Shown here: positions 1 to 48,963 of the stretch, piece by piece | How the letters are laid out: each line of letters starts with the position of its first letter | How positions within the stretch are numbered: the first letter of the stretch is position 1 | Assembly: GCA_947305255.1 (NCBI GenBank) | Contig: CAMZDE010000002.1 | Span: forward strand, 1 to 48,963 | DNA length: 48,963 bases | Direction of reading: 5' to 3' | DNA from: an uncultured Alphaproteobacteria bacterium | GTDB taxonomy: Bacteria > Pseudomonadota > Alphaproteobacteria > Rs-D84 | The notes under the pieces: generated by a model | The model's database searches: none | Told to the model about the DNA's origin: nothing | The model's input: the letters and a program-made list of their open reading frames with translations, nothing else | Translations under genes and position numbers: made by a program

Positions 1-376
1 AATCGGCAGAATAAATAACCCATGCCAACATAAAATTCATAAAAACGCCGGCAGCGATAATTATAAACTGTTTCCACGCAGGAACCGACAAATAATGTCC
101 AACTTTTTTTGCCCGCGGCAAATTTCTATACTTTTTGCGATTGAACATATCTTCTTGGCCGTAAATAGACACATATCCACCCAATGGCAAACAGCATAAT
201 TTCCATACGGTGCCATGTTTGTCAGACCATTTTAATAACGCCGGCCCAAAACCGATAGAAAAAGCGTCAACGCGAACACCCGCCCAACGCGCCGCCATAA
301 AATGTCCAAATTCATGGACGAATACAACAACACCTAAGACAATCAATAATGCAACAATCGTTAAAACAGTATGCAT
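1..376 (-). CDS. rseP: Site-2 zinc metalloprotease RseP, N-terminal part (gene runs off the window)
   Basis: Reverse-strand ATG at 374-376. Translation is MHTVLTIVALLIVLGVVVFVHEFGHFMAARWAGVRVDAFSIGFGPALLKW..., with HExxH in the first TM helix. It lies downstream of cdsA, as in the conserved frr-uppS-cdsA-rseP arrangement. It is absent from the ORF track because it is truncated. Confidence 0.8.
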   Translation of the reverse strand, partial: MHTVLTIVALLIVLGVVVFVHEFGHFMAARWAGVRVDAFSIGFGPALLKWSDKHGTVWKLCCLPLGGYVSIYGQEDMFNRKKYRNLPRAKKVGHYLSVPAWKQFIIIAAGVFMNFMLAWVIYSAD

Positions 377-398
377 GGTTTCTGTTCCCCCTTTTTAT

Positions 399-1055
399 TT
401 ATCTCAACATAAACCAAATCAGTGGTAATACGTAAATCCAACCGTCAATACGATCCAGTATTCCACCATGCCCTGGTAAAATATGACTGAAATCTTTGAT
501 GTTCAAACGTCTTTTTATAAAACTGGCGGTTAAATCGCCGTATTGCGACAATAGGGCGACACTGATACCAACCCACACTAAATCAGACATAAATACGTGT
601 GCACCCAATAATCCGTACAACAGCGACATTCCGGTGCCACACGCAATTCCACCAATCTGGCCCGACCAAGTTTTATTCGCAGAAATTCTTTCCCACATTT
701 TATCGCCACCAAAAATCATGCCGAAAAACCAAGCACCAACATCGGCCCCAACAATAATCATCAACAGCCATAGCATAATCCATGGACGTGCGCCAACAAC
801 ATATGCCGCGCCTAACATTACGAACAACCACATCAAAAAGAATACGAAAACGCCGGAATTTTTCTGGAAATTTTCTTTGGTTGTTTGGGCAAAACATTTG
901 ATAGTTTCAATTATTGCACCACAAACAACAACGACCGATAACCACCGTATCACATGCCACGACGGCGCGACCTTTTCAACATATGCAGCCACGACCAACA
1001 AAGCCAACATCGCCGCCCCAGATATAAAACGCAAAACTGTTTCAGATATTTTCAT
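399..1055 (-). CDS. cdsA: Phosphatidate cytidylyltransferase
   Basis: 218-aa polytopic membrane ORF with the CdsA C-terminal signature GDLTASFIKRRLNIKDFSHILPGHGGILDRIDG. Its start overlaps the uppS stop by 4 nt. Confidence 0.9.
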   Translation of the reverse strand: MKISETVLRFISGAAMLALLVVAAYVEKVAPSWHVIRWLSVVVVCGAIIETIKCFAQTTKENFQKNSGVFVFFLMWLFVMLGAAYVVGARPWIMLWLLMIIVGADVGAWFFGMIFGGDKMWERISANKTWSGQIGGIACGTGMSLLYGLLGAHVFMSDLVWVGISVALLSQYGDLTASFIKRRLNIKDFSHILPGHGGILDRIDGWIYVLPLIWFMLR

Positions 1056-1810
1056 TTTTGTTTTCCTGAATAATTTTTCTTTTTACCACCACCGAAACGA
1101 CGATCGCGTTTTGTGTATTCGTCCAAAACATATTGCCATAATTTTTCAGATTTTACTAAATCAGGCCAATGTTCCGGCACAAATAACAATTCTGCATACG
1201 CCAATTTCCACAACAAGAAATTAGAAATTCTGTTTTCATTACTGGTGCGAACCATCAAATCAACCGGCAATAAATCCCCCGTGTCCATAAATGTTTCAAA
1301 CGTTTCCTTGGTCACCGGTTCGCCGTTTTCAATCGCAGCATTCACCGCGCGAACGATTTCATCTTGGCCACCATAATTCAGCGCAAACACAACCGTTCCG
1401 TTTGTGTTTTCAGCAGATGTTTTTTCTAATTCATCACATAACTTAGCCAACTTTTTCGGCAATTTATCACGTGACCCAACAACACGATAGCGCAGATTTT
1501 TTTCAACCGCGTGTTTCATATTCTTGCTAAGTTCGCTATAAAACAAATCCATTAAAAAATTGACTTCTTCGGTCGAACGATTCCAGTTTTCTGTTGAAAA
1601 AATAAAGAAAGTAATCGTTGAAACGCCGCGCGCAATAAACCAATCAACCAGATTTTCAAAGTTTGAAATTCCGGCACGATGCCCCATCAACGGTGGCAAA
1701 CCGCGACTTTCAGCCCAACGGCGATTTCCGTCGCAAATGAACGCGATATGTTGCGGTATTTTAAGGTTTTTCACGGTTTCGTTTTTTTTCTTTTTCAAAA
1801 AATTAAACAT
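1052..1810 (-). CDS. uppS: Undecaprenyl-diphosphate synthase (cis-prenyltransferase)
   Basis: HIAFICDGNRRWA motif, RTSNENRISNFLLW and the C-terminal RRFGG are typical of UPPS. Lies between frr and cdsA. Confidence 0.92.
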   Translation of the reverse strand: MFNFLKKKKNETVKNLKIPQHIAFICDGNRRWAESRGLPPLMGHRAGISNFENLVDWFIARGVSTITFFIFSTENWNRSTEEVNFLMDLFYSELSKNMKHAVEKNLRYRVVGSRDKLPKKLAKLCDELEKTSAENTNGTVVFALNYGGQDEIVRAVNAAIENGEPVTKETFETFMDTGDLLPVDLMVRTSNENRISNFLLWKLAYAELLFVPEHWPDLVKSEKLWQYVLDEYTKRDRRFGGGKKKNYSGKQK

Positions 1811-1830
1811 GTTATCCCCCCGATATTCGG

Positions 1831-2391
1831 TTACACAGACATAATGTCGGCTTCTTTTTGCTTTGCCATAGCATCAACTTCGCTGGCGCGACCGTCAAAA
1901 ACTTTCTGCAAATCTTCTTCGTATTTGCGTTGATCGTCTTCTGAAATTTCTTTGTCAGTAACTGCGCGTTTAATTTTTCCCATCGCATCTTGGCGAATAT
2001 TACGCATAGAAATCTTAGCATCTTCGGCGTATTTGCCGGCAACTTTGGTCAATTCACGACGACGTTCTTCGGTTAACGGCGGCAAATTCAAACGAATAAC
2101 ACCGCCCGCAGTCATCGGATTCAATCCCAACCCAGAATCACGAATCGCTTTTTCAACGGCGCCTGCATTGTTTACGTCCCAAACCGTCACAGACAACGTT
2201 TGGGTGTCTGGGGTTGACACTGTCGCAACCTGATTCAAAGGCATTTCAGCACCATAAACCGGTACTTTGACCCCGTCCAGCAAATGCACAGATGCACGGC
2301 CTGTGCGCAATCCGGCGAATTCATTTTGCAACACTTCCAACGTTTGTGCTGTCTTTTGTTCTACTTCTGATTTAAGGCTGTTATAATCCAT
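1831..2391 (-). CDS. frr: Ribosome recycling factor
   Basis: 186 aa, full-length RRF-like sequence (GLRTGRAS, LNLPPLTEERRRELTK). Confidence 0.95.
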   Translation of the reverse strand: MDYNSLKSEVEQKTAQTLEVLQNEFAGLRTGRASVHLLDGVKVPVYGAEMPLNQVATVSTPDTQTLSVTVWDVNNAGAVEKAIRDSGLGLNPMTAGGVIRLNLPPLTEERRRELTKVAGKYAEDAKISMRNIRQDAMGKIKRAVTDKEISEDDQRKYEEDLQKVFDGRASEVDAMAKQKEADIMSV

Positions 2392-2483
2392 AATAAAAAC
2401 TCCTTGCGTTTATTCTATGCAAAAAGATTAGCAAAAAGATTTGACTTTTTGCAAGAAGAAATATAAAATGAGTTTCGCACTAT

Positions 2484-2559
2484 GGGGTTGTAGCTCAGTT
2501 GGTAGAGCACTTGCATGGCATGCAAGGGGTCGTCAGTTCGAGTCTGATCAGCTCCACCA
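2484..2559 (+). tRNA. tRNA-Ala (anticodon GGC)
   Basis: The cloverleaf folds by hand: acceptor GGGGTTG/CAGCTCC with G3:U70, anticodon loop ATGGCAT, T-loop TTCGAGT, encoded CCA. Confidence 0.9.
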
Positions 2560-2703
2560 CGAATTTTCACCGAAGCGTTAGCGAGGACTGAAAATTCAGT
2601 GCCGCGCCGTAGCAGGTCAATTTCTTGAAAAATGTTTCGTTTTTTAAGAACAGCGAAGGCGGGTCAAAAGCAAAAAGACAAAGAAAATAGTGCGTAAAAG
2701 TTT

Positions 2704-2781
2704 GGCGGGCGTAGCTCAGTTGGTTAGAGCGTTGGTTTGTGGTACCAAATGTCGCCAGTTCGAATCTGGTCGCCCGCCCCA
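2704..2781 (+). tRNA. tRNA-His (anticodon GTG) with encoded G-1
   Basis: Acceptor GCGGGCG/CGCCCGC preceded by an extra G opposite discriminator C73. Anticodon loop TTGTGGT, T-arm GCCAG-TTCGAAT-CTGGT, encoded CCA. Confidence 0.88.
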
Positions 2782-2789
2782 TTAAATTA

Positions 2790-2816
2790 AAAAATGCCCG
2801 AACGGGCATTTTTTAA
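2790..2816 (+). terminator. Intrinsic terminator after the tRNA-Ala/His pair
   Basis: ATGCCCG-aa-CGGGCAT stem followed by TTTTTT. Confidence 0.7.
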
Positions 2817-2850
2817 TTTAACTGAGACAGAATGTCTCGGATTCGAACTG

Positions 2851-2967
2851 GCCAGTTCGACAAAATAGCAGTTGAGAACGAGTGAAACGCAGTTCGAAAC
2901 GTTGCGATTTGGAAAGGGGCCCACGAACGCAGTGAAGTGGGAATATACAATCTGGTCGCCCGCCCCA
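2851..2967. repeat. T-arm-bracketed module H1 (split copy of the tRNA-His T-arm and 3' end around an ~88-nt GC-rich insert)
   Basis: GCCAGTTCGA (identical to 2754-2763 of tRNA-His), then the insert, then AATCTGGTCGCCCGCCCCA (2949-2967, a 19/19 match to tRNA-His 2763-2781). Confidence 0.6.
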
Positions 2968-3041
2968 TAAAATTCAACTCCACCAAAACGGTGGGGTTAA
3001 ATTTTATCAAGACGTGCGACCTGATTCTAGAAATGGTGGAC

Positions 3042-3138
3042 CGCCAGTTCGACCCGCAGGCGAGAGGCAGACGGAAGTATGCCGGTGAGCAAAGCGAACG
3101 AGCCAAGGGAGTGGAGCATAGCGAAACAATCTGGTCGC
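3042..3138. repeat. T-arm-bracketed module H2 (second split tRNA-His T-arm copy; its insert shares a core with the tRNA-Lys locus)
   Basis: CGCCAGTTCGA, then CCGCAGGCGAGAGGCAGACG...GCAAAGCGAACGAGCCAAGGGAG..., then AATCTGGTCGC. The insert core recurs at 26693-26755. Confidence 0.6.
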
Positions 3139-3230
3139 TGGGTGAACCATCTGTTTAGGTCTATTTTTTTATTGAAAACCGGTGATTTTATGCTATTTTG
3201 TCGATGCTAGATTAAATCAAAGGATGAAAA

Positions 3231-3737
3231 ATGGCTAATATACCAAATACAGAATACATTACTGTGACCAATGCCGGCGTTTTTATCGGTGAAAAACCTG
3301 CGACACATTATCGCGGTCAAGAATTGTTTGCACCGAAGGCACTGGTTGAACATTTCAAAGCAATACAAGCCAGATATCCAAATATCGCAGAGTTGCGTAT
3401 GCTGTCATCTGAAACAGACGGGGAATCTTATAAATCAGGCAACCCTGTGGCAAAACATGGGCCAAATATGTGGTGCTGTGTTGAATTTTTTGACGGCGTT
3501 GTATCCCCATGGGTGTTAACAGGAAAAAATTCAGACAAAGATTTCACAGCAAGACGTGTGCCGTGCCACTGTTTGGCGACATTCCGCAACAGTGATCCGT
3601 GTCTTCAACATATATTGGGGCCGTACAAAGACGCTATTATAAAAGTGAATTTACAAAATATGGCCGGAAAATCGTTTGAATTAAACGGCTATAAAATAAC
3701 GATTGAAAAAATGACACAGCCACAAAATGAAAGATAA
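3231..3737 (+). CDS. Hypothetical protein (168 aa, Cys-containing, no recognised domain)
   Basis: Clean ORF with GGA-rich RBS context (aaaggatgaaaaATG) and its own terminator. No motif recognised. Confidence 0.55.
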   Translation: MANIPNTEYITVTNAGVFIGEKPATHYRGQELFAPKALVEHFKAIQARYPNIAELRMLSSETDGESYKSGNPVAKHGPNMWCCVEFFDGVVSPWVLTGKNSDKDFTARRVPCHCLATFRNSDPCLQHILGPYKDAIIKVNLQNMAGKSFELNGYKITIEKMTQPQNER

Positions 3738-3741
3738 AAAT

Positions 3742-3772
3742 CCGGTCAATATGACCGGTTTTTTATTTTTTT
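3742..3772 (+). terminator. Intrinsic terminator
   Basis: CCGGTCA-ata-TGACCGG followed by a long T-run. Confidence 0.7.
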
Positions 3773-3848
3773 AGCCATGGGATACCGGATTCGAACTCAT
3801 AAAAATTTTCCATTTGCATCGATTAAAGATTTTTGATAATATAACCAT

Positions 3849-4024
3849 GTCAGCGAGAGTTTCGCTGATGGGGCTTCAGAACCCGCTTGCTGTTCGTTGG
3901 AACGACGTGAAAATTCTCCAATATATGGTTGGAGAGCCGTGAATATATAAATAAACGGCGCAATTTAACAGCAAATTGTTCTGAATCTCCAACCACCCTT
4001 AAAAACGGTGGTTGTTTCTTTTGT
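3849..4024 (+). promoter_or_regulatory. Structured leader, copy A (hairpins P1-P5 plus terminator/antiterminator), upstream of a secreted paralog
   Basis: Sigma70-like promoter TTGCAT-17-TAATAT ends a few nt before GTCAG. Hairpins: TCAGCG/CGCTGA and CTCCAA/TTGGAG. GGTTGGAGA (3927-3935) is complementary to TCTCCAACC (3987-3995), which overlaps terminator CCAACCACC/GGTGGTTG plus a T-run (to 4024). Confidence 0.65.
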
Positions 4025-4047
4025 TGGCACAAAAATGGAGATGAACA

Positions 4048-4587
4048 ATGAACACAAAACGAATCATATCAATTGCAATAATGTTTACGTTGCCAGTAAT
4101 GGCACACGCGGAAAACATATCGGGGGCGATGTATACTGCGCCGGCGCACGCGGATACGAATCACCCCGCACCAACGACACAAGCGAATGCATCGTATGGC
4201 CGTATTAATATAGATACCGCTGACCAAGAACATATCGCCACCACCGCATATGTTAAGGGTGCCTATAACAGCGCAATTGCGGCGGTGAATAAAGTTGCTG
4301 TGGGTGTGGGTGAAAAACAGGATGTTTTGACTACTGCTAGTGATGAGTCAATCCAACCCTTTGTGATTGATGAAGCATATATGCTTGACATATTGCAGGC
4401 CATTAATGATATAGACATGTTTGGGGAGGCTATATCCACATATGATGATATGTTAATCACGGCAAAAGGGGCGGCCGCAGGAATAACAGGTTACGTGAAT
4501 TCCAAAGGTGTTGAAATTTATACTACGTGGGACGATGATGAGGCGACGACCGATGTAGCATTAAAAACCGTCTTGCCCGATGATTAA
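4048..4587 (+). CDS. Secreted protein, paralog family member A (conserved N- and C-termini, variable centre)
   Basis: Signal peptide MNTKRIISIAIMFTLPVMAHA. Shares ENISGAMYTAP..DTNHPAPTT..YGR.NID..DQ.HIATTAYVKGAYNSAIAAVN and a C-terminal IYTTWDDD..ATT motif with 14268-14792 and 25528-26157. Confidence 0.75.
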   Translation: MNTKRIISIAIMFTLPVMAHAENISGAMYTAPAHADTNHPAPTTQANASYGRINIDTADQEHIATTAYVKGAYNSAIAAVNKVAVGVGEKQDVLTTASDESIQPFVIDEAYMLDILQAINDIDMFGEAISTYDDMLITAKGAAAGITGYVNSKGVEIYTTWDDDEATTDVALKTVLPDD

Positions 4588-4660
4588 AAGAATATATTTT
4601 TTCCATTTGAATAAAATTTTTTAATCGTCTATAATCTTGACAGTGAAAGGGGGATTTTAC

Positions 4661-5407
4661 ATGAAAATATCTGAGAAAATCAAAAATATGCCAACAATTT
4701 GGGTCATAATTTTGGCGTTTGGCGTTGCGCTGGGCGGATTTTTTATCGGTGATGGCGTATACCGTTCTATGGCGCGTCGCACCGTGACGGTTAAAGGGTT
4801 GGCTGAAATGGACGTCGTCGCTGATACTGCGGTTTGGAATATAAAGTTCAATCGGGTCGGTGGTGATTTAACCGCGGTTCAATCTGCGATTGATGATGAT
4901 ATTCAAAAAACACGCGCGTTTTTAGTCGAAAACGGATTTAATAACGGCGAAATACAAAATCTGCGCGTCACAGTGCGCGATAAATTCGCAGGCTATTCCG
5001 ATGCACAACGCCAAGGCGAAGATGCCGGCGATAGATACGTCATCGAAACCGGTGTTATGGTGCGATCAAATTCTGTGAATTTGGTTGATTCAGTGTCGCG
5101 TAAAATGGGTGATCTGGTGCGGCAAGGTGTCACCGTAACCGAAGACTATGCTGGGCCGGTGTATGTATTTAACGGTTTGAACGATATCAAAATCAAAATG
5201 ATAGAAGCGGCAACCAAGAACGCTACTGCGGCGGGCGAACAATTTGCCAAAGATGCGAACGCGAAATTAGGCAAAATTCAATCGGCAAATCAAGGTCTGT
5301 TCACGGTATCTGCACGCGACCAAATGGACGCATGGTCAGATAACGAAAAACAGTCAATAAATAAACGTGTCCGCGTCGTATCAACAATCACATTTTATTT
5401 GAAATAA
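4661..5407 (+). CDS. SIMPL-domain (DUF541/YggE-like) periplasmic protein
   Basis: Start moved to MKISEK, behind the RBS AAGGGGGA. One N-terminal TM helix or signal anchor, then TVTVKGLAEMDVVADTAVWNIKF..., typical of SIMPL proteins. Confidence 0.7.
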   Translation: MKISEKIKNMPTIWVIILAFGVALGGFFIGDGVYRSMARRTVTVKGLAEMDVVADTAVWNIKFNRVGGDLTAVQSAIDDDIQKTRAFLVENGFNNGEIQNLRVTVRDKFAGYSDAQRQGEDAGDRYVIETGVMVRSNSVNLVDSVSRKMGDLVRQGVTVTEDYAGPVYVFNGLNDIKIKMIEAATKNATAAGEQFAKDANAKLGKIQSANQGLFTVSARDQMDAWSDNEKQSINKRVRVVSTITFYLK

Positions 5408-5456
5408 AATTACCCCCTCCGGCTACGCCGTGCCCCCCCATGTCGCAAAAAAAATA

Positions 5457-5486
5457 AACCCCGCCCTTGCGGCGGGGTTTATTTTT
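5457..5486 (+). terminator. Intrinsic terminator
   Basis: CCCCGCC-cttgc-GGCGGGG followed by TTTATTTTT. Confidence 0.7.
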
Positions 5487-5558
5487 CGACCGCGGGGCAG
5501 AATTATTTCCAGCCCCGCAACATAAATTTGAATATTTTGCCATTATTGGAAAAGGTGA

Positions 5559-7604
<2,046 letters not shown>

Positions 7605-7617
7605 GGGGAACATATAA

Positions 7618-9381
7618 ATGGGGCAGGGAAAAGATAATCGTTCAATAAATGATAAACCGCGGTCTATGAAATCGCGTCTGATTGCGTTCGTAATAAATGT
7701 TGTGTTGGTCGCTGTGGCGTGTGTTGCACTATATATTTTATATGTGTTTTTACAGATGCCGTCATTGGATTCTATGTTGCACGAAACACGAAAACCGGCA
7801 ATTACTTTTTTAGATAAAAATGGTGACGAAATTCGCTCTATGGGGCGGATTATGGGCGATCCAGTGTCGGTTGAAACTTTGCCGCCGCATGTATGGCAGG
7901 CGATAATCGCAATCGAAGATAAAAATTTCTATAAACACGGTGCAGTGTCTGTGCGTGGAATTTTCCGTGCGATGGTGACGAATTTGTTTAATAAACGTTT
8001 TGCTGCCGGTGGATCAACTATAACGCAACAGACCGCGAAAAACATATTCTTGTCGCGCGATAAAAAAATGTCCCGCAAAATCCAAGAATTAATATTGTCA
8101 CAATGGTTGGAAAACCGATTCAGCAAAAACCAAATTCTGGATTTATATATGAATCGAATTTCGCTGGTCGGGGGGTTGCGTGGAATTGACGCGGCGGCGG
8201 TTTCTTTGTTTGAACACGGGGCCGACGAATTAACAGTGGCAGAGGCGGCACAAATTGCGGCTATGTTAAAGGCGCCAACGTTATATAGTCCGTTGAAAAA
8301 TCCAGACCGTAATATTAAGCGTGCGCGTGTTGTGTTGACTGAAATGGTGAAACAGGGTTATATTTCTGAAAACGTGGCCAGAACGGCGGCGCAACAATTA
8401 AAGCCAGCGACGACAAAGCAGGATAAAAATATATATCGTTATTGGACTGATTTTGTAATGGACGAAGTTGAATCGCGAATTGGCGAAATAGCAAGTGATT
8501 TGTATGTGTATACCACCATAGATACCAAATTACAGGCGCAGGTTGCCGCAACTTTATCTGCGAATATTGATGAATATCAGGGTGCAATTGTTGCAATTGC
8601 ACGTGATGGTGCGATTCAATCTATGGTTGGTGGCGACGATTACAGGGTCAGTCAATTTAATCGTGTTCTGGCACCGCGCCAACCCGGGTCTGCATTCAAA
8701 CCGGTGGTATATTTGGTTGCATTGGAAAACGGTATGACACCAACATCATACGTAAATGATTCGCCGTTTTCAATCGGTGATTATAATCCAAAAAATTACG
8801 ATGAACGCTATTATGGTGGGATAGATTTGGCGACCGCTTTTGCAAAAAGTGTTAATTCTGTGCCGTTAAAATTAACCCAAGAATACGGCATAGATACCGT
8901 ATTAAATATGGCAGCGCGTCTTGGGGTTGGGGGTAAATTGCGCCGTGAATATTCAACTGTGTTGGGCGCATCAGAAATGAGCCTGTTGGATTTAACCACG
9001 ATTTATTCGGTTATCTGGAATGACGGTAAATCGGTTCATCCGTATTCTATATATAAAATCAAGGACGCAAACGGCAATATAATTTATGAACGTAACCCGT
9101 CGGACGAAATGACTATATTACAGCCACAAACCGTTGAATACATGAAACAATTATTATACGAAGTTGTGACCAAAGGAACCGGTAAACGTGCATATACTCC
9201 ACGGGTTTTTGGGGGCAAAACCGGCACCAGTAACGATAATCGTGACGCGTGGTTTATCGGGGCAACGGCGGATTATGTGATGGGTGTATGGATTGGTCGT
9301 GATGATAATAGCCCAATGTCGAACAAAATAGTTGGCGGAACGCTGCCGGCTTCGATTTTCCACGATATTGTCGCAAAATAA
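7618..9381 (+). CDS. Class A penicillin-binding protein (glycosyltransferase plus transpeptidase), short form
   Basis: N-terminal TM anchor. GT51 motifs EDKNFYKHGAVS and GGSTITQQ. Transpeptidase motifs SAFKP (SxxK), SVN (SxN) and KTGTS (KTG). Confidence 0.88.
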   Translation: MGQGKDNRSINDKPRSMKSRLIAFVINVVLVAVACVALYILYVFLQMPSLDSMLHETRKPAITFLDKNGDEIRSMGRIMGDPVSVETLPPHVWQAIIAIEDKNFYKHGAVSVRGIFRAMVTNLFNKRFAAGGSTITQQTAKNIFLSRDKKMSRKIQELILSQWLENRFSKNQILDLYMNRISLVGGLRGIDAAAVSLFEHGADELTVAEAAQIAAMLKAPTLYSPLKNPDRNIKRARVVLTEMVKQGYISENVARTAAQQLKPATTKQDKNIYRYWTDFVMDEVESRIGEIASDLYVYTTIDTKLQAQVAATLSANIDEYQGAIVAIARDGAIQSMVGGDDYRVSQFNRVLAPRQPGSAFKPVVYLVALENGMTPTSYVNDSPFSIGDYNPKNYDERYYGGIDLATAFAKSVNSVPLKLTQEYGIDTVLNMAARLGVGGKLRREYSTVLGASEMSLLDLTTIYSVIWNDGKSVHPYSIYKIKDANGNIIYERNPSDEMTILQPQTVEYMKQLLYEVVTKGTGKRAYTPRVFGGKTGTSNDNRDAWFIGATADYVMGVWIGRDDNSPMSNKIVGGTLPASIFHDIVAK

Positions 9382-9395
9382 AACGGAAAGCAAAA

Positions 9396-9974
9396 ATGAA
9401 TACCAATGTTCAAAGACCAAAAGAAATCAAGGTTCGGAAATTTGTTTTGAAACCGATACCTGCAACCAAACATTATGCAAAACAGATTTTCGATATTTTT
9501 CACGAAGATGCTGACGCTTTCAATTTTTGGATGGAATACGGCCTCTATAAAAACATAGATGAAGTTTTAACCGAATACAAAAATAAAAACAAAGATCGCG
9601 GCTTTTGCAAATATGCGATGTATGGGATTTTTTACGGTGATGAATTATTGGGCGAAATAGGTTTGGGGTGTATTTATGTCCGTCGTCAAACTGCTGAAGT
9701 TGGATATTGGCTGAAAAAATCTGCACGTCATCGTGGAATTATTGATTTGTTGTTGCCAAAGATAGAAAAGTTAGGCTTTGAAACGTATGGGTTGCATAAA
9801 TTGACAATTTGGTGTGATAACGAAAATATTGCCGTGAAAAAGCAGGCTAAGAAACATGGATATACCCGCGAAGGCCTTTTGCGCGAAGAAAAAATATGGC
9901 CGGACGGTTCGCCGCATAGCACTGTTTTATTCGGAAAATTAAAATCAGAATGGGTTGCCCAAAACAAAAAGTGA
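9396..9974 (+). CDS. GNAT family N-acetyltransferase (RimJ/RimL-like)
   Basis: 192 aa. EIGLGCIYVRRQTAEVGYWLKKSARHRGI and HKLTIWCDNENIAVKKQAKKHGYTREG match the GNAT core pattern. Confidence 0.72.
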   Translation: MNTNVQRPKEIKVRKFVLKPIPATKHYAKQIFDIFHEDADAFNFWMEYGLYKNIDEVLTEYKNKNKDRGFCKYAMYGIFYGDELLGEIGLGCIYVRRQTAEVGYWLKKSARHRGIIDLLLPKIEKLGFETYGLHKLTIWCDNENIAVKKQAKKHGYTREGLLREEKIWPDGSPHSTVLFGKLKSEWVAQNKK

Positions 9975-10036
9975 TTTATTTAATTTGATTTTTGTGTTGT
10001 ATGTTGCTATGCTATCATTCACACACGAGAACACAG

Positions 10037-11074
10037 ATGTCTATTAAAACGAAACGTTTTTTCAGAAAACTTATAAATTATGCCGGAATTTTCTTTTTTA
10101 TTCTGGCCGCAGGAATGCTTTATTGGCAATTGCGTAATTATTCATTATCACAAATTGCGCATGCGCTTTGGAATATTCCTTTTGTAAATCTGGTTTTGGC
10201 ATCTGTTGCGTGTTTATGTGGATATGTTGTGTTGTCACTGTACGATTATTTGGCGTTACAATACACATGTCACAAAATCAGTTGGTGGAAATGGATGTTG
10301 GCGGGAATGTTTGGTTTCGCAATCAGCAACAACGCCGGCAACGCAATGGTCAGCGGTGGTGCAATCCGCTATCGTTTATATACGCGTTGGCGAATCCCTG
10401 CGGGCGACATTTTGAAAATGTTGACTTTTTCTGGTTTTACGTATTTTCTGGGGTTTGCAGCGGTCGAAATCATCGGATATTTTCTGGTATCGCCTGATTT
10501 CTTAGAACAATCATCAGAGGGGGTTTCTGTTGGGATTAACGGTTTGTTTATTGCGTGTTTGTCACTGATATTGGCATATTACGCGGTAACGATTGCTTTC
10601 TGCGATAAAAATATTCGTGTTGGTCAAATAAAATTCAAAATCCCATCAATCGGAACTGCGCTGATTCAAACAGTATTGGGAATGATGGACGCGCTATGCG
10701 CAGGAATGGTTTTGTATTTTTGTATTCGACCATATGTTTCTGCGGAAATCATGCCGTTCGGAATGTTCATAGGATTATTCGTCGTCGCAATGGTTGCCGG
10801 CGTATTCAGTCAGGTCCCCGGTGGTATCGGTGTTTTTGAATCTATATTCATCGCAGCATTGCCTGAATCCGTGGACAAGGCTAACATTTTTGGTGCGTTA
10901 TTGGCGTTTCGTATAATTTATTACGTGTTGCCATTAATGGGTGTTGGTGGATTATTTTTTGTATATGAACGATGGCTGCGCGCACGTATGCGTCGTTGGC
11001 TTGAAGAAGCGAAGCAAAAAATGCCAAAAATACCATTGCATATTGGTAAAAATGCCCGCGAATCCAGCAAATAA
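10037..11074 (+). CDS. MprF-like / lysylphosphatidylglycerol-synthase TM-region family membrane protein (UPF0104)
   Basis: Polytopic membrane protein. Start placed at the ATG of MSIKTKRFF rather than the track's non-ATG start at 9992. GGAIRYRLY and QVPGGIGVFE motifs are typical of this family. Confidence 0.65.
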   Translation: MSIKTKRFFRKLINYAGIFFFILAAGMLYWQLRNYSLSQIAHALWNIPFVNLVLASVACLCGYVVLSLYDYLALQYTCHKISWWKWMLAGMFGFAISNNAGNAMVSGGAIRYRLYTRWRIPAGDILKMLTFSGFTYFLGFAAVEIIGYFLVSPDFLEQSSEGVSVGINGLFIACLSLILAYYAVTIAFCDKNIRVGQIKFKIPSIGTALIQTVLGMMDALCAGMVLYFCIRPYVSAEIMPFGMFIGLFVVAMVAGVFSQVPGGIGVFESIFIAALPESVDKANIFGALLAFRIIYYVLPLMGVGGLFFVYERWLRARMRRWLEEAKQKMPKIPLHIGKNARESSK

Positions 11075-11277
11075 AACGCTTGCCAATTCCATTCCCATCT
11101 GGTATCTTATGTCCTGTTGTATAAAATGAGGTAAAATAGTGTTTGTGTTATCACTTTTTACAATAATGCGAGTCGCGCTGTGTGTTATCGTTGCGTGCAT
11201 CCTTGGCATGGGCGTAGATGCCCCATGGGAACGTGTTATGTTCATTTCGTACACCAAAAACACAAAAGGATTATTAA

Positions 11278-13077
11278 ATGTCAAAAAGAATTTATGTGGA
11301 CGGGGTTCACCCCGAAGAGACCCGGGTGGTGGTGGTGGATGCCGCCACAAGTCGTGTGGTTGATTTTGACGTTGAAACAACAACAAAACCTCAGATAAAG
11401 GGCAATATTTATCTGGCCAAGGTTATACGTGTTGAACCGTCACTTCAGGCTGCATTTATTGATTACGGAACGGGTAAAAACGGTTTTTTACCATTTTCTG
11501 AAATTCATCCGGATTATTATCAGGTATCGCCTGAACAAAAGAAAAAATTAATGGAATTGGCGCATGCCAACATCGTTGATGACGATGACGATCCGAATGA
11601 CGAAGAAGACGAAATCGCGGAATATGATGACCATAGCGCGGGCGAAGATAACAAAGAATTTTTGAAACGCGCTCATGAATTCAAAATCCAAGACGTCATT
11701 ACACCAAAACAGATTTTGTTAGTCCAAGGTGTCAAAGAAGAACGTGGCCAGAAAGGCGCGTCCATGACGACTTATTTGTCATTGGCGGGACGTTTCGCGG
11801 TTTTGATGCCTAATTCCAGAAAACGTAATAGTTATGGTGTATCAAAGAAAATTTCAGATCGTGCCGAACGTGCGCGTTTGCGTGATATTTTGCACACACT
11901 GAAAATTCCAAAGGGTATGACCGTTGTGTTGCGTACTGCCGCAATGGGTGCCAAAGCGGAAGATATTGCCAAAGATTACGAATATCTGACAGAACTTTGG
12001 AATGACATTCGTAAAACGACTTTGGAATCTGTCGCTCCGGTGACCATCCATACCGAAGATTCTTTGTTGCGTCGCGTTGTTCGTGATTTTATCAGCGAAA
12101 AGAACGACGTAATGTTTGTTCAAGGTGACGAAGTCTTTGAAGAAGCAAAAACATATTATCAACAATTGTACGGTCGCGCACCACGGAAACAGTTGGTTCA
12201 ATACAAAGATCCGGCGGTTCCGTTAATGACCAAGGCTGGTGTTGAAAAACAATTAGAAGGTCTGCATGGCCCATACGTTGGTTTGCCGTCTGGCGGTTCT
12301 ATTGTAATCAATCAAACCGAAGCGATGGTGACAATTGACGTTAATTCGTCGCGCGCAATCAAAGAGAAAGATATCGAACAAACCGCATTGAATACTAATT
12401 TAGAAGCGGCCGAAGAAATCGCACTGCAATTACGTTTGCGTGATTTGGCGGGTATTGTCGCGATTGATTTTATCGATATGGAAGATGAAAAGAATAACCG
12501 CAAATTGGAACAAAAAATGCGCGAAGTCATGAAACATGACCGTGCCAGAACTCAGGTTGCAAAAATAAATGCGTTCGGGGTTTTGATGTTGTCGCGTCAA
12601 AGATTGCGGTCTTCGTTCATTGAATCTTCGTATGTCGTGTGTCCGCACTGTATGGGGGCGGGCGTCGTGCCGAGTATTCAAACGGCGTCGATAATATTGT
12701 TCCGTCATCTTCAAGAAAAATTGTTGGCGAAACCGGCACAAAAAATCATTATGACGGTCCCAAGCGATGTTGCGATTTATTTGCTGAACCAAAAACGCGC
12801 TGAATTGGCAGATATGGAAAAAGAATTTGGCACAGAAATTGTGATAGTCGGCGACGATAGTTTGATGAATATTGATCAATATTCGATTCAACGCGTTGCG
12901 GCTGATAATGTCAAAACAGACGATGTGTTGTCTGCGCATGAACCGTCCAGTGACGTTAAAAAGAAAAATGCCCAACACAGCGAGGCAAAACGTATCACGT
13001 CAACTGCGCCACGTCATCGTGGTCGTGTTAAGAAAAAACAAGCCAAAAAATCATTGTGGAAAAAATTGGTTGGTTAA
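11278..13077 (+). CDS. rne: Ribonuclease E/G family endoribonuclease (short RNase E with an acidic insert and a basic tail)
   Basis: S1 domain GNIYLAKVIRVEPSLQAAFIDYG, catalytic core VTIDVNSSR...GIVAIDFIDM, and Zn-link CPHCMGAG. Preceded by a ~200-nt untranslated leader. Confidence 0.85.
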   Translation: MSKRIYVDGVHPEETRVVVVDAATSRVVDFDVETTTKPQIKGNIYLAKVIRVEPSLQAAFIDYGTGKNGFLPFSEIHPDYYQVSPEQKKKLMELAHANIVDDDDDPNDEEDEIAEYDDHSAGEDNKEFLKRAHEFKIQDVITPKQILLVQGVKEERGQKGASMTTYLSLAGRFAVLMPNSRKRNSYGVSKKISDRAERARLRDILHTLKIPKGMTVVLRTAAMGAKAEDIAKDYEYLTELWNDIRKTTLESVAPVTIHTEDSLLRRVVRDFISEKNDVMFVQGDEVFEEAKTYYQQLYGRAPRKQLVQYKDPAVPLMTKAGVEKQLEGLHGPYVGLPSGGSIVINQTEAMVTIDVNSSRAIKEKDIEQTALNTNLEAAEEIALQLRLRDLAGIVAIDFIDMEDEKNNRKLEQKMREVMKHDRARTQVAKINAFGVLMLSRQRLRSSFIESSYVVCPHCMGAGVVPSIQTASIILFRHLQEKLLAKPAQKIIMTVPSDVAIYLLNQKRAELADMEKEFGTEIVIVGDDSLMNIDQYSIQRVAADNVKTDDVLSAHEPSSDVKKKNAQHSEAKRITSTAPRHRGRVKKKQAKKSLWKKLVG

Positions 13078-13094
13078 TTTCTAATATGTGTATA

Positions 13095-13124
13095 AAACAC
13101 CGCCGTTTGGCGGTGTTTTTTTTG
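13095..13124 (+). terminator. Intrinsic terminator after rne
   Basis: ACACCGCC-gttt-GGCGGTGT followed by TTTTTTT. Confidence 0.75.
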
Positions 13125-13180
13125 ACTTTTGCCGTTTTTATTGCTATACATTCAAATGAAATAAACAAAAAAGGAAAAAA

Positions 13181-14209
13181 ATGTTTGATAAAACGATTAT
13201 AGTGACCGGTGGCGCAGGTTTCATAGGTTCTAACTTTGTGCCATATTTTTGCGCTAAATACCCGAAATATAAGGTTATAAACTTGGACAAATTGACGTAT
13301 GCTGGGGATTTGTCTAATTTGCAAGAATGTGAAAATATGCCTAATTATGCATTTATCCACGGCGATATTTGTGATCGTGGTTTAATCGAAGATTTGTTCA
13401 AAAAATATAATCCAAATGGCATAATTCATTTTGCAGCAGAAAGCCACGTTGATAATTCTATTAAAAACCCAGGGGCATTTATCAAAACGAACATAGACGG
13501 CACATTTACATTATTGGATTGTGCTTTCCGTCATTGGATGAATGGGCCGGGGGACGTGAAACCTGAACACGCATCCAGTCGTTTTCATCATATTTCCACA
13601 GACGAAGTCTATGGCGCGTTGGGTGAACAGGGATATTTTACAGAAAAAACACCTTACGCCCCGAACAGCCCATATTCGGCCAGCAAAGCCAGTTCTGATT
13701 TCTTGGTTCGGGCATATCATCACACGTTTGGTATGAACGTGACAACATCAAATTGTTCTAATAATTATGGTCCGAAACAGCATAATGAAAAATTGATACC
13801 GTTGATAATATCGCGCGCATTGGCGGAACAGCCATTACCGGTTTATGGTTCGGGTTCAAATGTTCGTGATTGGTTGTATGTGTTAGATCACTGCAAAGCC
13901 ATAGATTTGATTTTCCACAATGGTAAATCAGGCGAAACATATAATATCGGCGGTAATAACGAACGCAACAATATCACAATTGTTAAAAAGATTTGTGAAA
14001 TTTTAGACGAACGTCGCCCACGCAAAGACGGTAAAAAATATGCTGATTTAATTACTTTTGTTGCGGACAGGGCAGGTCACGATTTTCGTTATGCGATTGA
14101 CGCAACCAAACTTCAAACAGAATTGGGATGGCGCGCCAATGAAACATTTGATACCGGCATTGTTAAAACAGTCGATTGGTATCTGAAAAACCGGACAAAC
14201 GGCCGATAG
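13181..14209 (+). CDS. rfbB: dTDP-glucose 4,6-dehydratase
   Basis: GGAGFIGSNF Rossmann motif, HFAAESHVDNSI, catalytic YSASKASSD, and family-like similarity along the full length. Confidence 0.92.
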   Translation: MFDKTIIVTGGAGFIGSNFVPYFCAKYPKYKVINLDKLTYAGDLSNLQECENMPNYAFIHGDICDRGLIEDLFKKYNPNGIIHFAAESHVDNSIKNPGAFIKTNIDGTFTLLDCAFRHWMNGPGDVKPEHASSRFHHISTDEVYGALGEQGYFTEKTPYAPNSPYSASKASSDFLVRAYHHTFGMNVTTSNCSNNYGPKQHNEKLIPLIISRALAEQPLPVYGSGSNVRDWLYVLDHCKAIDLIFHNGKSGETYNIGGNNERNNITIVKKICEILDERRPRKDGKKYADLITFVADRAGHDFRYAIDATKLQTELGWRANETFDTGIVKTVDWYLKNRTNGR

Positions 14210-14214
14210 AAAAT

Positions 14215-14246
14215 CAAAAAAACCGCCCCATCGGGCGGTTTTTTGT
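14215..14246. terminator. Bidirectional intrinsic terminator between convergent genes
   Basis: A-run, ACCGCCC-catc-GGGCGGT, T-run. Confidence 0.7.
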
Positions 14247-14267
14247 TGGCTAACAATATAAATTAAT

Positions 14268-14792
14268 TTAATCCGCCGTGGACAATGTCACCTTGGTCGT
14301 CGCATTCGCGCTATCGTCATTCCACGTAGTGTAAATTGTGACGCGCTTAGAGTTCAAGTAGCCACCGAGCGAATCAAGACTATCGTATATAGATGTGGCG
14401 ATATTGTCAATTGCGCCACCAACATATTCCGCGTCCACTTTGTTTTCTTGAATGTTTTGTATATCACCTTGAATTAAGCCTATATGGTCGTCAAAGCCTT
14501 GCATTGTTGATTCAAAAGTATCAAATGATACTTTCTCGTTATTGACTTTATTCACCGCTGCAATCGCACTGTTATAGGCGCCCTTGACATATGCGGTTGT
14601 TGCGATATGTTCTTGGTCGGTGGTATCTATGTTTGCGCGACCATATGGTGCGGGCACATTTGTTGTTGGGGCTGGGTGATTTGTATCTGCCGCGGCGGGC
14701 GCGGTGTACATGTCACCCGATATATTCGCAGCGTTCGCCATTAACGGCAACGAAAGCATTATTGCGATTGGTAGTATTGTTTTTGTGTTCAT
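14268..14792 (-). CDS. Secreted protein, paralog family member B
   Basis: Start moved to MNTKTILPIAIMLSLPLMANA, behind the RBS AAGGAGAGG. Shares the same conserved N-terminal block and the C-terminal RVTIYTTWNDDSANATT motif. Confidence 0.75.
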   Translation of the reverse strand: MNTKTILPIAIMLSLPLMANAANISGDMYTAPAAADTNHPAPTTNVPAPYGRANIDTTDQEHIATTAYVKGAYNSAIAAVNKVNNEKVSFDTFESTMQGFDDHIGLIQGDIQNIQENKVDAEYVGGAIDNIATSIYDSLDSLGGYLNSKRVTIYTTWNDDSANATTKVTLSTAD

Positions 14793-14820
14793 TTCGTCCT
14801 CTCCTTTGCTTTGGTTATCA

Positions 14821-15006
14821 CAACACAAAACAACCACCCTTAAAATAAAGGCGGTTGGAGGTTAAGAACAATTTAATCCGAAATTGCGCCGTTTATTCTT
14901 TATATTCACAGCCCTCCAACCATTTACTGTTGGAGATGTTTTACGTCACATCCCTGACGCGGATTAACAGAGGTTCTTAAGCCTCATCAGAAAAACTCTT
15001 TCTGAC
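14821..15006 (-). promoter_or_regulatory. Structured leader, copy B
   Basis: Same architecture as copy A, read on the minus strand. P1 is TCAGAAA/TTTCTGA (compensatory relative to copy A). GGTTGGAGG is complementary to CCTCCAACC. Terminator CAACCGCC/GGGTGGTTG plus TTTTGTGTT. Confidence 0.65.
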
Positions 15007-15059
15007 ACACCCATATTATCATTTTTTTAAAAACCAAACAAGAACAAAATTAACACTAT

Positions 15060-15087
15060 AAAAAACGCCCCATCGGGCGGTTTTTTA
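15060..15087 (-). terminator. Intrinsic terminator (ends the 15991->15085 operon; sits upstream of the leader B promoter)
   Basis: CGCCCC-atc-GGGCGG hairpin with flanking A and T runs. Confidence 0.6.
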
Positions 15088-15549
15088 ATATCCTAAACCA
15101 TTACATTTTTTAATATAATTCAAAATCGCAGTCTGCATCATCGCAGTTTTTACGTCTGATGAATTTGGGTTGTTTTTTTGAATTATTTCAATTTTTTGTT
15201 GCTGAATTTTCCAGACCATATCAAATAATTCGTCAAAAAGTGGCGGATTTTCAAATTTTTTGTTGCCTTTATAGACATAACGCCCGCTTTTTTTTAACGC
15301 TATTTCAAACATAGGGACATCCTTGCCCGCCGAATGCACTATAAACGATACAAATACATCGCTTTTTTTATCAAATTTGCACAACGGTAAGATTTGATTG
15401 ATTGATGCCACAATGCTGACGCGCGTGTCCGGTGGCAATGTCAGGCCCGAATTATACCCAGGATAAATTTCCACGGGTTCATTTTCCAGCCGTGTCATCA
15501 ACCTTTTGATAGTTTTTTCTGCAATGTTGATATCTGTCACTGTTTCCAT
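15085..15549 (-). CDS. Hypothetical protein (154 aa)
   Basis: ORF with the ATG start at METVTD (the track start is TTG). No recognised domain. Confidence 0.5.
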   Translation of the reverse strand: METVTDINIAEKTIKRLMTRLENEPVEIYPGYNSGLTLPPDTRVSIVASINQILPLCKFDKKSDVFVSFIVHSAGKDVPMFEIALKKSGRYVYKGNKKFENPPLFDELFDMVWKIQQQKIEIIQKNNPNSSDVKTAMMQTAILNYIKKCNGLGY

Positions 15550-15619
15550 AAATATTCCCAAAATATATAGTTTTCGGTATATATTATAAGAAAGAAAATA
15601 AATAAAAACAACCAGATAT

Positions 15620-15991
15620 TCACATTACACCTTTTTGTTCGCAATCAAAATAAAATCGTGCCAGAAATCTATATATCAAAGATTGGTGTTGATGAATGCT
15701 AAGGTTGTCTTGATAATTTTGCGCTTCGTAAGTTTTTATAATATCCAATAATAACTTATCAAAAGACTTTGAACCCGCTGGGCAGAAAATTTTTTCATCT
15801 TTGACACAAATTATATCTTCAATCAGAGCGCTATCCCGAATTATAGAAAAAATCTTTTCATTTGTTTTTTTATCAAACACGGAATAATCAAAATCTGTTT
15901 TGTTTCCTTTAACTATATAAATGTCGGCTTTGTACAATATCTTGGAAAGTTTTATTATAATTTTTTCTCTGAAATCAGATGTATATTTCAT
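15620..15991 (-). CDS. Hypothetical protein (123 aa), first gene behind leader copy C
   Basis: Start placed at MKYTSDF, behind the RBS GGAGGTGG. No signal peptide and no recognised domain. Confidence 0.5.
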   Translation of the reverse strand: MKYTSDFREKIIIKLSKILYKADIYIVKGNKTDFDYSVFDKKTNEKIFSIIRDSALIEDIICVKDEKIFCPAGSKSFDKLLLDIIKTYEAQNYQDNLSIHQHQSLIYRFLARFYFDCEQKGVM

Positions 15992-16004
15992 GTCCACCTC
16001 CATG

Positions 16005-16195
16005 GTTTTGAAAACATCAACCGCCACAAAATGGCGGTTGGAGGTTCAGAACTATAAAAGTGGTATAGTGTGCTTTATTCAATATATTCAGCAGCCCTCC
16101 AACCATAGTCGGAGATTTTACGTCAACGATTCAATAGAATCGCAGACGCCACTTTTCAAGGGTTCTGACACCCCATCAGAAAAACTCTTTCTGAC
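16005..16195 (-). promoter_or_regulatory. Structured leader, copy C
   Basis: Same helices as the other copies. P4 is CTCCGAC/GTTGGAG with a G-U pair. P5 is ACTATA/TATAGT where the others have CAATTT/AAATTG. Terminator CAACCGCCA/TGGCGGTTG. The promoter block at 16196-16255 is near-identical to 15007-15065. Confidence 0.6.
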
Positions 16196-16324
16196 ACACC
16201 TATATTATCATTTTTTTAAAAACCAAACAAGAACAAAATTAACACCATAAAAAACGCCGCCCATGTTGCGCCTTTTTGGGGTGTGACGAACATGGACGAC
16301 GGGTTGGTTTTTAATGTCCCGATA

Positions 16325-16714
16325 TTATCGTTCAGGACTATTTTGATTTATTTGTTGTTTCACTGTATCTTTGGTTTGCGCGGCTTTTTTTGCTTTTTCA
16401 GCGTTTCGTTTGTCAAAGATTGTTAATGTCTTTTCCAACAGTTTCTTTGCGTATTTGCCGGCTTTGTAATATACAGTGCCATGAATCAAATATTCAACAT
16501 TAGGTGTAACACCTTCGGAATCGCATTCTAAAATGAACATATTGCAACGTCTTGGTTTGCCTTTTTCAGAAACAAATCTATAAACATAGTAATATCTGGT
16601 CCATTTATCTATATCTACACTGTCTTCGTATTTTTCCAAATCTTCTGTGCAGAATTCGACCATGCGTTTGCAATCAAATTTGTTTGATATAATTGTGTCT
16701 TCGTAATCTTGCAT
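16325..16714 (-). CDS. Hypothetical protein (129 aa)
   Basis: Start placed at MQDYEDT, behind the RBS AAAGGTGG. No recognised domain. Confidence 0.5.
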   Translation of the reverse strand: MQDYEDTIISNKFDCKRMVEFCTEDLEKYEDSVDIDKWTRYYYVYRFVSEKGKPRRCNMFILECDSEGVTPNVEYLIHGTVYYKAGKYAKKLLEKTLTIFDKRNAEKAKKAAQTKDTVKQQINQNSPER

Positions 16715-16803
16715 ATTTACCACCTTTGTCTGGTTTTTGCCGACAAAAGATAGCGCAAATAAAAAATATGTCAAGAAAAAAGACGACAAAAATAAATTTT
16801 GTA

Positions 16804-17160
16804 TTATCTATGAATGAATTTGTCAAGAAATTTCAAGACACTTGGTTGGTCTTGGGTTTTGTTTTTTTCTTCGGTGACATTTTTATCTTGGTTGTCGTGA
16901 ATCTCTTTGACCATAGCCAATAAATTGGTTTCTTGCTCTGATATTATATATTTTTTCCCGTTCACGACCAAACAGTCAAAACCTTTATTTGTTTCGTTTT
17001 CCAAATCGCAAGGGTCCGCGGGTTTTATCTCAAAAATCTTTTCCAAAGAATATTTATCTTTGACCGTGTACACGCCGGCGAACCTGAAAACGTGGATTTT
17101 GCCGGCGGCCAGAATAATTTTACAGCGTCCAACAACTAATTCTTTTTCGATGTCTGACAT
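16804..17160 (-). CDS. Hypothetical protein (118 aa)
   Basis: ORF with RBS GGAGAA upstream. No recognised domain. Confidence 0.5.
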   Translation of the reverse strand: MSDIEKELVVGRCKIILAAGKIHVFRFAGVYTVKDKYSLEKIFEIKPADPCDLENETNKGFDCLVVNGKKYIISEQETNLLAMVKEIHDNQDKNVTEEKNKTQDQPSVLKFLDKFIHR

Positions 17161-17232
17161 AATGCTTTTTCTCCGTTTGTTATTGATAAAATGATAATAT
17201 AAATAAAAATAATAGCAATTAAAAACGTCGCT

Positions 17233-18528
17233 TTATTGTTTCAATATATCCCCAGATTTTATGTATTCTGGCGAATTTTTCTTTGATTTTTTCTGGGCCA
17301 TTTTTGCGTATTTTTTCGCATTTTCATTGTTGCCATTCATTTTATAGAATTCAGCCATCGCCCAATCAGATTCACCGTCAACGCTGACCCGTGCCAAAAT
17401 CCAATACGCCAATGGCGATGCATCTGATAAAATAACGTGTTTGCATAGTTCACGCGCGCGCGTTAAATCGCCGTCTTTCTTTCGTTCTGATAACACCAAT
17501 GCCAACGCAGTTTCAATTTGTGGTGCATCGTCGATAAATTTTAATGCCTGTTCATATGCGTCAACACTGTCGTCGTAATGGCCATATTGATATTCAATGT
17601 CTCCCAATAATTCATAGAAATAGGGCGTTTTTGGATGGCGTTTGATTAATGTTTGTGTTCCTGTTTTTGCGACGTCTAAATTTCCAGAGCGCATATTTCC
17701 AATTGCGCGCGCATAAATCGCAGCATCTGATTTATTAGAATACGGATATTTTGTTAAAATGTTTTTTTCGTTGTCTAAATAGCCGACTAATTTTGCGCGC
17801 AACATATCATATTCTGCGTTTTCAGCCGTGATTTTATCAGCCGGTTTTGTCGGAATATTTTTCAAATTTTTGATTTTATTTTTTACATTATTTAATCGTT
17901 CGCTGGTTAATGGGTGATTGATTCGATTTGGATTTATACGCGATTCTAATTCACCGTGCATATCGCGCATTTGTTCAAAGACATCGATTAATCCGTTTGG
18001 ATTTTGGTCGGCCGCCACCATTAAATCAACCGCGAAATCATCGGCAACGCGTTCTTCGTCACGTGTGAAAGACAGCATAGATTGTTGTGCAATCCCCGTT
18101 GAACCCGCCAATACACCGACGCCGGCGGTTGGGTTGCCACCTGCGACCATCAGTCCGACCCCCAATGCCTGAACAATCAGTGTGCGTATCATTTCTGCAC
18201 GTTCGCGGTCGGCCATTTGAACCATGTGACCACCGATAGTATGCCCGAATTCGTGTGCAACGACGGCACGCAAAGCGTTCGGCGATTTGATTTGCTTTAA
18301 TAATCCGGTATATATAAAAATATCTTCGCCGCCACGTACAAAGGCATTAAAATCATCGTCATTCACAATATAGATTTTTAATCTTTCTGATGGGATTTTT
18401 GCCGCCATCGCCACAGGCGCAATAATTTCTGCGATGCCGCGTTCTATTTCTGTATCGTTAATCAGCGTCGCGCTATTGGCACCGAACGCCCAAAGAACAG
18501 TAATTAAAACAGCGAATATCTTTTTCAA
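17233..18528 (-). CDS. M48 family metalloprotease with C-terminal TPR region (BepA/YfgC-like)
   Basis: Signal peptide MKKIFAVLITVLWAFGANSA, zinc motif VAHEFGHTIGGH, and a TPR-like helical C-terminal half. Confidence 0.85.
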   Translation of the reverse strand: MKKIFAVLITVLWAFGANSATLINDTEIERGIAEIIAPVAMAAKIPSERLKIYIVNDDDFNAFVRGGEDIFIYTGLLKQIKSPNALRAVVAHEFGHTIGGHMVQMADRERAEMIRTLIVQALGVGLMVAGGNPTAGVGVLAGSTGIAQQSMLSFTRDEERVADDFAVDLMVAADQNPNGLIDVFEQMRDMHGELESRINPNRINHPLTSERLNNVKNKIKNLKNIPTKPADKITAENAEYDMLRAKLVGYLDNEKNILTKYPYSNKSDAAIYARAIGNMRSGNLDVAKTGTQTLIKRHPKTPYFYELLGDIEYQYGHYDDSVDAYEQALKFIDDAPQIETALALVLSERKKDGDLTRARELCKHVILSDASPLAYWILARVSVDGESDWAMAEFYKMNGNNENAKKYAKMAQKKSKKNSPEYIKSGDILKQ

Positions 18529-20595
18529 TTATGCCCCCGCGATTGTCGAACAATCAAATATCTGGCGCAAATCAGCCGCCCATGCGTCATCGTCACTATT
18601 ATTATTCATTACGGCACTTTGTGCCAATTTGAACAAATCCCTATGTTCGCGATAATCGACAAAATAGTATTGAATCCAACCGCTTTGTTTCGTTCCCAAC
18701 AATTCGCCGACACCGCGCATCATTAAATCTTGCTCTGCAATTACAAAGCCGTCATCGGTTTCACATAATATATCTAACCTTTTTAACCCATCAGGCGTCA
18801 CATTATTGCTATAAATCAAAATGCAATATGATTGTTGCGATCCGCGTCCAACACGTCCGCGCAATTGATGTAATGCCGCCAAACCAAATCGTTCTGCATT
18901 TTCAATCACCATGATTGTCGCAGACGGAACGTCAATCCCAACCTCTATGACAGTCGTCGAAACCAATACGCGCATTTTTGAATTTGTATCGGCGAATTCA
19001 GTCATAACTGCATCGCGCGCCTTTTTATCCATTTGGCCGTGGCAAAGACCAGTATGTGGGAAATGTTTCCTTAAATCATCAAATCTGGACTGTGCGGCGG
19101 TCATATCAGAAACCTCTGATTCTGTCACCAACGGACAGACCCAAAAAACCTTTGCCCCATTGGCGATTTGTGGCGCAATACGGTCAATCAATGCATTTGT
19201 GCGCATAATTGAAATCTTTGACGTTTTAATAGGAATACGACCTGCGGGCTTTTCATTTATAATCGAAATATCCATATCCCCGTACACCGTCATAGATAAC
19301 GTGCGTGGTATAGGCGTTGCCGACAAAGCCAACATATCGGGATTATGACCTTTGTTGCGCATAGTTGTTCGCTGTTGCACGCCAAATCGATGTTGTTCAT
19401 CAATGACAATTAAACCTAAATCCTTGTATTCGACGTCATCAGAAAACAAAGCATGCGTTCCAATCGCAATTTTCGTCCGGCCAGAGCGTAACGAAACCAG
19501 TTTTTCGCGCCGCGGTACGCCTTTGTCGCGACCGGTCAAAACGTCGCAAACAATACCTAATTTTTCGCACATCGGCGCAATTTTAGCAAAATGTTGCTGG
19601 GCCAAAGTGTCGGTGGGTGCCAATAATACAGATTGTGCGCCCGTTTCAGCCATTTTTATCATCGCGGCCAACGCAACCATTGTTTTGCCGGAACCGACGT
19701 CACCCTGGACCAATCGCATCATAGGAATCGGTTTTGCAAAATCGGCAAAGATTTCATCAATAGTGCGTTGTTGTGCGCTGGTCAAATTAAATGGCAATAT
19801 GCCATAAAATTTATCGATTAAATCATACCGCTTTGCACGAACAGGCCGCAGACTTTTTTGTTCGGCGCGCATCCGACGGTTAATTGCAATCGCGCTTTGG
19901 TGTGCGAACAGTTCGCAATAGGCCAATTTTGCAACGTACGTATTGTTCGGATTTAAATCATCATTTGTTTCTGGATAATGAATATGTTCCAATGCATCAA
20001 TAAATTCCAGCATTCTTTCATCATTTACATGTGCGGCAATTTGTTCGTGTATAATCTTGAATATCTGGTCGCGTACAGCGGCAAAAGTTTTCTGGCTTAA
20101 TCCTTCGCCTGACGGATATATCGCCTGATGCCGTGGAATCTTGGCCGCGTTCTCAGGCGCTTCAATAAATTCAGGGTGATTGATAATCGCGCCATTTCTG
20201 GAATTAAAATCCAATTTTCCACTGACAATACGCCATTGACCAATCGGCAATTTTTCAGTCCAATAATCCAAATAATTCACATTGAAAAATTGTATCGTGA
20301 CCGGTGCAGAAAATTTGTCGGCACATATAACCTGAGTCGGGTGACGACGCCCACGAAAAACACCGCCACGCTTATGCGATTTCACCAACACCGATATAGT
20401 AATCGTATCGCCGTTTTGTGCCCCCGTCACAGAATCCAGAATTTCGCGCGGCCGCACGTACGACGGTTTGTGTAATAAAAAATCCAACACACGGCGTCCG
20501 CCCAAAACATCATTAAAACGCGCGGCCAGCACGGGGCCTACGCCGTGTATAAACTGTAAATCTTGGTTAAAAAAATCAAAAACAGTTTTATTCAC
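18529..20595 (-). CDS. recG: ATP-dependent DNA helicase RecG
   Basis: 688 aa. N-terminal wedge/OB region, Walker A GDVGSGKT, DEQH box VIDEQHRFG, and helicase C motifs (LHGRVGRG-like QLRGRVGRG). Confidence 0.93.
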   Translation of the reverse strand: MNKTVFDFFNQDLQFIHGVGPVLAARFNDVLGGRRVLDFLLHKPSYVRPREILDSVTGAQNGDTITISVLVKSHKRGGVFRGRRHPTQVICADKFSAPVTIQFFNVNYLDYWTEKLPIGQWRIVSGKLDFNSRNGAIINHPEFIEAPENAAKIPRHQAIYPSGEGLSQKTFAAVRDQIFKIIHEQIAAHVNDERMLEFIDALEHIHYPETNDDLNPNNTYVAKLAYCELFAHQSAIAINRRMRAEQKSLRPVRAKRYDLIDKFYGILPFNLTSAQQRTIDEIFADFAKPIPMMRLVQGDVGSGKTMVALAAMIKMAETGAQSVLLAPTDTLAQQHFAKIAPMCEKLGIVCDVLTGRDKGVPRREKLVSLRSGRTKIAIGTHALFSDDVEYKDLGLIVIDEQHRFGVQQRTTMRNKGHNPDMLALSATPIPRTLSMTVYGDMDISIINEKPAGRIPIKTSKISIMRTNALIDRIAPQIANGAKVFWVCPLVTESEVSDMTAAQSRFDDLRKHFPHTGLCHGQMDKKARDAVMTEFADTNSKMRVLVSTTVIEVGIDVPSATIMVIENAERFGLAALHQLRGRVGRGSQQSYCILIYSNNVTPDGLKRLDILCETDDGFVIAEQDLMMRGVGELLGTKQSGWIQYYFVDYREHRDLFKLAQSAVMNNNSDDDAWAADLRQIFDCSTIAGA

Positions 20596-20635
20596 ACCTT
20601 AAATGTAGCAAATATTACACAATTTATTCAATAAA

Positions 20636-20655
20636 AAACCGCCAAACGGCGGTTT
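20636..20655 (-). terminator. Intrinsic terminator after ackA
   Basis: Minus strand reads CCGCC-gttt-GGCGG followed by TTTTTTAT. Confidence 0.6.
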
Positions 20656-20679
20656 GTTCAGACAAAACAAAATTTATCT

Positions 20680-21924
20680 TTATTTTTGCGCAAACGAATA
20701 TTGCATTTTCAAATGGTCTGGGTCGTATGTCCCATTCATAATCGCGATTGTGTCTTCGACGATAACCAATTCTTCGTTTGTCGCAATCATCAAAACTTTG
20801 ACTTTCGAATCAGGTGTGCTGATTATCGCTTCGTCAACGCCTTTGCGGGCCAGAGCGTTTTTGTTGGCTTCTTTGTCTAATTTGATGCCCAATTCTTCCA
20901 AACCGCTGCAGAATTTTTCGCGCAAATAATCGTCGTTTTCACCCACACCCGCCGTAAATACGATTGCATCAGTATGTCCTAATTCGGCCATAAATGCGCC
21001 AATGTATTTTTTGACGTTGTGTGTTTCGATATCAATCGCCAATTGGCAATCAGGATTTGTTTCGCGGTTTTCTTCGACATCGCGACGGTCGGCAAAGCAT
21101 TTTGTAATACCCATTAAACCGGAATCTTTGTTCAAATGTTTTGTCATTTGTTCTGGTGTCAAATTCAATTTTTCCATAACATAGAACAATGCAGCGGCAT
21201 CAACATCGCCTGGGCGTGTTCCCATGACCAAACCGGCGGTTGGTGTCATACCCAAAGTTGTATCAACTGCGCGACCATTTTTGATAGCTACGCCTGATGC
21301 GCCCGAACCAATATGCATAGTAATCAAATTGCACTGGTCGGCAGGTTTGCCCAACATCGCCGCCGCACGTTTAGAAACATACAAATGAGATGTCCCATGG
21401 AAACCATAGCGGCGCACCCCAAGGTTTTTATACCATGCCTCTGGAATTGCATAACGGAACGATTGTTCAGGCATTGTTTGCAAGAAAGCAGTATCAAATA
21501 CGGCAACCTGTTTCGCGTTTGGCAATGTTTGGCGCGCGCTTTCAATGCCCATTAACGATGCAGGAATATGCAACGGCATCAAATCTTTCCATTCGGCGAT
21601 TGCGCGCATAACCTCGTCATTTATTTCGACCGACGAAGCAAATTTAGAACCGCCCATAACAACACGGTGTCCAACACCACCAATTTCATTCATATCAATG
21701 GACGCTTCGCGTAACATAAACAAAACAACATTCAATGCTTCGTTATGGTTCTTCATTTCGGTGACTTTCTTTTCTTTTGTGCCGTCCGGATATTTTTGAG
21801 TAATGAAAGAATCTGGCAAACCGATTTTTTCAACATTTCCACCAACAACGACTTTCTTGGTATCGGCATCAAAAACCTGATATTTCAGAGAAGACGAACC
21901 ACAATTCAAAGCAAGTATGTACAT
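20680..21924 (-). CDS. ackA: Acetate kinase
   Basis: 414 aa. N-terminal ILALNCGSSSLKYQVF, RRYGFHGTSH, and a full-length acetate/propionate kinase pattern. No pta gene is adjacent. Confidence 0.92.
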   Translation of the reverse strand: MYILALNCGSSSLKYQVFDADTKKVVVGGNVEKIGLPDSFITQKYPDGTKEKKVTEMKNHNEALNVVLFMLREASIDMNEIGGVGHRVVMGGSKFASSVEINDEVMRAIAEWKDLMPLHIPASLMGIESARQTLPNAKQVAVFDTAFLQTMPEQSFRYAIPEAWYKNLGVRRYGFHGTSHLYVSKRAAAMLGKPADQCNLITMHIGSGASGVAIKNGRAVDTTLGMTPTAGLVMGTRPGDVDAAALFYVMEKLNLTPEQMTKHLNKDSGLMGITKCFADRRDVEENRETNPDCQLAIDIETHNVKKYIGAFMAELGHTDAIVFTAGVGENDDYLREKFCSGLEELGIKLDKEANKNALARKGVDEAIISTPDSKVKVLMIATNEELVIVEDTIAIMNGTYDPDHLKMQYSFAQK

Positions 21925-22068
21925 ATGTTATCCTTTTTGTTTATAAAAAAACTTTTTACGCCACCAACAATAGCAAATCGTTTTCGGCGTTTCAATAATA
22001 AACTTATGTTTTTGCTGGGCAAAAAACAGACGACGCGAACGCCGTCTGGTTAAAAGATTCGCAACGCG

Positions 22069-24489
22069 TTATGCCGCATACGAATGATCGGTCATCCAAT
22101 CATTATAGATTTGAACCATTTTGCCGTTATCCATCTTTTTCTGTAATTTTTTCGTGCTGAATCTGAAAATGTTTTTAGTATGCCCAGTTTGCAAGAAATC
22201 CCAAAAACCCATTAATTCATTATATTTATTTTTATGATCTGAATCCCAATCTTGATAGCGTTGATTGCGTTTGGTAATGCTGTCCTGGCATGTGTTTATC
22301 ACAGATTGCGCGTTTTCGTAATCATTTATATTTTGTGACAATATGTCGTTTTGATTTTTTTCAGCAGTCAATCTGTTATTGATATTTTGAATTGCTGCGC
22401 GCGCATTTGCTAATCTTTGTTGAACGTTCGGATTAAATGTTGCGATGATACCGCCCGTGGCCTGATATCTGGTATCTATGTCTTGAATTTTTTTGTTTAT
22501 TGCGTTTAAATCTTTTTGGGCCTTGGTCAGTTGTTGTTTCAAAATATCGGCCTGTTGCGCTTCTAGTTGGTTATTAGGTGTGCCGCCCAATCCGCGAAGT
22601 TGCGCTTCCAATCCCAAAATTTCCGCTTCTTTGTTTTGTTTGTTTGTTTGTTCTTGTAAATATACCCTATGGTCTTCTTCCGTTTGTACCAATGGTGCAA
22701 TCGCTTGTTCCAAATTATGGATATTTTCAGACAAACGATTTTCGCGCAAACGTCCATTTGTTAAATCGGTTTTTCGCTGGGTCAATGTCACATTTTGATT
22801 CAATCCTAAATTCGCCTGAGCGGTATTTTGAATGCCGGTCTGTCTTTGGATTTCTTGGGTATCGGCGTTATTTTGAGGTGTGACATAATTGTTCAAGAAA
22901 TCGTTTTTATCTTGTTGATTTTGTTGTTCCCATTCGTCGGATTTTTGTTGTAATTTTCCAGAATGATTAAAACTGGTTCCTGTGCGACGAAGCCCATTTA
23001 CAACACCCGTAACCGCATAGCCAGTCGTTTGAATGCCAAACTTTATAGTTTTATCCACGGCCTTTGTTATCGATTTTATATTTGCGTCTTTGTTCCATGA
23101 CAAACCGCCGTCCGAAAACAAAGTCAAATCTGTTTTGTTTAATGCGTCCATTCTGCGCGAAGTGAATAACCCATATCGCATCACAGACAAAACCTCCATA
23201 GCGGTTTTTGCTTCATCGATTTTGTTGTCGTTGATTGCCTTTAAGACCATTTCTTCAATCAATCTGTGCATTTGGCGACCATTACGCAAAGCACCTTCAA
23301 AAGCCTTTGGCATAGTGCTTTTTAATTCCTGCATCATATCGACAAACCATTTGAAATGGGCGTCGCCAGTTGGTGTTTTGTCTTTCAGTCTTTTTGCAAT
23401 ATTTGATTGTTTATCTAAGACCGCACCAATTCCATCCACAGGTTTAATCTTTTCGCCGTCTAATGCGGCAATAATGCTTTTTGTTGTTGGTTTTACATAT
23501 ATATGATCGCGATGCGCAGTCACATATTTTTTCAGCGTATCTGAATACGTGTCTTTGACATTGTCTTCTATGCGTTGCCAAAGTGTTTTTTGATCGTCAC
23601 GTTTCGGTGCAACGTAATCTTTTTCAGTTATCTTGCCAGTATAATCAGTTTTTGCAATTGCTTCGTCTAATTGCTTTGAAATTTTACCTTTGTCATAATT
23701 TTTGAATACACTATAAACCTTGGTCTTGTCGTGCAAAGTATTCAAAATTTTCTGGTATTCTTGCTTAAATTCATTCAGTTTTGTCGGGTCAACAACAGCC
23801 TCTTGGTTTAATCCGCTTATTATCCCGTTCAAATCCAAATTTTCCAAAGTTTGAACCAATGCTTGATTGCTGATGTCGCCGTATTCCAATCTGCTGGCCA
23901 ACGAAGATATAATCCGGACGAGTTTATTACGAACATTCGGATCAGATTTATATTTTCCTTTGGTCAAAGATTCGATGAAATCTTTATATTCATTGTAATC
24001 GTCGTTAAACAGACCGCTGAACATAGCAAAACTGTTAATAGATGGGTCTTTGAGAACGCTGGTGACAAAATTGTCTATGCTAGTGACAGTTTGTTGATTC
24101 AACGGTGGCAAAGAAAAAATCTTTGTTCGTGGGTCGCCAAAATATTCGTCTAAGAATTTTGTTGCGTCGGAATTGTCTTTGAAAGAATCCCGATTAGCAG
24201 ACATTTCAACCAAAGCATTTTGAATCGATAAAAACAACGATTCCCAAAGAGAATTATCAACATTACCGGCCGCATCTACAAAAGCCGTCGCCGCATCTGG
24301 CAAATCGTTTTGAACCAATTTTCCATTTGCGTTGGTGTGCATCAAATCCTTTTTCCACGATTTCATATCGCCGCGGAAATCGTCTTTTTTGGCGTAATCA
24401 TCAAACCGCGCCCGAATTTCAGGCGGCATTTCGTTAAAATGTCTTTGACGGAAATATAATAACAAAAAATCTTTGACTGACATCGCCAT
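22069..24489 (-). CDS. Large orphan protein (~806 aa) with a Q/N-rich coiled-coil C-terminal third
   Basis: Start placed at MAMSVKDF, behind the RBS AAGGGGTGG. No signal peptide or TM helix. Long heptad-like Q/N/L/E-rich segment (residues ~560-760). No recognised catalytic motif. Confidence 0.6.
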   Translation of the reverse strand: MAMSVKDFLLLYFRQRHFNEMPPEIRARFDDYAKKDDFRGDMKSWKKDLMHTNANGKLVQNDLPDAATAFVDAAGNVDNSLWESLFLSIQNALVEMSANRDSFKDNSDATKFLDEYFGDPRTKIFSLPPLNQQTVTSIDNFVTSVLKDPSINSFAMFSGLFNDDYNEYKDFIESLTKGKYKSDPNVRNKLVRIISSLASRLEYGDISNQALVQTLENLDLNGIISGLNQEAVVDPTKLNEFKQEYQKILNTLHDKTKVYSVFKNYDKGKISKQLDEAIAKTDYTGKITEKDYVAPKRDDQKTLWQRIEDNVKDTYSDTLKKYVTAHRDHIYVKPTTKSIIAALDGEKIKPVDGIGAVLDKQSNIAKRLKDKTPTGDAHFKWFVDMMQELKSTMPKAFEGALRNGRQMHRLIEEMVLKAINDNKIDEAKTAMEVLSVMRYGLFTSRRMDALNKTDLTLFSDGGLSWNKDANIKSITKAVDKTIKFGIQTTGYAVTGVVNGLRRTGTSFNHSGKLQQKSDEWEQQNQQDKNDFLNNYVTPQNNADTQEIQRQTGIQNTAQANLGLNQNVTLTQRKTDLTNGRLRENRLSENIHNLEQAIAPLVQTEEDHRVYLQEQTNKQNKEAEILGLEAQLRGLGGTPNNQLEAQQADILKQQLTKAQKDLNAINKKIQDIDTRYQATGGIIATFNPNVQQRLANARAAIQNINNRLTAEKNQNDILSQNINDYENAQSVINTCQDSITKRNQRYQDWDSDHKNKYNELMGFWDFLQTGHTKNIFRFSTKKLQKKMDNGKMVQIYNDWMTDHSYAA

Positions 24490-24577
24490 TGTGCCACCCC
24501 TTTGGTTTGTTGTGATGTATCCACACACCACAACATGTATTATAATACTTTTTTGCCTGATTTTCAAGTGTGGGCGT

Positions 24578-25249
24578 ATGGTTTCATTCCTGTCAACAAT
24601 TGGTTCGGGTGATGCTATAATTTACAATGTGAATGTGATAAATATATTCTTGAAAATGATACCGTATGTCCTGTCTATCGCAGGCGGCATTTTTGTCTTT
24701 GATTTTTCGCAAAAATACCTGCATAGCCCCGGTTGGATAGATTTAATGGATAATGTGGCGGCGTCGTTATTAGCGATTCCATTGGTGTTTTTGTTCTATG
24801 ATTATTCTAATTTTCTGGTGACGCGTCGTGTGCATAAACATCAGCACGCCAATGTTATAAACGCATTGGACGGACATTTGTTCAAAATATTAGCATACAT
24901 GAAAAATATTATAGGATTGCCGCGTATCGAAGTTCCTATGCAGGACATAAATTTGAACTATAAAAAACTAAATTTTGATAAAAAATACGTTCGCGGAATC
25001 AAGAAACAACTGGGCCTATTGGAAGATTTGCTATATAAATCCGACAAAATAGAAGTTTTGGACCCCCAACACACACAAATATTGTCGTTCATCGCCCAAG
25101 AGTTAAATCAAATCCTTAATGAATTAAAATTTCACAATTCGCCCAAAGAAATTGCGCGATATCTGGAAACCACGCTTTCTATGATAGACGATTGGTTTTA
25201 TTCCACAGGATACACAACGCGTAAGAAAATGCAGTCGACCGCAGAATAA
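24578..25249 (+). CDS. Hypothetical membrane protein (two predicted N-terminal TM helices, cytoplasmic helical C-terminus)
   Basis: ORF divergent from the large protein. The start is uncertain: 24578 (MVSFLS) was chosen to avoid overlapping the neighbour. Confidence 0.45.
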   Translation: MVSFLSTIGSGDAIIYNVNVINIFLKMIPYVLSIAGGIFVFDFSQKYLHSPGWIDLMDNVAASLLAIPLVFLFYDYSNFLVTRRVHKHQHANVINALDGHLFKILAYMKNIIGLPRIEVPMQDINLNYKKLNFDKKYVRGIKKQLGLLEDLLYKSDKIEVLDPQHTQILSFIAQELNQILNELKFHNSPKEIARYLETTLSMIDDWFYSTGYTTRKKMQSTAE

Positions 25250-25318
25250 CCAAGAAGCAAATCAGCCCCTGAATTTTTTTGTTTGCGTTGAATTTCAAAA
25301 TTTGATAAAATAATCAAC

Positions 25319-25502
25319 GTCAGAAAGAATATTTTCTGATGGGGTGTAACGACCCGTGTCGAACTGCGTCAGGGATGACGTAAAATTTCTCCAACATATG
25401 GTTGGAGGGTTGCCGAATATATAGAATAAGGCACACAATTTCAGTTCGAATTGTCGTTAACCTCCAACCACCCGATTCTTTTTCTGGTGGTTGTTCGTTG
25501 TT
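25319..25502 (+). promoter_or_regulatory. Structured leader, copy D
   Basis: Promoter TTGAAT-17-TAATCA, then GTCAGAAA.../TTTCTGA, P3 CGTCA/TGACG, P4 CTCCAAC/GTTGGAG. GGTTGGAGG is complementary to CCTCCAACC. Terminator CCAACCACC/GGTGGTTG plus a T-rich tail. Confidence 0.65.
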
Positions 25503-25527
25503 AAAACCAACAGAAGGAGAGGAAACT

Positions 25528-26157
25528 ATGACAACAAAATCAATATTATTTGCGATACTTGCAACATTGCCATTTGTCGCACGTGCAGAAAATATATCAG
25601 GGGCAATGTATATCGCGCCGTCCGTGGCAGATAACAATCATCCCGCGCCAACAACAAACGCAAACGCACCGTATGGTCGTGTGAATATTGATGTCGCCGA
25701 CCAAGACCATATCGCCACAACTGCGTATGTCAAAGGTGCGTATAATAGTGCGATTGCAGCGGTGAATACATCAATTGATGAAGCAGTATCAGAAACAATT
25801 CGTGTTCTTGAACAACAAGGGTTATATGATAAACAAGATAAATTATTAAATGCCGATGGTGACGAAATATTACAAGATGTAACATCTGGTTCGCAAATAG
25901 ATTCGGAGATTGGTAATAGTCTTGTAAATTTGTACGACGATGATGAATACGAAGCGTTTAGAGATGATATTATTAATGGTTATGGTTTTGAACCTGATAC
26001 TAGTTTAATGACAGCTGGTGCAATATTTGACACAATACATTATGTAAATAAACATCTTGTTGACGCCATAGGCGAAAAACGTGTCACAATATACACAACC
26101 TGGGACGATGATAGTGCAAACGCCACGACGCAGGTATCTTTGACAAGCGCAAATTAA
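25528..26157 (+). CDS. Secreted protein, paralog family member D (longest central insert)
   Basis: Start at MTTKSILFAILATLPFVARA, behind the RBS AGGAGAGG. Conserved N-terminal block and C-terminal RVTIYTTWDDDSANATT. Confidence 0.75.
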   Translation: MTTKSILFAILATLPFVARAENISGAMYIAPSVADNNHPAPTTNANAPYGRVNIDVADQDHIATTAYVKGAYNSAIAAVNTSIDEAVSETIRVLEQQGLYDKQDKLLNADGDEILQDVTSGSQIDSEIGNSLVNLYDDDEYEAFRDDIINGYGFEPDTSLMTAGAIFDTIHYVNKHLVDAIGEKRVTIYTTWDDDSANATTQVSLTSAN

Positions 26158-26422
26158 TCGGGTGGGGCGTTCGGCAAAAATGCCTAGGTATACAAACAAA
26201 TTGCCGTCGCTGGCACTTTTTTGACATAATTATGGCGTGGATTCGGATACACTATCGATAACAACATTTTGTTTTCCAATTCAAAACGGTAAAGTGTCTG
26301 AATCCACATTTTTATGCAAATTGTGATGTGATATAAAAAATCAAAAATCTCAATTTTTTGCTTGATTTTCTTTTTTTTATATGTCAAAATATGCCCCGAA
26401 CGCCGAAAGGTGGACCGAGTTT

Positions 26423-26498
26423 GGAGACATAGCTCAGTTGGTAGAGCAAATGACTTTTAATCATTGGGTCCAGGGTTCGAATCCCTGTGTCTCCACCA
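26423..26498 (+). tRNA. tRNA-Lys (anticodon TTT)
   Basis: Acceptor GGAGACA/TGTCTCC, anticodon loop CTTTTAA, T-arm CAGGG-TTCGAAT-CCCTG, encoded CCA. Confidence 0.9.
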
Positions 26499-26540
26499 AA
26501 AATTTATCCCCCGTGAAAACGGGGGATAAATTTTTGGTGG
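26493..26540 (+). other. 20-bp perfect hairpin that includes the last 6 nt (CCACCA) of tRNA-Lys
   Basis: CCACCAAAAATTTATCCCCC-gtgaaaac-GGGGGATAAATTTTTGGTGG. Confidence 0.7.
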
Positions 26541-26577
26541 ACATGGTTTGATTTGAATGCGTCGCAACAAGGTTGCC

Positions 26578-26820
26578 AAGGGTTCGACAACAAGTAGATT
26601 TTGCAAGTAAATCGTGGCAAAATCGTCACGGTTGCCCCGCAGCCGGCACTTTGTGCCGTGCGAGGGAATCCCTGTTCGAACCCGAAGAAAGGGTTCGACC
26701 CGCAGGCGAAAGGCAGACGTTCGTCGGCCGGTTCGCAAAGCGAATGAACCAAGGGGAATGAAGCGAAGCAAAATCGTCACGGTTGCCCCGCAGGTACAAA
26801 GTGTCGAGAAAATCCCTGTG
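26578..26820. repeat. T-arm-bracketed modules at tRNA-Lys (L0/L1) with a 151-nt tandem periodicity
   Basis: AGGGTTCGAC...insert...AATCCCTGT occurs twice. The 25-mer CAAAATCGTCACGGTTGCCCCGCAG is present at 26618-26642 and 26769-26793. The core GTTCGACCCGCAGGCGAAAGGCAGACG is shared with 3048-3072. Confidence 0.6.
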
Positions 26821-26849
26821 GAACCTGAAATAGTGGCTTTGCGTGTCGC

Positions 26850-27107
26850 TTATTTTTTATCTTTGTCTTCGCCAGTGTCGTCGCTGGTCACAAATTTAAA
26901 GAAATCTTGTGGTTTTGCCCCAGTTGCGGCCAATATTTTCGCGATGCTGTTCGTTGACGGCCATCGTGGTTGTCCAAATACAGTCTTACGTTTGCTTTTG
27001 TTAAAGGTTGTCGGATCTAACCCGCTAAGTTTTGCCAATCCAGAGCAAGACATTCCGTGTTCACGAGCAAATAATTCAATCGCATGCCATATTTGATGAT
27101 GTGTCAT
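26850..27107 (-). CDS. HTH DNA-binding protein, equivalent to only the N-terminal domain of phage/S24-type repressors
   Basis: HQIWHAIELFAREHGMSCSGLAKLSGLDPTTFNKSKRKT..PRWPSTNSIAKIL matches the HTH domain that precedes the S24 peptidase domain in alphaproteobacterial repressors. Here it is followed only by an acidic tail. RBS AGGGGGA. Confidence 0.65.
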   Translation of the reverse strand: MTHHQIWHAIELFAREHGMSCSGLAKLSGLDPTTFNKSKRKTVFGQPRWPSTNSIAKILAATGAKPQDFFKFVTSDDTGEDKDKK

Positions 27108-27369
27108 AATGTTTTCCCCCCTATTGTTTTGTTTTTAGTTTGGTTAGTTTTTACTTCGTTTGGGTATATTATCAAATAAAGAGAAAAAAATCAATTAAAA
27201 CAACCATAATAAGAAAAGAAACCTATTGTGAAAAATAGTGTTTACTGTTGTGATGGCAGATTTGTGCGGTGTTTTTATCTTTAAAGCTATATAGAAAGAA
27301 AATATTAAAACTAATAAAAATACCCTAAAATTCGATTCGAATTAATAATCCCAGAATCAAAAGATTTTG

Positions 27370-27744
27370 TTATCTTATGCGTTTGATTTCCATACCGACA
27401 ACGTGTTCACGGTTCAATTCTTCGCGCGATACAAATTTGGTAATAATGTTCATCAATTCATCAATGTTTTGAAATCCAGAACGCTTAATATCGATTTTTT
27501 TAAACAAATTCTCAAAATCAGGCGCAACATGCATATTTAAAACTTCGCAGATAATATATTCGTCTGTGTTTTCAGCATCAAACAGTAAAAATTTGTCGCC
27601 AATTTTAACTTTTTTGCGTTTGTCGTCGTACGCGCGTAATTCAATGTCTTTTTGCCCAGATTTTATCATTTCAAAATATTTGTGCCGAACACTCATAGTG
27701 AACTGATACGTAATGTCAGATTGAATGTTTTTATCTTTTGTCAT
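27370..27744 (-). CDS. ASCH (PUA-like) domain protein
   Basis: 124 aa. KYFEMIKSGQKDIELRAYDDKRKKVKIGDKFLLF is the typical ASCH N-terminal beta-barrel pattern. Confidence 0.7.
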   Translation of the reverse strand: MTKDKNIQSDITYQFTMSVRHKYFEMIKSGQKDIELRAYDDKRKKVKIGDKFLLFDAENTDEYIICEVLNMHVAPDFENLFKKIDIKRSGFQNIDELMNIITKFVSREELNREHVVGMEIKRIR

Positions 27745-28116
27745 GAGATTGTTCCTTATGTTAATATTTTGACATTGTTACTTGTCTTTGACCAGTGATT
27801 AAACCATCGAGTGTCTTGATTAGTTTTGTTTTTTCTTTGTTTTATTACAAAATAGTAGAAAGCAGGATTGAAATCAATACAAAATAGGGATAAAATAGGC
27901 TCAAATAGAGAAAAAGGTTAGAGAAAACCAAATAAAAATCGCTCTTTTTGGGAACTATGTAATTTTGGGCACGTTTGTATAAACATCGGTCGAACAAGAG
28001 GTGTCTCGGATTTGCTTGCTTAGCTTTAGTAAAAATATTTCAAACCTAATACGACATATTCAGACAAAAAACTTTATTTTGTTTTGGTCAAGCATCAAAA
28101 CGGGCGTTTTAGATGC

Positions 28117-28144
28117 TTGACTTATTATATTTTTGAGCTAGAAT
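28117..28144 (+). promoter_or_regulatory. Sigma70-like promoter candidate for cysS
   Basis: TTGACT-16 nt-TAGAAT, 38 nt upstream of the cysS ATG. The -35 element is embedded in the 3' arm of a long hairpin (28087-28121). Confidence 0.45.
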
Positions 28145-28181
28145 CATAGGAGAAACAACACAAAAAATAGCGGTTATTACA

Positions 28182-29624
28182 ATGACAGAACAAATATCTT
28201 TTTACAATACGATGTCCAGAGCTATCGACAAAGTGGAACCAGTAGATGGCAAAGAAGTGAAAATGTATTGCTGCGGTCCAACAGTTTATAATTATGCCCA
28301 TATTGGAAATTTAAGAACATATGTTTTTGAAGATTTGTTGGCGAAAACAATTCGTTTGGCCGGTTATAAATTGAAACATGTTATGAATATAACGGACGTG
28401 GGACATTTAACCAGTGATGCAGATACTGGTGATGATAAAATGTTGCTAGCGGCCGAAAGGGAAAAAATGCAAGTGCTGGAACTTGCTCGTAAGTATGAAA
28501 AGGTGTTTTTCGATCATACCGCTGCTTTGGGAATAAATCGTCCTGATGTTGTTGCACGTGCTACGGAACATATTCCAGATATGATAGCTTTTGTAAAAAA
28601 ATTAGAAGAAAAAGGTTTTGCATACTTTTCTAACGGTAATGTGTATTTTGATACGTCTAAATTCCCAAATTATGGGCAATTATCTAAACAAAATCGCACT
28701 GAATTAAAACACGGTGCCAGAGTAGAGCAAGATGAAAACAAGCGGAACCCATCTGACTTTGTATTATGGTTTACAACATCAAAATTTGAAAATCAGGTAT
28801 TACAGTGGGATTCTCCGTGGGGGCGTGGCTATCCAGGTTGGCATATTGAATGCTCTGTTATGGCGATGAAATACTTAGGTGAGAGAATAGACATCCATTG
28901 TGGTGGTATAGATCATATTGCTGTTCATCACGAAAATGAAATTGCCCAAAGTGAGGCTTATTTGGGTCATAAATGGGTTAATTGTTGGATACATGCGGCT
29001 TTTTTGCAGATGAAAGATGGAAAAATGTCTAAATCAAAAGGTGAGTTTTTAACTTTGGATACATTGATAGCCAAGGGTTATAAACCAGAACACTACAAAT
29101 ATTTCTGCTTGACCTCTCACTATAAAACGTCTTCTAATTTTAGTTTTGATGCGTTAGATGCTGCTAAAAATGCTTACGAATCTTTGGTAAGCAAAATTAA
29201 AGAGCTTAAACAGTCTGTATCAGACAATAAAACCGTGGATATTGAATTAGAAAGTTCTTATATCAAGAAATTCAATAGCTTTATGTTTAATGATTTAAAA
29301 ACACCGCAAGCATTAGCGGTTGTTTGGGAAGTGTTGAGAAATCCAGCGATGCCACCAAAATCTAAACTGAATTTTATGGAACATACAGATAAAATTTTTG
29401 GTTTGTCGTTGGAAGGCATAATAAAAGAACGCGAAGCGGAATTGATGTTACCAGATAACATTTCTAAAATCATAGAACAACGTCAACAAGCTAGAATGGC
29501 GAAAGATTGGAAAAAATCTGATGAATTGAGAGATGTATTGCTTGATAAAGGGTATGGGATTAAAGATTTACCTAATAATCAATTCCAAGTATTTGCTATA
29601 AAAAAAAATTTAATTGAACGTTAA
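28182..29624 (+). CDS. cysS: Cysteine--tRNA ligase
   Basis: 480 aa. Class I motifs HIGN (YAHIGNLRTY) and KMSKS (GKMSKSKG), CGPTVY and WHIECS zinc/cysteine-site residues. Carries the ITDVGHLTSDADTGDDKM-type insertion. Confidence 0.95.
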   Translation: MTEQISFYNTMSRAIDKVEPVDGKEVKMYCCGPTVYNYAHIGNLRTYVFEDLLAKTIRLAGYKLKHVMNITDVGHLTSDADTGDDKMLLAAEREKMQVLELARKYEKVFFDHTAALGINRPDVVARATEHIPDMIAFVKKLEEKGFAYFSNGNVYFDTSKFPNYGQLSKQNRTELKHGARVEQDENKRNPSDFVLWFTTSKFENQVLQWDSPWGRGYPGWHIECSVMAMKYLGERIDIHCGGIDHIAVHHENEIAQSEAYLGHKWVNCWIHAAFLQMKDGKMSKSKGEFLTLDTLIAKGYKPEHYKYFCLTSHYKTSSNFSFDALDAAKNAYESLVSKIKELKQSVSDNKTVDIELESSYIKKFNSFMFNDLKTPQALAVVWEVLRNPAMPPKSKLNFMEHTDKIFGLSLEGIIKEREAELMLPDNISKIIEQRQQARMAKDWKKSDELRDVLLDKGYGIKDLPNNQFQVFAIKKNLIER

Positions 29625-29635
29625 TTTGTAAAAAA

Positions 29636-29660
29636 CGCACTTGATTTAGTGCGCTTTTTT
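29636..29660 (+). terminator. Intrinsic terminator after cysS
   Basis: CGCACT-tgattt-AGTGCG followed by CTTTTTT. Confidence 0.7.
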
Positions 29661-29683
29661 CTTGCCTATATGTCACGTACAAC

Positions 29684-29712
29684 AAAAAAAGCCGTCATCA
29701 GACGGCTTTTTT
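29684..29712. terminator. Bidirectional intrinsic terminator (second cysS terminator; also the terminator of the minus-strand peptide gene)
   Basis: AAAAAAA-GCCGTC-atca-GACGGC-TTTTTT. Confidence 0.75.
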
Positions 29713-29725
29713 ATTTTACAAATGA

Positions 29726-29839
29726 CTAATCATCGCTAGTGCAAGTACAAAAATTCGCTTCTTCAATAATCACAACCTGTTGAGCGGTTTTTTGCGTGGT
29801 TTGAGTTTTGTTTTTAGTGGTTTTAGTTTTTGTTGCCAT
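29726..29839 (-). CDS. Small peptide gene (37 aa), candidate RiPP precursor: MATKTKTTKNKTQTTQKTAQQVVIIEEANFCTCTSDD
   Basis: Hand translation of the minus strand: ATG at 29837-29839, SD AAGGAGA 6 nt upstream, stop at 29726-29728, terminator 14 nt downstream. Too short for the ORF track. Divergent from the radical-SAM operon. Confidence 0.6.
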   Translation of the reverse strand: MATKTKTTKNKTQTTQKTAQQVVIIEEANFCTCTSDD

Positions 29840-29986
29840 GATAATCTCCTTGGGTAGATTGGTTTGCACACTGTACACGGTACAATAGCATTACCGTTTT
29901 GTCAAGGCTATTATTACGTTAAAACTATTGATTTTTCTAAAAAATATTTCTAATCTGAACCGTGATAGGTTTTCAAGAGGAAGCGT

Positions 29987-30997
29987 ATGCATCTAAATGA
30001 GTTAACACATGTCACCTTTGCTATAACAAGAAAATGTAACTTATCTTGTATTTGGTGCTATGAAAATGCATCAAGAAATAGCAAAGAAGTTAAATTATCA
30101 GATGTTAAATCTGTTATTGATCAGTTGGCAAAATTACCTCGATTAAAAAGGCTTGTTTTTACGGGGGGAGAACCCTTTATGCATAGCAATATAAGGGAGA
30201 TTTTAGATTATTGTTTTGAGAAAAATATCAATCATGTGCACATAACGACTAATGCTACATTAGATATTGAGAAGGTTTTAAAAGATTATGTAGGTAAAAA
30301 TTTGTCGTTAAGTGTAAGCGTTGATGGTATGGAAGATGTGCATGATGCTATTAGAGGGAAGGGAACTTTTAACAAAACCATTTCAAATATTCAAAAAGCT
30401 ATTGCGTTGGGTTTTGCTGTAAGTGTGACAACAACGGTATCAAAAAATAATATTGAAGCTGCCGCAGCCTTGGCAGATTTCTTGAAAGAATGCGGAATAG
30501 TAAATTTAAAATTCCAAAGAATGCGTTCACTGGGCAAAGGTGCCACACAGAATGATTTGATATTGTCTCAAAAAGATAACAAGGTTCTCACAGAACGTAT
30601 TCTCAACATAAAAAAAGAAACGGTTGGTAAGATTGGTGTCGGTTATAAAGATCCATTTTTGAATACAATTGATTTAGAATATCTTGATAAGTATAAAGAT
30701 ATGCTAGATAGTTGTATTTGTGGCGGTTGTAGATGTGGTATGAGTTATTTGTTTATAACTGTAGACGGTGATGTGCACCCTTGTCCTTTCTTGAAAATCA
30801 AATTAGGTAATGCGTTTTCTGAGAACATAGGCGATATTTGGTTAAATTCTGAATTATTACAAGCTTTTAGGGTAAAAGAAAATTATAACAAATGCAAAGA
30901 TTGCAAGTTTTGGGGTGTTTGCCGCGGTTGCAGAGCAGAGGCATTTATCCATACCAAGAATATTTTTGGAGACGACCCCGGATGTTGGAGAAATTAA
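29987..30997 (+). CDS. Radical SAM enzyme with a full C-terminal SPASM domain
   Basis: CNLSCIWC (CX3CX2C) at residues 17-24. C-terminal CGMSYLFITVDGDVHPC (CX10GX4C), CKDCKFWGVCRGC and a final GCW. RBS AAGAGGAAG. Confidence 0.88.
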   Translation: MHLNELTHVTFAITRKCNLSCIWCYENASRNSKEVKLSDVKSVIDQLAKLPRLKRLVFTGGEPFMHSNIREILDYCFEKNINHVHITTNATLDIEKVLKDYVGKNLSLSVSVDGMEDVHDAIRGKGTFNKTISNIQKAIALGFAVSVTTTVSKNNIEAAAALADFLKECGIVNLKFQRMRSLGKGATQNDLILSQKDNKVLTERILNIKKETVGKIGVGYKDPFLNTIDLEYLDKYKDMLDSCICGGCRCGMSYLFITVDGDVHPCPFLKIKLGNAFSENIGDIWLNSELLQAFRVKENYNKCKDCKFWGVCRGCRAEAFIHTKNIFGDDPGCWRN

Positions 30998-31656
30998 CCC
31001 TTAAAGAGCAGAACGCAATTTCACAACTTGCTAAAACCGTTGGTACGGTGATTATGGTTATTGTTTACGGTTCCAGGTTGCACAAACTTAAAACTAATGA
31101 TATTGATGTCATATTTGTATGTGAGTCAATAACTAGCCTTGCCAAAATAAATACCGTAAATAATGAAATACTTGCAACTAGTGGGGTAAATATTCATCCG
31201 TTTATAATACCTTTGCACACGTTGATGTACAAGCTATCCTTGGGTGACCCACAGACATTGACATTTTTGAAATATGGTTTCATATTAAAAAATCTTTTGT
31301 TTACAAAGACATTTTTATCTGACTATATATCAAAATTGACCACAAAATCCGAAATTTATGAATTATTATTACAGAAATTGGATGATTGTTTGTTGAATAT
31401 AAAAAAATGTTTTAATTACAGGGATGCAAATTTTATTTTAATATCTATATGCCAATTGATTTGCAGAGATAACGGTTTTATTCCTCGCTTTCCAAATGGA
31501 GGTTTGTTTGAACAGGCGGCTTCATTATGCCCCAAACTAAGCTTTTTGATATTAGAAACAGCATCTGATTATAAAATAAACAAACGTTCATCTGAAAACA
31601 CAATTAAATTGATGGAAAAGCTTATTCAAAACTATAAAAACCTAAAGGGGTTATAA
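30982..31656 (+). CDS. Nucleotidyltransferase-fold (Pol-beta superfamily) protein with a helical C-terminal domain
   Basis: Start moved to MLEKLT, a 16-nt overlap with the upstream gene. VYGSRLHKLKTNDIDVIFV fits the G-S-x9-13-D-x-D minimal NTase motif. No HEPN Rx4-6H motif seen. Confidence 0.6.
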   Translation: MLEKLTLKEQNAISQLAKTVGTVIMVIVYGSRLHKLKTNDIDVIFVCESITSLAKINTVNNEILATSGVNIHPFIIPLHTLMYKLSLGDPQTLTFLKYGFILKNLLFTKTFLSDYISKLTTKSEIYELLLQKLDDCLLNIKKCFNYRDANFILISICQLICRDNGFIPRFPNGGLFEQAASLCPKLSFLILETASDYKINKRSSENTIKLMEKLIQNYKNLKGL

Positions 31657-32759
31657 TGGCTACTAAAAATACGTTTTTATTTTACGATAAGAATAGCAGA
31701 AAAGCCTTTGTCGCAAAAAACGTTCAAGGCACTTATAAAAATAATCCTGAATTGATGAACGAATTGGCAAAACACAACATTTCTGATGATAGTTTAAAAA
31801 ACGGTTCTGTTTCTGTGATAAAAGCAAATAAGAATTATTTTCAAGCTCCGCATCAAATAATGATAGAGCTTACAAAGAAATGTAATTTTAAATGTATTTA
31901 TTGTTGCATAGATTGTGAACATAATGTGTGCAATAACGATTTAACCCATGAAGAGTTTATACGGCTTATAGAAGATATTGTTAAACTGAAACCGAACATT
32001 GTGACATTTACTGGGGGCGAACCGTTTTTAAGGGAAATTACCCATAATGATTTATTTGATGCGATGGAAATATTAACAAATAATGGTATCAATTGTGAGA
32101 TATTTACGAATGGTTCTTTAATAAGTCGATATGCTGATAGAATAGGAAAGTTAAACATTCACAATCTGAAAGTATCTATTGATACTGTTATTGAAGCCGA
32201 GATGCATAAAATCAACCAGGTTATTGATCAACTGGAAAACGTCAAAAAAGGTATAGAGATTTTGACAAAAAACCACATTTCTTTTAGTGTGAATGCGGTT
32301 ATTTTAAAGCATAACTGTGATAATATTGATAAATTGATGGAATACTTATCAAAGCAAAGCATCAGAACTCTTGTCTTTATCAGAGCTTTACCACGTGGAG
32401 GTGGTGAACGCATCCAGCGAAATTTATTAACAAATACAGAATGGGAACAATTCATAGATAAAATATCTGGTCTTTCTAAAGAATACGGTTTTGATATGAT
32501 TGATAGTGGCAGTCATTCTTGCCCGCGTTGTAACATATTTAATACATGTGCTATGTGCAAAGCAGGAATTAGCTTTATGTTAATTAAACAAAATGGGGAA
32601 GTTTATCCTTGTGGATTTGCAACTAGTAAAAATATGGGCAATGTAAAGCAAAAAAATGTTGGTGAAATATGGAAAGATGCTGTTTGGAATGAATGTCGTT
32701 GCAACGGTGTGACGTGTATAACAAAAAGAAAAGATGTTATTACGTTGAAAAAAGTTTAA
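31656..32759 (+). CDS. Radical SAM enzyme with a ~70-aa N-terminal extension and a reduced (twitch-like) SPASM region
   Basis: The ATG overlaps the upstream stop (TAATG). CNFKCIYC (CX3CX2C) at ~residues 75-82. C-terminal CKAGISFMLIKQNGEVYPC (CX12GX4C), then only CRCNGVTC. Confidence 0.85.
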   Translation: MATKNTFLFYDKNSRKAFVAKNVQGTYKNNPELMNELAKHNISDDSLKNGSVSVIKANKNYFQAPHQIMIELTKKCNFKCIYCCIDCEHNVCNNDLTHEEFIRLIEDIVKLKPNIVTFTGGEPFLREITHNDLFDAMEILTNNGINCEIFTNGSLISRYADRIGKLNIHNLKVSIDTVIEAEMHKINQVIDQLENVKKGIEILTKNHISFSVNAVILKHNCDNIDKLMEYLSKQSIRTLVFIRALPRGGGERIQRNLLTNTEWEQFIDKISGLSKEYGFDMIDSGSHSCPRCNIFNTCAMCKAGISFMLIKQNGEVYPCGFATSKNMGNVKQKNVGEIWKDAVWNECRCNGVTCITKRKDVITLKKV

Positions 32760-32773
32760 GACCAGGTATTATT

Positions 32774-33538
32774 ATGAAAAGTGAATATATAGAACAGTTT
32801 ATTTGGGACAAAATTTTTTCCAAAAAGATTGCCAGTAAAAAATTATCTAATAAAAGACCGCAGCTTTATGGAAAATTGCTAAATGATGATACCATAGCAA
32901 TACTAAACGAGATATTAAAAGATAACAATCATATTTCTGTAATAGAGGCAGGTTGCGGTTCTGCTAAAAAAACTTTTAATTTAGCATTATCAAATACAAA
33001 CGTAAATCAAATCACAGCTTTAGATATATCTGCTCAGGCTTTGAATTATGCACGACAAATAACCCCCGATGCTCTTAAAAACAAAACAAAATATGTTCAA
33101 GCTAGTATTATGAATACTCCTTTTAAGGCTAGGTCTTTTGATTTGGTATGGAATTCTGGGGTCATAGAACATTATTCTGAAGCGGAAATAAAAAAGATTA
33201 TAAGAGAAATGTTTCGTATCACAAAAAAGAACGGCTATATCGTCGTTGCTATACCTAATATGAAAAATATTGCTGTTATAAAAGCTGCTTTTTTAGGATT
33301 ACCTTTGTGTAGAAAATATCTGAAGTTCATAAAAGGATATCGCAATACCACTGAGATTTTATATAAAGACAAAACAATCAAGAATATATTACAAGATACG
33401 TTACAAAGAGATGTTGTACTAAAATACGCTGGTGGAGCAGGGTTGATTGGGGTACCAGATTTTATTATCAAAGGCTTGTACAAATTCAGTAAAAATTCTC
33501 GTTTTTCTTTTATGTCATTTTTCATAGTAAAAAAATAA
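32774..33538 (+). CDS. Class I SAM-dependent methyltransferase
   Basis: Start at MKSEYIEQF. Motif I VIEAGCGSAK, post-I LDIS, and FDLVWNSGVIEH. Confidence 0.8.
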   Translation: MKSEYIEQFIWDKIFSKKIASKKLSNKRPQLYGKLLNDDTIAILNEILKDNNHISVIEAGCGSAKKTFNLALSNTNVNQITALDISAQALNYARQITPDALKNKTKYVQASIMNTPFKARSFDLVWNSGVIEHYSEAEIKKIIREMFRITKKNGYIVVAIPNMKNIAVIKAAFLGLPLCRKYLKFIKGYRNTTEILYKDKTIKNILQDTLQRDVVLKYAGGAGLIGVPDFIIKGLYKFSKNSRFSFMSFFIVKK

Positions 33539-33588
33539 TACCTCTTTGTAAAAGACGTATTATTTTTTAATTATTTGTGATAGATATA

Positions 33589-34656
33589 TTAACCGATAAA
33601 ACTAAAATCTGTTTTAGGAGTAATTTTATTTATCGTTTCAACCAATAAATTTATCGTAGATTGCACATCTTCAAACGAACACATTTCTGATGGAGAATGC
33701 AAATAACGACATGGGATACTGACCAGTGCAGAAACAACCCCACCACGAGACAATTGAAGTGGTTCAACATCCGTGCCAAATGGTCTGCCACTGGCTTCAA
33801 CCTGATAATCAATATTTTTTGTTTTCGCTGTTTTTTCCAACAGCTCAAACAATTTTGTGTTGATGTGTGGTCCGCGTGCAATCACCCCACCATTTCCAAG
33901 TATTACTTCTGCATCTGGAACTGAATCAGGTGTATCATTTGTAGGAATCACATCAACCGCAAACCCCACATCTGCTTGCGCTAAATATGCAGCAGTTTTT
34001 ATGCCGCGTACACCGACTTCTTCTTGTACAGAGGCGATTGCTTCTACTGCAACAGATAATTTTTGCTTAGACAACTTTCTCAAAACTTCTAGTGCAATAA
34101 ACGTACCGACTTTGTCATCACATCCACGGCAAGAAAAAGTGTTGTTTTGTAATTCTATGTACCCTTGATACAAAACCATTGAATCGCCAATTTCAACCAT
34201 TTTTTCTGCATCTTTTTTACTTGTGGCCCCTATATCTATAAACAAATCTTTTAATTTTGATGCAAGTTTGGTGTCTTCTATCTTGTGAATAGGTTTTTTA
34301 CCAACAACACCAAACACTAATCCTTTTCTGGTCTTTATCATGACCCGCTGACCTATTACAACCTGAGCATCCCATCCGCCAATTGCTCCAACTCGAAGAA
34401 AACCATCATCTGAAATAGTTCGTATTATAAGACCAATTTCATCACAATGTCCAACAATTACTATTTTGCGTTTTGCGTTTGGGTTAATTATAGCATGTGC
34501 AGAACCAACGGGGTCTACATAAACATTTTTAGTTATCTTTTTTGCTTCTTCAACCCAAGTTTTAACAATGTCTTGTTCGCATCCAGATGGAACAACCGTG
34601 CCTAACAGCTTTTTAAGAAATTCTTTATTTGATATTTGTTGTTTTTTTGTTGCCAT
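33589..34656 (-). CDS. M42 family metallo-aminopeptidase (glutamyl aminopeptidase / FrvX-YsdC-like)
   Basis: Start placed at MATKKQQ, behind the RBS AAGGA. VGHCDEIG, GCDDKVG, SVQEEVGVRG and YLHSPSEM are the M42 metal-ligand blocks. Confidence 0.82.
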   Translation of the reverse strand: MATKKQQISNKEFLKKLLGTVVPSGCEQDIVKTWVEEAKKITKNVYVDPVGSAHAIINPNAKRKIVIVGHCDEIGLIIRTISDDGFLRVGAIGGWDAQVVIGQRVMIKTRKGLVFGVVGKKPIHKIEDTKLASKLKDLFIDIGATSKKDAEKMVEIGDSMVLYQGYIELQNNTFSCRGCDDKVGTFIALEVLRKLSKQKLSVAVEAIASVQEEVGVRGIKTAAYLAQADVGFAVDVIPTNDTPDSVPDAEVILGNGGVIARGPHINTKLFELLEKTAKTKNIDYQVEASGRPFGTDVEPLQLSRGGVVSALVSIPCRYLHSPSEMCSFEDVQSTINLLVETINKITPKTDFSFIG

Positions 34657-35021
34657 CGACATTCCTTTTTTTGAAAACACAGAGTATAAATCCATACCTT
34701 TTTCGATTATTAAACAAAAAAAACGAACACGCAACTTTAATTTGTTATTATACTTCTTTTTGCGTAGTAAATATGTAGATTTTTTGTTTTATGGCTGTAA
34801 TTAGCCACAGAAAACACAAAAATATTAACAGACACACGGACTAAGATGTTGGTTCCCTGCGGTTTTTAAGAAATTATTTGTTGTGACGTACGGACTAGTC
34901 CGTATGTTTGAGTATATTTTTGGTAAAAATAGTTATTTTAGAAGTTTTATAAACAATCAATATTTTATCAAAATTCCGCAGAAATCCGTAGTGTTCCGCA
35001 TATATAATCTGTCCGTTTTTT

Positions 35022-35043
35022 TGACATACGGATTAACAGCAAC
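35022..35043. repeat. 22-nt exact copy of the tRNA-Asn-derived att junction (identical to 41837-41858)
   Basis: TGACATACGGATTAACAGCAAC occurs at both positions. It spans the tRNA-derived ...ACAG plus the island-side CAAC. Confidence 0.6.
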
Positions 35044-35367
35044 AGTTCTAGTGTCAAAAAAATCGGCTGTAATATGCAGAAATCAGGGATTTTTATTGTG
35101 TACTGTTGTATAAAAATGGAAAGTAGTATGCAAATATGTACATTTTTAGATTGGTCAAAAACAGTATTCAATAGTATAAAAAAGAGTACATTATATACAT
35201 TCTCACGCAACGAAATCGTGTGAGAGAGTATGTTTCATTTTTAACGATATCGTGAACGATTTCATAAACGATATTGTTACGATTTAGTTAATCAAAATCA
35301 GTTGCTAAAACACCGATTTTATACTAGGATTAAAATAGAAAAAAATAATAAAACAACGAGGTATAAA

Positions 35368-35493
35368 ATGGCAAAACAACATGAACCAAGAAAAGCTGTT
35401 TTTATAAAAAAGGGTTGGTTTTTGTTCTGGTGTTTGGCATGTCCGCCAATCGCCTTTCTATACGTCGTATGTGCAGATAGTATGGAGATATAG
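35368..35493 (+). CDS. Small membrane peptide (41 aa)
   Basis: MAKQHEPRKAVFIKKGWFLFWCLACPPIAFLYVVCADSMEI. RBS GAGGT upstream. One hydrophobic helix. The stop lies 1 nt before the next gene's ATG. Confidence 0.4.
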   Translation: MAKQHEPRKAVFIKKGWFLFWCLACPPIAFLYVVCADSMEI

Positions 35494-35494
35494 C

Positions 35495-36145
35495 ATGGAA
35501 GTATTTCTATCGACGTTTTTTGGTGCATTGGCGGCATTTTTATGTTCTGCTGTTTATGAATGGTTTAAAAATAGAACTCGACGCCAAGAATTGCTGACAA
35601 CATATTTTCATAATTTATTTACCGCTTTGCGTAATTTGACAATATTTGCAAATAATGCTCAGAATACATTGACCCAAGTAAAGATAAATCCAAATTATTT
35701 ACGATTTCCACCAATCAAAAATATTCAATTTGACTTCCATGAAGAAGATCTAGCTTTTGTGCAAAAACACCATGATTCCTTTTTTGATTCGTTAATTCAA
35801 TTGAAAATAGAATTAAACACAATGCATGAACTTGGTGAATTATATAAAGAAACAAGAGAAATACAATTTTTATACGATATTCACAATCGTATATTTGCTC
35901 TCGCTTGGCAAATAGTTATTACAATGCAGAATGTTAACAGCTATATGAAAAAGTATTATAAGACGGATTTGACAACTAAGCCAATAACAGATGGTTGGAA
36001 TAACGTGGATAAACAGTGTGACGAGTGGTTTGAAATTTTAAAAACATGGTCAGATCAAGAATTGGTTAAAGTGATAAAGAATAGTATAAAAACGATAAAA
36101 GAATCTTGGCCTATCGATTTTGGAATGAAAGAAGTGAATAAATGA
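35495..36145 (+). CDS. Hypothetical protein with an N-terminal TM helix (216 aa)
   Basis: Start at MEVFLSTFFGALAAFLCSAVYEW, behind GGAGA. The rest is helical with no recognised domain. Its stop overlaps the ASCH gene start (ATGA). Confidence 0.5.
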   Translation: MEVFLSTFFGALAAFLCSAVYEWFKNRTRRQELLTTYFHNLFTALRNLTIFANNAQNTLTQVKINPNYLRFPPIKNIQFDFHEEDLAFVQKHHDSFFDSLIQLKIELNTMHELGELYKETREIQFLYDIHNRIFALAWQIVITMQNVNSYMKKYYKTDLTTKPITDGWNNVDKQCDEWFEILKTWSDQELVKVIKNSIKTIKESWPIDFGMKEVNK

Positions 36146-36513
36146 CAACAATACTACTATCTATTAAACCAAAATTTGTTGCAAAAATATTTGCTGGTGA
36201 AAAACATTTTGAATTTAGAAAGCGCATACCTAAACATTCGGTAGATAAATTGATAATTTATAGTTCTTCGCCGGTATGTGAAGTAATGGGAGAAGCCGAA
36301 ATAGAAAAAGTCTTGGTTGATACCCCAGAAAATATATGGAATAAGACAAAACATCAGTCTGGAATTGATTCAAAATTCTTTTTCGAATATTTCGAAAGTA
36401 AAAGAGTCGCATATGCGTACAAATTAAAAAATATTAAAAGATACGTTCAGCCAAGAAAACTTAGTGATTACGGTTTAAAAACTGCGCCACAATCATTTAG
36501 TTATATTAAATAA
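36142..36513 (+). CDS. ASCH (PUA-like) domain protein
   Basis: LLSIKPKFVAKIFAGEKHFEFRKRIP...LIIYSSSPVCEVMGEAEI...AYAYKLKNIKRY is the canonical ASCH pattern. Confidence 0.75.
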   Translation: MTTILLSIKPKFVAKIFAGEKHFEFRKRIPKHSVDKLIIYSSSPVCEVMGEAEIEKVLVDTPENIWNKTKHQSGIDSKFFFEYFESKRVAYAYKLKNIKRYVQPRKLSDYGLKTAPQSFSYIK

Positions 36514-36582
36514 CATTTTTATTATTGTTGACTTGACTTTATACATTGTTTTGGGCTAAGTTTTTATCAAGGGAAAGGATAT

Positions 36583-38046
36583 ATGGAAATAGTAGCCAAG
36601 CAACACAGGGTGAAAAATATGGGGGGGGTTTATACCCCATTCAGCATCGTGCAAGAAATGCTGGATTATCTGGCTTTTAATGGCACGGATATCTTATCAA
36701 AACATATAATGGAAAACAGTTGTGGTGATGGCGCATTTTTGTCCGAAATAGTACGCAGATATTGTGATGCGTTTGTTTCTATTGCAAATAATGATTTAAG
36801 CCGTTTGAAACATGATTTAGAAACATATATTCATGGTATTGAATTAGATAAGACTGAGTGCACAAAATGTATAAAACGTTTAGATACTATTGCTCTTCAA
36901 TATGGTATACAAAATGTTGTGTGGGATGTTATGAATGAGGATGCTTTAACTGTAAACAAATACGATAACAAGATGGATTTTGTTGTCGGGAATCCACCTT
37001 ATGTTAGAGTTCACAATTTGGAAAATTATGATTTAGCAAAAAAGTTTTCGTTTGCACAAGAGGGAATGATTGACTTATATCTGGTTTTTATTGAACTTGG
37101 CTTAAAGCAACTCAATAAAAGCGGAAAAATGTGTTTGATTACTCCGAGTTCCTTTATGACCAGTAAATCTGGTAAAAATTGCAGAGCGTGTATAAATAAA
37201 AACAAAAAATTATCAATGGTTGTCGATTTAGGTCAAGAACAAGTGTTCGACGGTATATCGGCATATACGGCCATTACTTTATTTGATAATGGACTAACAC
37301 ACAATGAGATTCGGTATGTAGAACATAGTACACAGGACAGTTTTAATTTGCCATATGATACAGTTTTTAAGCATGGTACGATGTCCTTTGATGATGAAGA
37401 CACGTTGGGGTTATTGTCGGATATAGATTCTTTTTACAAAGATCAGGTAAAGCGCAGCATAGTTGTAAAGAATGGTTTTGCTACATTGGCAGATACGTGT
37501 TTTATGCAAGATTTTGAATCATCAGAAAAAATTTATATTGATGTCGTAAAAGCATCTACTGGCAAGTGGACAAAATGCTTGTTCCCATATGATTTTCCTG
37601 GTGTGCCTATGGAAGAAGCTTTTATAAAGCAAAATTTTATGTCCGCATACACACATTTGCAATCATTTAAAGATAAATTAGAAAAACGAGCCATTGATTC
37701 TGCTGGGCATTGGTATCTGTTTGGAAGAAGCCAAGGAATCAAAGATGTTTTCAAAAATAAAGTATCTATTAACACGTTAATTAAAGATGAAAGCAGTATA
37801 AAACTAATAAATGTTCCTGCCGGATCAGGTGTGTATAGTGGTTTATACATATTGTCAGATTATAGTTTTGATGATATAAAGCGTGTTATTTATGACCCTA
37901 AATTTATAAAATATGTAAAAGCATTAAAGAAATATAAAAGTGGTGGATACTTTACATTTTCTTCGCTAGAATTGGAAAAGTATTTGACCTATATGTTAAA
38001 AGGAGATACACAAGATGCAAAACGTCAATTGCGCCTTTTTGGATAA
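36583..38046 (+). CDS. Type II N6-adenine DNA methyltransferase (gamma-class, Eco57I/TaqI-like)
   Basis: Motif I ENSCGDGAFL and motif IV VVGNPPYVRV, with a long C-terminal target-recognition region. Confidence 0.87.
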   Translation: MEIVAKQHRVKNMGGVYTPFSIVQEMLDYLAFNGTDILSKHIMENSCGDGAFLSEIVRRYCDAFVSIANNDLSRLKHDLETYIHGIELDKTECTKCIKRLDTIALQYGIQNVVWDVMNEDALTVNKYDNKMDFVVGNPPYVRVHNLENYDLAKKFSFAQEGMIDLYLVFIELGLKQLNKSGKMCLITPSSFMTSKSGKNCRACINKNKKLSMVVDLGQEQVFDGISAYTAITLFDNGLTHNEIRYVEHSTQDSFNLPYDTVFKHGTMSFDDEDTLGLLSDIDSFYKDQVKRSIVVKNGFATLADTCFMQDFESSEKIYIDVVKASTGKWTKCLFPYDFPGVPMEEAFIKQNFMSAYTHLQSFKDKLEKRAIDSAGHWYLFGRSQGIKDVFKNKVSINTLIKDESSIKLINVPAGSGVYSGLYILSDYSFDDIKRVIYDPKFIKYVKALKKYKSGGYFTFSSLELEKYLTYMLKGDTQDAKRQLRLFG

Positions 38047-38731
38047 AGTGAAAGAATCTTTTCGATTGTATTTGGATACAGGTGCCCGTAGTAATGAAAA
38101 GTTAAAGCCTATTCATTCTTTTATAGCGGATGCATTAAAGCAAGAGCTGAATGATCCTGAGCTAACTTTTTGTTCTTTAAGACCAGGACAGCGCGGTGGC
38201 GAAAAATCGGTTGCTGGTAGATATATGGATAAGAATGTCGATATTGCGGTTTGTAGAGGGAATACTGTTCTAGGGGCTGTAGGTTTTAAGTTCGTAATGA
38301 GCAATTATAAACAAAATTCTAATAATTATTTTGAAAATATGCTAGGTGAAACAGCTAACATCAGATGTAATAGAATTCCGTATTTTCAAGTTTTAGTTTT
38401 GTTAAAAGAATTACCTTACTATGATAATAGTGGGAGAATTACGAGAACAGAACATATAAATGAACACAATCTGCATAAATATATTAAGCTGTCCGAAGAC
38501 AATATTGAAACCTTTTTTCATACACCAACAAAGACATTGATTTATGTGGTTAGTTTGTCTGAATCTTTATCAGATCATCATATTGCAAACAAAGCACAAT
38601 ACAACGAGTTCTTTAGAGATAAAGATCTGAATGTAGATAACGAATTTAATGATCTTTTCCAATCGGGTGTTGTAATTAACGATTTCGCAAAGTTTATCAA
38701 AAAAGTCGCAAGTTATATCAACAGTATTTAG
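38015..38731 (+). CDS. Probable cognate restriction endonuclease (PD-(D/E)xK-like)
   Basis: Overlaps the methyltransferase 3' end by 32 nt. VDIAV...AVGFKF resembles a D...(E)xK core, although G replaces the acidic residue. The assignment rests mainly on position. Confidence 0.45.
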   Translation: MQNVNCAFLDKVKESFRLYLDTGARSNEKLKPIHSFIADALKQELNDPELTFCSLRPGQRGGEKSVAGRYMDKNVDIAVCRGNTVLGAVGFKFVMSNYKQNSNNYFENMLGETANIRCNRIPYFQVLVLLKELPYYDNSGRITRTEHINEHNLHKYIKLSEDNIETFFHTPTKTLIYVVSLSESLSDHHIANKAQYNEFFRDKDLNVDNEFNDLFQSGVVINDFAKFIKKVASYINSI

Positions 38732-38770
38732 AATACTGTCTATCCTTTTAATTGGTATTGTTTCCACAGT

Positions 38771-38869
38771 GCGGCCATTTGGAATAATTTGCGCTGGATG
38801 CGGCGGAGTAACCATGTTTGCCGGCAGGTTAGGTTAGCATTGTGTGTTATGTAGATAGTATTTTCTAAT
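38771..38869 (+). repeat. GC-rich repeat R1 (~99 nt)
   Basis: Aligns with 41200-41288. An exact 17-mer TGCCGGCAGGTTAGGTT lies at 38819-38835 and 41238-41254. Shared ends are GCGGCC..TTTG and ATTTTCTAAT. Confidence 0.6.
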
Positions 38870-38891
38870 GCAGGACTTGGTATGATAGACA

Positions 38892-39494
38892 TTATTGTAT
38901 AATTGAAATAAATTCACCTTTGGGAGCAAAGTCGGTGTTCTCATCTATAATCAATGGTGTATATTGTTTGTTGTCTGATACCAGTGCTGCAAAGTTGTCG
39001 CTAATATATTTAAAACGTTTAATTTTAAATCCAGAGTTATATCTGCAGAAAATAATTCTGTCATCATTTGGAATAACACCTTCTGGAATCTTTTTAAATA
39101 AAAGTAGTGAGCCATCAGGTAAATCTGGTTCCATAGAATCGCCTTTGACCGAAACCAACATTAAGTCTTTTGGATCATAATTTATCAAAGACGCTTTTAC
39201 GGGGATGGTTGTTAAACCATTTTCTTCATCAATAAAACTATCGTTTGAGCCAGCACGAGCATCGCCAATGTATAAAATATTGATGGTGTCACATGCTTTA
39301 TCGTTTACGAATTTATATGTTTTATTTTCTGTTTTTCTTAATTGTCCAGAATTAACAAATCGTCTTAAATGATATAAAACAACAGATGTGTACTTTTTTG
39401 GGTCCAACTGCAATTCGTCAATCGTTTGTGACAGTGTAAAATCGCAATCAGAATGTTGTTTAAAAAAACGCAAGATTTGTTCTTTTAAATTCAT
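38892..39494 (-). CDS. S24 (LexA/phage-repressor type) peptidase-domain regulator with an N-terminal winged-helix domain
   Basis: Ala-Gly cleavage-site candidate ARAGSN, catalytic Ser in KGDSMEP and Lys in FKIKRF. The N-terminal 70 aa are wHTH-like. Confidence 0.78.
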   Translation of the reverse strand: MNLKEQILRFFKQHSDCDFTLSQTIDELQLDPKKYTSVVLYHLRRFVNSGQLRKTENKTYKFVNDKACDTINILYIGDARAGSNDSFIDEENGLTTIPVKASLINYDPKDLMLVSVKGDSMEPDLPDGSLLLFKKIPEGVIPNDDRIIFCRYNSGFKIKRFKYISDNFAALVSDNKQYTPLIIDENTDFAPKGEFISIIQ

Positions 39495-39561
39495 ATTTGC
39501 CCCTTCTCACCATAAATTATAACATGTTTTTTATGAAAAACAATAGAAATAATTAAAATTT

Positions 39562-39612
39562 TTCTATAAAAATATAGAATTGTGTTGACAATGTGAAAAA
39601 AACTGATATAAA
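39562..39612 (+). promoter_or_regulatory. Operator-like inverted repeat plus a sigma70 promoter for the MBL operon
   Basis: TTCTATA-aaaa-TATAGAA (39562-39579) lies immediately upstream of TTGACA (39585-39590)-16 nt-TATAAA (39607-39612). Confidence 0.5.
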
Positions 39613-39646
39613 ACGTACGTATTAACAATTAACAAAGGAAAGAAAG

Positions 39647-40573
39647 ATGTCGATAGTTAAATCTTTATCAGTTGGTGAAGGCGATATGTTTTATATCCGC
39701 CATAATTCAGATAATTTTACTATAATAGATTGTTGTGTTGAAGAAGAATGGCACAAACAGGTTGTGGAAGAGTTAGAAAACGCAGCTTCTGGAAAAATAA
39801 TAAAGCGTTTTATTTCTACACATCCCGATGACGACCATATAAGGGGATTAAAAAAATTATGCAAGGATTTTGAAATTCCGAATTTTTATTGCGTTGCGAA
39901 CAAGGCTCTAAATCCAGATGGGGAAGAAGATTTTGATATGTATTGTAAATTACGAGACGGATCTTCGTGCTTTTATTTGGAACAAGGTTGCTCACGCAAA
40001 TGGATGAACTTAAATAGCAATCCTGGGGATGACGAACAACGACAAAGTGCGGGTATAAATATATTATGGCCGGTTGTTAAAAATGAAAAATATCAAGAAG
40101 TATTAAAGGCTGTAAAAGACTGGCAAGATCCCAATAATATGTCGCCGATAATAAGATACGAAGCGGAAGGTAAAAAGTCATTTATATGGTTTGGAGATAT
40201 GGAAAACTCATTTCAAGAAAAAATCAAAAATGAAATAAAGTTACCAAGAACAGATGTGGTTTTTGCGCCGCATCATGGACGTAAATCTGGGCACTTGGTA
40301 AGTGAATGGTTGCAGGAATTAGAACCGAAAGTGATAATTGTTGGCGAGGCTCCATCTGAGCATCTAGATTATTACCGCGGATACGACACGATTACACAAA
40401 ATACGGCGGGTGACATAACATTTGTTTGCGAAAATGGTCAAATAGATATTTATGTTGGCGAAAAAGATTATGACCCAGATTGCACAAAATTGAAAAATCT
40501 TGAAAAACCACTTAGCTTGGTAAATCATCGATACAATCCGAAATACGGGTATTATGTTGGAACAATAATATAA
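39647..40573 (+). CDS. MBL-fold metallo-hydrolase (ComEC C-terminal-domain-like)
   Basis: STHPDDDHIRGL (HxHxDH-type motif) and VFAPHHGRKSG. Confidence 0.78.
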   Translation: MSIVKSLSVGEGDMFYIRHNSDNFTIIDCCVEEEWHKQVVEELENAASGKIIKRFISTHPDDDHIRGLKKLCKDFEIPNFYCVANKALNPDGEEDFDMYCKLRDGSSCFYLEQGCSRKWMNLNSNPGDDEQRQSAGINILWPVVKNEKYQEVLKAVKDWQDPNNMSPIIRYEAEGKKSFIWFGDMENSFQEKIKNEIKLPRTDVVFAPHHGRKSGHLVSEWLQELEPKVIIVGEAPSEHLDYYRGYDTITQNTAGDITFVCENGQIDIYVGEKDYDPDCTKLKNLEKPLSLVNHRYNPKYGYYVGTII

Positions 40574-40584
40574 AGGTCGACAAT

Positions 40585-41103
40585 ATGGAATTCAAAATAC
40601 CTTTTTATAATGTGATAAACATTTTATTTGTCGGACTGGTTTTTAGTGGTTTGTGCGTATTCCTATTCCCAGAAATAAGCGGTTATGCCTTTAACGTACT
40701 TGGCCGTATTAACAACCAGGTGTTTGATATTGTTGTTGTTTTAACGCTGGGGTATGAAATGGGCTTAATTTTGAATTGGATTGCATCACTTGTTGTTGAA
40801 CCAATTTTGATTAACAAAAAACCACTAAACAAGCGTTGCTGGGTTTCGCGTATTTTTCAAATCAGTTGGAAGAGTTATGCCGACTACCAGAAAGCAGAAA
40901 ACGACAAGTTGAACATGTTGGTTCGCGAAATGAATGTTTCCAGAAATCACATGACTTTATTTGGTGTAATTTTGATAATAGCATGTATCACGTCGCGTTG
41001 GACTGTGGTTCTTTGTTTGTTGCCAATGATTATTTTGTTTTATTGTGCATATAAAAAACATGCAAAAAAAATTGTTGATCGTATAGAAAATGCCTTAAAG
41101 TAA
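40585..41103 (+). CDS. Hypothetical integral membrane protein (172 aa, 3-4 TM helices)
   Basis: Hydrophobic segments FYNVINILFVGLVFSGLCVFLF, IVVVLTLGYEMGLILNWIASLVV and LFGVILIIACI..VVLCLLPMIILFY. Lies 11 nt after the MBL gene. Confidence 0.55.
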   Translation: MEFKIPFYNVINILFVGLVFSGLCVFLFPEISGYAFNVLGRINNQVFDIVVVLTLGYEMGLILNWIASLVVEPILINKKPLNKRCWVSRIFQISWKSYADYQKAENDKLNMLVREMNVSRNHMTLFGVILIIACITSRWTVVLCLLPMIILFYCAYKKHAKKIVDRIENALK

Positions 41104-41199
41104 TGTTTTTTTACATCAAGCCCGAAGAACATATCTAATCGTCGATAAACATAAATATGAACCGTATGTTGGTGCACTTTGTGTTAGATTTGGAGTAAG

Positions 41200-41288
41200 G
41201 CGGCCGTTTGAGTCGGGTGTGGCGTAGCAACCACGTCTGCCGGCAGGTTAGGTTGCCATTGTTTGTTCTGCGTATGGCATTTTCTAAT
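41200..41288 (+). repeat. GC-rich repeat R2 (~89 nt), direct copy of R1
   Basis: See R1. Contains the palindrome CTGCCGGCAG inside a GCAACC/GGTTGC stem; R1 has TAACC/GGTTA at the same place. Confidence 0.6.
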
Positions 41289-41806
41289 TCGTGTAATGAT
41301 CGGCATGCTGCGAAATAAAGCATAATAAAATCGGTCTTATTACTGGGTTCAATTTCTCGAAAATGTTTGTACTTCATAGACAATCCTTTTAAGGTTGTAG
41401 CATTCATCAATATCTTTCGGCGAAAGTCCAGCCTTTTAAAAAAGTACATATTTGCATCCTACTTGTTAAACTTCCAATATAATTTTTAAGTGTTTTCAAT
41501 AGGTTATAAAATGCCGACATACGAACTGCACGTCCGTATGTCAGTAAATAAAATCGCTGGAAGCCTTGCTGAGTCTGGGTTTCAGAAAATGTATACAAAA
41601 AAGTACATGTATGTAGTCCGTGTGTCGCATAAGTCATAATAAAATCGCTTAAATCCTTTGTTTGCTTGGTGTTGATGCGTTTTTTGGTGTTTTTTTGCGT
41701 GTACAAATATGTACTTTTTTACCAAAATATGACTTTTGTGTACCTTTTATACCGGAACAAGTTGCCGTAGCAAAAGTAAAGAAAAACCCCAGAAATCTGG
41801 GGTAAA

Positions 41807-41854
41807 TCGTGGCTCGGGCAACTGGACTCGAACCAGTGACATACGGATTAACAG
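41807..41854 (-). repeat. att direct repeat: displaced 3' half of tRNA-Asn (anticodon loop to CCA plus 3 nt), with its own terminator at 41783-41806
   Basis: 48/48 identity with 48879-48926. Confidence 0.85.
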
Positions 41855-42182
41855 CAACGGCCAGATAATAAAATATAAGACACCACAACAAAATTTAACA
41901 CTTCAATCAACAGGTTATGTTTTATCAAATTTTAACAATTTTTATAAATTATTATTTGATAAATCCCTCTGGTGTCCCACAGAAATAGTTTATTCTTTGT
42001 GTTAGTCCTTTGGTTCTTGTTTTGTGATGCCAAACGGATTGTTGGGCATCGGTTCGTTTCCTTGATTAAAATTATACATCCATTGTTTTATAAAAACAAC
42101 TTTAAAAAAAGCATTCTTTTTTGTGGCACCAGTTTTTTAATCTGACATCTATGGGGGGTGGGGGAACACCACAGAAACAAGT

Positions 42183-43901
42183 TTATACTTGAATGAAAAA
42201 TGTGATATTAAAACTGTCTATGCGTTCAGGATATGATGAAAATTCTTTGTTTGTGAATTCAAAATGGTCATTGTTGTATTTATTTTTGGGTGTAAATTGA
42301 ATATCTGACGGTGACAAGTGTGTTGCACCAGTCAAATATGATGCACGGACACCCCAAGCGGCTTTACTGTCTTTTAAATTGTTAATGATATATTGCATAC
42401 CGATACCATATCTGAAAACTGCTTTGTCATTATTGGAAACATTATGCCCATTTGTAGTAGTGCTACCATCGGCAGATATGTGAAACACACCAAGTGTCCC
42501 GATACCAAATACAGATAATTTTCTGCCAATGTTTATACCAAGATTTGAATATAACAACTCATAATACTCTGTGGCTATTTCAGCAGAATGATGGCTTGTG
42601 TGCAAATTATAAGTTGAATCAAAATTCATTTTGGCTTTTTGTAAAGATAGATAATTGAATTGTGCACCAGCCCCTAAATACAAGTATTTCAATTTGTATG
42701 ACAAGCCCAAATCAAGGTTAAAACCAGCATTTTTTTGTCCAAAACTTACGCCTGCACCCAATAAGATATTTTTTGTTGAGGTCGGATATTTTGAAAATTC
42801 TAATTCTTGGCTTGGATAATAAGTTGTTTCACCCCCATTTATTCTTAAACTTTTTTCTATGTCAAAAAATCCGGCTTTTGAAAATACCAAATCTTGTTTT
42901 TTATCTGGGGACAATTCGCCTGTGGTGTTGCCTGTGACGGCTTTGCCATTAACAGATATTTCAACACCAGGATTGCGCACCTTAAAGGCACTGAAATCAA
43001 TCTTGCCGGGCAATTTTTCCATATTAAACATATATTCTGATTCTGAATATTTAGAAAAAGATACTGTTCGTGTAATATCAACGGCTTCCGAATTCTTTGC
43101 GGTTATCTTTTGTTCTATGCCAAATTGTGCATTAAAATTAACAGGTTCTTTACCATAATCCACGTCGTTAATAAAGATTCTGGAATCACCCAAAGACGTT
43201 CGAATTTTTATGTTCTTTGTCCCACGTTTAAGTGTTTTTGATATTTTACCATTCGTTGGGACAATCAAAGTTTCATTGACGTCAGAATAATTTTCTTTGG
43301 TTATTTCAAGTGTGTGTTTTCCATTGCAAACATTGCCAAATTTAATTGGGGATTCGCCTTGATATTTTCCATTGTCTATCGTCACAAATGCTTTTGCTGG
43401 TGTTGTTATAATTTCAACAGGTGCACCTTTGCAGGTTGTGTCGCCAACACTTTCATTGAAAACAACCGTTAAAGCAGATTTTGGCAATTTTTCCAATCTT
43501 TGTTTTTCTTGTTTGAATTCTTTTTGTGAATACCTATACTGAACACAACCAACCCAACCACCAGATTCTTTGCTAACGTCACTTTTTTGGCGTTCAAGAC
43601 CTTTTAATGAAATTGTCCCAATAGACCTTTCATAAGAACGAGTTGTGCCTGCACTGGTGGTTGTATCAGAATAAAATTCAGATTGCACATTCAATGCTGT
43701 GCCAAATAAACGACCGATTTGATTATCTATGTCACGTTCTGCTTTGTTTGCGGCATCTGCTGCGCTGGTTTCTGAATATGATTTCGCAACCAAATATTTA
43801 TATGTCGCATCATCTGGTGGTGTGGTTGTTGCCCAATCGCACCCTGCAAACGAATTACCAGATAAAAAGATGCCCAAACAAAATATAGCAGAACGTTTCA
43901 T
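42183..43901 (-). CDS. Lipoprotein with PEGA-like repeats and a C-terminal beta-barrel-like domain
   Basis: Lipobox SFAGC at residue 20. Three segments resemble PEGA domains (e.g. AKAFVTIDNGKYQGESPIKFGNVCNGKHTLEITKENY). The C-terminal ~200 aa have alternating G/Y/hydrophobic strands. Confidence 0.6.
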   Translation of the reverse strand: MKRSAIFCLGIFLSGNSFAGCDWATTTPPDDATYKYLVAKSYSETSAADAANKAERDIDNQIGRLFGTALNVQSEFYSDTTTSAGTTRSYERSIGTISLKGLERQKSDVSKESGGWVGCVQYRYSQKEFKQEKQRLEKLPKSALTVVFNESVGDTTCKGAPVEIITTPAKAFVTIDNGKYQGESPIKFGNVCNGKHTLEITKENYSDVNETLIVPTNGKISKTLKRGTKNIKIRTSLGDSRIFINDVDYGKEPVNFNAQFGIEQKITAKNSEAVDITRTVSFSKYSESEYMFNMEKLPGKIDFSAFKVRNPGVEISVNGKAVTGNTTGELSPDKKQDLVFSKAGFFDIEKSLRINGGETTYYPSQELEFSKYPTSTKNILLGAGVSFGQKNAGFNLDLGLSYKLKYLYLGAGAQFNYLSLQKAKMNFDSTYNLHTSHHSAEIATEYYELLYSNLGINIGRKLSVFGIGTLGVFHISADGSTTTNGHNVSNNDKAVFRYGIGMQYIINNLKDSKAAWGVRASYLTGATHLSPSDIQFTPKNKYNNDHFEFTNKEFSSYPERIDSFNITFFIQV

Positions 43902-43921
43902 AATTGCCCCCCTGATGCGTT

Positions 43922-44521
43922 TTATTCGTTCACAATGGTATATTGTTCATTTACCATTAAATCCCATTGCTGGGCGGCTTTTTTCTTTAAATCTTCGGAA
44001 ATGCCTTTGTTCTTATTTAATGTGCGTTCTATCGCTTGTTTAAGGTCGCTTTCGCTTATTTTTACACGTGCATATATTGAATAAAACATTTCTTTGTCTT
44101 CTTCGGCATTAACAGTGCTTAAAACCTTTTCCCAATAACGGTCGCTAACAATCGCTTTTGACATCAGTGCCTTTGCTGATTCTGTGCTGACAAATTGAAC
44201 CTGGTTAGCATCATAAGACGTGCCTTCTTCGGCATTTTGGAACATATATGTTAAATTTTGGTTTATTGCGCTGGCAATGGAATTTTTTGCATTGTTTTCT
44301 GCTATTCTATACCCCATAGAAACATTTGCCTTTTCAGCAGGAATACGTGCTTGCCCCAAGAAATACAAATCTGAACCTTTCTTGGTTAATGGGGTGCTTT
44401 CTTTTACCCACGATGGACGTGAAGATAAATTGTCACTGCGTTGTATAACTTTATCTGACATACCGCCACCACAGGCAGCCAAAATCAAAGACATAGATGT
44501 TGCAAATACGAATTTTTTCAT
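43922..44521 (-). CDS. Lipoprotein, LPP20-like
   Basis: Lipobox LAAC (MKKFVFATSMSLILAACGG). YFLGQARIP...MGYRIAENNAKNSIASAI resembles the LPP20 family; the N-terminus of the downstream gene has a similar block. Confidence 0.55.
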   Translation of the reverse strand: MKKFVFATSMSLILAACGGGMSDKVIQRSDNLSSRPSWVKESTPLTKKGSDLYFLGQARIPAEKANVSMGYRIAENNAKNSIASAINQNLTYMFQNAEEGTSYDANQVQFVSTESAKALMSKAIVSDRYWEKVLSTVNAEEDKEMFYSIYARVKISESDLKQAIERTLNKNKGISEDLKKKAAQQWDLMVNEQYTIVNE

Positions 44522-45013
44522 AATGTTATCCTTTTGTGTAAAAATGAAGACCGCCCAGAAAGAAAGGGCGGTCGGGAGCTCAAAAATCAGTATGTTATTG
44601 ACTCTGTTGCTTTCGGGTTGCCCCTGTTTTATGACAACAAACTCCCGACCATAAGTCAGGAATTATTACGATGCAAAAACACCGCAATATCAACTTCACG
44701 ATGCTTTCGCACCGAACATACTGGGCTTTTGAAACCCAACCGGTCTTTCTAACCAGTCCTTTATATTTTACAACAAGCAAACAAATTTTTCAACCAGCAA
44801 AGTGATATTTTCCCTTTGGGGATATATTGTGTGTATATAGGGGGTGGGGGTGGCCAGTGAATAGTGGAGTGATTGGTTAATAAAGCATACGGTGTAAAGG
44901 GTTGTATAAAGGGGTGATGTATAGGGTGGTTATATTGCTGTGCTGTGTCCACAGGTTAATGTCCGTCCATCCGTCTTTTTATAAATAAAAAGGACGGACG
45001 GACAGACGTGGGT

Positions 45014-46051
45014 TTAATCGGGGAACATTGACTCGTTCAAATCTTCCAAGTCAATTACCTTTGGTTCTGGCTCGGCAGGGACAGATTCTTGCGCTGGTTC
45101 AGTTTTTAATTGCTTGGCAAGTTCACCAACCGTTGATTTGCTGATGCCAGTTTCTGATTCTATATCCCTGTATGATTTGCCTTGGGACAGCAAATTGCCA
45201 ACCATTTCAAGTTTTTTTGCTTTTTCTGCTTCTCTTTTGGTTTGGTCGGCTGTGTCAGTTACTTTGAATTCCGACCAAGACACAAACCCTTTATCGCCAA
45301 CGGTTTCCAATTGAAAGCCGATAGGTTTAAGAATAGAACCTGCAACATTACGTGATTTTTGATACTTCATAACGAACTTTGCACCATCGGTTACATTGTA
45401 TGATACTGGTTTTTCCAATGATACCACGGCATCCATAATGTCTTGTTTTTTACTGGTTCCACGATTGCCGTGTTCGGGGTCTTTGCCCGAATGGTCAATC
45501 AGCAAAACAGATTTGCCACGACGTTTCAAGTCAATTAACCATCTTTGCATTGGTGTCCAACTTTCTGCTTCGTTTTCCCTGCCAAACGAACACAATGCAG
45601 AAAGGTTATCTATGATTATAAGTTCACAATCACCCAGCAGTGCGGTTATTTGTTCTTGGCCTTTTTCATAACCTATATTTGGCAACGGTTTTTCTGACAG
45701 GTCATTGGATAGAATTTTGAACCTATCAAACGTGTCGGGGTTGCACAAGTCCATTCCAAATCCCAAATTGGTTATTCTGTCTTGGAAATCTTTGCCTGTC
45801 ATTTCCCCGTCAATGTATAATACAGAACGGTTTTTTTTGACGGTGAAATTAAACACATTTTTTCCACTTGCGATGGCCATTCCTAATGTCATTGCAAAAT
45901 ATGTTTTTCCAATACCACGTTGGGCATACAATATGGTCAAGGATTTTTCCTGAATGAACGGATATGCAATCCATTCACGTTCTGGAATTTTCATTTCCAG
46001 CAGGTTACGCAGTGAAACCACTGAATATTGTGGGGTGTTATTGTCTGCCAT
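45014..46051 (-). CDS. AAA_25/RepA-like P-loop ATPase with a C-terminal HTH
   Basis: Walker A AQRGIGKT, Walker B LIIIDNLS, RecA/DnaB-like core, and a C-terminal SYRDIESETGISKSTVGELAK. Confidence 0.78.
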   Translation of the reverse strand: MADNNTPQYSVVSLRNLLEMKIPEREWIAYPFIQEKSLTILYAQRGIGKTYFAMTLGMAIASGKNVFNFTVKKNRSVLYIDGEMTGKDFQDRITNLGFGMDLCNPDTFDRFKILSNDLSEKPLPNIGYEKGQEQITALLGDCELIIIDNLSALCSFGRENEAESWTPMQRWLIDLKRRGKSVLLIDHSGKDPEHGNRGTSKKQDIMDAVVSLEKPVSYNVTDGAKFVMKYQKSRNVAGSILKPIGFQLETVGDKGFVSWSEFKVTDTADQTKREAEKAKKLEMVGNLLSQGKSYRDIESETGISKSTVGELAKQLKTEPAQESVPAEPEPKVIDLEDLNESMFPD

Positions 46052-46197
46052 TTTGCACCCCCTTTGTTACATACCACGTGTTGGATTGCGGGAAATACAA
46101 CTGAACAAGGCCAGAATTAACTTGTAAAATTGGCTGTTCCAGATTATAATCATACGTGAAGCAAGTGGTGCCATTCGTTAATGCGATGGCACCCCAT

Positions 46198-46425
46198 TTA
46201 TTGTTTATCATTGTTCACCCCCTTTGGTTGAGGATTTGATTCCAACCAATCGAAAAACTTGGGAACGTTGATTAACAGTTTGCGACCAAGGGTGCAGACA
46301 GCACCACTGGATACCAAACCATTCGTGTTTCTGAAAAACAGAAGATTACGCAATCCGCCCATTTTGAAAGCGGGATTATTTGCAACGAATTGTTGCGGTG
46401 TTTGAAGCATATTATTGTCAAACAT
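46198..46425 (-). CDS. Excisionase/AlpA-like small DNA-binding protein (tentative)
   Basis: 75 aa. The ...LGRKLLINVPKFFDWLES ending resembles the GR..f....l..WL tail of excisionase-type HTH proteins. Its position is typical for an island. Confidence 0.4.
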   Translation of the reverse strand: MFDNNMLQTPQQFVANNPAFKMGGLRNLLFFRNTNGLVSSGAVCTLGRKLLINVPKFFDWLESNPQPKGVNNDKQ

Positions 46426-46578
46426 ACTTTTACTCCTTATGTTAATTGTTTTTACAGATTTTCATAATCTGTTATTGAACATATAAGGAATAACAAGTTT
46501 GGTTACGATTCCAGACCGATTGTCTGATTTTGCTTTTGTAATCAGCAGAAATCAAGGATTGTTATAAAAAATGTGTTT

Positions 46579-47472
46579 TTACGAATTTTTCCAAAAATCA
46601 CGAATTCGTTTCAGATTATGTTTGTTATTGAAATATGTTATAAACGCATTTATTTGTCTGCGGGACAAACCAAAATCTTTATTCAGGTCAGATTTTATGT
46701 CAGCAGTTCTTGTGTATTGTTTGCCAGATATTTCAAGATGTTCTGCAACAAAATCAAATCCAATATTATCCCTGTTTGCCAATCCACACAAATGCTTGTT
46801 ATGGAATTGAAGCACAGATTTAAATGCGGAAGTGATTGCGAAGTTGTCGCATTTACAAGTGGTTTTTCTAATGCCAAGAATATACGGAACAAGAAAGAAT
46901 ATAACCGCTGTGAAAATTTCATCTGGATATGCACCAAATGCGCTGAAAAAACTTGGTCGCATAAACAGGGCTGTTTCAAATGGAATATAATGCGATGGTT
47001 TGTATGGGTCTTCGGTCTTTCTGGAACTCACGACACGTTGTGCATAAGTGTTAGGGCCAAATTTTATCTTTCTTCTCTCATAGTTTGCATTTTGATGGGC
47101 TCGGGCATTTGCCAAATGTTCGGCAGGGGCCTTTTGTTTGTAAAATTCAATAAAAGCACGTTCCAAATACCAAGGAAATAGATTAACGCATATATTTTGG
47201 TGCTCTTCACTGGGAATATATTTTTCAATTATTTCAAGACCTATTTTTATCAGTTTGTTCAATCTGATTAACTGTGTTTTGGTTATATTGGAATAATCAA
47301 AGTTTGGGAATAAATACCCACCAAGTTTGTTCAATATTTCGGCATAACTGCATTTTTTCCTGGGATACAAATAAGAAAATGTCGGCATCAAATGGGTTTT
47401 GACATTATATCCAACCTGATTTTGAAAATCACTTTTTCTTAATGGTAAAAACTTGAATGGAATGGTGTTCAT
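46579..47472 (-). CDS. Hypothetical island protein (297 aa)
   Basis: Long ORF whose start overlaps the integrase stop (ATGA). No recognised motif. Confidence 0.5.
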   Translation of the reverse strand: MNTIPFKFLPLRKSDFQNQVGYNVKTHLMPTFSYLYPRKKCSYAEILNKLGGYLFPNFDYSNITKTQLIRLNKLIKIGLEIIEKYIPSEEHQNICVNLFPWYLERAFIEFYKQKAPAEHLANARAHQNANYERRKIKFGPNTYAQRVVSSRKTEDPYKPSHYIPFETALFMRPSFFSAFGAYPDEIFTAVIFFLVPYILGIRKTTCKCDNFAITSAFKSVLQFHNKHLCGLANRDNIGFDFVAEHLEISGKQYTRTADIKSDLNKDFGLSRRQINAFITYFNNKHNLKRIRDFWKNS

Positions 47473-48545
47473 TGTTCTGTTTCCCCAAATATTTTGTTGG
47501 CCATTGTTTCCACAATGGTTTGTGAATGTTCATCGGATAGGTGTGCATACCTTTTTGTCATTTGCAAGGTCTTGTGGCCCAAAATAGCGGCAATTTCAGC
47601 CATTGAATAACCGTTCATAGCCAGATACGATGCACAGGTGTGTCGCAAATCGTGAAAATGGAAATTTTCAAGACCAGCATCTGCCATTGCTTTATACCAA
47701 CTGCGCTGGATATCAAATGGCTTGGTGCCATCGTGGCTTGGAAACACATAAACGTCATTTGGTCTGCGGCTGGCATATAATTTATGCAATTCTGCCAGTG
47801 CAGGCCCAGCCAATGGCATATAACGTCTTTCACCATTCTTGGTGTCTTGCAATATTGCACGTCCAGCATTCAAATCAACATCCTGCCATTTTAACGACAT
47901 TATTTCCATTCGTCTGGCCCCTGTGGTTATGCCAATTAACACAGCAGGGTGCAGATAAGGGTTGTTTGCTTTCTTGGTTTCAGCAAGCAAATTTTCACGT
48001 TCTGCATCAGTTAAATAACGCACGCGGCCACGTGGTTCAGATAATTTGGATATCTTGATTACAGGGTTGTTTTCTAACCATTCCAATTCACGCACTGCAT
48101 ATGACAGCATAACAGATAATGCAGCCATATAGCGGTTAATTGTTGCATTGCTTTTTTTCTTTTGCAATCTGGCATCTTTTGATTCTGCGATTTGATTGCG
48201 TGCTTGAATCAGCAAGGATGGTGTCAAACTGGATAAAGCATATTGTCCCAGCACGGATTTCCACATTCTGATATGTCTGATGGTGTCAACAGATGCTTTT
48301 TTAGGGTTGGCCTGCAAATGTTTTTCATACAGGTCAGCCAATTCAGCCACAGTGTGCTTTTGCGATTCTATAACTGAAAAATTCGCACCCTGCAACATTC
48401 TGGCTTCGGTCATCTTGGCCCAAGTTTCAGCAGCGGTCTTGGTTGGGAATGTTTTTGATACTTTGGGATAACCAAATACGCAAACCCTTGCACGATAACT
48501 GACTTTATTTGTTTTCTTTGATGGTCGTTTTTCTATTGTCGCCAT
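47469..48545 (-). CDS. Tyrosine site-specific integrase
   Basis: Start at MATIEKR, behind the RBS AAGGAAAG. Catalytic ARRMEI (R), HDLRHTCAS (HxxR) and LGHKTLQMTKRYAHL (Y). Adjacent to tRNA-Asn. Confidence 0.9.
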   Translation of the reverse strand: MATIEKRPSKKTNKVSYRARVCVFGYPKVSKTFPTKTAAETWAKMTEARMLQGANFSVIESQKHTVAELADLYEKHLQANPKKASVDTIRHIRMWKSVLGQYALSSLTPSLLIQARNQIAESKDARLQKKKSNATINRYMAALSVMLSYAVRELEWLENNPVIKISKLSEPRGRVRYLTDAERENLLAETKKANNPYLHPAVLIGITTGARRMEIMSLKWQDVDLNAGRAILQDTKNGERRYMPLAGPALAELHKLYASRRPNDVYVFPSHDGTKPFDIQRSWYKAMADAGLENFHFHDLRHTCASYLAMNGYSMAEIAAILGHKTLQMTKRYAHLSDEHSQTIVETMANKIFGETEQ

Positions 48546-48878
48546 TTTTTCTTTCCTTTGTGTTTGTCTGACTAACAGGGTCAAACAATGTCTTTCAATT
48601 CTGCTTCGCTTCGTCTTGTTTTTCTGACAATAAGAATCACAATCCGTCTGTCAATATAGTGCAACAACGCAGAATTTCAAGGGTTATTGTGTGTCCCATT
48701 TAATTCTTGGGACACTGGTGGGATTTGGAAAACAAAACTTGCCGCAAATCCGATGGTTTTGTGCGCTGGTTGAATGTGAATTATGTTGTGAATTTTTATA
48801 TTCGTTTATCTGGTGTGTCCCAAATGTGTCCCAAACACATAAATAAAAAAAGCGGGAATCTGCTGAATCCCGCTAAAT

Positions 48879-48926
48879 TCGTGGCTCGGGCAACTGGACT
48901 CGAACCAGTGACATACGGATTAACAG
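48879..48926 (-). repeat. att direct repeat (within the intact tRNA-Asn)
   Basis: 48/48 identity with 41807-41854. Confidence 0.85.
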
Positions 48927-48957
48927 TCCGTTGTTCTACCGACTGAACTATGCCCGA
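48882..48957 (-). tRNA. tRNA-Asn (anticodon GTT)
   Basis: Minus-strand cloverleaf: acceptor TCGGGCA/TGCCCGA, anticodon loop CTGTTAA, T-arm ACTGG-TTCGAGT-CCAGT, discriminator G, CCA. Terminator at 48848-48878. Confidence 0.9.
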
Positions 48958-48963
48958 ATAACG

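Follow-up and report, generated by a model that had tools for sequence, protein, structure and literature searches.

Repeats that end in a copy of the tRNA upstream of them were first seen 3' of the E. coli tyrT gene in 1978 (Egan & Landy 1978, Rudd 1999; summarised in PMC8144298). In E. coli, these tRNA-linked repeats (TLRs) number 22 copies at ten loci, with one to five units per locus, and their hallmark is that the last 18-19 bp match the 3' end of the upstream tRNA exactly (PMC8144298). They are transcribed by read-through and processed, and a strain without all 22 of them has been constructed (PMC8144298). The descriptions consulted report the 18-19-bp 3' identity only; a split T-arm and an antisense arm are not described there (PMC8144298).

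The E. coli TLRs compared in the current work are RtT/rttR after tyrT-tyrV (Rfam RF00391), rsX1-4 after serX, and others after lysine, arginine and proline tRNAs. In the tyrV (RtT) and serX TLRs, a terminator is followed by the antisense arm GGATGAGAA, a GAC spacer, GGTTCGA/C (the slash marks the junction), a core, and 19 nt that repeat the tRNA 3' end; the cores contain the motifs CCGCAGG and GCGAAGCG. Specifically, the tyrV trailer reads GGGGAAGGATGAGAAGCTTC-GACC-AAGGTTCGA/C-core-AATCCTTCCCCCACCACCA, and the repeated units of the serX trailer read terminator-GGGGGGATGAGAAGCCCC-GACC-GGGGTTCGA/C-core-AATCCCCCCCTCACCGCCA. The Rfam consensus structure of RtT has the antisense arm paired with the 3' repeat.

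Two further E. coli systems are relevant. The TLRs rrA, rrB and rrF share two features with the units described below: they sit between two terminators (T1 and T2 of rrnA, rrnB and rrnD), and their last 18 bp repeat the end of the stable RNA upstream; their arms come from 5S rRNA and not from a tRNA T-arm. A full antisense arm was sought in the 5S-linked TLR but could not be established. The RNAs RrA/B/F bind Hfq and CsrA via GGA motifs. Trailer sRNAs of the 3'ETS-leuZ type are likewise 3'-trailer RNA of a tRNA operon, freed by tRNA-maturing RNases (PMC8144298), but, unlike the units below, they have no tRNA 3'-end copy, no fold-back arm, and form no repeat family.

The window analyzed here is a stretch of 48,963 nucleotides from a gut alphaproteobacterium of the order Rs-D84 which, unlike E. 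coli, has a genome of ~0.75-1.0 Mb. It contains two units at each of two loci, 3' of tRNA-His and tRNA-Lys (Table 1). The units lie on the same strand as the tRNA, beginning 59 and 233 nt past tRNA-His and, for the first one at the other locus, 37 nt past tRNA-Lys. With 47-60% GC, the modules resemble tRNAs in composition, against 38% for the window. An earlier note on this DNA had described two GC-rich units after tRNA-His, each bracketed by the two halves of the tRNA-His T-arm. These units are real and what the note said of their sequence holds throughout, although it recognized neither the antisense arm at each unit nor the TLR class.

Table 1. Features of the tRNA-His and tRNA-Lys loci in the window.
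Feature	Position	Strand	Basis
tRNA-His(GTG)	2705..2781	+	ARAGORN and Rfam
tRNA-His intrinsic terminator (hairpin ~2791-2816) and second small hairpin (2822-2840)	2782..2839	+	sequence; GC 0.33
Remnant of the unit 1 antisense arm, GATTCGAACTGG, complementary to tRNA positions 61-50	2840..2851	+	sequence
Unit 1 left sense arm, CCAGTTCGA, tRNA positions 50-58	2852..2860	+	sequence
Unit 1 core, type D; conserved GAGAACGAG and GGAAAGGGGCCC-hairpin-GGGAATATACA	2861..2948	+	
Unit 1 right sense arm, tRNA-His 3' end including CCA (positions 58-76)	2949..2967	+	
Bidirectional terminator of the recurrent TAAAATTCAA-hairpin-TTAAATTTTAT class, start of unit 2; hairpin 2976-2998	2968..3012	+	
Antisense arm of unit 2, GTGCGACCTGATTCTAGAAATGG, complementary, with divergence, to tRNA positions 70-50	3014..3036	+	
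Unit 2 left sense arm, GCCAGTTCGA, tRNA positions 49-58, 10/10	3043..3052	+	
Unit 2 core, type A	3053..3127	+	covariance model match 94.1 bits; pair counts
Unit 2 right arm, AATCTGGTCGC (3128-3138) matching the tRNA, then divergent TGGGTGAACCA	3128..3149	+	
Orphan degenerate His-type antisense arm, CCATGGGATACCGGATTCGAACTCAT	~3775..3800	+	by-eye comparison with the complement of tRNA-His 49-76
tRNA-Lys(TTT), source of the arms at the second locus	26423..26498	+	
Lys unit 1, type C core	26535..26674	+	
Lys unit 2, A/C hybrid core	26675..26820	+	covariance model match 81.2 bits

All arms at the tRNA-His locus derive from positions 49-76 of that tRNA, GCCAGTTCGAATCTGGTCGCCCGCCCCA. Unit 1 consists of CCAGTTCGA (2852-2860), a C, an 87-nt insert and AATCTGGTCGCCCGCCCCA (2949-2967), the last of which is identical to 2763-2781 at 19 of 19 positions, as had been reported, with 0 matches expected (100 shuffles). 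The palindrome TCGAACTGG/CCAGTTCGA at 2843-2860, ahead of unit 1, is indeed built from T-arm sequence; it represents the inner end of the unit's antisense arm, whose score gave p = 0 in 200 shuffles. The class of terminator that opens unit 2 also stands ahead of units at related loci (L020, L042, L044-L047). The antisense arm of unit 2 forms a duplex of -15.1 kcal/mol with its own right arm, of which just 11 nt are still identical to the tRNA; the ORF168 cassette appears to have disrupted the remainder. The core in between comprises helices P1 (CCC:GGG) and Pa (GGCGAG:CGAGCC), a P2 hairpin with a GGAA loop, a P3 hairpin and a GA-rich 3' domain. Further downstream, the reverse-oriented T-loop fragment that had been noticed at ~3775-3800 proved to be the orphan antisense arm of Table 1, sitting directly 3' of a bidirectional terminator (3742-3758).

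At the tRNA-Lys locus, the first unit runs from the antisense arm TGGTGGACATGGTTTGATTTGAATG through a spacer hairpin (GCAAC-AAG-GTTGC) and GGGTTCGA/C to a type C core and AATCCCTG. The second consists of the antisense TTCGAACCC, gaagaaa, GGGTTCGA/C, a hybrid core in which a type A 5' part is joined to a type C 3' half, and AATCCCTGTG. The earlier note had correctly placed a unit with a core like that of tRNA-His unit 2 here but lacked the first of the two. The core that this unit shares with unit 2 of the tRNA-His locus is present in exactly two copies in the window (3047-3073 and 26693-26719; 0 expected by chance), and the tRNA-Lys copy is flanked by GGGTTCGA and AATCCCTGTG, both tRNA-Lys sequences, in line with what had been stated.

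The general plan that emerges is a T-stem 5' strand with TTCGA, then a core, and then AATC with the T-stem 3' strand and the acceptor 3' strand (with or without CCA). From 5' to 3', a complete unit contains a terminator hairpin, an antisense arm, a short purine-rich spacer, the left sense arm, the core, and the right sense arm. The left sense arm is an exact copy of tRNA positions 49-58 and the right one of 59-76, ending in CCA, whereas the antisense arm, directly ahead of each unit and usually preceded by the terminator, is an imperfect copy of positions 76 to 49 of the local tRNA. The GC-rich, structured cores fall into at least four to six families; this differs from E. coli TLRs, which have one core per locus. 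Core families A, C and D share the same junction, TTCGA/C...A/ATC, and the same orientation, whereas type B and type E units have different junctions.

In every case, the arms match the local tRNA. The sense arms follow its loop variants, such as TCCGA in a tRNA-Met, TTCGAAC in tRNA-Pro(CGG) and G59 in another tRNA-Met, and at L042 four T-arm substitutions are common to the tRNA, both sense arms and the antisense arm. The latter arm is significant 3' of module-bearing tRNAs in a shuffle test, and it pairs with its own right arm at -14.1 kcal/mol, compared to -9.9 kcal/mol with foreign right arms. It has decayed in several copies, and G.U mismatches outnumber A.C mismatches in it by 26:13 (p = 0.05, on data points that are non-independent).

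The order of these parts is identical in E. coli TLRs and the units of Candidatus Enterousia: (terminator), antisense arm with GATGAGAA, GAC spacer, T-stem 5' strand with TTCGA/C, core, and AATC with the tRNA 3' end. The two sets also have in common GGATGAGAAC, the GAC spacer, TTCGAC, and, in the cores, CCGCAGG, GCGAAGCG and AAGGG, the last of these leading the series AAGGG-GAAGCG-AGCG-AATCC; the partner tRNAs Ser, Arg, Pro and Lys occur in both. The E. coli RtT unit and an Enterousia tRNA-Arg type A unit agree at 91 identical positions (z = 6.7, 0 of 300 shuffles equal). E. coli TLRs also lie directly 3' of the tRNA, in the same orientation and in tandem (1-5 units), so that the window units share with them position, orientation, 3' identity, number per locus, and the tyrV/serX anatomy. 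Since this anatomy is the same as in the tyrV and serX TLRs, the window modules belong, on the evidence of their sequence, to the TLR class and are not prophage attachment-site scars. A search of Rfam in gathering and E-value modes gave no module match in the window or in 18 loci, and the one full-length match to RF00391, that of the L020 unit, reached 15.3 bits (E = 1.6) against a threshold of 45 bits. Because the match is below the gathering score, the units are not members of RF00391 by sequence, and the likeness is one of architecture and motifs.

The same architecture is found 3' of at least ten tRNA species in Candidatus Enterousia and the order Rs-D84, always directly 3' of the tRNA and on its strand; each locus carries 1-4 units, and a single genome has several such loci. 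Across dozens of genomes, the core itself recurs, as the earlier note had anticipated, next to over ten tRNA species, with halves of the local T-arm each time. In most related copies, the right arm is 18/18 identical to the tRNA 3' end. The type D core of unit 1 is also present at tRNA-His in L044, L092, L104, L097 and L106, and a related copy lies at tRNA-Met in L025. Orthologous tRNA-His loci carry either no unit, as in several species, or one to four units of differing types, a pattern of gain and loss module by module rather than of one decayed prophage. Counts from the automatic module finder, which was loosened, are only rough, because TTCGAA is palindromic and produces false positives.

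Such a distribution raises the possibility that the cores are miniature non-autonomous mobile elements, which insert 3' of TTCGA in T-loops in an IS200/IS605-like or homing-endonuclease-driven manner and for which the right arm may be a guide-like flank. PATEs, miniature elements of the IS200/IS605 type with omega-RNA guides, offer a parallel: like the units, they are small, contain internal hairpins and have no terminal inverted repeats. They insert directly 3' of a short T-rich motif and always in one orientation, as the cores would, and in both cases the flank past the right end might be taken for a guide. The identical junction and orientation of the otherwise unrelated core families A, C and D would fit this model, as would presence, absence and differing core types at one orthologous locus, the hybrid, truncated and nested copies, the hairpins near the right ends of the cores (and, in type A, also ~15 nt from the left end), and the 79-aa GIY-YIG nuclease cassettes in or beside modules at four loci. 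Nevertheless, insertion into a T-loop target, as also proposed in the earlier note, requires an empty target, and in 178 tRNA contexts none of the module-bearing tRNAs had a further, unsplit copy of tRNA positions 51-70 nearby. All 33 true matches of a flank-free core 19-mer are in tRNA trailers, and none at ordinary TTCGA sites. The terminator, antisense arm and spacer move together with the core, and for PATEs the antisense arm would have no explanation; the junctions of types B and E differ, and a guide that matches the intact neighboring tRNA gene would amount to self-targeting. Furthermore, no IS200-type transposase was detected in ~0.9 Mb of related loci, a limited sample searched with an IS200 TnpA sequence, and no type A or type C core in the viral contigs scanned. 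We therefore regard such an origin as rather unlikely.

The cores vary in a manner expected of structured molecules. In type A, both partners vary in 10 of 19 pairs, pairing is seen in 90.8% of cells, compared to 23-45% with the partners slid, and the covariation score is 0.363 versus 0.115, exceeded in 0 of 500 shuffles; these values come from an alignment fitted to the covariance model, and in an independent MAFFT alignment both partners vary in 3 pairs. Helix Pa alone occurs as GGCGAG:CGAGCC, GCAAAA:TTTTGC, GTAAAA:TTTTAC, GCACAA:TTGTGC and GGGCAA:TTGCCC. By eye, the 3' hairpin of type D varies on both strands as well (CCCAC/GTGGG, CCCAAC/GTTGGG, CCCATC/GATGGG). Core identity is 90-96% between species in which frr is 80-83% and tRNA-His 87-97% identical, and the type A core is conserved to the same degree as the tRNA. 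Such conservation, combined with patchy presence, could reflect recent spread instead of purifying selection.

As a single strand, the + strand is predicted to fold into one long tRNA-derived helix, in which the antisense arm is paired with the left and right sense arms and from which the core branches exactly at T-loop position 58/59. The best-conserved complementarity is that of the antisense arm with the T-stem 3' strand and the acceptor 3' strand. This bears on the idea that the module RNA mimics the top half of its tRNA, with T-arm, acceptor stem and CCA, and that tRNA-binding enzymes or toxins take it as a decoy or substrate, the core being placed after nucleotide 58, at the one T-loop spot tolerating insertion. 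The arms are indeed divided directly behind UUCGA, the five-nucleotide T-loop motif, the sense arms remain tRNA-identical including the loop variants, and the right arm ends in CCA; on paper, a T-stem plus acceptor-stem fold is possible. However, pairing with the antisense arm, which often includes CCA with UGG, excludes the T-stem, and both the minimum-free-energy folds and the Rfam RtT consensus choose the antisense:sense helix. The mimicry is thus very unlikely. Of the structured RNA that the earlier note had offered as one alternative, the conserved paired core stands, with covariation-supported helices in type A; for the T-arm mimicry, the best-conserved pairing would keep a T-stem from forming.

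Do the modules act as RNA or as DNA? GNRA-type loops and tandem G.A pairs are found on the + strand only. Type A cores are present in contigs of three RNA-labelled runs at a depth similar to that of tRNA-His contigs, for which DNA carry-over is a possible source. Each unit sits behind a good intrinsic terminator, and the search for promoters ahead of the units returned only weak consensus matches overlapping the terminators. GCGAAGC-type mini-hairpins are very stable in single-stranded DNA too, with which a structure at the DNA level would be compatible. In that case, the modules would be folded single-stranded or cruciform recombination sites, or spare attachment sites at tRNA hot spots, at which integrases capture cassettes. 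Islands or cassettes do lie in or beside right arms: a large serine recombinase island in L006, a cassette in L005, a small-gene cassette in L038, likely a toxin-antitoxin pair, and ORF168 in the window. The fold would, moreover, yield a duplex copy of tRNA gene positions 49-76. Against this, no recombinase or transposase is consistently tied to the modules (the ORF clusters of 33 loci are syntenic housekeeping genes and sporadic integrases), the cassette junctions vary from case to case, core conservation far exceeds the need of known folded att sites, and the GNRA loops and tandem G.A pairs suit RNA at least equally. E. coli TLRs, in addition, are transcribed and processed (PMC8144298). We consider a role in DNA quite unlikely.

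Several other candidates were tried and rejected. First, the hammerhead-like reading of CAGAUGAG-stem-GA has U4 and A14 wrong, a third junction strand of >20 nt, and a motif missing in many copies. Second, an 18-nt 3' piece and position 58 recall a retroviral primer-binding site; here, a single strand carries tRNA pieces of both sense and antisense orientation, the tRNA-Ser units share the same boundary, and no reverse transcriptase was seen. Third, the genes downstream are unrelated, arguing against a riboswitch or attenuator. Fourth, the units lack the GTTRRRY/RYYYAAC boxes of integron attC sites. Last, the att arms of the L006 island are unrelated to them, which disfavors an att site of a large serine recombinase.

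Repeats of a tRNA 3' end are the classical signature of integrative elements, and real islands do use these tRNAs. Could the modules be decayed att sites, left by elements formerly integrating at the tRNA 3' end? The window itself contains a contrasting case. Like the modules, the attL/attR repeats of its tRNA-Asn island are direct repeats 3' of an intact tRNA. Unlike them, the repeat is contiguous, spanning 45 bp from the anticodon loop to CCA; it lies kilobases away, with an integrase adjoining the tRNA, and it has no core, antisense arm or tandem small units. Partial copies of tRNA-Ala are contiguous as well. In the modules, the tRNA copy is split by a core that is conserved and covarying, contiguous copies are not found near module-bearing tRNAs, no integrase is linked, and the cores do not occur in viral contigs. 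The same anatomy in E. coli and an alphaproteobacterium is a further argument. The earlier note was thus right to set the units apart from classical scars, while its alternative of heavily rearranged remnants of integrative elements is rejected; an att origin has next to no probability.

Having weighed these alternatives, we return to the tRNA-linked repeats. By analogy with E. coli, the units are probably trailer RNAs that are co-transcribed and processed together with the tRNA. By the example of RtT and RrA/B/F, a unit would be co-transcribed with the tRNA through read-through of a leaky first terminator and then be released as a separate small RNA. The tRNA 3'-maturation machinery would make use of the copied tRNA 3' end, which the terminal helix holds in place, and the functional part would be the conserved core. 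Units are gained, lost and recombined via the direct repeats of the tRNA 3' end and the terminator, and islands and gene cassettes also use the right arms for secondary attachment. Given that tRNA-His loci are empty in several species and that an E. coli strain without the 22 TLRs has been built, any function is dispensable.

The origin of the arms invites a more speculative proposal, which we regard as conceivable but doubtful. The TLR modules could be an ancient RNA-gene family, common to Alpha- and Gammaproteobacteria, whose three tRNA-matched segments (a 28-nt antisense arm and a sense arm split into 10 + 18 nt) are generated by a templated mechanism that reads the resident tRNA or its gene. 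If true, TLRs would be a new kind of mobile RNA module, self-retargeting and tRNA-anchored, as opposed to passive duplications homogenized by gene conversion.

TLRs have been known since 1978 without an accepted function or origin. The current data extend them past the enterobacteria to an alphaproteobacterium and reveal one anatomy across proteobacterial classes, namely a fold-back of tRNA 49-76 split at 58/59 by a structured core. The modules persist, diversified into several core families, in genomes of <1 Mb with ~90% coding density; useless DNA is normally lost from genomes of such small size. For annotation, the units should be called neither prophage scars nor pseudo-tRNAs. With hundreds of species, Enterousia offers what E. 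coli lacks, empty, single- and multi-unit loci together with many compensatory changes, and this comparative material should be useful for studying the structure, origin and function of TLRs.

The GC-rich modules downstream of tRNA-His, described in the earlier note as inserts bracketed by the two halves of the tRNA T-arm, are real; they had been correctly seen, and their description was incomplete. On re-reading of the window, all statements made on the sequence of the two units were borne out. The left piece corresponds exactly to tRNA positions 49–58, i.e., the 5' strand of the T-stem plus T-loop nucleotides 1–5, and the right piece to positions 59–76; in unit 1 the latter is identical to the tRNA-His 3' end at 19/19 positions, where none would be expected by chance. 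What had been missed is a diverged copy, in antisense orientation, of positions 76 to 49 upstream of each unit; it frequently still starts with TGG (the complement of CCA) and is followed by a purine-rich spacer of 4–7 nt or, in type C units, by a small hairpin. The 'perfect palindrome' before unit 1 is present and is the inner end of this antisense arm abutting the left sense piece. Likewise, the T-loop fragment reported in reverse orientation does exist, and we reinterpret it as an orphan His-type antisense arm right after a bidirectional terminator. A recurrent terminator class (TAAAATTCAA-GC hairpin-TTAATTTTAT) opens the unit at most loci. Thus, the order of one unit is terminator, antisense arm, spacer, 49–58, core, and 59–76 with CCA. 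The antisense arm is statistically clear at 40–57 nt downstream of module-bearing tRNAs; by the same test, it was not found after tRNA-Ala, after tRNA-Thr or on the element side of tRNA-Asn.

Features of the window, related-genome loci (L numbers) and E. coli
Feature	Position	Strand	Composition
tRNA-Ala	2484-2559
Small hairpin element after tRNA-Ala	2561-2600		GAATTTTCACCGAAGCG...TGAAAATTC
tRNA-His	2705-2781
tRNA-His unit 1, left	2852-2860		CCAGTTCGA, then C and 87-nt insert
tRNA-His unit 1, right	2949-2967		AATCTGGTCGCCCGCCCCA
tRNA-His unit 2, left	3043-3052		GCCAGTTCGA, then core
tRNA-His unit 2, right	3128-3138		AATCTGGTCGC
Cassette after tRNA-His unit 2	3231-3737		168-aa ORF, no Pfam match
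Orphan antisense arm	~3775-3800
tRNA-Lys	26423-26498
Cassette genes after tRNA-Lys units	26850-27744		HTH (Cro/C1-type) gene, ASCH-domain gene
tRNA-Asn(GTT) island	41810-48957	-	cargo: AAA-ATPase, PEGA-domain protein
Island direct repeat	41810-41856		45 bp, contiguous, anticodon loop to CCA
Island tyrosine integrase	47469-48584		adjoins repeated TGGGACAC motifs
tRNA-Asn	48882-48957	-
L006, large serine recombinase island	4387-5958		5.7 kb, between tRNA-Arg CCA and tRNA-Arg terminator, upstream of type A unit
L020, type A unit	3181-3377	-
L023, GIY-YIG cassette	4890-5317		between copy of tRNA-Pro(CGG) nt 1-35 and intact tRNA
E. coli tyrV trailer (RtT, RF00391)			GGGGAAGGATGAGAAGCTTC-GACC-AAGGTTCGA/C-core-AATCCTTCCCCCACCACCA, read from sequence
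E. coli serX trailer, repeating			terminator-GGGGGGATGAGAAGCCCC-GACC-GGGGTTCGA/C-core-AATCCCCCCCTCACCGCCA, read from sequence

The window (38% GC) comes from an alphaproteobacterium of the Candidatus Enterousia/order Rs-D84 group, gut and rumen bacteria with genomes of ~0.75–1.0 Mb (PMC12306168). The cores have a tRNA-like GC content of 47–60% and fall into at least four families at or near the 58/59 junction: type A (with variant A2), type C (AGTAGATT...AAATCGTCACGGTTGCCCCGCAGG-hairpin-GAGGGA), type D (GAGAACGAG...GGAAAGGGGCCC-hairpin-GGGAATATACA, represented by tRNA-His unit 1) and type E. Type B is longer; its antisense arm is usually fused straight to the core, and the tRNA sequence resumes within the 3' strand of the T-stem. 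The core of tRNA-His unit 2, claimed to be shared with the tRNA-Lys locus, does recur once, there, bracketed by GGGTTCGA and AATCCCTGTG; tRNA-Lys unit 2 carries an A/C hybrid core.

The type A fold comprises four helices: P1 (NCC:GGN), Pa and two hairpins, of which P2 carries a GNRA-type loop and P3 is variable. In a MAFFT alignment of 31 copies, both sides change in three pairs and the structure outperforms all slid controls. A covariance model retrieved 28 copies among 81 sources, the diverged A2 form included; in the resulting alignment, fitted to the model and hence biased towards it, both sides change in 10 of 19 pairs, 90.8% of cells pair (23–45% with partners slid), and the covariation score was reached by 0/500 shuffles. 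Pa occurs in several independent compensatory versions that can be recognized by eye (GGCGAG:CGAGCC, GCAAAA:TTTTGC, GTAAAA:TTTTAC, GCACAA:TTGTGC and GGGCAA:TTGCCC), and the plus strand, on which the structure is conserved, alone has GNRA-type loops and tandem G.A pairs. In predicted minimum-free-energy folds of whole units, the antisense arm pairs with both sense pieces, so that the core would branch off a long tRNA-derived helix. A module RNA mimicking the top half of a tRNA would be consistent with the split position, but we disfavour this reading in view of the conserved antisense:sense pairing.

Scanning for the core beyond the two loci of the window, a check proposed in the earlier note, revealed further copies adjoining other tRNAs, with local arms. 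An exact 23-mer covering the junction and core start matched 20 loci. A junction-free 19-mer gave 33 true copies, 33/33 in tRNA trailers of gut or rumen Alphaproteobacteria, and nine chance matches in GC-rich phyla with similarity confined to the 19-mer; viral contigs scanned for type A and type C cores contained none. The partners are tRNA-His, Lys, Arg(ACG), Pro(UGG), Pro(CGG), Ser(CGA), Ser(UGA), Ser(GGA), two Met species and, in one case, Ala. In all cases the arms match the local tRNA, even with odd loops such as TCCGA in one tRNA-Met, TTCGAAC in tRNA-Pro(CGG) and G59 in another tRNA-Met. At L042, the tRNA-His T-arm carries four substitutions that recur in both sense arms and the antisense arm. 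Divergence is greater in the antisense arm than in the sense arms, and in some copies the antisense arm is near-decayed. Species with 80–83% identical frr share 90–96% identity in the type A core at tRNA-His and 87–97% in tRNA-His itself.

Orthologous tRNA-His loci, whose comparison had also been proposed, are polymorphic. Among 80 frr-orthologous loci, empty ones (L050, L060, L063, L072 and L087) consist of tRNA, terminator and next gene, without the antisense arm, while filled ones hold between one and four units, which belong to types A, A2, B, D or E; gain and loss are unit-wise. At L020, repeats of the tRNA 3' end plus terminator are identical over up to 55 bp. In 178 tRNA contexts, no uninterrupted extra sense copy of positions 51–70 lies beside a module-bearing tRNA; contiguous copies are restricted to classical situations, the tRNA-Asn island and partial tRNA-Ala duplications. 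Prophage scars are excluded. The tandem 77-nt partial tRNA-Ala copies (anticodon stem to CCA) in the trailers of L109 and L118 are contiguous and core-free, and therefore represent tRNA-end repeats of another, classical type.

Miniature elements that insert in T-loops would account for the common junction and the patchy presence, and sporadic cassettes encoding a 79-aa GIY-YIG nuclease (Pfam PF01541) are their sole candidate engine; however, such elements are left without empty targets, copies elsewhere or a partner enzyme, and we consider this origin unlikely. The nuclease, which could be a mobility factor, is found at L023 and in the tRNA-His/Ala trailers of L056, L079 and L122. Its cassettes close with a CCGTCT...AGACGG stem, begin directly after a tRNA-type CCA in three loci and, at L056 and L079, replace the 5' portion of the first module. 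Right arms hold or adjoin inserted islands or cassettes at L005, L006, L038 and the 168-aa ORF of the window. A DNA-level role as landing pad or folded att site agrees with these insertions, but no recombinase is linked and we consider such a role unlikely. The tRNA-Ala hairpin element of the window also occurs as a nested element within the acceptor portion of right arms in units of L001, L016 and L021, and a second trailer hairpin (TCCGTCTTTGCCGATGGCAAAGCC) lies directly 3' of CCA at several loci.

The same anatomy is found in the tRNA-linked repeats (TLRs) of E. coli, whose defining feature is a 3' end of 18–19 bp that exactly repeats the 3' end of the upstream tRNA or rRNA; 22 copies are spread over ten loci, each with one to five, and a strain devoid of all 22 has been constructed (PMC8144298). 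The tyrV and serX TLRs, the latter with the entire unit repeated in tandem, share with the Enterousia units an antisense T-loop in which TC is changed to GA (GGATGAGAA), a GAC spacer, a C following TTCGA, and core motifs including CCGCAGG and GCGAAGCG. The Rfam consensus structure of RtT likewise has the antisense arm paired to the 3' repeat. Alignment of RtT with an Enterousia tRNA-Arg unit gave 91 identical positions (z = 6.7), whereas the RtT model scored that unit at 15.3 bits, below its threshold of 45. Given the 3'-end identity and E. coli-like architecture, the modules are TLRs by definition and architecture and, judged from sequence, represent new families outside RF00391. The type A unit of L020 has sub-threshold Rfam matches to the sRNA families AbsR28 of Acinetobacter (E = 0.027) and BSnc120 of Brucella (E = 0.07); the matches may reflect a TLR-like nature of these two families, or they may stem from the terminator. 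For the E. coli tyrT-tyrV-rttR region (L123), a TLR region, several stresses are reported to raise coverage in 'mobilome' DNA that is exonuclease-resistant (2024 preprint 10.1101/2024.07.17.603846).

By analogy with the E. coli work, transcription from the tRNA promoter would read through into the units, which would then be released as small RNAs, with the tRNA 3'-end copy, within the terminal helix, serving as a processing signal; gain and loss may proceed via repeats of the tRNA 3' end and terminator. Contigs of three RNA-labelled runs include type A cores at tRNA-like depth, which we regard as weak RNA evidence. The TLR class is old and long unexplained. Minimal alphaproteobacterial genomes with diversified copies provide fresh, tractable material for this question, and the precisely conserved fold-back anatomy adds to that tractability.

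Follow-up and report, generated by a model that had tools for sequence, protein, structure and literature searches.

The window, by which we mean the whole 48,963 nucleotide stretch of DNA analyzed here from an uncultured Alphaproteobacteria bacterium (Rs-D84), carries copies of a structured leader amid housekeeping genes (frr, uppS, cdsA, ligA, a PBP1-type gene, RNase E/G, recG, ackA and cysS). A preliminary description of this DNA had placed four such copies in the window, and all four, A to D, were found where it put them, with a mean column identity of 76% when aligned. A profile HMM recognized copies A-D with E values of 2e-35 to 4e-29, and a covariance model scored them at 113-136 bits. 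As a complete tally, the count of four did not stand, as the covariance model identified a fifth, divergent copy (copy E) at 44740-44538 on the minus strand (41 bits, E ~2e-7), which lies inside an integrase-bearing island and adjoins a tRNA. The promoter-like -35 and -10 sequences claimed close 5' of copies A-D were present, and each of these four copies ends in a hairpin (CAACCRCC/GGYGGUUG) and a T-run, with a ribosome-binding site and an ATG 20-30 nt further on. Three of the genes behind the leaders in the window encode secreted paralogs whose ends are conserved and whose middle varies. The positions of these features are given in Table 1.

Table 1. Positions of the leader copies, their component strands and helices, and the genes behind them within the window
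Feature	Position	Strand	Basis
Copy A leader	3847-4022	+	alignment of four copies
Copy B leader	15008-14820	-	alignment of four copies
Copy C leader	16197-16004	-	alignment of four copies
Copy D leader	25317-25502	+	alignment of four copies
Copy A promoter-like site: TTTGCA, 16 nt, GATAAT at 3813-3840 (with TGATAATAT)	3813-3842	+	sequence
Copy A P1, 5'-terminal hairpin	3849-3856 / 3862-3869	+	hairpin present in relatives
Copy A local hairpin a (GGGG ... CCC); loop is strand b (3875-3882)	3870-3884	+	93-94% paired family-wide
Copy A strand c (UUGCUGUU); partner c' 3967-3974	3887-3894	+	cognate versus non-cognate runs
Copy A P3 hairpin	3895-3907	+	all 5 pairs with two-sided changes
Copy A P4, putative anti-antiterminator: seg1 3915-3922 / seg2 3927-3935	3915-3935	+	96-98% paired
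Copy A P5: stem 3936-3939/3956-3959, conserved purine-rich loop 3941-3954	3936-3959	+	stem covaries
Copy A hairpin d (CAAUU/AAUUG); loop is c' (3967-3974)	3961-3978	+	pair 131:152 covaries
Copy A strand b' (GUUCUGAA), 3' strand of long-range b:b'	3978-3985	+	pair counts
Copy A seg3 (UCUCCAACC): antiterminator with seg2; overlaps terminator 5' arm	3986-3994	+	99% paired
Copy A intrinsic terminator, CAACCACC / GGUGGUUG and U-run	3990-4022	+	family counts
Ribosome-binding site GGAGA and gene A (secreted paralog, 179 aa; ATG 4048)	4037-4587	+	
Copy B promoter, leader and terminator	14820-15041	-	135 bits
Copy B seg1; seg2; seg3; terminator	14937-14929; 14921-14913; 14861-14853; 14857-14822	-	
Gene behind copy B	14792-14268	-	
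Copy C promoter, leader and terminator	16008-16230	-	113.5 bits
Copy C seg1; seg2; seg3; terminator	16115-16108; 16104-16096; 16044-16036; 16040-16011	-	
Gene behind copy C (unrelated, 123 aa)	15991-15620	-	
Copy D promoter, leader and terminator	25288-25503	+	136 bits
Copy D seg1; seg2; seg3; terminator	25388-25395; 25400-25408; 25461-25469; 25465-25502	+	
Gene behind copy D	25528-26157	+	
Copy E including promoter, divergent	44538-44793	-	41 bits, E ~2e-7
Copy E seg1 UUCCUGAC; seg2 GGUCGGGAG; seg3 CUCCCGACC	44662-44655; 44650-44642; 44578-44570	-	
Copy E seg4 GGGCGGUC		-	
Copy E terminator; differing P5 loop	44573-44540; 44634-44610	-	
Copy E c / c'; b / b'	44722-44715 / 44596-44589; 44733-44726 / 44586-44579	-	
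Gene behind copy E, signal peptide	44521-43922	-	
Copy A c/c' sequences: UUGCUGUU/AACAGCAA			
Copy B c/c' sequences: UUAAUCCG/CGGAUUAA			
Copy C c/c' sequences: AAAAGUGG/CCACUUUU			
Copy D c/c' sequences: UCGAACUG/CAGUUCGA			

Relatives of the leader were gathered by two pattern scans using one genome per species, each of which produced at least 119 matches; the retrieval pattern required GGTTGGAG..GAATATA..AATAA. A profile HMM then accounted for at least 161 copies in 139 loci. The covariance model, run on two batches of loci, matched 116 and 52 times, respectively. The leader has at least about 170 relatives, with several copies per genome, and several of the copy-bearing loci trace to one and the same genome. 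All of the true copies among the matches listed are in metagenome-assembled genomes of gut or rumen Alphaproteobacteria (Enterousia, order Rs-D84), and the records of the copy-bearing genomes are labeled Candidatus Enterousia, uncultured Alphaproteobacteria or 'Rickettsiales'. The Rs-D84/Enterousia bacteria are uncultured and widespread in human and livestock guts. Twelve pattern matches in IMG/VR 'viral' contigs yielded three full copies and one partial copy.

At its gathering thresholds, Rfam 15 found only four tRNAs in the window and no match to the leader, and only tRNAs in 15 related loci containing approximately 25 copies. A permissive E-value scan of copy A against Rfam gave only chance-level matches (E of 1.8 or higher). 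The preliminary description had recognized no known class in the leader and had proposed an Rfam search; for the window, the 15 loci and copy A that opinion was upheld. A full-text literature search by organism, order and motif found no description of the leader RNA. These comparisons indicate that the leader is a previously uncatalogued, lineage-restricted family of putative cis-regulatory RNAs.

A -10-like hexamer is phased 35-40 nt 5' of helix b in 95 of 146 copies, and the 5'-terminal hairpin P1, with 5 bp or more, was found in at least 115 of 146 relatives. At least six of the eight terminator stem pairs are present in 135 of 147 copies, and 123 of the 135 copies with such a good stem have a tail of six or more U. 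The hairpin and U-run lie on the gene strand, as expected of an intrinsic (Rho-independent) terminator. A ribosome-binding site and start codon follow within 150 nt in 115 of the 135 good-stem copies, at a median of 29 nt from the stem (10th to 90th percentile, 21-43 nt), a spacing that leaves no room for another promoter. We also looked for a leader peptide. An ATG-initiated open reading frame that reaches seg1, in any of the three frames, was found in 48 of 94 leaders, and only 10 of these had a ribosome-binding site; with no conserved frame, start codon or ribosome-binding site, a leader-peptide attenuator was rejected.

An ORF with a ribosome-binding site lies directly downstream of 133 of the 161 copies, and these ORFs fall into many unrelated clusters. 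They include small HTH-like proteins (24 and 14), some of whose genes sit ahead of housekeeping genes, as well as lipoproteins and many cysteine-rich or otherwise orphan signal-peptide proteins. Further downstream ORFs encode a type I restriction-modification methylase subunit, an ABC transporter and a glycosyltransferase. A Pfam search of the regulated proteins recognized almost nothing. Judged by these predicted products, the regulated genes appear to encode mostly orphan secreted or surface proteins and small HTH proteins, and not metabolic functions.

In order to examine the structure of the leader, 72 diverse copies were aligned with MAFFT without fitting to any structure (alignment A3), and a second, covariance-model based alignment of 116 sequences was used alongside it. 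RNAalifold on A3 returned a long-range helix b:b' (columns 10-16 with 153-160) together with P3, P4, P5 and the terminator. In four counts on 72-116 relatives, 89-97% of the cells in the helices were paired (89-93% in A3), compared with 77-82% in shuffled alignments, and none of 500 shuffles reached the observed pairing. Sliding the partners by 1-3 columns reduced pairing to 30-54%. The 116-sequence alignment repeated the picture seen in A3, so the covariation that had been proposed from four copies persists as homologs are added. The earlier helices P1, P3, P4 and 'P5' (hairpin d in our naming), the terminator and the overlap of P4, antiterminator and terminator are all present and hold across the 72-116 relatives, and the former P2 corresponds to local hairpin a, which is 93-94% paired. 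That structure model was correct in its helices and incomplete: it lacked b:b', a second long-range helix c:c', and the stem of P5. The GAAUAUA..AAUAA stretch that it took to be single-stranded is instead the loop of P5, a hairpin whose stem covaries.

Strand b forms the loop of hairpin a, and strand c' is exactly the loop of hairpin d, so that both long-range helices draw on hairpin loops. The three central pairs of b:b' each occur as four pair types, with two-sided changes in 31-38 of the 72 copies in A3. The sequence of c:c' is wholly different from copy to copy (Table 1); its longest Watson-Crick run averaged 7.3 for cognate strands versus 4.2 for non-cognate strands (n=147). All five pairs of P3 and all three pairs of P5 covary in A3. 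Pair 131:152 of hairpin d is A-U in 32 and U-A in 32 copies in A3 (69 to 42 in the 116-sequence alignment), and the terminator pair 171:192 alternates between A-U (48 copies) and G-C (20). P4 is 96-98% paired; its sequence is conserved in A3 and covaries in the divergent copies. Within the helices, G-U oppositions outnumber A-C (130 versus 32), an excess to be expected if the RNA is read from the leader strand; this excess and the phasing of the -10 hexamer exclude chance as the source of the pattern. A resemblance to tRNA (RCC directly after seg3) and a palindrome in the P5 loop that might allow kissing were checked by eye; neither was conserved in the alignment, and both were discarded.

Four successive segments, designated seg1 to seg4, make up the part of the leader that the preliminary description had interpreted as mutually exclusive P4, antiterminator and terminator helices. 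This interpretation is supported, as seg1:seg2 (P4), seg2:seg3 (the antiterminator) and seg3:seg4 (the terminator) all covary. The antiterminator is 98.6-99% paired and, at 9 bp, is longer than P4. Its ninth pair in A3 is G-C in 44 copies, U-A in 20, U-G in 3 and A-U in 2; no such constraint holds for the nucleotide 5' of seg1. Since the ninth pair covaries while the base 5' of seg1 is free, the antiterminator is maintained for its own sake. A closing helix a:a' (GGGG with CCUC), suggested by the minimum-energy fold, was rejected: 7:162 is unpaired in 25 of the 72 copies, and in 69 of 72 the partner of column 162, the first base of seg3, is instead the final base of seg2. As seg2:seg3 shares bases with the 5' arm of the terminator and is under selection, it is what would be expected of the alternative helix in a terminator/antiterminator attenuator.

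The divergent copies, which were found by the covariance model and not by the sequence pattern, change seg1, seg2, seg3 and seg4 in concert. In copy E the seg2/seg3 pair is GGUCGGGAG/CUCCCGACC, and at other loci the concerted types GGUCAGGAGG/CCUCCUGACC, GGCAGGAGG/CCUCCUGCC and GGUCGGGA/UCCCGACC were found. On this comparison the divergent copies can be regarded as natural compensatory mutants for P4, antiterminator and terminator at once. When both folds were modeled as nested structures, the terminated fold was more stable than the antiterminated one in 72 of 72 copies, by a mean of 12.6 kcal/mol, and the terminated (OFF) fold is thus predicted to be the thermodynamic default.

The loop of P5 (GAAUAUAUUGAAUAA) is nearly invariant in A3. 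The invariance of seg2 and of this loop is partly a matter of ascertainment, because the retrieval pattern demanded both. Most of the copies found only by the model keep the GAAUA...AAUA loop (L168, L131 and L059:2518), while another P5 loop is found in copy E and L130, and a plain hairpin in L149. An additional hairpin interrupts the middle of the loop in several copies (L049, L128, L221 and copy E of the window), which suggests that the P5 loop is better described as a purine-rich internal loop with GAAUAA facing AAAUAAG.

The 3' half of the leader (seg2, P5, hairpin d, b' and seg3) sometimes occurs alone, directly behind a promoter and without the 5' half. Locus L175 contains two such module-only leaders, each before a 65 amino acid ORF, and L059 contains one near position 2367. 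The minimum-energy fold of a module-only leader is the antiterminator three-way junction. At L049, a promoter is followed by four tandem 3' modules and then a single terminator, after which there is no ORF; seg2 and seg3 compensate for one another separately within each unit (for example GGUUGGGGU/ACCCCAACC). This array is a single example; a search with the tandem-array pattern AATAA N{32,60} CCAACC N{5,12} GGTTGGNG gave chance matches, with no true copy among the matches listed. Since the full leader favors the terminated fold and the module alone favors the antiterminator, the 5' half would behave as an anti-antiterminator encoded in cis, its three strands seg1, b and c each pairing with a part of the module (seg2, b' and c', respectively).

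We propose the following mechanism. Each copy would constitute a self-contained expression cassette with a sigma-70-type promoter, a leader of approximately 160-190 nt and a terminator 20-45 nt before the gene, and since the terminator precedes the gene, expression would occur only upon read-through. Seg2 (GGUUGGAGN) may pair either with the upstream seg1, forming P4, or with the downstream seg3 (N'CUCCAACC), forming the antiterminator. Because seg3 overlaps the 5' arm of the terminator, antiterminator and terminator would be mutually exclusive, and as the long-range helices b:b' and c:c' draw strands from the loops of hairpins a and d, the leader as a whole would toggle between two folds. In the closed fold, which is the putative default, P4, b:b', c:c' and the terminator would form and the gene would be OFF. 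In the open fold the antiterminator helix, P5 and hairpin d of the 3' half would meet in a three-way junction that stands on its own, and the gene would be ON. Read-through is inferred to require an unidentified effector that stabilizes the three-way junction, and we infer that this effector would recognize the conserved purine-rich internal loop of P5 (GAAUA...AAUAA). It is also the case that b:b' and c:c' could form alongside the antiterminator as a pseudoknot instead of competing with it, as the sequence data do not discriminate between these arrangements.

What the data show directly is the layout of the leader, covariation in every helix, the way in which the helices overlap, the promoter, the terminator and the placement by genes. 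We consider it probable that the leader is a new and genuine switch, acting in cis, between terminator and antiterminator. No expression data stand behind it; sequence is the only ground for inferring termination and read-through, and this assessment does not extend to the identity of the effector. One point speaks against a switch: P4 forms ahead of the transcription of seg3, the closed fold is far more stable, and sequence alone provides no route to the open fold.

Several known systems resemble the leader in part. Like the trp, his and pyrBI attenuators, it has four successive segments that give exclusive anti-antiterminator, antiterminator and terminator helices with a gene directly behind the terminator, but it lacks a conserved leader peptide and adds two long-range helices and a conserved hairpin loop. 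As in the three-way-junction ON riboswitches (pbuE adenine and c-di-GMP-I), a closing helix, here seg2:seg3, shares its 3' strand with the terminator, and c-di-GMP-I also has a multi-copy, non-metabolic regulon. Unlike these, the present leader has no Rfam match, no conserved junction strands and no known ligand, and a dedicated 5' domain pairs with three parts of its junction module. The conserved hairpin beside or overlapping the terminator could be a protein site, as in the BglG/LicT-RAT, ANTAR, PyrR, TRAP and LoaP leaders, and PyrR-type logic also employs an anti-antiterminator. However, no dual hexaloop, RAT or GAG/UAG repeats are present, no partner protein has been identified, and the anti-antiterminator is here the predicted default state and not the induced one. 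An ANTAR target, which has two hairpins in tandem whose hexanucleotide loops carry A at position 1 and G at position 4, with the second hairpin overlapping the terminator, was rejected, as inspection of the alignment shows loops of 15 nt in P5 and of a variable 6-10 nt in hairpin d. A T-box leader was also rejected; there was no Rfam T-box match, and the downstream genes, isolated cases excepted, are not tRNA synthetase or amino-acid genes. The L049 RNA, with its promoter, four tandem 3' modules and terminator but no ORF, resembles a decoy for a module-binding factor in the manner of the CsrB/RsmZ sponge RNAs, although it is a lone case, has no GGA motifs and has no known binding protein.

Different explanations of the leader were weighed against these data. 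At the level of DNA, it could be a repeat (REP, MITE-like or an attC-like site), since the copies are numerous, contain imperfect inverted repeats and in one case lie inside an integrase-bearing island, and GTTGGAG/CTCCAAC resemble the GTTRRRY/RYYYAAC core sites. We regard this as highly improbable, given the strand-specific promoter, U-run and G-U excess, the long-range compensatory helices whose sequences diverge fully, and the location of copies on both strands amid housekeeping genes with no cassette array beside an integron integrase. Integron attC sites in particular were ruled out: the copies bring their own promoters and precede genes, and they are found on both strands, dispersed through housekeeping genes. 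An independent small RNA gene acting in trans, ending at its own terminator and lying before genes only incidentally, would account for the promoter, the efficient-looking terminator and the one stand-alone tandem version with no ORF behind it. It would not account for the ribosome-binding sites and starts that so regularly follow the good terminators, nor for a covarying antiterminator, and we give it very little weight.

Whether any dedicated effector exists is a separate matter. A fixed or physically tuned attenuator, responding to transcription speed, NTP pools, temperature or Mg2+, might provide low uniform expression from an mRNA stabilized by its 5' hairpin; the closed fold is the minimum-energy fold in all 72 copies of A3, the 5'-terminal hairpin is conserved, and no effector has been found. 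A constitutive terminator, however, would not need the antiterminator and hairpins a and d, which are under purifying selection, and the P5 loop is conserved without a pairing partner, so that we think this explanation unlikely. A true riboswitch is a possibility that we can hold only with reserve: the RNA would be bound directly by a small molecule, perhaps a second messenger or a cue from the host, and the balance between terminator and antiterminator would shift. The ligand would sit in the P5 internal loop or in the junction of several helices (c:c', P3, P4 and P5). The large, intricate and strongly covarying fold with an overlapping expression platform is typical of riboswitches, the purine-rich loop nucleotides are highly conserved, and a changed P5 loop in some subclasses could reflect a different specificity. 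Genomes of Rs-D84 are only 0.75-1.0 Mb and lack the TCA cycle and respiration (PMC12306168), and we infer that such reduction could favor RNA sensors. Set against this are targets (secreted or surface orphans, small HTH proteins, a subunit of a restriction-modification system and the like) among which no transporters or enzymes point to a metabolite, b' and c' junction strands that vary and leave no conserved junction core, and a stand-alone four-module RNA without a gene to regulate.

Nothing identifies the effector of the proposed switch. The non-metabolic regulon, the unconserved junction strands, the high copy number and the decoy-like tandem RNA lead us to favor, by a small margin, an RNA-binding factor acting in trans over a small molecule, and a second-messenger riboswitch fits nearly as well. 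More speculatively, and with the odds against it as a whole, the leader may act as sensor for an RNA regulon that spans the reduced genome of an uncultured gut symbiont, either as a new riboswitch class or as an RNA-protein antitermination system with an unusual built-in anti-antiterminator domain. One global cue, for example a second messenger or a partner-contact signal, would then coordinate dozens of surface-protein and small-regulator genes and be tuned by the multi-module decoy RNA.

For RNA biology, the leader adds a well-supported orphan switch candidate with approximately 170 members at least, in which every helix covaries and natural compensatory 'mutants' are available for three competing helices. 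Its architecture, with a cis-encoded domain that would pair with three separate parts of an autonomous three-way-junction module, is uncommon. Identification of the effector would add either a riboswitch ligand or an RNA-binding regulator to those known, and would provide a handle on the physiology of an uncultured lineage. With five copies in a window of 49 kb, the leader may be the main control of the secreted and surface proteins that these bacteria use toward their hosts or partner cells.

A fifth leader, copy E, lies in the window; it is divergent and is absent from the preliminary description. Compensatory changes are found in all four segments (seg1, seg2, seg3 and seg4) that form P4, the antiterminator and the terminator, while its P5 loop is unlike that of the other copies, running from UCAUAAAACA through a GGGGCAACCC hairpin to GAAAG. 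Copy E sits inside a region (~42100-48963) that looks like an integrated genomic island. Complete leader copies are also carried by three IMG/VR contigs classed as viral (L236, L237 and L238); these contigs could represent prophages, or else chromosomal pieces of the leader-bearing lineage itself that were wrongly classified.

Coordinates of leaders and neighboring features
Feature	Location	Strand	Remarks
Leader copy E	window 44538-44793	-	
PEGA-domain protein	window 42183-43901		in island-like region
AAA_25 protein	window 45014-46051		in island-like region
Tyrosine integrase	window 47469-48584	-	adjoins tRNA
tRNA	window 48885-48957	-	beside integrase
Sequence common to copies B and C	window 15066-15079, 16240-16275	-	upstream of -10 boxes
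Signal-peptide paralogs	window 4048-4587, 14268-14792, 25528-26157	+, -, +	
Radical-SAM/SPASM genes	window 29987-30997, 31656-32759	+	neighboring pair
L049 array	CARVLU010000003.1 2775-3122	-	promoter, four tandem 3' modules, one terminator
L175 module-only leaders	2776-3119	-	two in a row, a 65-aa ORF after each
L059 module-only leader	~2367-2461	+	

In copies B and C, ~60 nt of upstream sequence are identical, and a terminator belonging to the gene before lies ahead of each copy; on sequence grounds, this points to a recent tandem duplication of the entire cassette.

The 3' module (seg2 to seg3, including P5) also occurs alone. The entire 5' domain is missing from the module-only leaders of L175 and L059, whose predicted minimum-energy fold is the antiterminator junction, the three-way junction of antiterminator helix, P5 and hairpin d. 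The L049 array has no ORF behind it and is convergent with a GAPDH gene; possible roles for this four-module RNA are those of a decoy or sponge, or of a multi-aptamer RNA.

The radical-SAM/SPASM pair of the window is possibly a peptide-maturation cluster. The three signal-peptide paralogs, for which Pfam gave no match, are conserved over their first ~80 aa and last ~25 aa but hypervariable in the middle, and look like a family of variable surface or secreted proteins.

Follow-up and report, generated by a model that had tools for sequence, protein, structure and literature searches.

tRNA-linked repeat units of gut and rumen Alphaproteobacteria, framed by halves of the local T arm and probably akin to the E. 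coli RtT repeats

In Escherichia coli, rtT RNA has been known since 1991 and its function is unsettled; it has been regarded as peculiar to the tRNA-Tyr operons of enterobacteria. Bösl and Kersten are said to have described, in 1991, the processing of this RNA out of the tyrT transcript, and to have suggested an effect on the stringent response. In E. coli K-12, the tyrT-tyrV spacer and three repeats of 178 nt that follow tyrV read GGGGAAGGATGAGAAGCTTCGACCAAGGTTCGAC-core-AATCCTTCCCCCACCACCA or, more fully, ...GGGGAAGG(A/G)TGAGAA(G/C)CTTCGAC(C/T)AAGGTTCGA(C/T)-core-(T)AATCCTTCCCCCACCACCA, and the annotated rttR extends from a point 7 nt past tyrV to exactly the CCA with which the first repeat closes. 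The Rfam model RtT (RF00391), run on the E. coli repeats as a control, gives 134-137 bits, and the outer helix of its consensus is the helix that pairs the upstream arm of the repeat with its tRNA-derived 3' end, here called the 3' bracket. The window described here, a stretch of 48,963 nt from an uncultured alphaproteobacterium (contig CAMZDE010000002.1), carries arrays of short units of the same anatomy, which is already known from the E. coli tyrT/rtT repeats, behind tRNA-Lys and tRNA-His.

The tRNA-Lys(TTT) gene (26423..26498 on the + strand, as are all array features described below; ARAGORN, and 78 bits with the Rfam tRNA model) is the source of the brackets. Its T arm, CCAGGGTTCGAATCCCTG or CAGGG-TTCGAAT-CCCTG, is split after TTCGA, and the two parts bracket both of the units that follow, unit 1 at 26578-26675 and unit 2 at 26689-26820. 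AAGGGTTCGAC opens the units at 26578 and 26689, and AATCCCTGT starts the closing brackets at 26667 and 26811. Two such units, framed by halves of the tRNA-Lys T arm, had been proposed in a first-pass annotation made from the sequence alone, and the counts bear this out: AGGGTTCGAC is found in the window only at 26579 and 26690 (two sites against 0.03 expected), and AATCCCTGT only at 26480, inside the tRNA gene, 26667 and 26811 (three against 0.37). Contigs from an independent DNA run cross both the junction of the tRNA with unit 1 and that of unit 1 with unit 2.

Reading from the tRNA gene onwards, a terminator-type palindrome (26492..26541), with two arms of 23 nt that match in full (100% complementarity) and take in the tRNA 3' end TCCACCA, is followed by the upstream arm of unit 1, GGTGGACATGGTTTGATTTGAATGCG (26536..26561), in which the T loop and the tRNA 3' end recur in inverted, degenerate form; this arm was read from the window sequence and has its like in relatives too. 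A small hairpin, GCAAC-aag-GTTGC (26564..26576), which precedes type B units in other genomes, then leads to the 5' bracket AAGGGTTCGA (26578..26588), composed of the T-stem 5' strand and T-loop positions 54-58, and then C. The core of unit 1 (26589..26666) is of type B (alignment A2), with helix P1 (26597-26604 with 26617-26624), then a conserved stretch, AATCGTCACGGTTGCCCCGCAG, and helix P2 (26644-26649 with 26653-26658). Its 3' bracket, AATCCCTGT (26667..26675), holds T-loop positions 59-60 and the T-stem 3' strand and is shortened, the counterpart in relatives continuing to CCA and a terminator. Unit 2 is introduced by the hairpin H1, TCGAACCC-gaagaaa-GGGTTCGA (26676..26698), in which an inverted T-arm half pairs with the 5' bracket, and which is the hairpin that the earlier reading had placed at the joint between the units. 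It continues with the 5' two thirds of a type A core (26699..26765), comprising CCGCAGGCGAAAGGCAGACG, hairpin Pa, hairpin Pb (TTCGC-aaa-GCGAA) and GAACCAAGGGGAATGAAGCGAAGC, to which the 3' third of a type B core is fused (26761..26810), with a 33-nt repeat of 26610-26642 and then a P2-like hairpin. The 3' bracket AATCCCTGTG (26811..26820) is shortened after 10 nt, and a terminator-like hairpin with a T run (26832..26860) closes the array.

An exact 25-mer at 26618 and 26769, reported in the first-pass annotation, has no other site in the window even when three mismatches are allowed, and extends to a 33-nt segment (26610-26642 and 26761-26793) with 91% identity at a spacing of 151 nt. The description of the locus as a 151-nt tandem does not hold: Tandem Repeats Finder detects no array, even at a score of 30, the two units have different cores, and they share only their brackets and the 33-nt segment, which alone recurs at that spacing. 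The core match with the His locus was exact and unique as well, GTTCGACCCGCAGGCGARAGGCAGACG being found in the window only at 3047 and 26693 (zero sites expected), and the core A of Lys unit 2 is shared with 3047-3127 at tRNA-His. By its sequence, Lys unit 2 is chimeric, with the 5' two thirds of core A in front and the 3' third of core B behind. Both Lys units are devoid of CCA, keep 9-10 nt of the 3' bracket, and have no terminator between them; the array is most likely a rearranged, partly decayed example of its family. Beyond it, on the - strand, lies an ORF of 85 aa (26850-27107) of the Cro/C1 type, which had been taken for a truncated phage-type repressor gene. This was not confirmed: the ORF, which may or may not be truncated, has its own start and stop and a complete HTH_26 domain, matches PHROG 2328 only weakly (E 0.007, over positions 22-86 of the 128 in the profile) and has no match in NCBIfam or PDB.

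The sister array is headed by tRNA-His(GTG) (2705..2781; ARAGORN). Its unit 1 (2840..2967) has a core of type C, an inverted T arm GATTCGAACTGGC, a 5' bracket CCAGTTCGAC and a full 3' bracket AATCTGGTCGCCCGCCCCA, with a terminator after it (2967-3007); it is absent from L035, a locus otherwise near-identical, over which the window array thus has one unit more. Unit 2 (3015..3138) carries a core of type A behind the arm GACCTGATTCTAGAAATGG and the 5' bracket CGCCAGTTCGAC, and its 3' bracket, AATCTGGTCGC, is shortened.

The distribution of these units was followed with 20 fixed bases of the shared core A as a query. A scan of GTDB, with one genome per species, returned 26 core A loci, of which 24 are real (L015 and L020 were discarded as chance matches in GC-rich DNA), and a scan of metagenomes added 29, giving 53 further loci. 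All of these belong to uncultured gut or rumen Alphaproteobacteria (Candidatus Enterousia-like organisms and unnamed MAGs), and the window sequence itself occurs in gut and bovine-gut DNA runs. Wherever upstream sequence is present, core A follows a tRNA gene at a distance of approximately 80 nt and in the same orientation, the tRNA being His, Arg(ACG), Pro(TGG), Ser(CGA, TGA, GGA) or Met; core B occurs in these arrays too, and the tRNAs that it follows are Lys, Arg, Pro, Ser and Met. Core types A, B, C (His unit 1 of the window) and F (L042) can be told apart, in addition to D and E elements. In the genome and metagenome scans no core copy was found away from tRNA arrays, and in IMG/VR (2.9 million viral contigs) core A gave four chance matches in GC-rich coding DNA and core B none; blastn against phage records returned tRNA matches only. 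Both conditions under which the first-pass annotation would have been refuted fail, as further copies of the units exist at 53 other loci and their similarity is not confined to tRNA-derived segments. The units are a conserved family of gut and rumen Alphaproteobacteria that current RNA annotation misses, and annotators could mistake these conserved intergenic elements for tRNA fragments or integration scars.

The same cores are found at eight or more tRNAs with a precise junction, TTCGA/C...core...A/ATC, the slashes marking a split that always falls after T-loop position 58. On its 5' side, core A always has the T-stem 5' strand of its own tRNA and TTCGA (TCCGA at tRNA-Met, matching that tRNA), and on its 3' side AATC with the 3' strands of T stem and acceptor stem. 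The 3' bracket comprises all of the last 19 tRNA nucleotides in at least 14 of 40 units, with a terminator then following, and is shortened in various ways in the others. Where the T stem has a G.T wobble pair, as in His, Pro and Arg, its G is retained in the 5' bracket, which indicates that this bracket is a copy of the tRNA strand and not a complement of the 3' bracket. The 5' bracket is preceded by a short purine-rich loop, and this loop by an arm in which T loop, T stem and acceptor 3' strand recur, inverted and imperfectly copied; the arm prolongs the palindrome of the preceding terminator. The inverted T-loop part of this arm reads GATTCGAAC or GATGAGAAC; the latter occurs 13 times in 60 loci, on every occasion (13/13) in a unit arm, and in the window it is replaced by TGTTCGAAC or GATTTGAAT, the hairpin of Lys unit 2 being perfect.

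The arms are matched to the tRNA behind which they lie. The helix H0, formed by arm and 3' bracket, reaches -12.9 kcal/mol with the unit's own tRNA as opposed to -8.9 with other tRNAs (-6.9 when shuffled) and is better with the own tRNA in 36 of 46 units, and the hairpin H1 on the 5' bracket is specific to the own tRNA, with which it pairs better, in 41 of 46. In L042, where the T stem of tRNA-Lys is AGAG/CTCT and not AGGG/CCCT, the brackets and inverted arms of all three units match this variant. The 5' arms are not alignable across tRNA types. Mismatches within the arm helices display no bias of G.U over A.C (2 vs 12 and 27 vs 30), which suggests that the arms may be the relic of a DNA palindrome, and not a selected RNA helix.

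Core A has 49 invariant columns in 32 copies, from several species and tRNAs, next to terminators that have diverged. Its hairpin Pa carries G-N-N-A loops in six variants, its hairpin Pb pairs TTCGC, TTTGC or TGAGC with GCGAA or GCAAA, and the Pc position is occupied by GCGAAGC, by a long perfect hairpin, by a third kind of hairpin, or by nothing; because the helices hardly vary, they yield almost no covariation signal. In core B, the 8-bp helix P1 is paired in 88 of 88 cells, with compensatory change at four of the eight pairs and with U.G and no A.C, and none of 500 shuffles was as good; the sequence of the second hairpin changes freely. A pairing of the core GGGA with the T-stem 3' strand, proposed by RNAalifold on alignment A1, was dropped, since the His units give it no support. 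Folding of the whole window array gave z scores of -3.7 on the + strand and -2.8 on the - strand. Judging from these patterns, cores A and B look like structured RNA.

Metatranscriptome contigs over A units have a depth of 2.5-6, against about 1000 for tRNA pieces, and one contig joins a tRNA-Lys to the start of an A unit; this evidence is weak, as the contigs are without direction and may include contaminating DNA. A strong-looking terminator lies between each tRNA here and its unit, and a search upstream of the units revealed no convincing promoter. Covariance models of known self-cleaving ribozymes, tmRNA and other Rfam families gave no match to the units, and ARAGORN found no tmRNA. By-eye comparison with the hammerhead (GAUGAG...CGA), HDV-like ribozymes, the K-turn and the tmRNA tag was likewise unfruitful, essential positions being missing or indels breaking the frame. 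The units resemble tmRNA in that a T arm and an acceptor 3' strand with CCA frame another RNA; in tmRNA, however, the acceptor stem is full and the T arm is separated from the acceptor 5' strand by the insert, and the units have no conserved reading frame.

The units and the E. coli repeats both come directly behind a tRNA gene, in its orientation and in tandem; they end in AATCC and the tRNA 3' end to CCA, with the T-stem 5' strand and TTCGAC before the core; and the inverted arm of E. coli, GGGGAAGGATGAGAA... with GGATGAGAA, pairs with the 3' bracket as the arms do here. The core is GA-rich and resembles core A in its 3' part (CCGAAGGGCGA(A/G)GCGCG.AGCG...AATCC against CCAAGGGAGTGAAGCGAAGCGAAACAATCC); the last 30 nt of core A are similar to the corresponding part of RtT, a similarity that is not significant. 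The two differ in that the units described here are found in Alphaproteobacteria and RtT in Enterobacteria, in that eight or more tRNA species are involved and not tRNA-Tyr, in that there are at least four cores (A, B, C and F, to which the D and E elements are added), and in that a terminator follows the tRNA and each complete unit. Run against the window, L003 and 18 loci, the Rfam RtT model recovered no unit at its gathering threshold (45 bits) or at E<=10, short stretches included, and Rfam scans of the same sequences returned tRNAs and terminator noise only. With nhmmer, A units against E. coli gave 9.5 bits (E 3.4), a match that is weak and not significant and that falls on the repeat unit, and the E. 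coli units against all loci gave, at best, E 5.2-5.7, again not significant, on A units in L007 and L046; for sequence HMMs, the E. coli core is too different from the cores here. Since both the Rfam model and the tests of sequence similarity fail, the units lie outside RF00391. The case for homology is one of architecture and short motifs and not of statistics, given that Rfam yields no match and the HMM values are around E 3-6; on that architecture, we regard the units as the same kind of element as RtT and probably a distant relative of it. A pseudouridine-mapping preprint that cites the rtT papers contained nothing usable on a T-loop-like site.

The reading that we favour, and to which we would give about an even chance of being right, is that the units form a divergent, RtT-like family of structured RNAs linked to tRNA genes, which recombination between the repeated tRNA 3' ends reshuffles. 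A unit begins with the upstream arm, an imperfect inverted copy of T arm and 3' strand that often has GATGAGAAC in place of GATTCGAAC; a short purine-rich loop leads to the T-stem 5' strand and TTCGA; the structured core, of about 80-100 nt and with C as its first base, comes next; and AATC, the T-stem 3' strand and the acceptor 3' strand to CCA close the unit, after which complete units of relatives carry an intrinsic terminator. If E. coli rtT RNA is a guide, transcription would proceed on the tRNA strand, either reading through from the tRNA promoter or starting at promoter-like elements within the arrays, and the tRNA-identical 3' segment would provide the unit RNA with a tRNA-type 3' end, as in rttR. 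Homologous recombination and gene conversion between the repeated tRNA 3' ends would add and remove units, keep the brackets matched and generate chimeras. Confidence in this reading is lowered by the terminator that separates tRNA and unit, by the missing promoter, by thin RNA evidence and by the strand symmetry of the arms, and these points keep two DNA-level readings alive.

Comparison of loci provides information on how the arrays change. Genes upstream of the tRNAs are syntenic across loci, which identifies these loci as orthologous. Core A copies diverge by 8.7% between different genomes at the same tRNA and, at different tRNAs, by 11% within one genome (n=5 pairs) and 11.3% between genomes; nothing points to a recent spread or a homogenisation of core A within a genome, and the core A copies of the His locus share substitutions across genomes. 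Related tRNA-Arg loci have the orders A-B-A, A-B and A-D. The gain and loss of units and the chimera may be explained well enough by homologous recombination between repeated tRNA 3' ends; change of the arrays by recombination or gene conversion is supported by these comparisons of present-day sequences, no event having been directly observed. Clustering of all ORFs at the loci revealed no recurrent recombinase, transposase, integrase or Rep gene, and only syntenic housekeeping genes. The suggestion of the first-pass annotation, that copying or insertion was dependent on the target and not a random duplication, stands in part: the units are indeed a family, with shared cores and with brackets derived from the local tRNA, and no random duplication, but an active process of target-dependent copying or insertion finds no support in the orthology of the loci, in the lack of recent spread and of a recurrent recombinase or transposase, or in the absence of copies away from tRNA arrays and of empty T-arm copies.

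The first of the two DNA-level readings, which we consider unlikely, takes the units for scars or landing pads of integrative elements, in which the tRNA 3' ends would be attR-type remnants, an integrase would cross over in the T loop, and the cores would be an att arm or a decoy attB. The T loop is indeed a known sublocation of integrase crossover, as Williams reportedly set out in 2002, and integration yields duplicated tRNA 3' ends with terminators. Furthermore, ordinary islands sit between tRNA and units, or between units, in L004, L022, L043, L044 and L045, and their far junction is a copy of the tRNA 3' end. The units resemble attL/attR islands in their duplicated tRNA segments 3' of the gene and in the islands that adjoin them, but they differ in that a core sits within the T loop, in that half of the T stem (its 5' strand) and an inverted arm are present, and in that an integrase is lacking. 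An integrase att site is recognised by an uninterrupted direct repeat of the tRNA 3' part, bounding DNA that carries or once carried an integrase, and in the T arm here a core always intervenes; with an insert of 85 nt in its middle, an att site would be unworkable as the core of a tyrosine recombinase. For comparison, the one real integrase island of the window, at tRNA-Asn, is marked by a plain direct repeat of 48 nt that stems from the anticodon loop and contains no core. There is no recurrent integrase in the vicinity of the units, the 2.9 million viral contigs are free of cores, the cores are conserved and structured across species and tRNAs, and the E. coli counterpart yields a stable RNA.

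The second DNA-level reading, which we judge to be just as improbable as the scars, sees in the units a small non-autonomous mobile element that homes into T loops, either MITE-like or as a folded single-strand attP in the manner of the CTX phage or of integron attC. When folded on the two brackets, the inverted arm would restore the tRNA gene duplex, from which the core would bulge out at the point of crossover, and such a model would account for the same cores at eight or more tRNAs with their precise junction, for arm and bracket complementarity that is both own-tRNA-specific and strand-symmetric, and for the presence or absence of one unit between near-identical loci. GCGAAGC, which is part of the core, is a sequence that forms a very stable DNA mini-hairpin. 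The units share with the CTX phage attP(+) and integron attC inverted arms that could mimic a duplex target, a structure that is kept as the sequence varies, and accumulation in tandem; they differ from these systems in being without recombinase, phage or cassette genes, and the bulge would measure 80-100 nt. No copy lies outside tRNA arrays, and there is no empty target, in that no same-strand T arm without a core was found outside the tRNA genes in 39 loci. There is no linked transposase or Rep gene either, copies within a genome are not homogeneous, and at about 190 nt the unit falls short of the size that an autonomous circle would need. The hairpin sequences vary freely with the structure being kept, which is a misfit with ends recognised by a transposase; an IS200/IS605-type or other MITE, which would have constant terminal hairpins and copies at many unrelated sites with the target motif, was rejected on the grounds that the hairpins covary freely and that all copies are in tRNA arrays. 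REPINs, Rickettsia palindromic elements and Correia elements are likewise short, hairpin-forming, multi-copy and intergenic, but they have fixed ends and are scattered across the genome, whereas the units are found only in tRNA arrays and take their ends from the local tRNA.

Very unlikely, in our view, is a gene for a small arginine-rich peptide that would run through the unit, like Tpr of E. coli. The tpr gene starts at an ATG inside GGATGAGAA, giving MRSFDQGSTRAP..., Arg-type units encode MRTRPEGSTRRRK... in the same frame, and a basic ORF (26614-27096) runs through the window units; however, most units carry GATTCGAAC or other variants without ATG, indels of 1-2 nt in hairpin loops shift the frame, the Lys copy contains a stop, no usable ribosome-binding spacing is present, and the shared residues follow from the conserved nucleotides. 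Chance similarity, or an insignificant one-off local duplication, to which the incomplete and rearranged state of the window Lys units might point, has practically nothing left in its favour, being refuted by the 53 further loci, the invariant core columns and the expectation of zero matches.

The reading of the units as RtT-like structured RNA units, then, can be taken one step further, to a proposal that we hold with considerable doubt: units of the RtT type may be an old and general device of Gamma- and Alphaproteobacteria, in which the tRNA T arm and 3' strand would frame an exchangeable, structured RNA cargo, inserted after position 58, and the frame would be re-copied from the local tRNA gene. 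The same architecture in distant Alphaproteobacteria, at eight or more tRNAs and with interchangeable cores, suggests that it is the architecture that matters, namely the T arm split after position 58, the inverted arm and the tRNA 3' end with CCA, and not a particular sequence. If this were true, there would be either a dedicated, T-loop-directed templated insertion or gene conversion, or else tRNA-mimic RNAs with CCA ends that act on the tRNA-sensing machinery. Such an action was once suggested for rtT RNA in connection with the stringent response. The comparative data set of more than 50 loci provides a basis for covariance models, structure probing and processing experiments on this family.

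The array behind tRNA-Lys (26423-26498) has a counterpart at tRNA-Lys in a related species (L042 1-650, one of the related loci recovered from genome and metagenome scans), where three complete RtT-like units occur: a B unit, one of the new F type and a B that is cut, all of them ending in AATCTCTGTGCCTCCACCA followed by the same terminator. This arrangement probably shows the former look of the shortened Lys array in the window. Some 3' brackets, which run from the T loop to the tRNA 3' end, have the acceptor-strand part broken by small hairpin insertions (L018 ~1680-1730, L021, L038, L043), as in GGTCA-tcacactttgttaaaacttcgtgtgataa-ACCCGCCCCA.

Other tRNA-linked elements accompany the units. 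The spacer between tRNA-Ala and tRNA-His (2560-2704) carries a hairpin, GAATTTTCA...TGAAAATTC, and then agtgccgcgccgtagca, a conserved motif linked to tRNA genes that is found again in the arrays of other genomes (L001, L002, L021, L047). Two more array elements, D and E, occur at L004 2440-2560 (-), L008, L012, L013, L022 1260-1340, L026 and L038, and in the last of these D immediately precedes core A. Element D has an inverted tRNA 3' end, the motif CAGAG-hairpin-CATG and AT-rich sequence containing a -10-like box, and it finishes with ...gaggagg and a tRNA 3' end; E reads ...tgtataatttcagttcgcgaaccgct...CGACCA. Both look like outward promoters ahead of another copy of a tRNA 3' end.

Each of the window's two tRNA arrays adjoins one of two paralogous secreted proteins (25402-26157 and 4048-4587), which lack a Pfam match and share the stretch ENISGAMY.AP..HPAPTT..YGR.NID.ADQ.HIATTAYVKGAYNSAIA. 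A 124-aa ASCH-domain protein (27370-27744, -) lies between the HTH ORF and cysS. Also adjoining cysS, a pair of radical SAM/SPASM proteins, an unknown ORF of 254 aa and a class I methyltransferase lie side by side (29987-33538). They look like a cluster for peptide maturation, in which the analysis identified no precursor peptide. An integrase-borne island (41810-48957) lies at tRNA-Asn (48882-48957, -) and encodes a tyrosine integrase (47469-48584), an AAA_25 protein (45014-46051) and a PEGA-domain protein (42183-43901). At the far end of the island, the 48 nt of the tRNA that reach from the anticodon loop to CCA recur as a direct repeat (~41810-41860).

Arginine-rich ORFs traverse the units, both in the window (26614-27096, +) and at L003 5305-5380. 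In arms (the imperfect inverted copies of the tRNA T arm and 3' strand upstream of the 5' bracket) that contain GGATGAGAAC, the ATG there opens MRTRPEGSTRRRK..., in the reading frame of Escherichia coli tpr (MRSFDQGSTRAP...). These ORFs, and the match to the tpr frame, are most likely a by-product of conserved nucleotides.

Follow-up and report, generated by a model that had tools for sequence, protein, structure and literature searches.

A cysS-linked 37-residue Cys/Thr peptide gene beside two SPASM radical-SAM enzymes: candidate precursor of a rare RiPP-type pathway

In sactipeptide and ranthipeptide systems, such as SkfA/SkfB, CteA/CteB (SCIFF), PapA/PapB and thuricin CD (TrnC/TrnD), a short precursor gene lies beside genes for radical-SAM (rSAM) enzymes with SPASM or twitch domains, and cysteines are found in the region that is modified. 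In the mycofactocin (MftA/B/C) and PQQ (PqqA/D/E) pathways, a peptidase also participates. Thuricin CD and ruminococcin C provide precedent for two rSAM enzymes in one cluster. Precedent for nucleotidyltransferase homologues in RiPP clusters is limited. PsmN acts on a modified Ser of the lasso peptide pseudomycoidin (PMC9266682), and two nucleotidyltransferase genes have been pointed out, and left unstudied, in an uncharacterised Parabacteroides rSAM cluster of the human microbiome (PMC9389541).

A locus with several of these traits is present in a 48,963-nucleotide stretch of DNA from an uncultured alphaproteobacterium (contig CAMZDE010000002.1), hereafter the window, which is bacterial chromosome encoding LigA, a class A PBP, RNase E/G, acetate kinase and RecG. 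A preliminary description, made from the letters alone, had singled out a hidden 37-codon ORF on the minus strand as a RiPP precursor gene divergent from a two-radical-SAM operon. That operon is present on the plus strand, 147 bp from the ORF (Table 1). As in sactipeptide and ranthipeptide systems, a short precursor-like gene thus neighbours a SPASM-bearing enzyme, rSAM-1, in the arrangement generic to rSAM/SPASM RiPPs, and its Cys residues lie in the putative modified region. With a probability of roughly 0.6, we consider the ORF to encode the precursor for a RiPP-type pathway that relies on radical-SAM enzymes, is very rare and has no curated family.

Table 1. Features of the peptide gene, the rSAM cassette and their neighbours, in window coordinates.
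Feature	Position	Strand	Description
cysS (cysteinyl-tRNA synthetase)	28182-29624	+	convergent with peptide gene
Intrinsic terminator hairpin	about 29684-29712	minus	AAAAAAGCCGTC-TGAT-GACGGCTTTTTTT; begins 14 nt past stop
Precursor-like peptide gene, 37 aa	29726-29839	minus	translation MATKTKTTKNKTQTTQKTAQQVVIIEEANFCTCTSDD, then stop
Shine-Dalgarno AAGGAGA	29845-29851	minus	5 nt ahead of ATG, 6 nt from AGGAG core
TTGACA hexamer, -35-like	29900-29905	minus	inside block conserved between window and L004, in 147-bp divergent intergenic region
rSAM-1, 336 aa	29987-30997	+	CX3CX2C (C17, C21, C24), full SPASM, no N-terminal extension
Middle protein, orphan, 224 aa	30982-31656	+	predicted Pol-beta-superfamily nucleotidyltransferase fold, helical C-terminal domain
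rSAM-2, 367 aa	31656-32759	+	CX3CX2C (C76, C80, C83), N-terminal extension of ~65 aa
Class I SAM methyltransferase, 254 aa	32774-33538	+	accessory
M42 aminopeptidase	33589-34656	minus	convergent with operon

Re-translation of the minus strand returned the proposed ORF, its ATG and its peptide sequence unchanged. The Shine-Dalgarno sequence was found as described, the quoted 6-nt spacer being the distance from the AGGAG core, and its GGAG is kept in a related locus, L004. Upstream, the promoter scan called no site at the TTGACA hexamer, and the -10 element is uncertain; the peptide gene of a more distant locus, L003, is preceded by an identical hexamer. Downstream, the hairpin proposed as a bidirectional terminator is flanked by an A-run and a T-run, hence bidirectional in form, and has a folding energy of -19.4 kcal/mol, with z = -6.0 relative to dinucleotide shuffles. 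A simple terminator scan left this hairpin unlisted and returned as its sole terminator that of cysS itself (29636-29653), and Rfam matched only tRNAs in the window.

Comparison with related loci provided evidence that the ORF is a real gene. The cassette of L004 and L005 is ~94% identical to that of the window. Their peptide leader differs by an in-frame 12-nt insertion and five non-synonymous changes, and from AQQ through the stop only synonymous differences are present. The L004 terminator stem has undergone compensatory changes, from AGCCGTC/GACGGCT to GGTCGTC/GACGACC, and retains z = -5.8. L003 is far more diverged, with identities to the window of 65% for rSAM-1, 48% for the middle protein and 47% for rSAM-2. 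Its 56-aa ORF, MNNNSNEFESVNKESVETINENDIVFQNIDCGLKLSNVKVQELTIIEEANFCTCTG, ends in IIEEANFCTCTG and lies downstream of the cassette on the same strand behind its own TTGACA promoter, and the region upstream of L003 rSAM-1 contains no small ORF. The N-terminal 40 residues of this ORF are unrelated to those of the window peptide, yet the 11 residues IIEEANFCTCT (residues 24-34 of the window peptide) recur unchanged, the codons of the block showing four synonymous differences and no non-synonymous one. This pattern reflects selection of the block as an amino-acid sequence and not as RNA or DNA. Public gene calls on two ENA contigs also include the peptide ORF. Judged by these substitutions, the 37-codon ORF is a genuine gene whose 11-residue C-terminal block is under purifying selection. 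The hidden small gene of the preliminary description is therefore upheld by leader-only amino-acid changes, the in-frame indel, the Shine-Dalgarno sequence, the compensated terminator and the L003 block.

Only a few bacteria, uncultured and of low GC content, carry the cassette. In a search space of ~15 billion proteins, three lineages were found, and in all three the peptide gene lies within 2.3 kb of the cassette. Common to these lineages is the trio of rSAM-1, a Pol-beta-fold nucleotidyltransferase and rSAM-2. In the window, L001, L002, L004 and L005 the peptide gene lies upstream and diverges from the cassette, and in L003 it is downstream on the same strand. Peptide and SPASM enzymes thus co-occur in 3/3 lineages and two gene orders, in a small sample in which orphan peptide genes also exist; since two of the lineages differ little, the evidence for co-occurrence amounts in essence to two independent architectures. 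Among 5.8 billion clusters, three contained rSAM-1 at 65% identity or more, the only two others above 33% being at 94% and 65%, and the middle protein likewise had three clusters in all, its own and those of two relatives. An exhaustive phmmer search of 1.84 billion representatives with the 37-aa peptide, which is too short and of too low complexity for this method to reach remote relatives, gave two matches, both from its own lineage, and a profile built from the three peptide sequences matched four clusters. Back-translated as a degenerate DNA pattern, EEANFCTCT had no match in IMG/VR and one in JGI metagenome contigs, which was rejected as chance because it falls within a 502-aa ORF read in a different frame. 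The middle-protein profile found nothing in IMG/VR, and a full-text literature search with the core motif returned no paper. Among GTDB representative genomes, the closest CysS proteins (58-61%) belong to two MAGs labelled 'Alphaproteobacteria bacterium' that have neither cassette, peptide nor synteny.

The tightly packed operon (29987-33538) encodes, in order, an rSAM/SPASM enzyme, the 224-aa middle protein, a second rSAM/SPASM enzyme and the methyltransferase. Pfam assigns Radical_SAM and SPASM domains to rSAM-1 and rSAM-2 alike. The C-terminal region of rSAM-1 has nine invariant Cys, and rSAM-2 has an abbreviated SPASM/twitch-like region with six invariant C-terminal Cys. No NCBIfam model reached its family cutoff for either enzyme. 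The top scores of rSAM-1 were TIGR04053 (155 vs 395), NirJ2, the ACGX-system rSAM, AhbD and MftC (125 vs 265), and those of rSAM-2 were AhbD and StsB (105 vs 625). StsB gave 91 bits with rSAM-1, and SkfB (46 vs 300) and PqqE (77.5 vs 381) also fell well below their cutoffs. AhbD and NirJ2 models score at least as high on the cassette enzymes as the peptide-maturase models do. Membership in PapB, StsB, SkfB, SCIFF, MftC, PqqE, ACGX and pVip was considered for this system and rejected, thresholds or defining motifs failing in each case. With every family model below its cutoff, any chemistry proposed here is guesswork and the precursor reading is weakened, and SPASM enzymes are known to act on non-peptide substrates as well. 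By sequence, the solved structure closest to rSAM-1 is SkfB. An AlphaFold model of rSAM-2 (pLDDT 72.5) has the RiPP maturases SkfB, SuiB and CteB as its best full-length matches, with SkfB the closest by fold. These three enzymes carry an RRE; the N-terminal part of the model has a pLDDT of just 50-70, and no Pfam match to an RRE/PqqD domain was found in the rSAM-2 N-terminus or the middle protein.

The middle-protein gene lies between the two rSAM genes and is translationally coupled to both. Its AF2 model (pLDDT 80.8) matched 3c18, AAD(9), AadA, ANT(4'), HalB and MntA in Foldseek with probability 1.00 and TM scores of 0.3-0.45. Invariant G30-S31...D40-x-D42 corresponds to the G-S...D-x-D motif of Pol-beta minimal nucleotidyltransferases; a third carboxylate was not identified in the middle protein. 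A sub-threshold Pfam Polbeta match (17.6 vs 26.9 bits) agrees with the fold, and a PDB sequence search with the protein returned nothing. On the strength of the model, the middle protein is assigned a Pol-beta-superfamily nucleotidyltransferase fold. The methyltransferase accompanies peptides with an SDD tail (window, L004) and is absent from L003, whose peptide tail is G, and it is thus accessory and dispensable. The L003 operon instead contains an M17 aminopeptidase and a YmdB-type phosphoesterase, so that aminopeptidase genes of two unrelated families adjoin the two architectures (M42 in the window, M17 in L003). Neither architecture includes a transporter, protease-transporter or immunity gene, which counts against the precursor reading.

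If the ORF is a precursor, the invariant hydrophobic-acidic stretch IIEEANF would bind an enzyme, probably rSAM-2, given its N-terminal extension and a model resembling SkfB, SuiB and CteB. As the peptide has two invariant Cys (C31 and C33) and the cassette two different SPASM enzymes, each enzyme may make one crosslink, using one Cys to form a thioether within the peptide or a related radical linkage. Its acceptor would lie within the conserved block (Glu26/27, Asn29, Phe30 or Thr32/34) and not at the tail Asp. The nucleotidyltransferase-fold protein may nucleotidylate a Thr hydroxyl (Thr32/34) or serve as a peptide-handling partner, and the methyltransferase could decorate the acidic SDD tail of those peptides that have one. 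Trimming of the variable leader could fall to the adjoining aminopeptidase, whether M42 or M17. With an invariant core and no linked exporter, the product may act inside the cell like mycofactocin or PQQ rather than as a secreted bacteriocin. Considering also the adjoining aminopeptidases and the distantly MftC-type rSAM-1, we regard an intracellular cofactor-like product as just as plausible as a bacteriocin.

The strongest competing explanation, possible although we think it unlikely, makes the peptide an independent, functional small protein with ties to cysS, and the cassette separate island cargo, such as a nucleotide-modifying or anti-phage module, that lies beside it by coincidence. The peptide gene adjoins cysS in 6/6 contexts, a tighter link than that to the cassette, and remains intact in two independent cassette-less variants. 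In the first (L087, L094 and L095), window positions 29840-34643, comprising the cassette and the M42 gene, are deleted and the peptide ORF is kept. The deletion lies between two copies of ATGGCAACAAAAA, a 13-nt microhomology formed by the first 13 bases of the M42 gene and of the peptide gene alike, and leaves the peptide ORF fused to the 5' region of M42. In the second (L093), homology to L004 ends about 30 nt ahead of the ATG with loss of the native promoter, and the peptide carries D36G. Defence-type genes occupy the place of the cassette in these sister strains, namely a KAP NTPase (PADLOC PDC-S20) upstream of the peptide in L093 and an RM methylase with an HNH protein in L087. Just right of the cassette in the window are tandem integrative elements with PDC-M11B and a type II methylase, and GC content is 31.8% for the cassette, 35% for cysS and 43-46% for housekeeping genes, with the peptide gene low too.

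Several observations weigh against this separation of peptide and cassette. In L003, the one distant lineage, the peptide gene and the cassette also lie within 2.3 kb of each other, despite changed order and orientation. The L093 orphan, promoterless and with D36G, resembles a decaying remnant, and the L087-type junction shows an ancestral cassette that was then deleted. On their sequences, both cassette-less variants look like loss events that left a peptide remnant, although they fit an independent cysS-tied small protein as well. An anti-phage role draws some support from scores of ~69 bits for both rSAM cores on pVip and from the likeness of the middle-protein fold to HalB and MntA. However, the pVip matches cover the generic rSAM core alone, both enzymes carry SPASM domains, which viperins lack, and the middle protein has no PADLOC model match. 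Prokaryotic viperin defence was rejected on these grounds, the NCBIfam viperin model scoring 62 bits against a cutoff of 180.

The link to cysS also permits a more speculative version of the precursor reading, to which we give little credence. Here an rSAM-crosslinked, nucleotidylated Cys/Thr peptide, a kind of product so far undescribed, would act in cells, either serving as a cofactor or inhibiting cysteinyl-tRNA synthetase in Trojan-horse fashion, the adjacent low-GC cysS would be a resistance or target-bypass gene, and the aminopeptidases would release the active part. The L003 cassette is flanked by two different cysS 5' ends, which are inverted, 82% identical and meet the same 30 nt at the contig ends.

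As a precursor, the peptide could also give a ranthipeptide of the PapB type, with C33 and C31 joined to the tail Asp residues (C-x3-D and C-x4-D), a chemistry suggested in the preliminary description and one that now appears quite improbable. The SDD ending of the window and L004 peptides accords with it, and PapB, which crosslinks Cys with either Asp or Glu, accepts Cys-Xn-Asp spacings of n = 0-6 (PMC9413430). The PapB model (NF047865) also aligns to rSAM-1, at 86.4 bits, but this is far under its cutoff of 340, and 16 other rSAM/SPASM models rank higher. Furthermore, the window peptide has a single copy of the motif, in contrast to six repeats in the PapB substrate. The tail after CTCT is SDD in the window and L004, SGD in P0028 and G alone in L003, whereas the 11 residues ahead of it never vary. 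Neither Asp is conserved, and with this the basis for the Cys-Asp proposal is gone. In view of the promiscuity of PapB for Cys-Xn-Asp/Glu, Glu26/27 or Asn29 (i-4 from C31 and C33) would be better acceptor candidates than the tail Asp.

The same comparison redraws the layout first proposed for the peptide. A variable N-terminal part and a conserved Cys/Thr C-terminal block stand, the former a hypervariable, K/T-rich leader and the last 1-3 residues also varying freely, but the boundary between a VVIIEE junction and an NFCTCTSDD core does not, the conserved unit being IIEEANFCTCT. Similarly, the expectation that the peptide would recur beside homologous enzymes with a conserved CxC..DD held for the peptide, found in 3/3 lineages, and for the invariant CxC, but not for DD. 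The view that the peptide belongs to no named family agrees with the lack of any Pfam or NCBIfam match, curated precursor families included, at E <= 0.01. What is retained of the original proposal is thus a RiPP precursor reading resting on a real gene, rSAM neighbours and co-occurrence with the cassette, without the Cys-Asp chemistry or the core boundary. The Pol-beta-fold protein as third conserved enzyme, the dispensable methyltransferase and the orphan peptide genes go beyond what that proposal anticipated.

Regulation of cysS by transcription attenuation, with the ORF acting as a Cys/Thr-codon leader peptide, is very unlikely, and its case comes from L003. There the ORF lies 79 nt upstream of a same-strand cysS and closes with TGT-ACT-TGC-ACA-GGT-TAG. 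Two mutually exclusive hairpins with A7GUC in common come after it, the second being a terminator. The whole downstream region of L003, however, has z = -1.4, no better than shuffles, and an attenuator needs codons rather than an 11-residue block kept through synonymous changes. In the window, in L004 and in their variants, the peptide gene is convergent with cysS and has its own terminator and no downstream gene; this convergence excludes an attenuator in the window and leaves it possible for L003 only. A chance ORF without a product is scarcely credible, for although the 121 ORFs that reach 30 aa within 14 kb place a 37-codon ORF, taken alone, within chance, chance does not account for the substitution pattern, the in-frame indel, the Shine-Dalgarno sequence, the compensated terminator or a block kept at 47-65% cassette identity.

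Returning to the precursor reading, the locus departs from known sactipeptide and ranthipeptide systems in several respects. The peptide has just two Cys, in a C-terminal C-T-C-T block, and possesses neither the Cys-X3-Asp repeats nor the six-Cys pattern of PapA and SCIFF. No RRE is recognisable by sequence and no transporter or protease accompanies the cassette, in which the Pol-beta nucleotidyltransferase-fold protein is a fixed component.

With mycofactocin and PQQ, the locus shares an invariant C-terminal core, a variable N-terminus and the absence of a linked exporter. MftC is among the top models for rSAM-1, and relatives of rSAM-1 at 27-29% identity adjoin MftB-like genes and an MftA-like ORF ending ...CILEEINIEELAVDGICGIY, whose I-L-E-E-x-N loosely resembles IIEEAN of the window peptide. 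In contrast, the MftC and PqqE scores (125 vs 265 and 77.5 vs 381) fall far from family level, and neither the window cassette nor L003 has an MftB-like gene, PqqD being likewise absent. The window peptide ends CTCTSDD, without the C-terminal GVY/GIY of MftA or the E...Y of PqqA, and its variable C-terminus makes C-terminal decarboxylation chemistry unlikely. A second rSAM enzyme and a nucleotidyltransferase-fold protein are present here in place of MftD/E/F.

The PsmN and Parabacteroides clusters resemble the locus in type, being RiPP clusters that encode a Pol-beta-type nucleotidyltransferase homologue. Unlike in those clusters, the middle protein is present in all lineages and looks like a core component rather than a tailoring one. 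To our knowledge, no characterised RiPP pathway combines two SPASM enzymes with a nucleotidyltransferase-fold partner. Many rSAM-RiPP families are uncharacterised, which makes this locus a lead and not a surprise. If the precursor reading is correct, the locus would add a new precursor family and enzyme set to the radical-SAM RiPPs, with a minimal invariant CTCT core, two distinct SPASM enzymes and a fixed nucleotidyltransferase-fold partner. Consisting of four genes and a 37-aa peptide, the system is small, and new chemistry of crosslinking or of peptide nucleotidylation could emerge from it; its constant adjacency to cysS raises a possible link to tRNA-synthetase biology. Overall, the system resembles rSAM-RiPPs of the sactipeptide/ranthipeptide/mycofactocin type and lies outside every curated family tested.

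The genomic neighborhood of the candidate RiPP precursor gene, a 37-codon ORF at window 29726-29839 (-), varies between strains, some of which lack the adjoining radical-SAM (rSAM) cassette. Several sequencing runs contain a natural deletion variant in which window 29840-34643 is missing, with the junction at L087 3300-3312 and again in the loci L094 and L095. The M42 aminopeptidase gene and the peptide gene both begin with the 13-nt sequence ATGGCAACAAAAA, which mediated loss of the entire cassette together with M42. The deletion product joins the 5′ portion of M42 to the peptide ORF, affording proteins P0027 and P0030.

A second cassette-less variant is a strain of the lineage of L004, a locus with a ~94%-identical cassette; here (L093 1-2810, compared with L004 1865 onward) other genes occupy the cassette's site beside the peptide gene. 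The replacements comprise a 115-aa gene and an NTPase of the KAP family (PADLOC PDC-S20). The peptide gene itself has lost its native promoter and encodes the tail SGD.

Directly right of the cassette and M42 region, repeats of the tRNA-Asn 3′ half and a tyrosine integrase indicate two tandem integrative elements, at about 35.0-41.8 kb and 41.8-48.9 kb. In the first of these elements, window 36142-38046 and 38892-39494 hold PDC-M11B, which PADLOC lists as a candidate defence gene (149 bits), together with a type II DNA methylase of the Eco57I type (434 bits) and a LexA/CI-like peptidase of family S24. The matching position in L087 has a different methylase and an HNH protein. This locus is a variable defence hotspot. 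Several large ORFs at window 22069-24567, 24473-26157, 35471-36145 and 39647-41103 (832, 258, 251, 224, 308 and 172 aa) gave no Pfam match at the thresholds used.

Features of the integrative elements right of the cassette
Feature	Window position
tRNA-Asn (3′ half is the repeated part)	48882-48957
Exact 48-nt repeat of the tRNA-Asn 3′ half	41807-41854
Further occurrence of the 18-nt core of the tRNA-Asn repeat	35022-35039
Tyrosine integrase	47469-48584

The low-GC stretch (31-35%) at window 27000-44000 spans the peptide gene, cassette, M42, the elements to the right and also cysS, in contrast to 43-46% for housekeeping genes in other parts of the window, so that cysS too may have been acquired horizontally. 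At L003, a locus with a more divergent cassette, the cassette lies between two non-identical cysS 5′ ends in inverted orientation (1-219 (-) and 5735-5932 (+)). Their DNA is 82% identical, with complete identity in the final 30 nt, at the contig ends, which implies that either an invertible segment or two copies of cysS surround the cassette. In the interval from the L003 peptide stop to the cysS gene that follows it (5657-5734), two mutually exclusive hairpins with a common A7GUC segment form an attenuator-like arrangement that is absent from the window; the second hairpin is a terminator. Co-transcribed with the L003 cassette, at the methyltransferase's position (3222-5428), are genes for an M17 leucyl aminopeptidase and for a metallophosphoesterase of the YmdB type, and the phosphoesterase could be related to nucleotidyl chemistry by the cassette's middle protein.

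Distant relatives (27-29% identity) of rSAM-1, the first cassette enzyme, reside in mycofactocin-like clusters at L088 4510-6041 and L090 135-1434, where the rSAM enzyme is accompanied by an MftA-like ORF (ending ...CILEEINIEELAVDGICGIY), an MftB-like chaperone and a glycosyltransferase. Genes resembling LarE, LarB and LarC (NAD_synthase, AIRC, Ni_insertion) follow these clusters, which is an unusual pairing.

Follow-up and report, generated by a model that had tools for sequence, protein, structure and literature searches.

Gene content and distribution of the locus

The window analyzed here (48,963 nt of contig CAMZDE010000002.1, GCA_947305255.1, from an uncultured alphaproteobacterium, Rs-D84) carries four closely packed plus-strand genes, encoding a radical SAM enzyme (rSAM-A), a Pol-beta-fold nucleotidyltransferase (NTase), a second radical SAM enzyme (rSAM-B), and a methyltransferase. 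To their right is a convergent M42 aminopeptidase gene; to their left are a divergent gene for a small peptide and cysS, encoding cysteinyl-tRNA synthetase (CysRS). The open reading frames and junctions that an earlier note described at 29987 to 34656 held up with only small corrections (to the NTase motif and size, and to the position of the peptide). rSAM-A and the NTase gene overlap by 16 nt, the latter starting at 30982 with GGAGA 8 nt upstream; the NTase and rSAM-B genes share TAATG at 31656; and 14 nt separate rSAM-B from the methyltransferase gene. The NTase gene is thereby translationally coupled to both rSAM genes, and its homologues P0001 to P0003 begin at the same MLEKLT. Pfam returned the expected domains: Radical_SAM and SPASM in both rSAMs, Methyltransf_11/25, and Peptidase_M42.

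The cassette genes are found together in other genomes. Our sample of the family consists of short metagenomic contigs and MAGs, and orthologues of rSAM-A, rSAM-B, and the NTase occur together wherever a locus is long enough to contain all three. The trio is present in six sequence-distinct types (the window type, a 78% type, L002, L008-L013, L017, and L099); L100, with all three genes but a partial rSAM-A, is a seventh, and L098 shows the rSAM-B/NTase pair only. Gene order differs among lineages, while the NTase gene always abuts rSAM-B, usually overlapping it. No NCBIfam equivalog cutoff was reached in profile searches, and our literature search found no paper matching this gene combination, in agreement with the earlier view that no described RiPP class fits. 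We regard the cassette as genuine, rare, and previously undescribed.

Two different radical SAM enzymes

rSAM-A (29987 to 30997, plus strand; 336 aa) has a complete seven-Cys SPASM domain by Pfam. Pfam and alignment agree with the earlier description of CX3CX2C at residue 17, a full SPASM Cys pattern, and no N-terminal extension; C17, C21, and C24, together with the SPASM cysteines 248, 266, 303, 306, 312, 315, and 333, are invariant in five orthologues. Orthologues in L006, L002, L008, L017, L099, and L100 are 34 to 94% identical. Its best NCBIfam matches are all far below cutoff, and its best PDB sequence match is SkfB.

rSAM-B (31656 to 32759, plus strand; 367 aa) does have an N-terminal extension (∼65 aa by Pfam and alignment) ahead of its CX3CX2C and a partial auxiliary-cluster region, as had been noted. 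In the alignment, C76, C80, and C83 are invariant, and in the auxiliary region only C301, C319, and C354; the enzyme is therefore twitch-like at the family level. Orthologues are 25 to 86% identical. The top Foldseek matches of its AF2 model (pLDDT 86.4) are SkfB (the best), MoaA, SuiB, BlsE, and CteB; the structural resemblance extends to three peptide maturases (SkfB, SuiB, and CteB). The suggestion that the extension is a PqqD-like RiPP recognition element (RRE) found no sequence support: there was no PF05402 match at E ≤ 0.1, and when it was compared by hhalign with the RRE domains found in related maturases, the probability was ∼0.1%. The extension is modeled as β4-11, β16-24, α31-39, α44-48, and β52-58, a ββααβ mini-domain that departs from the canonical β3α3 order. 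Neither rSAM falls into a characterized subfamily such as AhbD/NirJ, anSME, MftC, or PqqE.

A rare nucleotidyltransferase

The NTase (30982 to 31656, plus strand; 224 aa) had been described as minimal, with the motif GS-x11-DID. Its actual spacing is G30-S31-x8-D40-I-D42, and in the AF2 model (pLDDT 80.8) the N-terminal NTase domain is followed by a C-terminal helical domain of ∼120 aa, an ANT/KNTase-like arrangement. The description of the protein as an unusual partner of rSAM enzymes was well founded, and the partnership is constant: it is present in all loci long enough. E9, G30, S31, R32, D40, D42, D89, Q158, and P171 are invariant across nine homologues, and the catalytic residues stay invariant down to 20 to 25% identity. 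Sequence and model predict a two-domain, ANT-like enzyme whose G-S/D-x-D/D active site is intact. The window protein scores below the Pfam cutoffs (17.6 versus 26.9); its orthologues in L008 and L017 pass those for Polbeta and NTP_transf_2. A search of 1.84 billion representatives yielded just 10 proteins at E ≤ 1e-3.

The top Foldseek matches (3c18, ANT(9), AadA, ANT(4'), HalB, and MNT) have probability 1.0 but TM scores of only 0.3 to 0.45. The cassette NTase shares with ANT/KNTase, MNT, and PsmN the two-domain architecture and the G-S...D-x-D...D active site, but it is only 10 to 15% identical to them, and its family has only ∼10 detectable members. MNT antitoxins, which AMPylate a protein side chain, resemble it in proposed role, but it lacks their HEPN partner; PsmN, an NTase homologue from the pseudomycoidin lasso-peptide cluster, also tailors a RiPP, but its partners are a lasso cyclase and a kinase rather than rSAM enzymes.

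The NTase-like protein might instead be a noncatalytic, leader-binding partner that presents the peptide to rSAM-B, much as Ocin-ThiF-like proteins serve YcaO enzymes; the product would then be a plain sacti- or ranthipeptide-like peptide, cross-linked and methylated. The tight translational coupling to rSAM-B in all lineages is consistent with this, as are the absence of an RRE from rSAM-A and of a recognizable one from the rSAM-B extension, and the C-terminal helical domain could bind peptide. However, invariance of G30, S31, D40, D42, and D89 at only 20 to 25% identity is not expected of a degenerate scaffold, and we consider a noncatalytic role quite improbable.

The precursor peptide and its FCTCT motif

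The divergent gene lies just outside the previously described range, at 29726 to 29839 on the minus strand, with AAGGAG 7 nt upstream. It encodes 37 aa, MATKTKTTKNKTQTTQKTAQQVVIIEEANFCTCTSDD, whose C-terminal part reads ...VVIIEEANFCTCTSDD: a Lys/Thr-rich N-terminal part, an IIExxNFCTCT motif, and a 3-aa tail. Twelve distinct precursor sequences (10 from the profile search plus the window and L099 peptides) span at least five cassette lineages; all 12 contain FCTCT, followed by a variable tail, and 11 have IIExxN ahead of it. I24, I25, E26, and N29 are nearly invariant in the alignment. No NCBIfam model matched the precursor.

The window contains a single FCTCT-coding pattern (0.01 expected), and each of 18 fetched loci (all cassette loci containing the site, plus L014, a cassette-deletion variant) has exactly one. 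The pattern is absent from the other 90 fetched loci; three of these (L005, L098, and L100) do carry the cassette, but on contigs too short to reach a precursor gene. In 596 Gb of reference genomes, the longer IIExxNFCTC pattern had matches on just two contigs, and this cassette is present on each. The FCTCT pattern at the cassette is thus more than chance, and the peptide-modifying reading of the cassette that had been put forward is supported: the target that the two rSAMs and the NTase most likely modify is a small ribosomal peptide with the invariant FCTCT motif at its end.

Between cysS and the precursor gene sits a bidirectional intrinsic terminator, read from the sequence at 29684 to 29718 (AGCCGTC-ATCA-GACGGCT between A and T runs); a terminator scan placed a separate cysS terminator at 29636 to 29653. 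The 147-nt gap between the precursor gene and rSAM-A (29840 to 29986), with GAGGAAG before the rSAM-A ATG, is a divergent intergenic region whose promoters we infer from layout, because promoter-like matches in a scan of it did not exceed chance.

Accessory enzymes vary among lineages

The class I SAM-dependent methyltransferase (32774 to 33538, plus strand; 254 aa; Methyltransf_11, E = 2e-19) had been counted with the cassette but is confined to the window type and the 78% type, and is thus a clade-specific tailoring enzyme. L008 and L017 have an unrelated Methyltransf_21 (FkbM-type) protein in its place; L099 has a 690-aa rSAM whose B12-binding match is weak and sub-threshold (a putative B12-rSAM), a possible third solution to methylation; and L002 has no adjacent methyltransferase. 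The M42 aminopeptidase (33589 to 34656, minus strand; 355 aa; Peptidase_M42, E = 1e-80) is likewise limited to the closest relatives, although there it does belong to the same transferable block; it is codeleted with the cassette in L014. Other clades have other peptidases, an M17 aminopeptidase in L002 and PmbA/TldD in L099, which also adds an ABC exporter, as is typical of exported RiPPs. The window module has neither an exporter nor a dedicated leader protease.

These features bear on an alternative akin to mycofactocin or PQQ, in which the peptide would serve as a sacrificial scaffold from which an intracellular small molecule or cofactor is made, its FCTCT residues being excised once modified. 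In length and best matches, rSAM-A is similar to RRE-less enzymes of the MftC/AhbD type (an RRE-less SPASM protein of ∼335 aa, aligning full length to the MftC and PqqE models), and both situations combine a small peptide modified near its C terminus with a nearby peptidase and methyltransferase. The lack of an exporter or immunity transporter in the window module, the very short invariant motif with dispensable flanks, and the adjacent aminopeptidases in two clades would also fit. Yet the scores are far below cutoff (MftC, 125 versus 265; PqqE, 77 versus 381), the cassette has an NTase and a second rSAM but no MftB or PqqD, and its precursor lacks both the Val-Tyr end and the Glu/Tyr pair. 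Dependent oxidoreductase genes are absent, L099 carries an ABC exporter and TldD, and the cassette is patchily distributed and sits on mobile DNA (with a relaxase and transposases at L008 and as a low-GC island in the window). We consider a scaffold role very unlikely.

cysS and a transferable module

Recurrent linkage to cysS was not part of the earlier description. The window gene (28182 to 29624, plus strand; 480 aa; Pfam tRNA-synt_1e, E = 6e-102) forms the left end, and the M42 gene the right end, of a ∼7-kb low-GC module with identical boundaries and unrelated flanks in three genomes; the block common to the window, L001, and L109 begins ∼100 nt upstream of cysS. In GC3, cysS (0.287) and the M42 gene (0.242) resemble the cassette, versus ∼0.40 in core genes. 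Because both genes lie in this transferable block, they probably contribute to the pathway, cysS through immunity and the M42 gene through processing; for M42, we infer a role in peptide trimming or detoxification. Three lineages have cysS adjoining the cassette: the window type; L002, whose contig has two cysS copies, the cassette lying between two distinct cysS 5' ends whose arms are 72% identical in nucleotide sequence; and L100, where cysS lies on the rSAM-B strand and starts 2 nt past the rSAM-B stop. CysRS identities are 64 to 66% to other gut Alphaproteobacteria and 58% to Saccharibacteria; the genes are host-like and not cotransferred, so the linkage arose at least twice. The window cysS is a candidate self-immunity or pathway-linked copy, and the repeated adjacency hints at a new antibiotic aimed at CysRS.

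A Trojan-horse CysRS inhibitor would be a peptidyl-nucleotide whose nucleotidylated Cys core mimics cysteinyl-adenylate once aminopeptidases trim the N-terminal residues, with the adjacent cysS as a resistant or extra copy protecting the producer. Besides the linkage, its repeated origin, and the shared GC3 and block boundaries, this is consistent with the presence of the NTase, the invariant core Cys, and the L099 arrangement, which has an ABC exporter instead of cysS. The tiarin preprint provides a precedent: an aaRS gene in a RiPP gene cluster confers immunity, its specificity matches a core residue, and aminopeptidases activate the product; the paper mentions neither CysRS nor radical SAM. 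Microcin C and the tiarins resemble the cassette in encoding a ribosomal peptide with a nucleotide-transferring enzyme, in a linked aaRS gene (here of Cys specificity, matching an invariant core residue), and in associated aminopeptidases. They differ in having no rSAM enzymes, and for the cassette, nucleotidylation and aaRS inhibition are putative; moreover, its enzyme is a Pol-beta-fold NTase rather than the E1/ThiF-like MccB of microcin C, and its peptide lacks a C-terminal Asn. Against such an inhibitor, no second cysS is among the matches listed for the window genome, the L008-L013 clade lacks cysS within 8 kb, the window CysRS keeps all canonical motifs, and the window and L002 may share their linkage by descent; in addition, a nucleotidylated Thr beside Cys is no obvious isostere of Cys-AMP. 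We regard this more specific version of our preferred explanation as unlikely.

A putative biosynthetic pathway

As a whole, the locus is very probably a biosynthetic module for a RiPP of an undescribed family; judged from its genes, it is a new rSAM RiPP family with putative chemistry. The substrate would be the 37-aa peptide encoded divergently at 29726 to 29839, with FCTCT (after IIExxN) as the modification site, the variable N-terminal part as leader, and a short variable tail that is probably dispensable. The twitch-type rSAM-B would most likely engage the peptide through its N-terminal mini-domain and open auxiliary cluster. The most likely order of events would begin with rSAM-A and rSAM-B, each catalyzing a single radical reaction at the Cys/Thr pairs; by default, sactionine- or ranthionine-type thioether cross-links are to be expected. 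The NTase would next transfer an NMP to a core hydroxyl (Thr32, Thr34, or Ser35); the clade-specific methyltransferase would then cap the product; and leader residues would be stripped by a TldD-type protease (L099) or an aminopeptidase (M42 in the window, M17 in L002). Several features weigh against a RiPP module: a canonical RRE was not detected, the window locus encodes neither exporter nor dedicated leader protease, its NTase falls short of the Pfam cutoffs, and the TM scores from Foldseek are modest.

Sactipeptide and ranthipeptide maturation (SkfB, CteB, StsB, and PapB) is similar in placing rSAM SPASM/twitch enzymes beside a small Cys-containing precursor. The StsB and PapB models matched the cassette rSAMs, but far below their cutoffs (StsB, 91 and 105 versus 625; PapB, 86 versus 340). 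In contrast to those systems, the cassette lacks a recognizable RRE, devotes two different rSAMs to a five-residue motif, has an obligatory Pol-beta NTase partner, and encodes a precursor unrelated to SCIFF or other named families.

Genomic surroundings

The window neighborhood has defense and mobile genes: an Eco57I-type methylase, a PDC-M48 pair, and an integrase. With such neighbors, the cassette could be an anti-phage defense operon of viperin-like rSAM nucleotide modifiers plus an NTase, or a set of unrelated genes, the small ORF being incidental; both rSAMs match PADLOC pVip models (∼69 bits), and HalB and MNT are among the NTase fold matches. The pVip matches span only the generic rSAM core, however, the NCBIfam viperin score is 62 versus a cutoff of 180, and across lineages the peptide gene stays beside the enzymes whereas the flanks change, making this explanation extremely improbable. 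The surroundings of L008 contain a relaxase and transposases.

Organization of the cassette

The cassette defines a real and rare rSAM RiPP family that has not been described before; its nucleotidyltransferase (NTase) partner is unusual, and the cassette also carries a testable link to CysRS. Its four plus-strand genes and the convergent aminopeptidase gene lie where the earlier note had placed them: rSAM-A (29987 to 30997; Pfam Radical_SAM and SPASM), an NTase-like gene (30982 to 31656) that overlaps it by 16 nt, rSAM-B (31656 to 32759), whose start shares the TAATG at 31656 with the NTase stop, a methyltransferase gene 14 nt past rSAM-B (32774 to 33538; Pfam Methyltransf_11/25), and, on the minus strand, M42 (33589 to 34656; Pfam Peptidase_M42). 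The peptide gene that the note invoked exists, but outside its 29987 to 34656 interval: a minus-strand ORF at 29726 to 29839 encodes 37 aa (MATKTKTTKNKTQTTQKTAQQVVIIEEANFCTCTSDD), preceded by AAGGAG 7 nt upstream. This ORF is divergent from rSAM-A and tail-to-tail with cysS (28182 to 29624, plus strand) across a bidirectional terminator. An Rfam scan yielded tRNAs only and detected neither a riboswitch nor a T-box in the module, and promoter matches in the module were not above chance.

A profile search seeded with four early precursors recovered 11 protein clusters, which include 10 distinct precursor sequences; a twelfth precursor sequence came from L099, a very distant, high-GC locus. FCTCT is present in all 12 distinct sequences and is preceded by IIExxN in 11, the exception being the L099 peptide, which has VVHTDE. 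The N-terminal 20 to 45 residues are unrelated from clade to clade, and the tail past FCTCT is variable, being 1 to 12 residues long and ending in D, G, T, K, Y, V, or C. The window contains the FCTCT-coding pattern a single time (0.01 expected), and so does each of 18 fetched loci: these are L014, a cassette-deletion variant, and all cassette loci save three (L005, L098, and L100) on short contigs that end before any precursor gene, which count among the other 90 fetched loci, where the pattern is absent. In 596 Gb of species-representative genomes, the longer pattern, IIExxNFCTC, matched no more than two contigs, both from MAGs. The small ORF is therefore a genuine gene, conserved and linked to the cassette. 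The precursor has no NCBIfam match, a motif DNA scan of JGI metagenomes and viral contigs gave no precursor match, and plasmid and phage collections held no cassette-family member.

L014 (Logan SRR22585850) is a natural deletion variant in which the M42 upstream region (window 35277 to 34644, reversed) is fused directly to the precursor ORF (29839 to 29553); rSAM-A, NTase, rSAM-B, methyltransferase, and M42 are lost and the peptide gene is kept. The join falls at a 13-nt microhomology, ATGGCAACAAAAA, common to both start regions (window 29839 and 34644 to 34656).

Two dissimilar radical SAM enzymes

Radical SAM/SPASM-twitch proteins have a CX3CX2C motif and, toward the C terminus, an auxiliary-cluster domain that is either a 7-Cys SPASM or a partial twitch, and both rSAM-A and rSAM-B score above cutoff for PF04055 and PF13186. 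Alignment of rSAM-A orthologues (34 to 94% identical to the window protein) shows that C17/C21/C24 and all seven SPASM cysteines are kept. In rSAM-B, whose orthologues are 25 to 86% identical to the window protein, C76/C80/C83 are kept with only three further cysteines (C301, C319, and C354); the enzyme is therefore twitch-like and potentially has an open iron site. Its top structural match by Foldseek is SkfB, a twitch-domain peptide maturase, followed by MoaA, SuiB, BlsE, and CteB. Metagenomes scanned with an rSAM-A profile gave no match beyond generic rSAMs at 22 to 23% identity.

All rSAM-B orthologues have an N-terminal extension of 65 to 105 aa. The earlier suggestion that residues 1 to 70 form a PqqD-like RiPP recognition element (RRE) gained no backing from Pfam or from profile similarity to RRE domains: the extensions of the window, L008, and L017 proteins, searched separately, had no Pfam match, PF05402 included, at E ≤ 0.1, full-length rSAM-B of L098, L099, and L100 had no PqqD match at E ≤ 0.01, and hhalign of the extension against the RRE regions of two related maturases (P0011 and P0038) gave a probability of ∼0.1%. 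An RRE is a winged helix in which three helices follow a three-stranded sheet; the AF2 model of the extension is a beta-beta-alpha-alpha-beta mini-domain (pLDDT 80 to 88). Foldseek aligned rSAM-B with the RRE-bearing SuiB over 337 to 359 columns, of 367 residues, and with the RRE-bearing CteB in longer gapped alignments covering nearly the whole query, both being whole-protein alignments. The RRE reading is therefore unproven.

Comparison with named families

With the curated NCBIfam cutoff as the minimum score for family assignment, neither rSAM-A nor rSAM-B reaches the threshold of any family. Placement of the rSAM proteins in a characterized non-RiPP subfamily, which the earlier note had raised as grounds for abandoning the RiPP reading, thus did not occur. 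Among the maturases of sactipeptides and ranthipeptides, which are defined by forming a Cys-to-carbon thioether on their precursor, scores were 91.1 and 105.2 for StsB (NF045574; cutoff, 625), 86.4 for PapB (NF047865; cutoff, 340), and 46.3 for SkfB (TIGR04403; cutoff, 300). The haem and haem d1 rSAMs as a set (AhbD, AhbC, NirJ, NirJ1, and NirJ2) likewise stayed below their equivalog cutoffs: AhbD scored 140.9 with rSAM-A and 119.9 with rSAM-B (cutoff, 500), and rSAM-A scored 146.2 for NirJ2 (cutoff, 500) and 106.6 for NirJ (cutoff, 515). The anaerobic sulfatase maturase anSME (TIGR03942) scored 57.4 with rSAM-B against a cutoff of 349, and MoaA, DynA, and other named rSAM subfamilies were all far below their curated cutoffs.

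MftC scored 125.2 and 92.5 (cutoff, 265) and PqqE 77 (cutoff, 381). Mycofactocin systems include MftB, and their precursor ends in Val-Tyr, whereas the cassette has no MftB-like gene and its precursors terminate in FCTCT followed by a variable tail. That the modified peptide gives rise to a cofactor is a reading we hold to be highly unlikely.

rSAM-B scored 62.2 for prokaryotic viperin (NF038283; cutoff, 180). The only PADLOC matches of the rSAMs, to pVip (∼69 bits), are generic and confined to the rSAM core; we regard a defence function as extremely improbable.

A full-text literature search found no paper with the FCTCT motif, with an rSAM and NTase RiPP combination, or with a CysRS-linked BGC.

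The nucleotidyltransferase

The NTase family is very small: a word-indexed search found three clusters, and 1.84 billion representatives, scanned with a profile, contained 10 proteins at E ≤ 1e-3. The expectation that the NTase-fold partner would co-occur with rSAM genes in other genomes held wherever a homologue's context was readable (L002 to L005, L008 to L013, L017, L098, L099, and L100): all lie beside rSAM/SPASM genes. Orthologues are 27 to 79% identical to the window protein, and E9, G30, S31, R32, D40, D42, D89, Q158, and P171 are invariant in homologues down to 20% identity, which argues for a working active site. An NTase that serves only as a scaffold is, we think, quite improbable.

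The window protein has the hG[GS]x7-13DxD motif, a third carboxylate, and the alpha/beta fold of a Pol-beta-fold nucleotidyltransferase (ANT/KNTase/MNT-like). The motif reads GS-x8-DID, not GS-x11-DID as first given, and the protein, initially described as minimal, has two domains. Its AF2 model (pLDDT 80.8) matched two-domain aminoglycoside nucleotidyltransferases (ANT(9), AadA, and ANT(4')), Hailong HalB, and MNT antitoxins with Foldseek probability 1.0, albeit with TM-scores of only 0.3 to 0.45. In L008 and L017 the orthologue scores above the Pfam cutoffs for Polbeta and NTP_transf_2; the window protein falls below (17.6 versus 26.9), and the NTase has no NCBIfam match. PsmN, from a lasso-peptide cluster, is the sole NTase homologue noted in a RiPP cluster.

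Gene order and clade-specific genes

Gene order is rSAM-A–NTase–rSAM-B in the window type and in loci L002 and L100, rSAM-B–NTase–(small ORF)–rSAM-A in L008 and L017, and rSAM-A–NTase–(690-aa rSAM)–rSAM-B in L099. The NTase gene is always beside rSAM-B or one rSAM gene away and usually overlaps a neighbor. The methyltransferase proved not to be the constant member that the first description implied: the class I enzyme of the window is limited to the two closest cassette types, an unrelated FkbM-type Methyltransf_21 takes its position in L008 and L017, L099 has the 690-aa rSAM described below, and the L002 and L100 contigs have no methyltransferase. M42 is likewise limited to the closest cassette types; in L002, genes for an M17 aminopeptidase and a YmdB phosphoesterase separate rSAM-B from the precursor gene, and L099 has a PmbA/TldD protein.

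The high-GC locus L099/L108 carries several extra genes (L099 coordinates 3626 to 4915 and 6787 to 8859), encoding a ThiS-like protein, a PP-loop ATPase, the 690-aa rSAM, PmbA/TldD, an ABC exporter, and an HAD hydrolase. In L099 the 690-aa rSAM has a weak, sub-threshold B12-binding match, and the ThiS-like and PP-loop ATPase genes, which lie upstream, possibly function in sulfur transfer.

Small, unannotated ORFs lie inside the distant L008 (9816 to 9980; 54 aa) and L017 (633 to 812; 59 aa) cassettes, one between NTase and rSAM-A and the other between precursor and rSAM-B; neither contains FCTCT, and the 54-aa ORF has no Pfam match. The L008 to L013 cassettes are on mobile-looking DNA (relaxase with MobC/NikA, DDE and Y2 transposases), with an ELLD/CW_7 lysin, ThyX, and dUTPase as further neighbors, and have ∼1 kb of apparently noncoding DNA between precursor and rSAM-B.

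Linkage to cysS

The nearest genomes are MAGs of uncultured gut Alphaproteobacteria, namely RGIG6362 from sheep rectum (proteins ∼98 to 99% identical; nucleotide block, 98.6%) and BRZ_FN bin24, whose NTase is 79% identical to that of the window. L001 shares a single block with the window (28068 to 35049 at 98.6%), as do L109 and L006 (28083 to 34761 at 86%); the block starts ∼100 nt ahead of cysS and ends a short way upstream of M42, and its flanks in these three loci are unrelated and look mobile or accessory. Block genes have GC3 values of 0.24 to 0.31 (cysS, 0.287; M42, 0.242), compared to 0.36 to 0.46 for most genes of the first 26 kb. The low GC3 and the block boundaries suggest that the window cysS is island-borne. 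Among the matches listed in a scan for the CysRS N-terminal motif, a very widespread one, no related gut alphaproteobacterium has M42 or the cassette beside cysS.

cysS also adjoins the cassette elsewhere. L002 has two different cysS 5' ends (1 to 219, minus strand; 5735 to 5932, plus strand), one on either side of the cassette and both directed away from it, each encoding an intact N terminus; these arms are 72% identical in nucleotide sequence, with the terminal 30 nt, where the assembly stops, being identical. In L100, a distant, CPR-like cassette, a full-length CysRS gene (2690 to 4081) begins 2 nt past the rSAM-B stop on the same strand, leaving a 1-nt gap. The window CysRS is 64 to 66% identical to those of other gut Alphaproteobacteria, and the L100 CysRS is 58% identical to a Saccharibacteria CysRS and 43% identical to that of the window. 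Because each CysRS is host-like, the linkage did not come down with the cassette by inheritance; it arose at least twice. No cysS is in range in L008 to L013 or in L099, the last of which has an exporter instead.

In other RiPP clusters, aaRS genes have a specificity corresponding to a residue of the core, and the warhead is released by aminopeptidases. An aaRS gene that serves as self-resistance would go with a second, housekeeping aaRS gene of like specificity in another part of the genome. By analogy, the most attractive, albeit unproven, explanation is that the linked cysS would confer self-immunity against a CysRS-directed product.

A possible pathway and product

From the parts list, co-occurrence, intact active sites, and cluster ligands observed here, we infer the following steps. 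rSAM-B would bind the IIE/FCTCT segment via its N-terminal mini-domain and open auxiliary cluster; rSAM-A and rSAM-B would each catalyze a single radical reaction at the Cys/Thr pairs, with thioether cross-links as the simplest outcome; the NTase would add NMP to a core hydroxyl; the clade-specific methyltransferase may cap the product; and an aminopeptidase or TldD-type protease would trim the leader.

Taken further, the product could be the first natural-product CysRS inhibitor, an rSAM-tailored, NTase-nucleotidylated Trojan-horse peptide with the linked cysS providing producer immunity. We consider this rather unlikely. The repeated cysS linkage offers a concrete, testable target hypothesis, CysRS. 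The chemistry from FCTCT plus NMP to a Cys-AMP mimic is not obvious. If true, the Trojan-horse reading would constitute a class of peptide-nucleotide antibiotics biosynthetically unrelated to microcin C and the tiarins. Microcin C depends on the E1/ThiF-like adenylyltransferase MccB and a precursor with a C-terminal Asn, whereas no module protein has a ThiF domain (Pfam) and no cassette precursor ends in Asn.

rSAM RiPPs rank among the main sources of new peptide chemistry, and no route from sequence to mode of action is more direct than a target-linked BGC. In a combination not described so far, the family joins an invariant five-residue Cys/Thr core, two different rSAMs, and an obligatory, apparently catalytically intact Pol-beta nucleotidyltransferase; if the latter has the peptide as its substrate, a fold with no earlier link to rSAM RiPP maturation would be carrying out enzymatic nucleotidylation of a peptide. 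The places where the family occurs are uncultured gut Alphaproteobacteria, CPR-like bacteria, and mobile elements; thus, culture-based discovery would not reach it.

Surrounding region

The cysS-M42 block lies in a low-GC stretch of the window (27000 to 44000; GC 0.30 to 0.37, GC3 0.20 to 0.36, versus GC 0.38 to 0.50 in most of the first 26 kb), situated between tRNA-Lys (26423) and an integrase element at tRNA-Asn. Such a composition would fit acquired islands that together form a mosaic between the two tRNA genes. A 51-nt direct repeat (98% identical; 41804 to 41854 and 48876 to 48926) overlaps the 3' half of tRNA-Asn (48882 to 48957) and brackets a ∼7-kb integrative element encoding a tyrosine integrase (47469 to 48584), an AAA_25 protein, and a PEGA-domain protein; another copy of the repeat is just left of the cysS block in L001.

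Two ASCH-domain genes, at 27370 to 27744 (minus strand) and 36142 to 36513, stand one on each side of the cysS-M42 block. Farther along are an Eco57I-type N6-adenine methylase gene (36583 to 38046) and an overlapping ORF of no assigned function (38015 to 38731). Beyond these, 82-nt direct repeats (78% identical) at 38788 to 41288 bracket an S24 peptidase gene (38892 to 39494, minus strand) and a gene pair (39647 to 40573 and 40585 to 41103) that matches the PADLOC candidate defence system PDC-M48B/A (E = 9e-124 and 2e-13).
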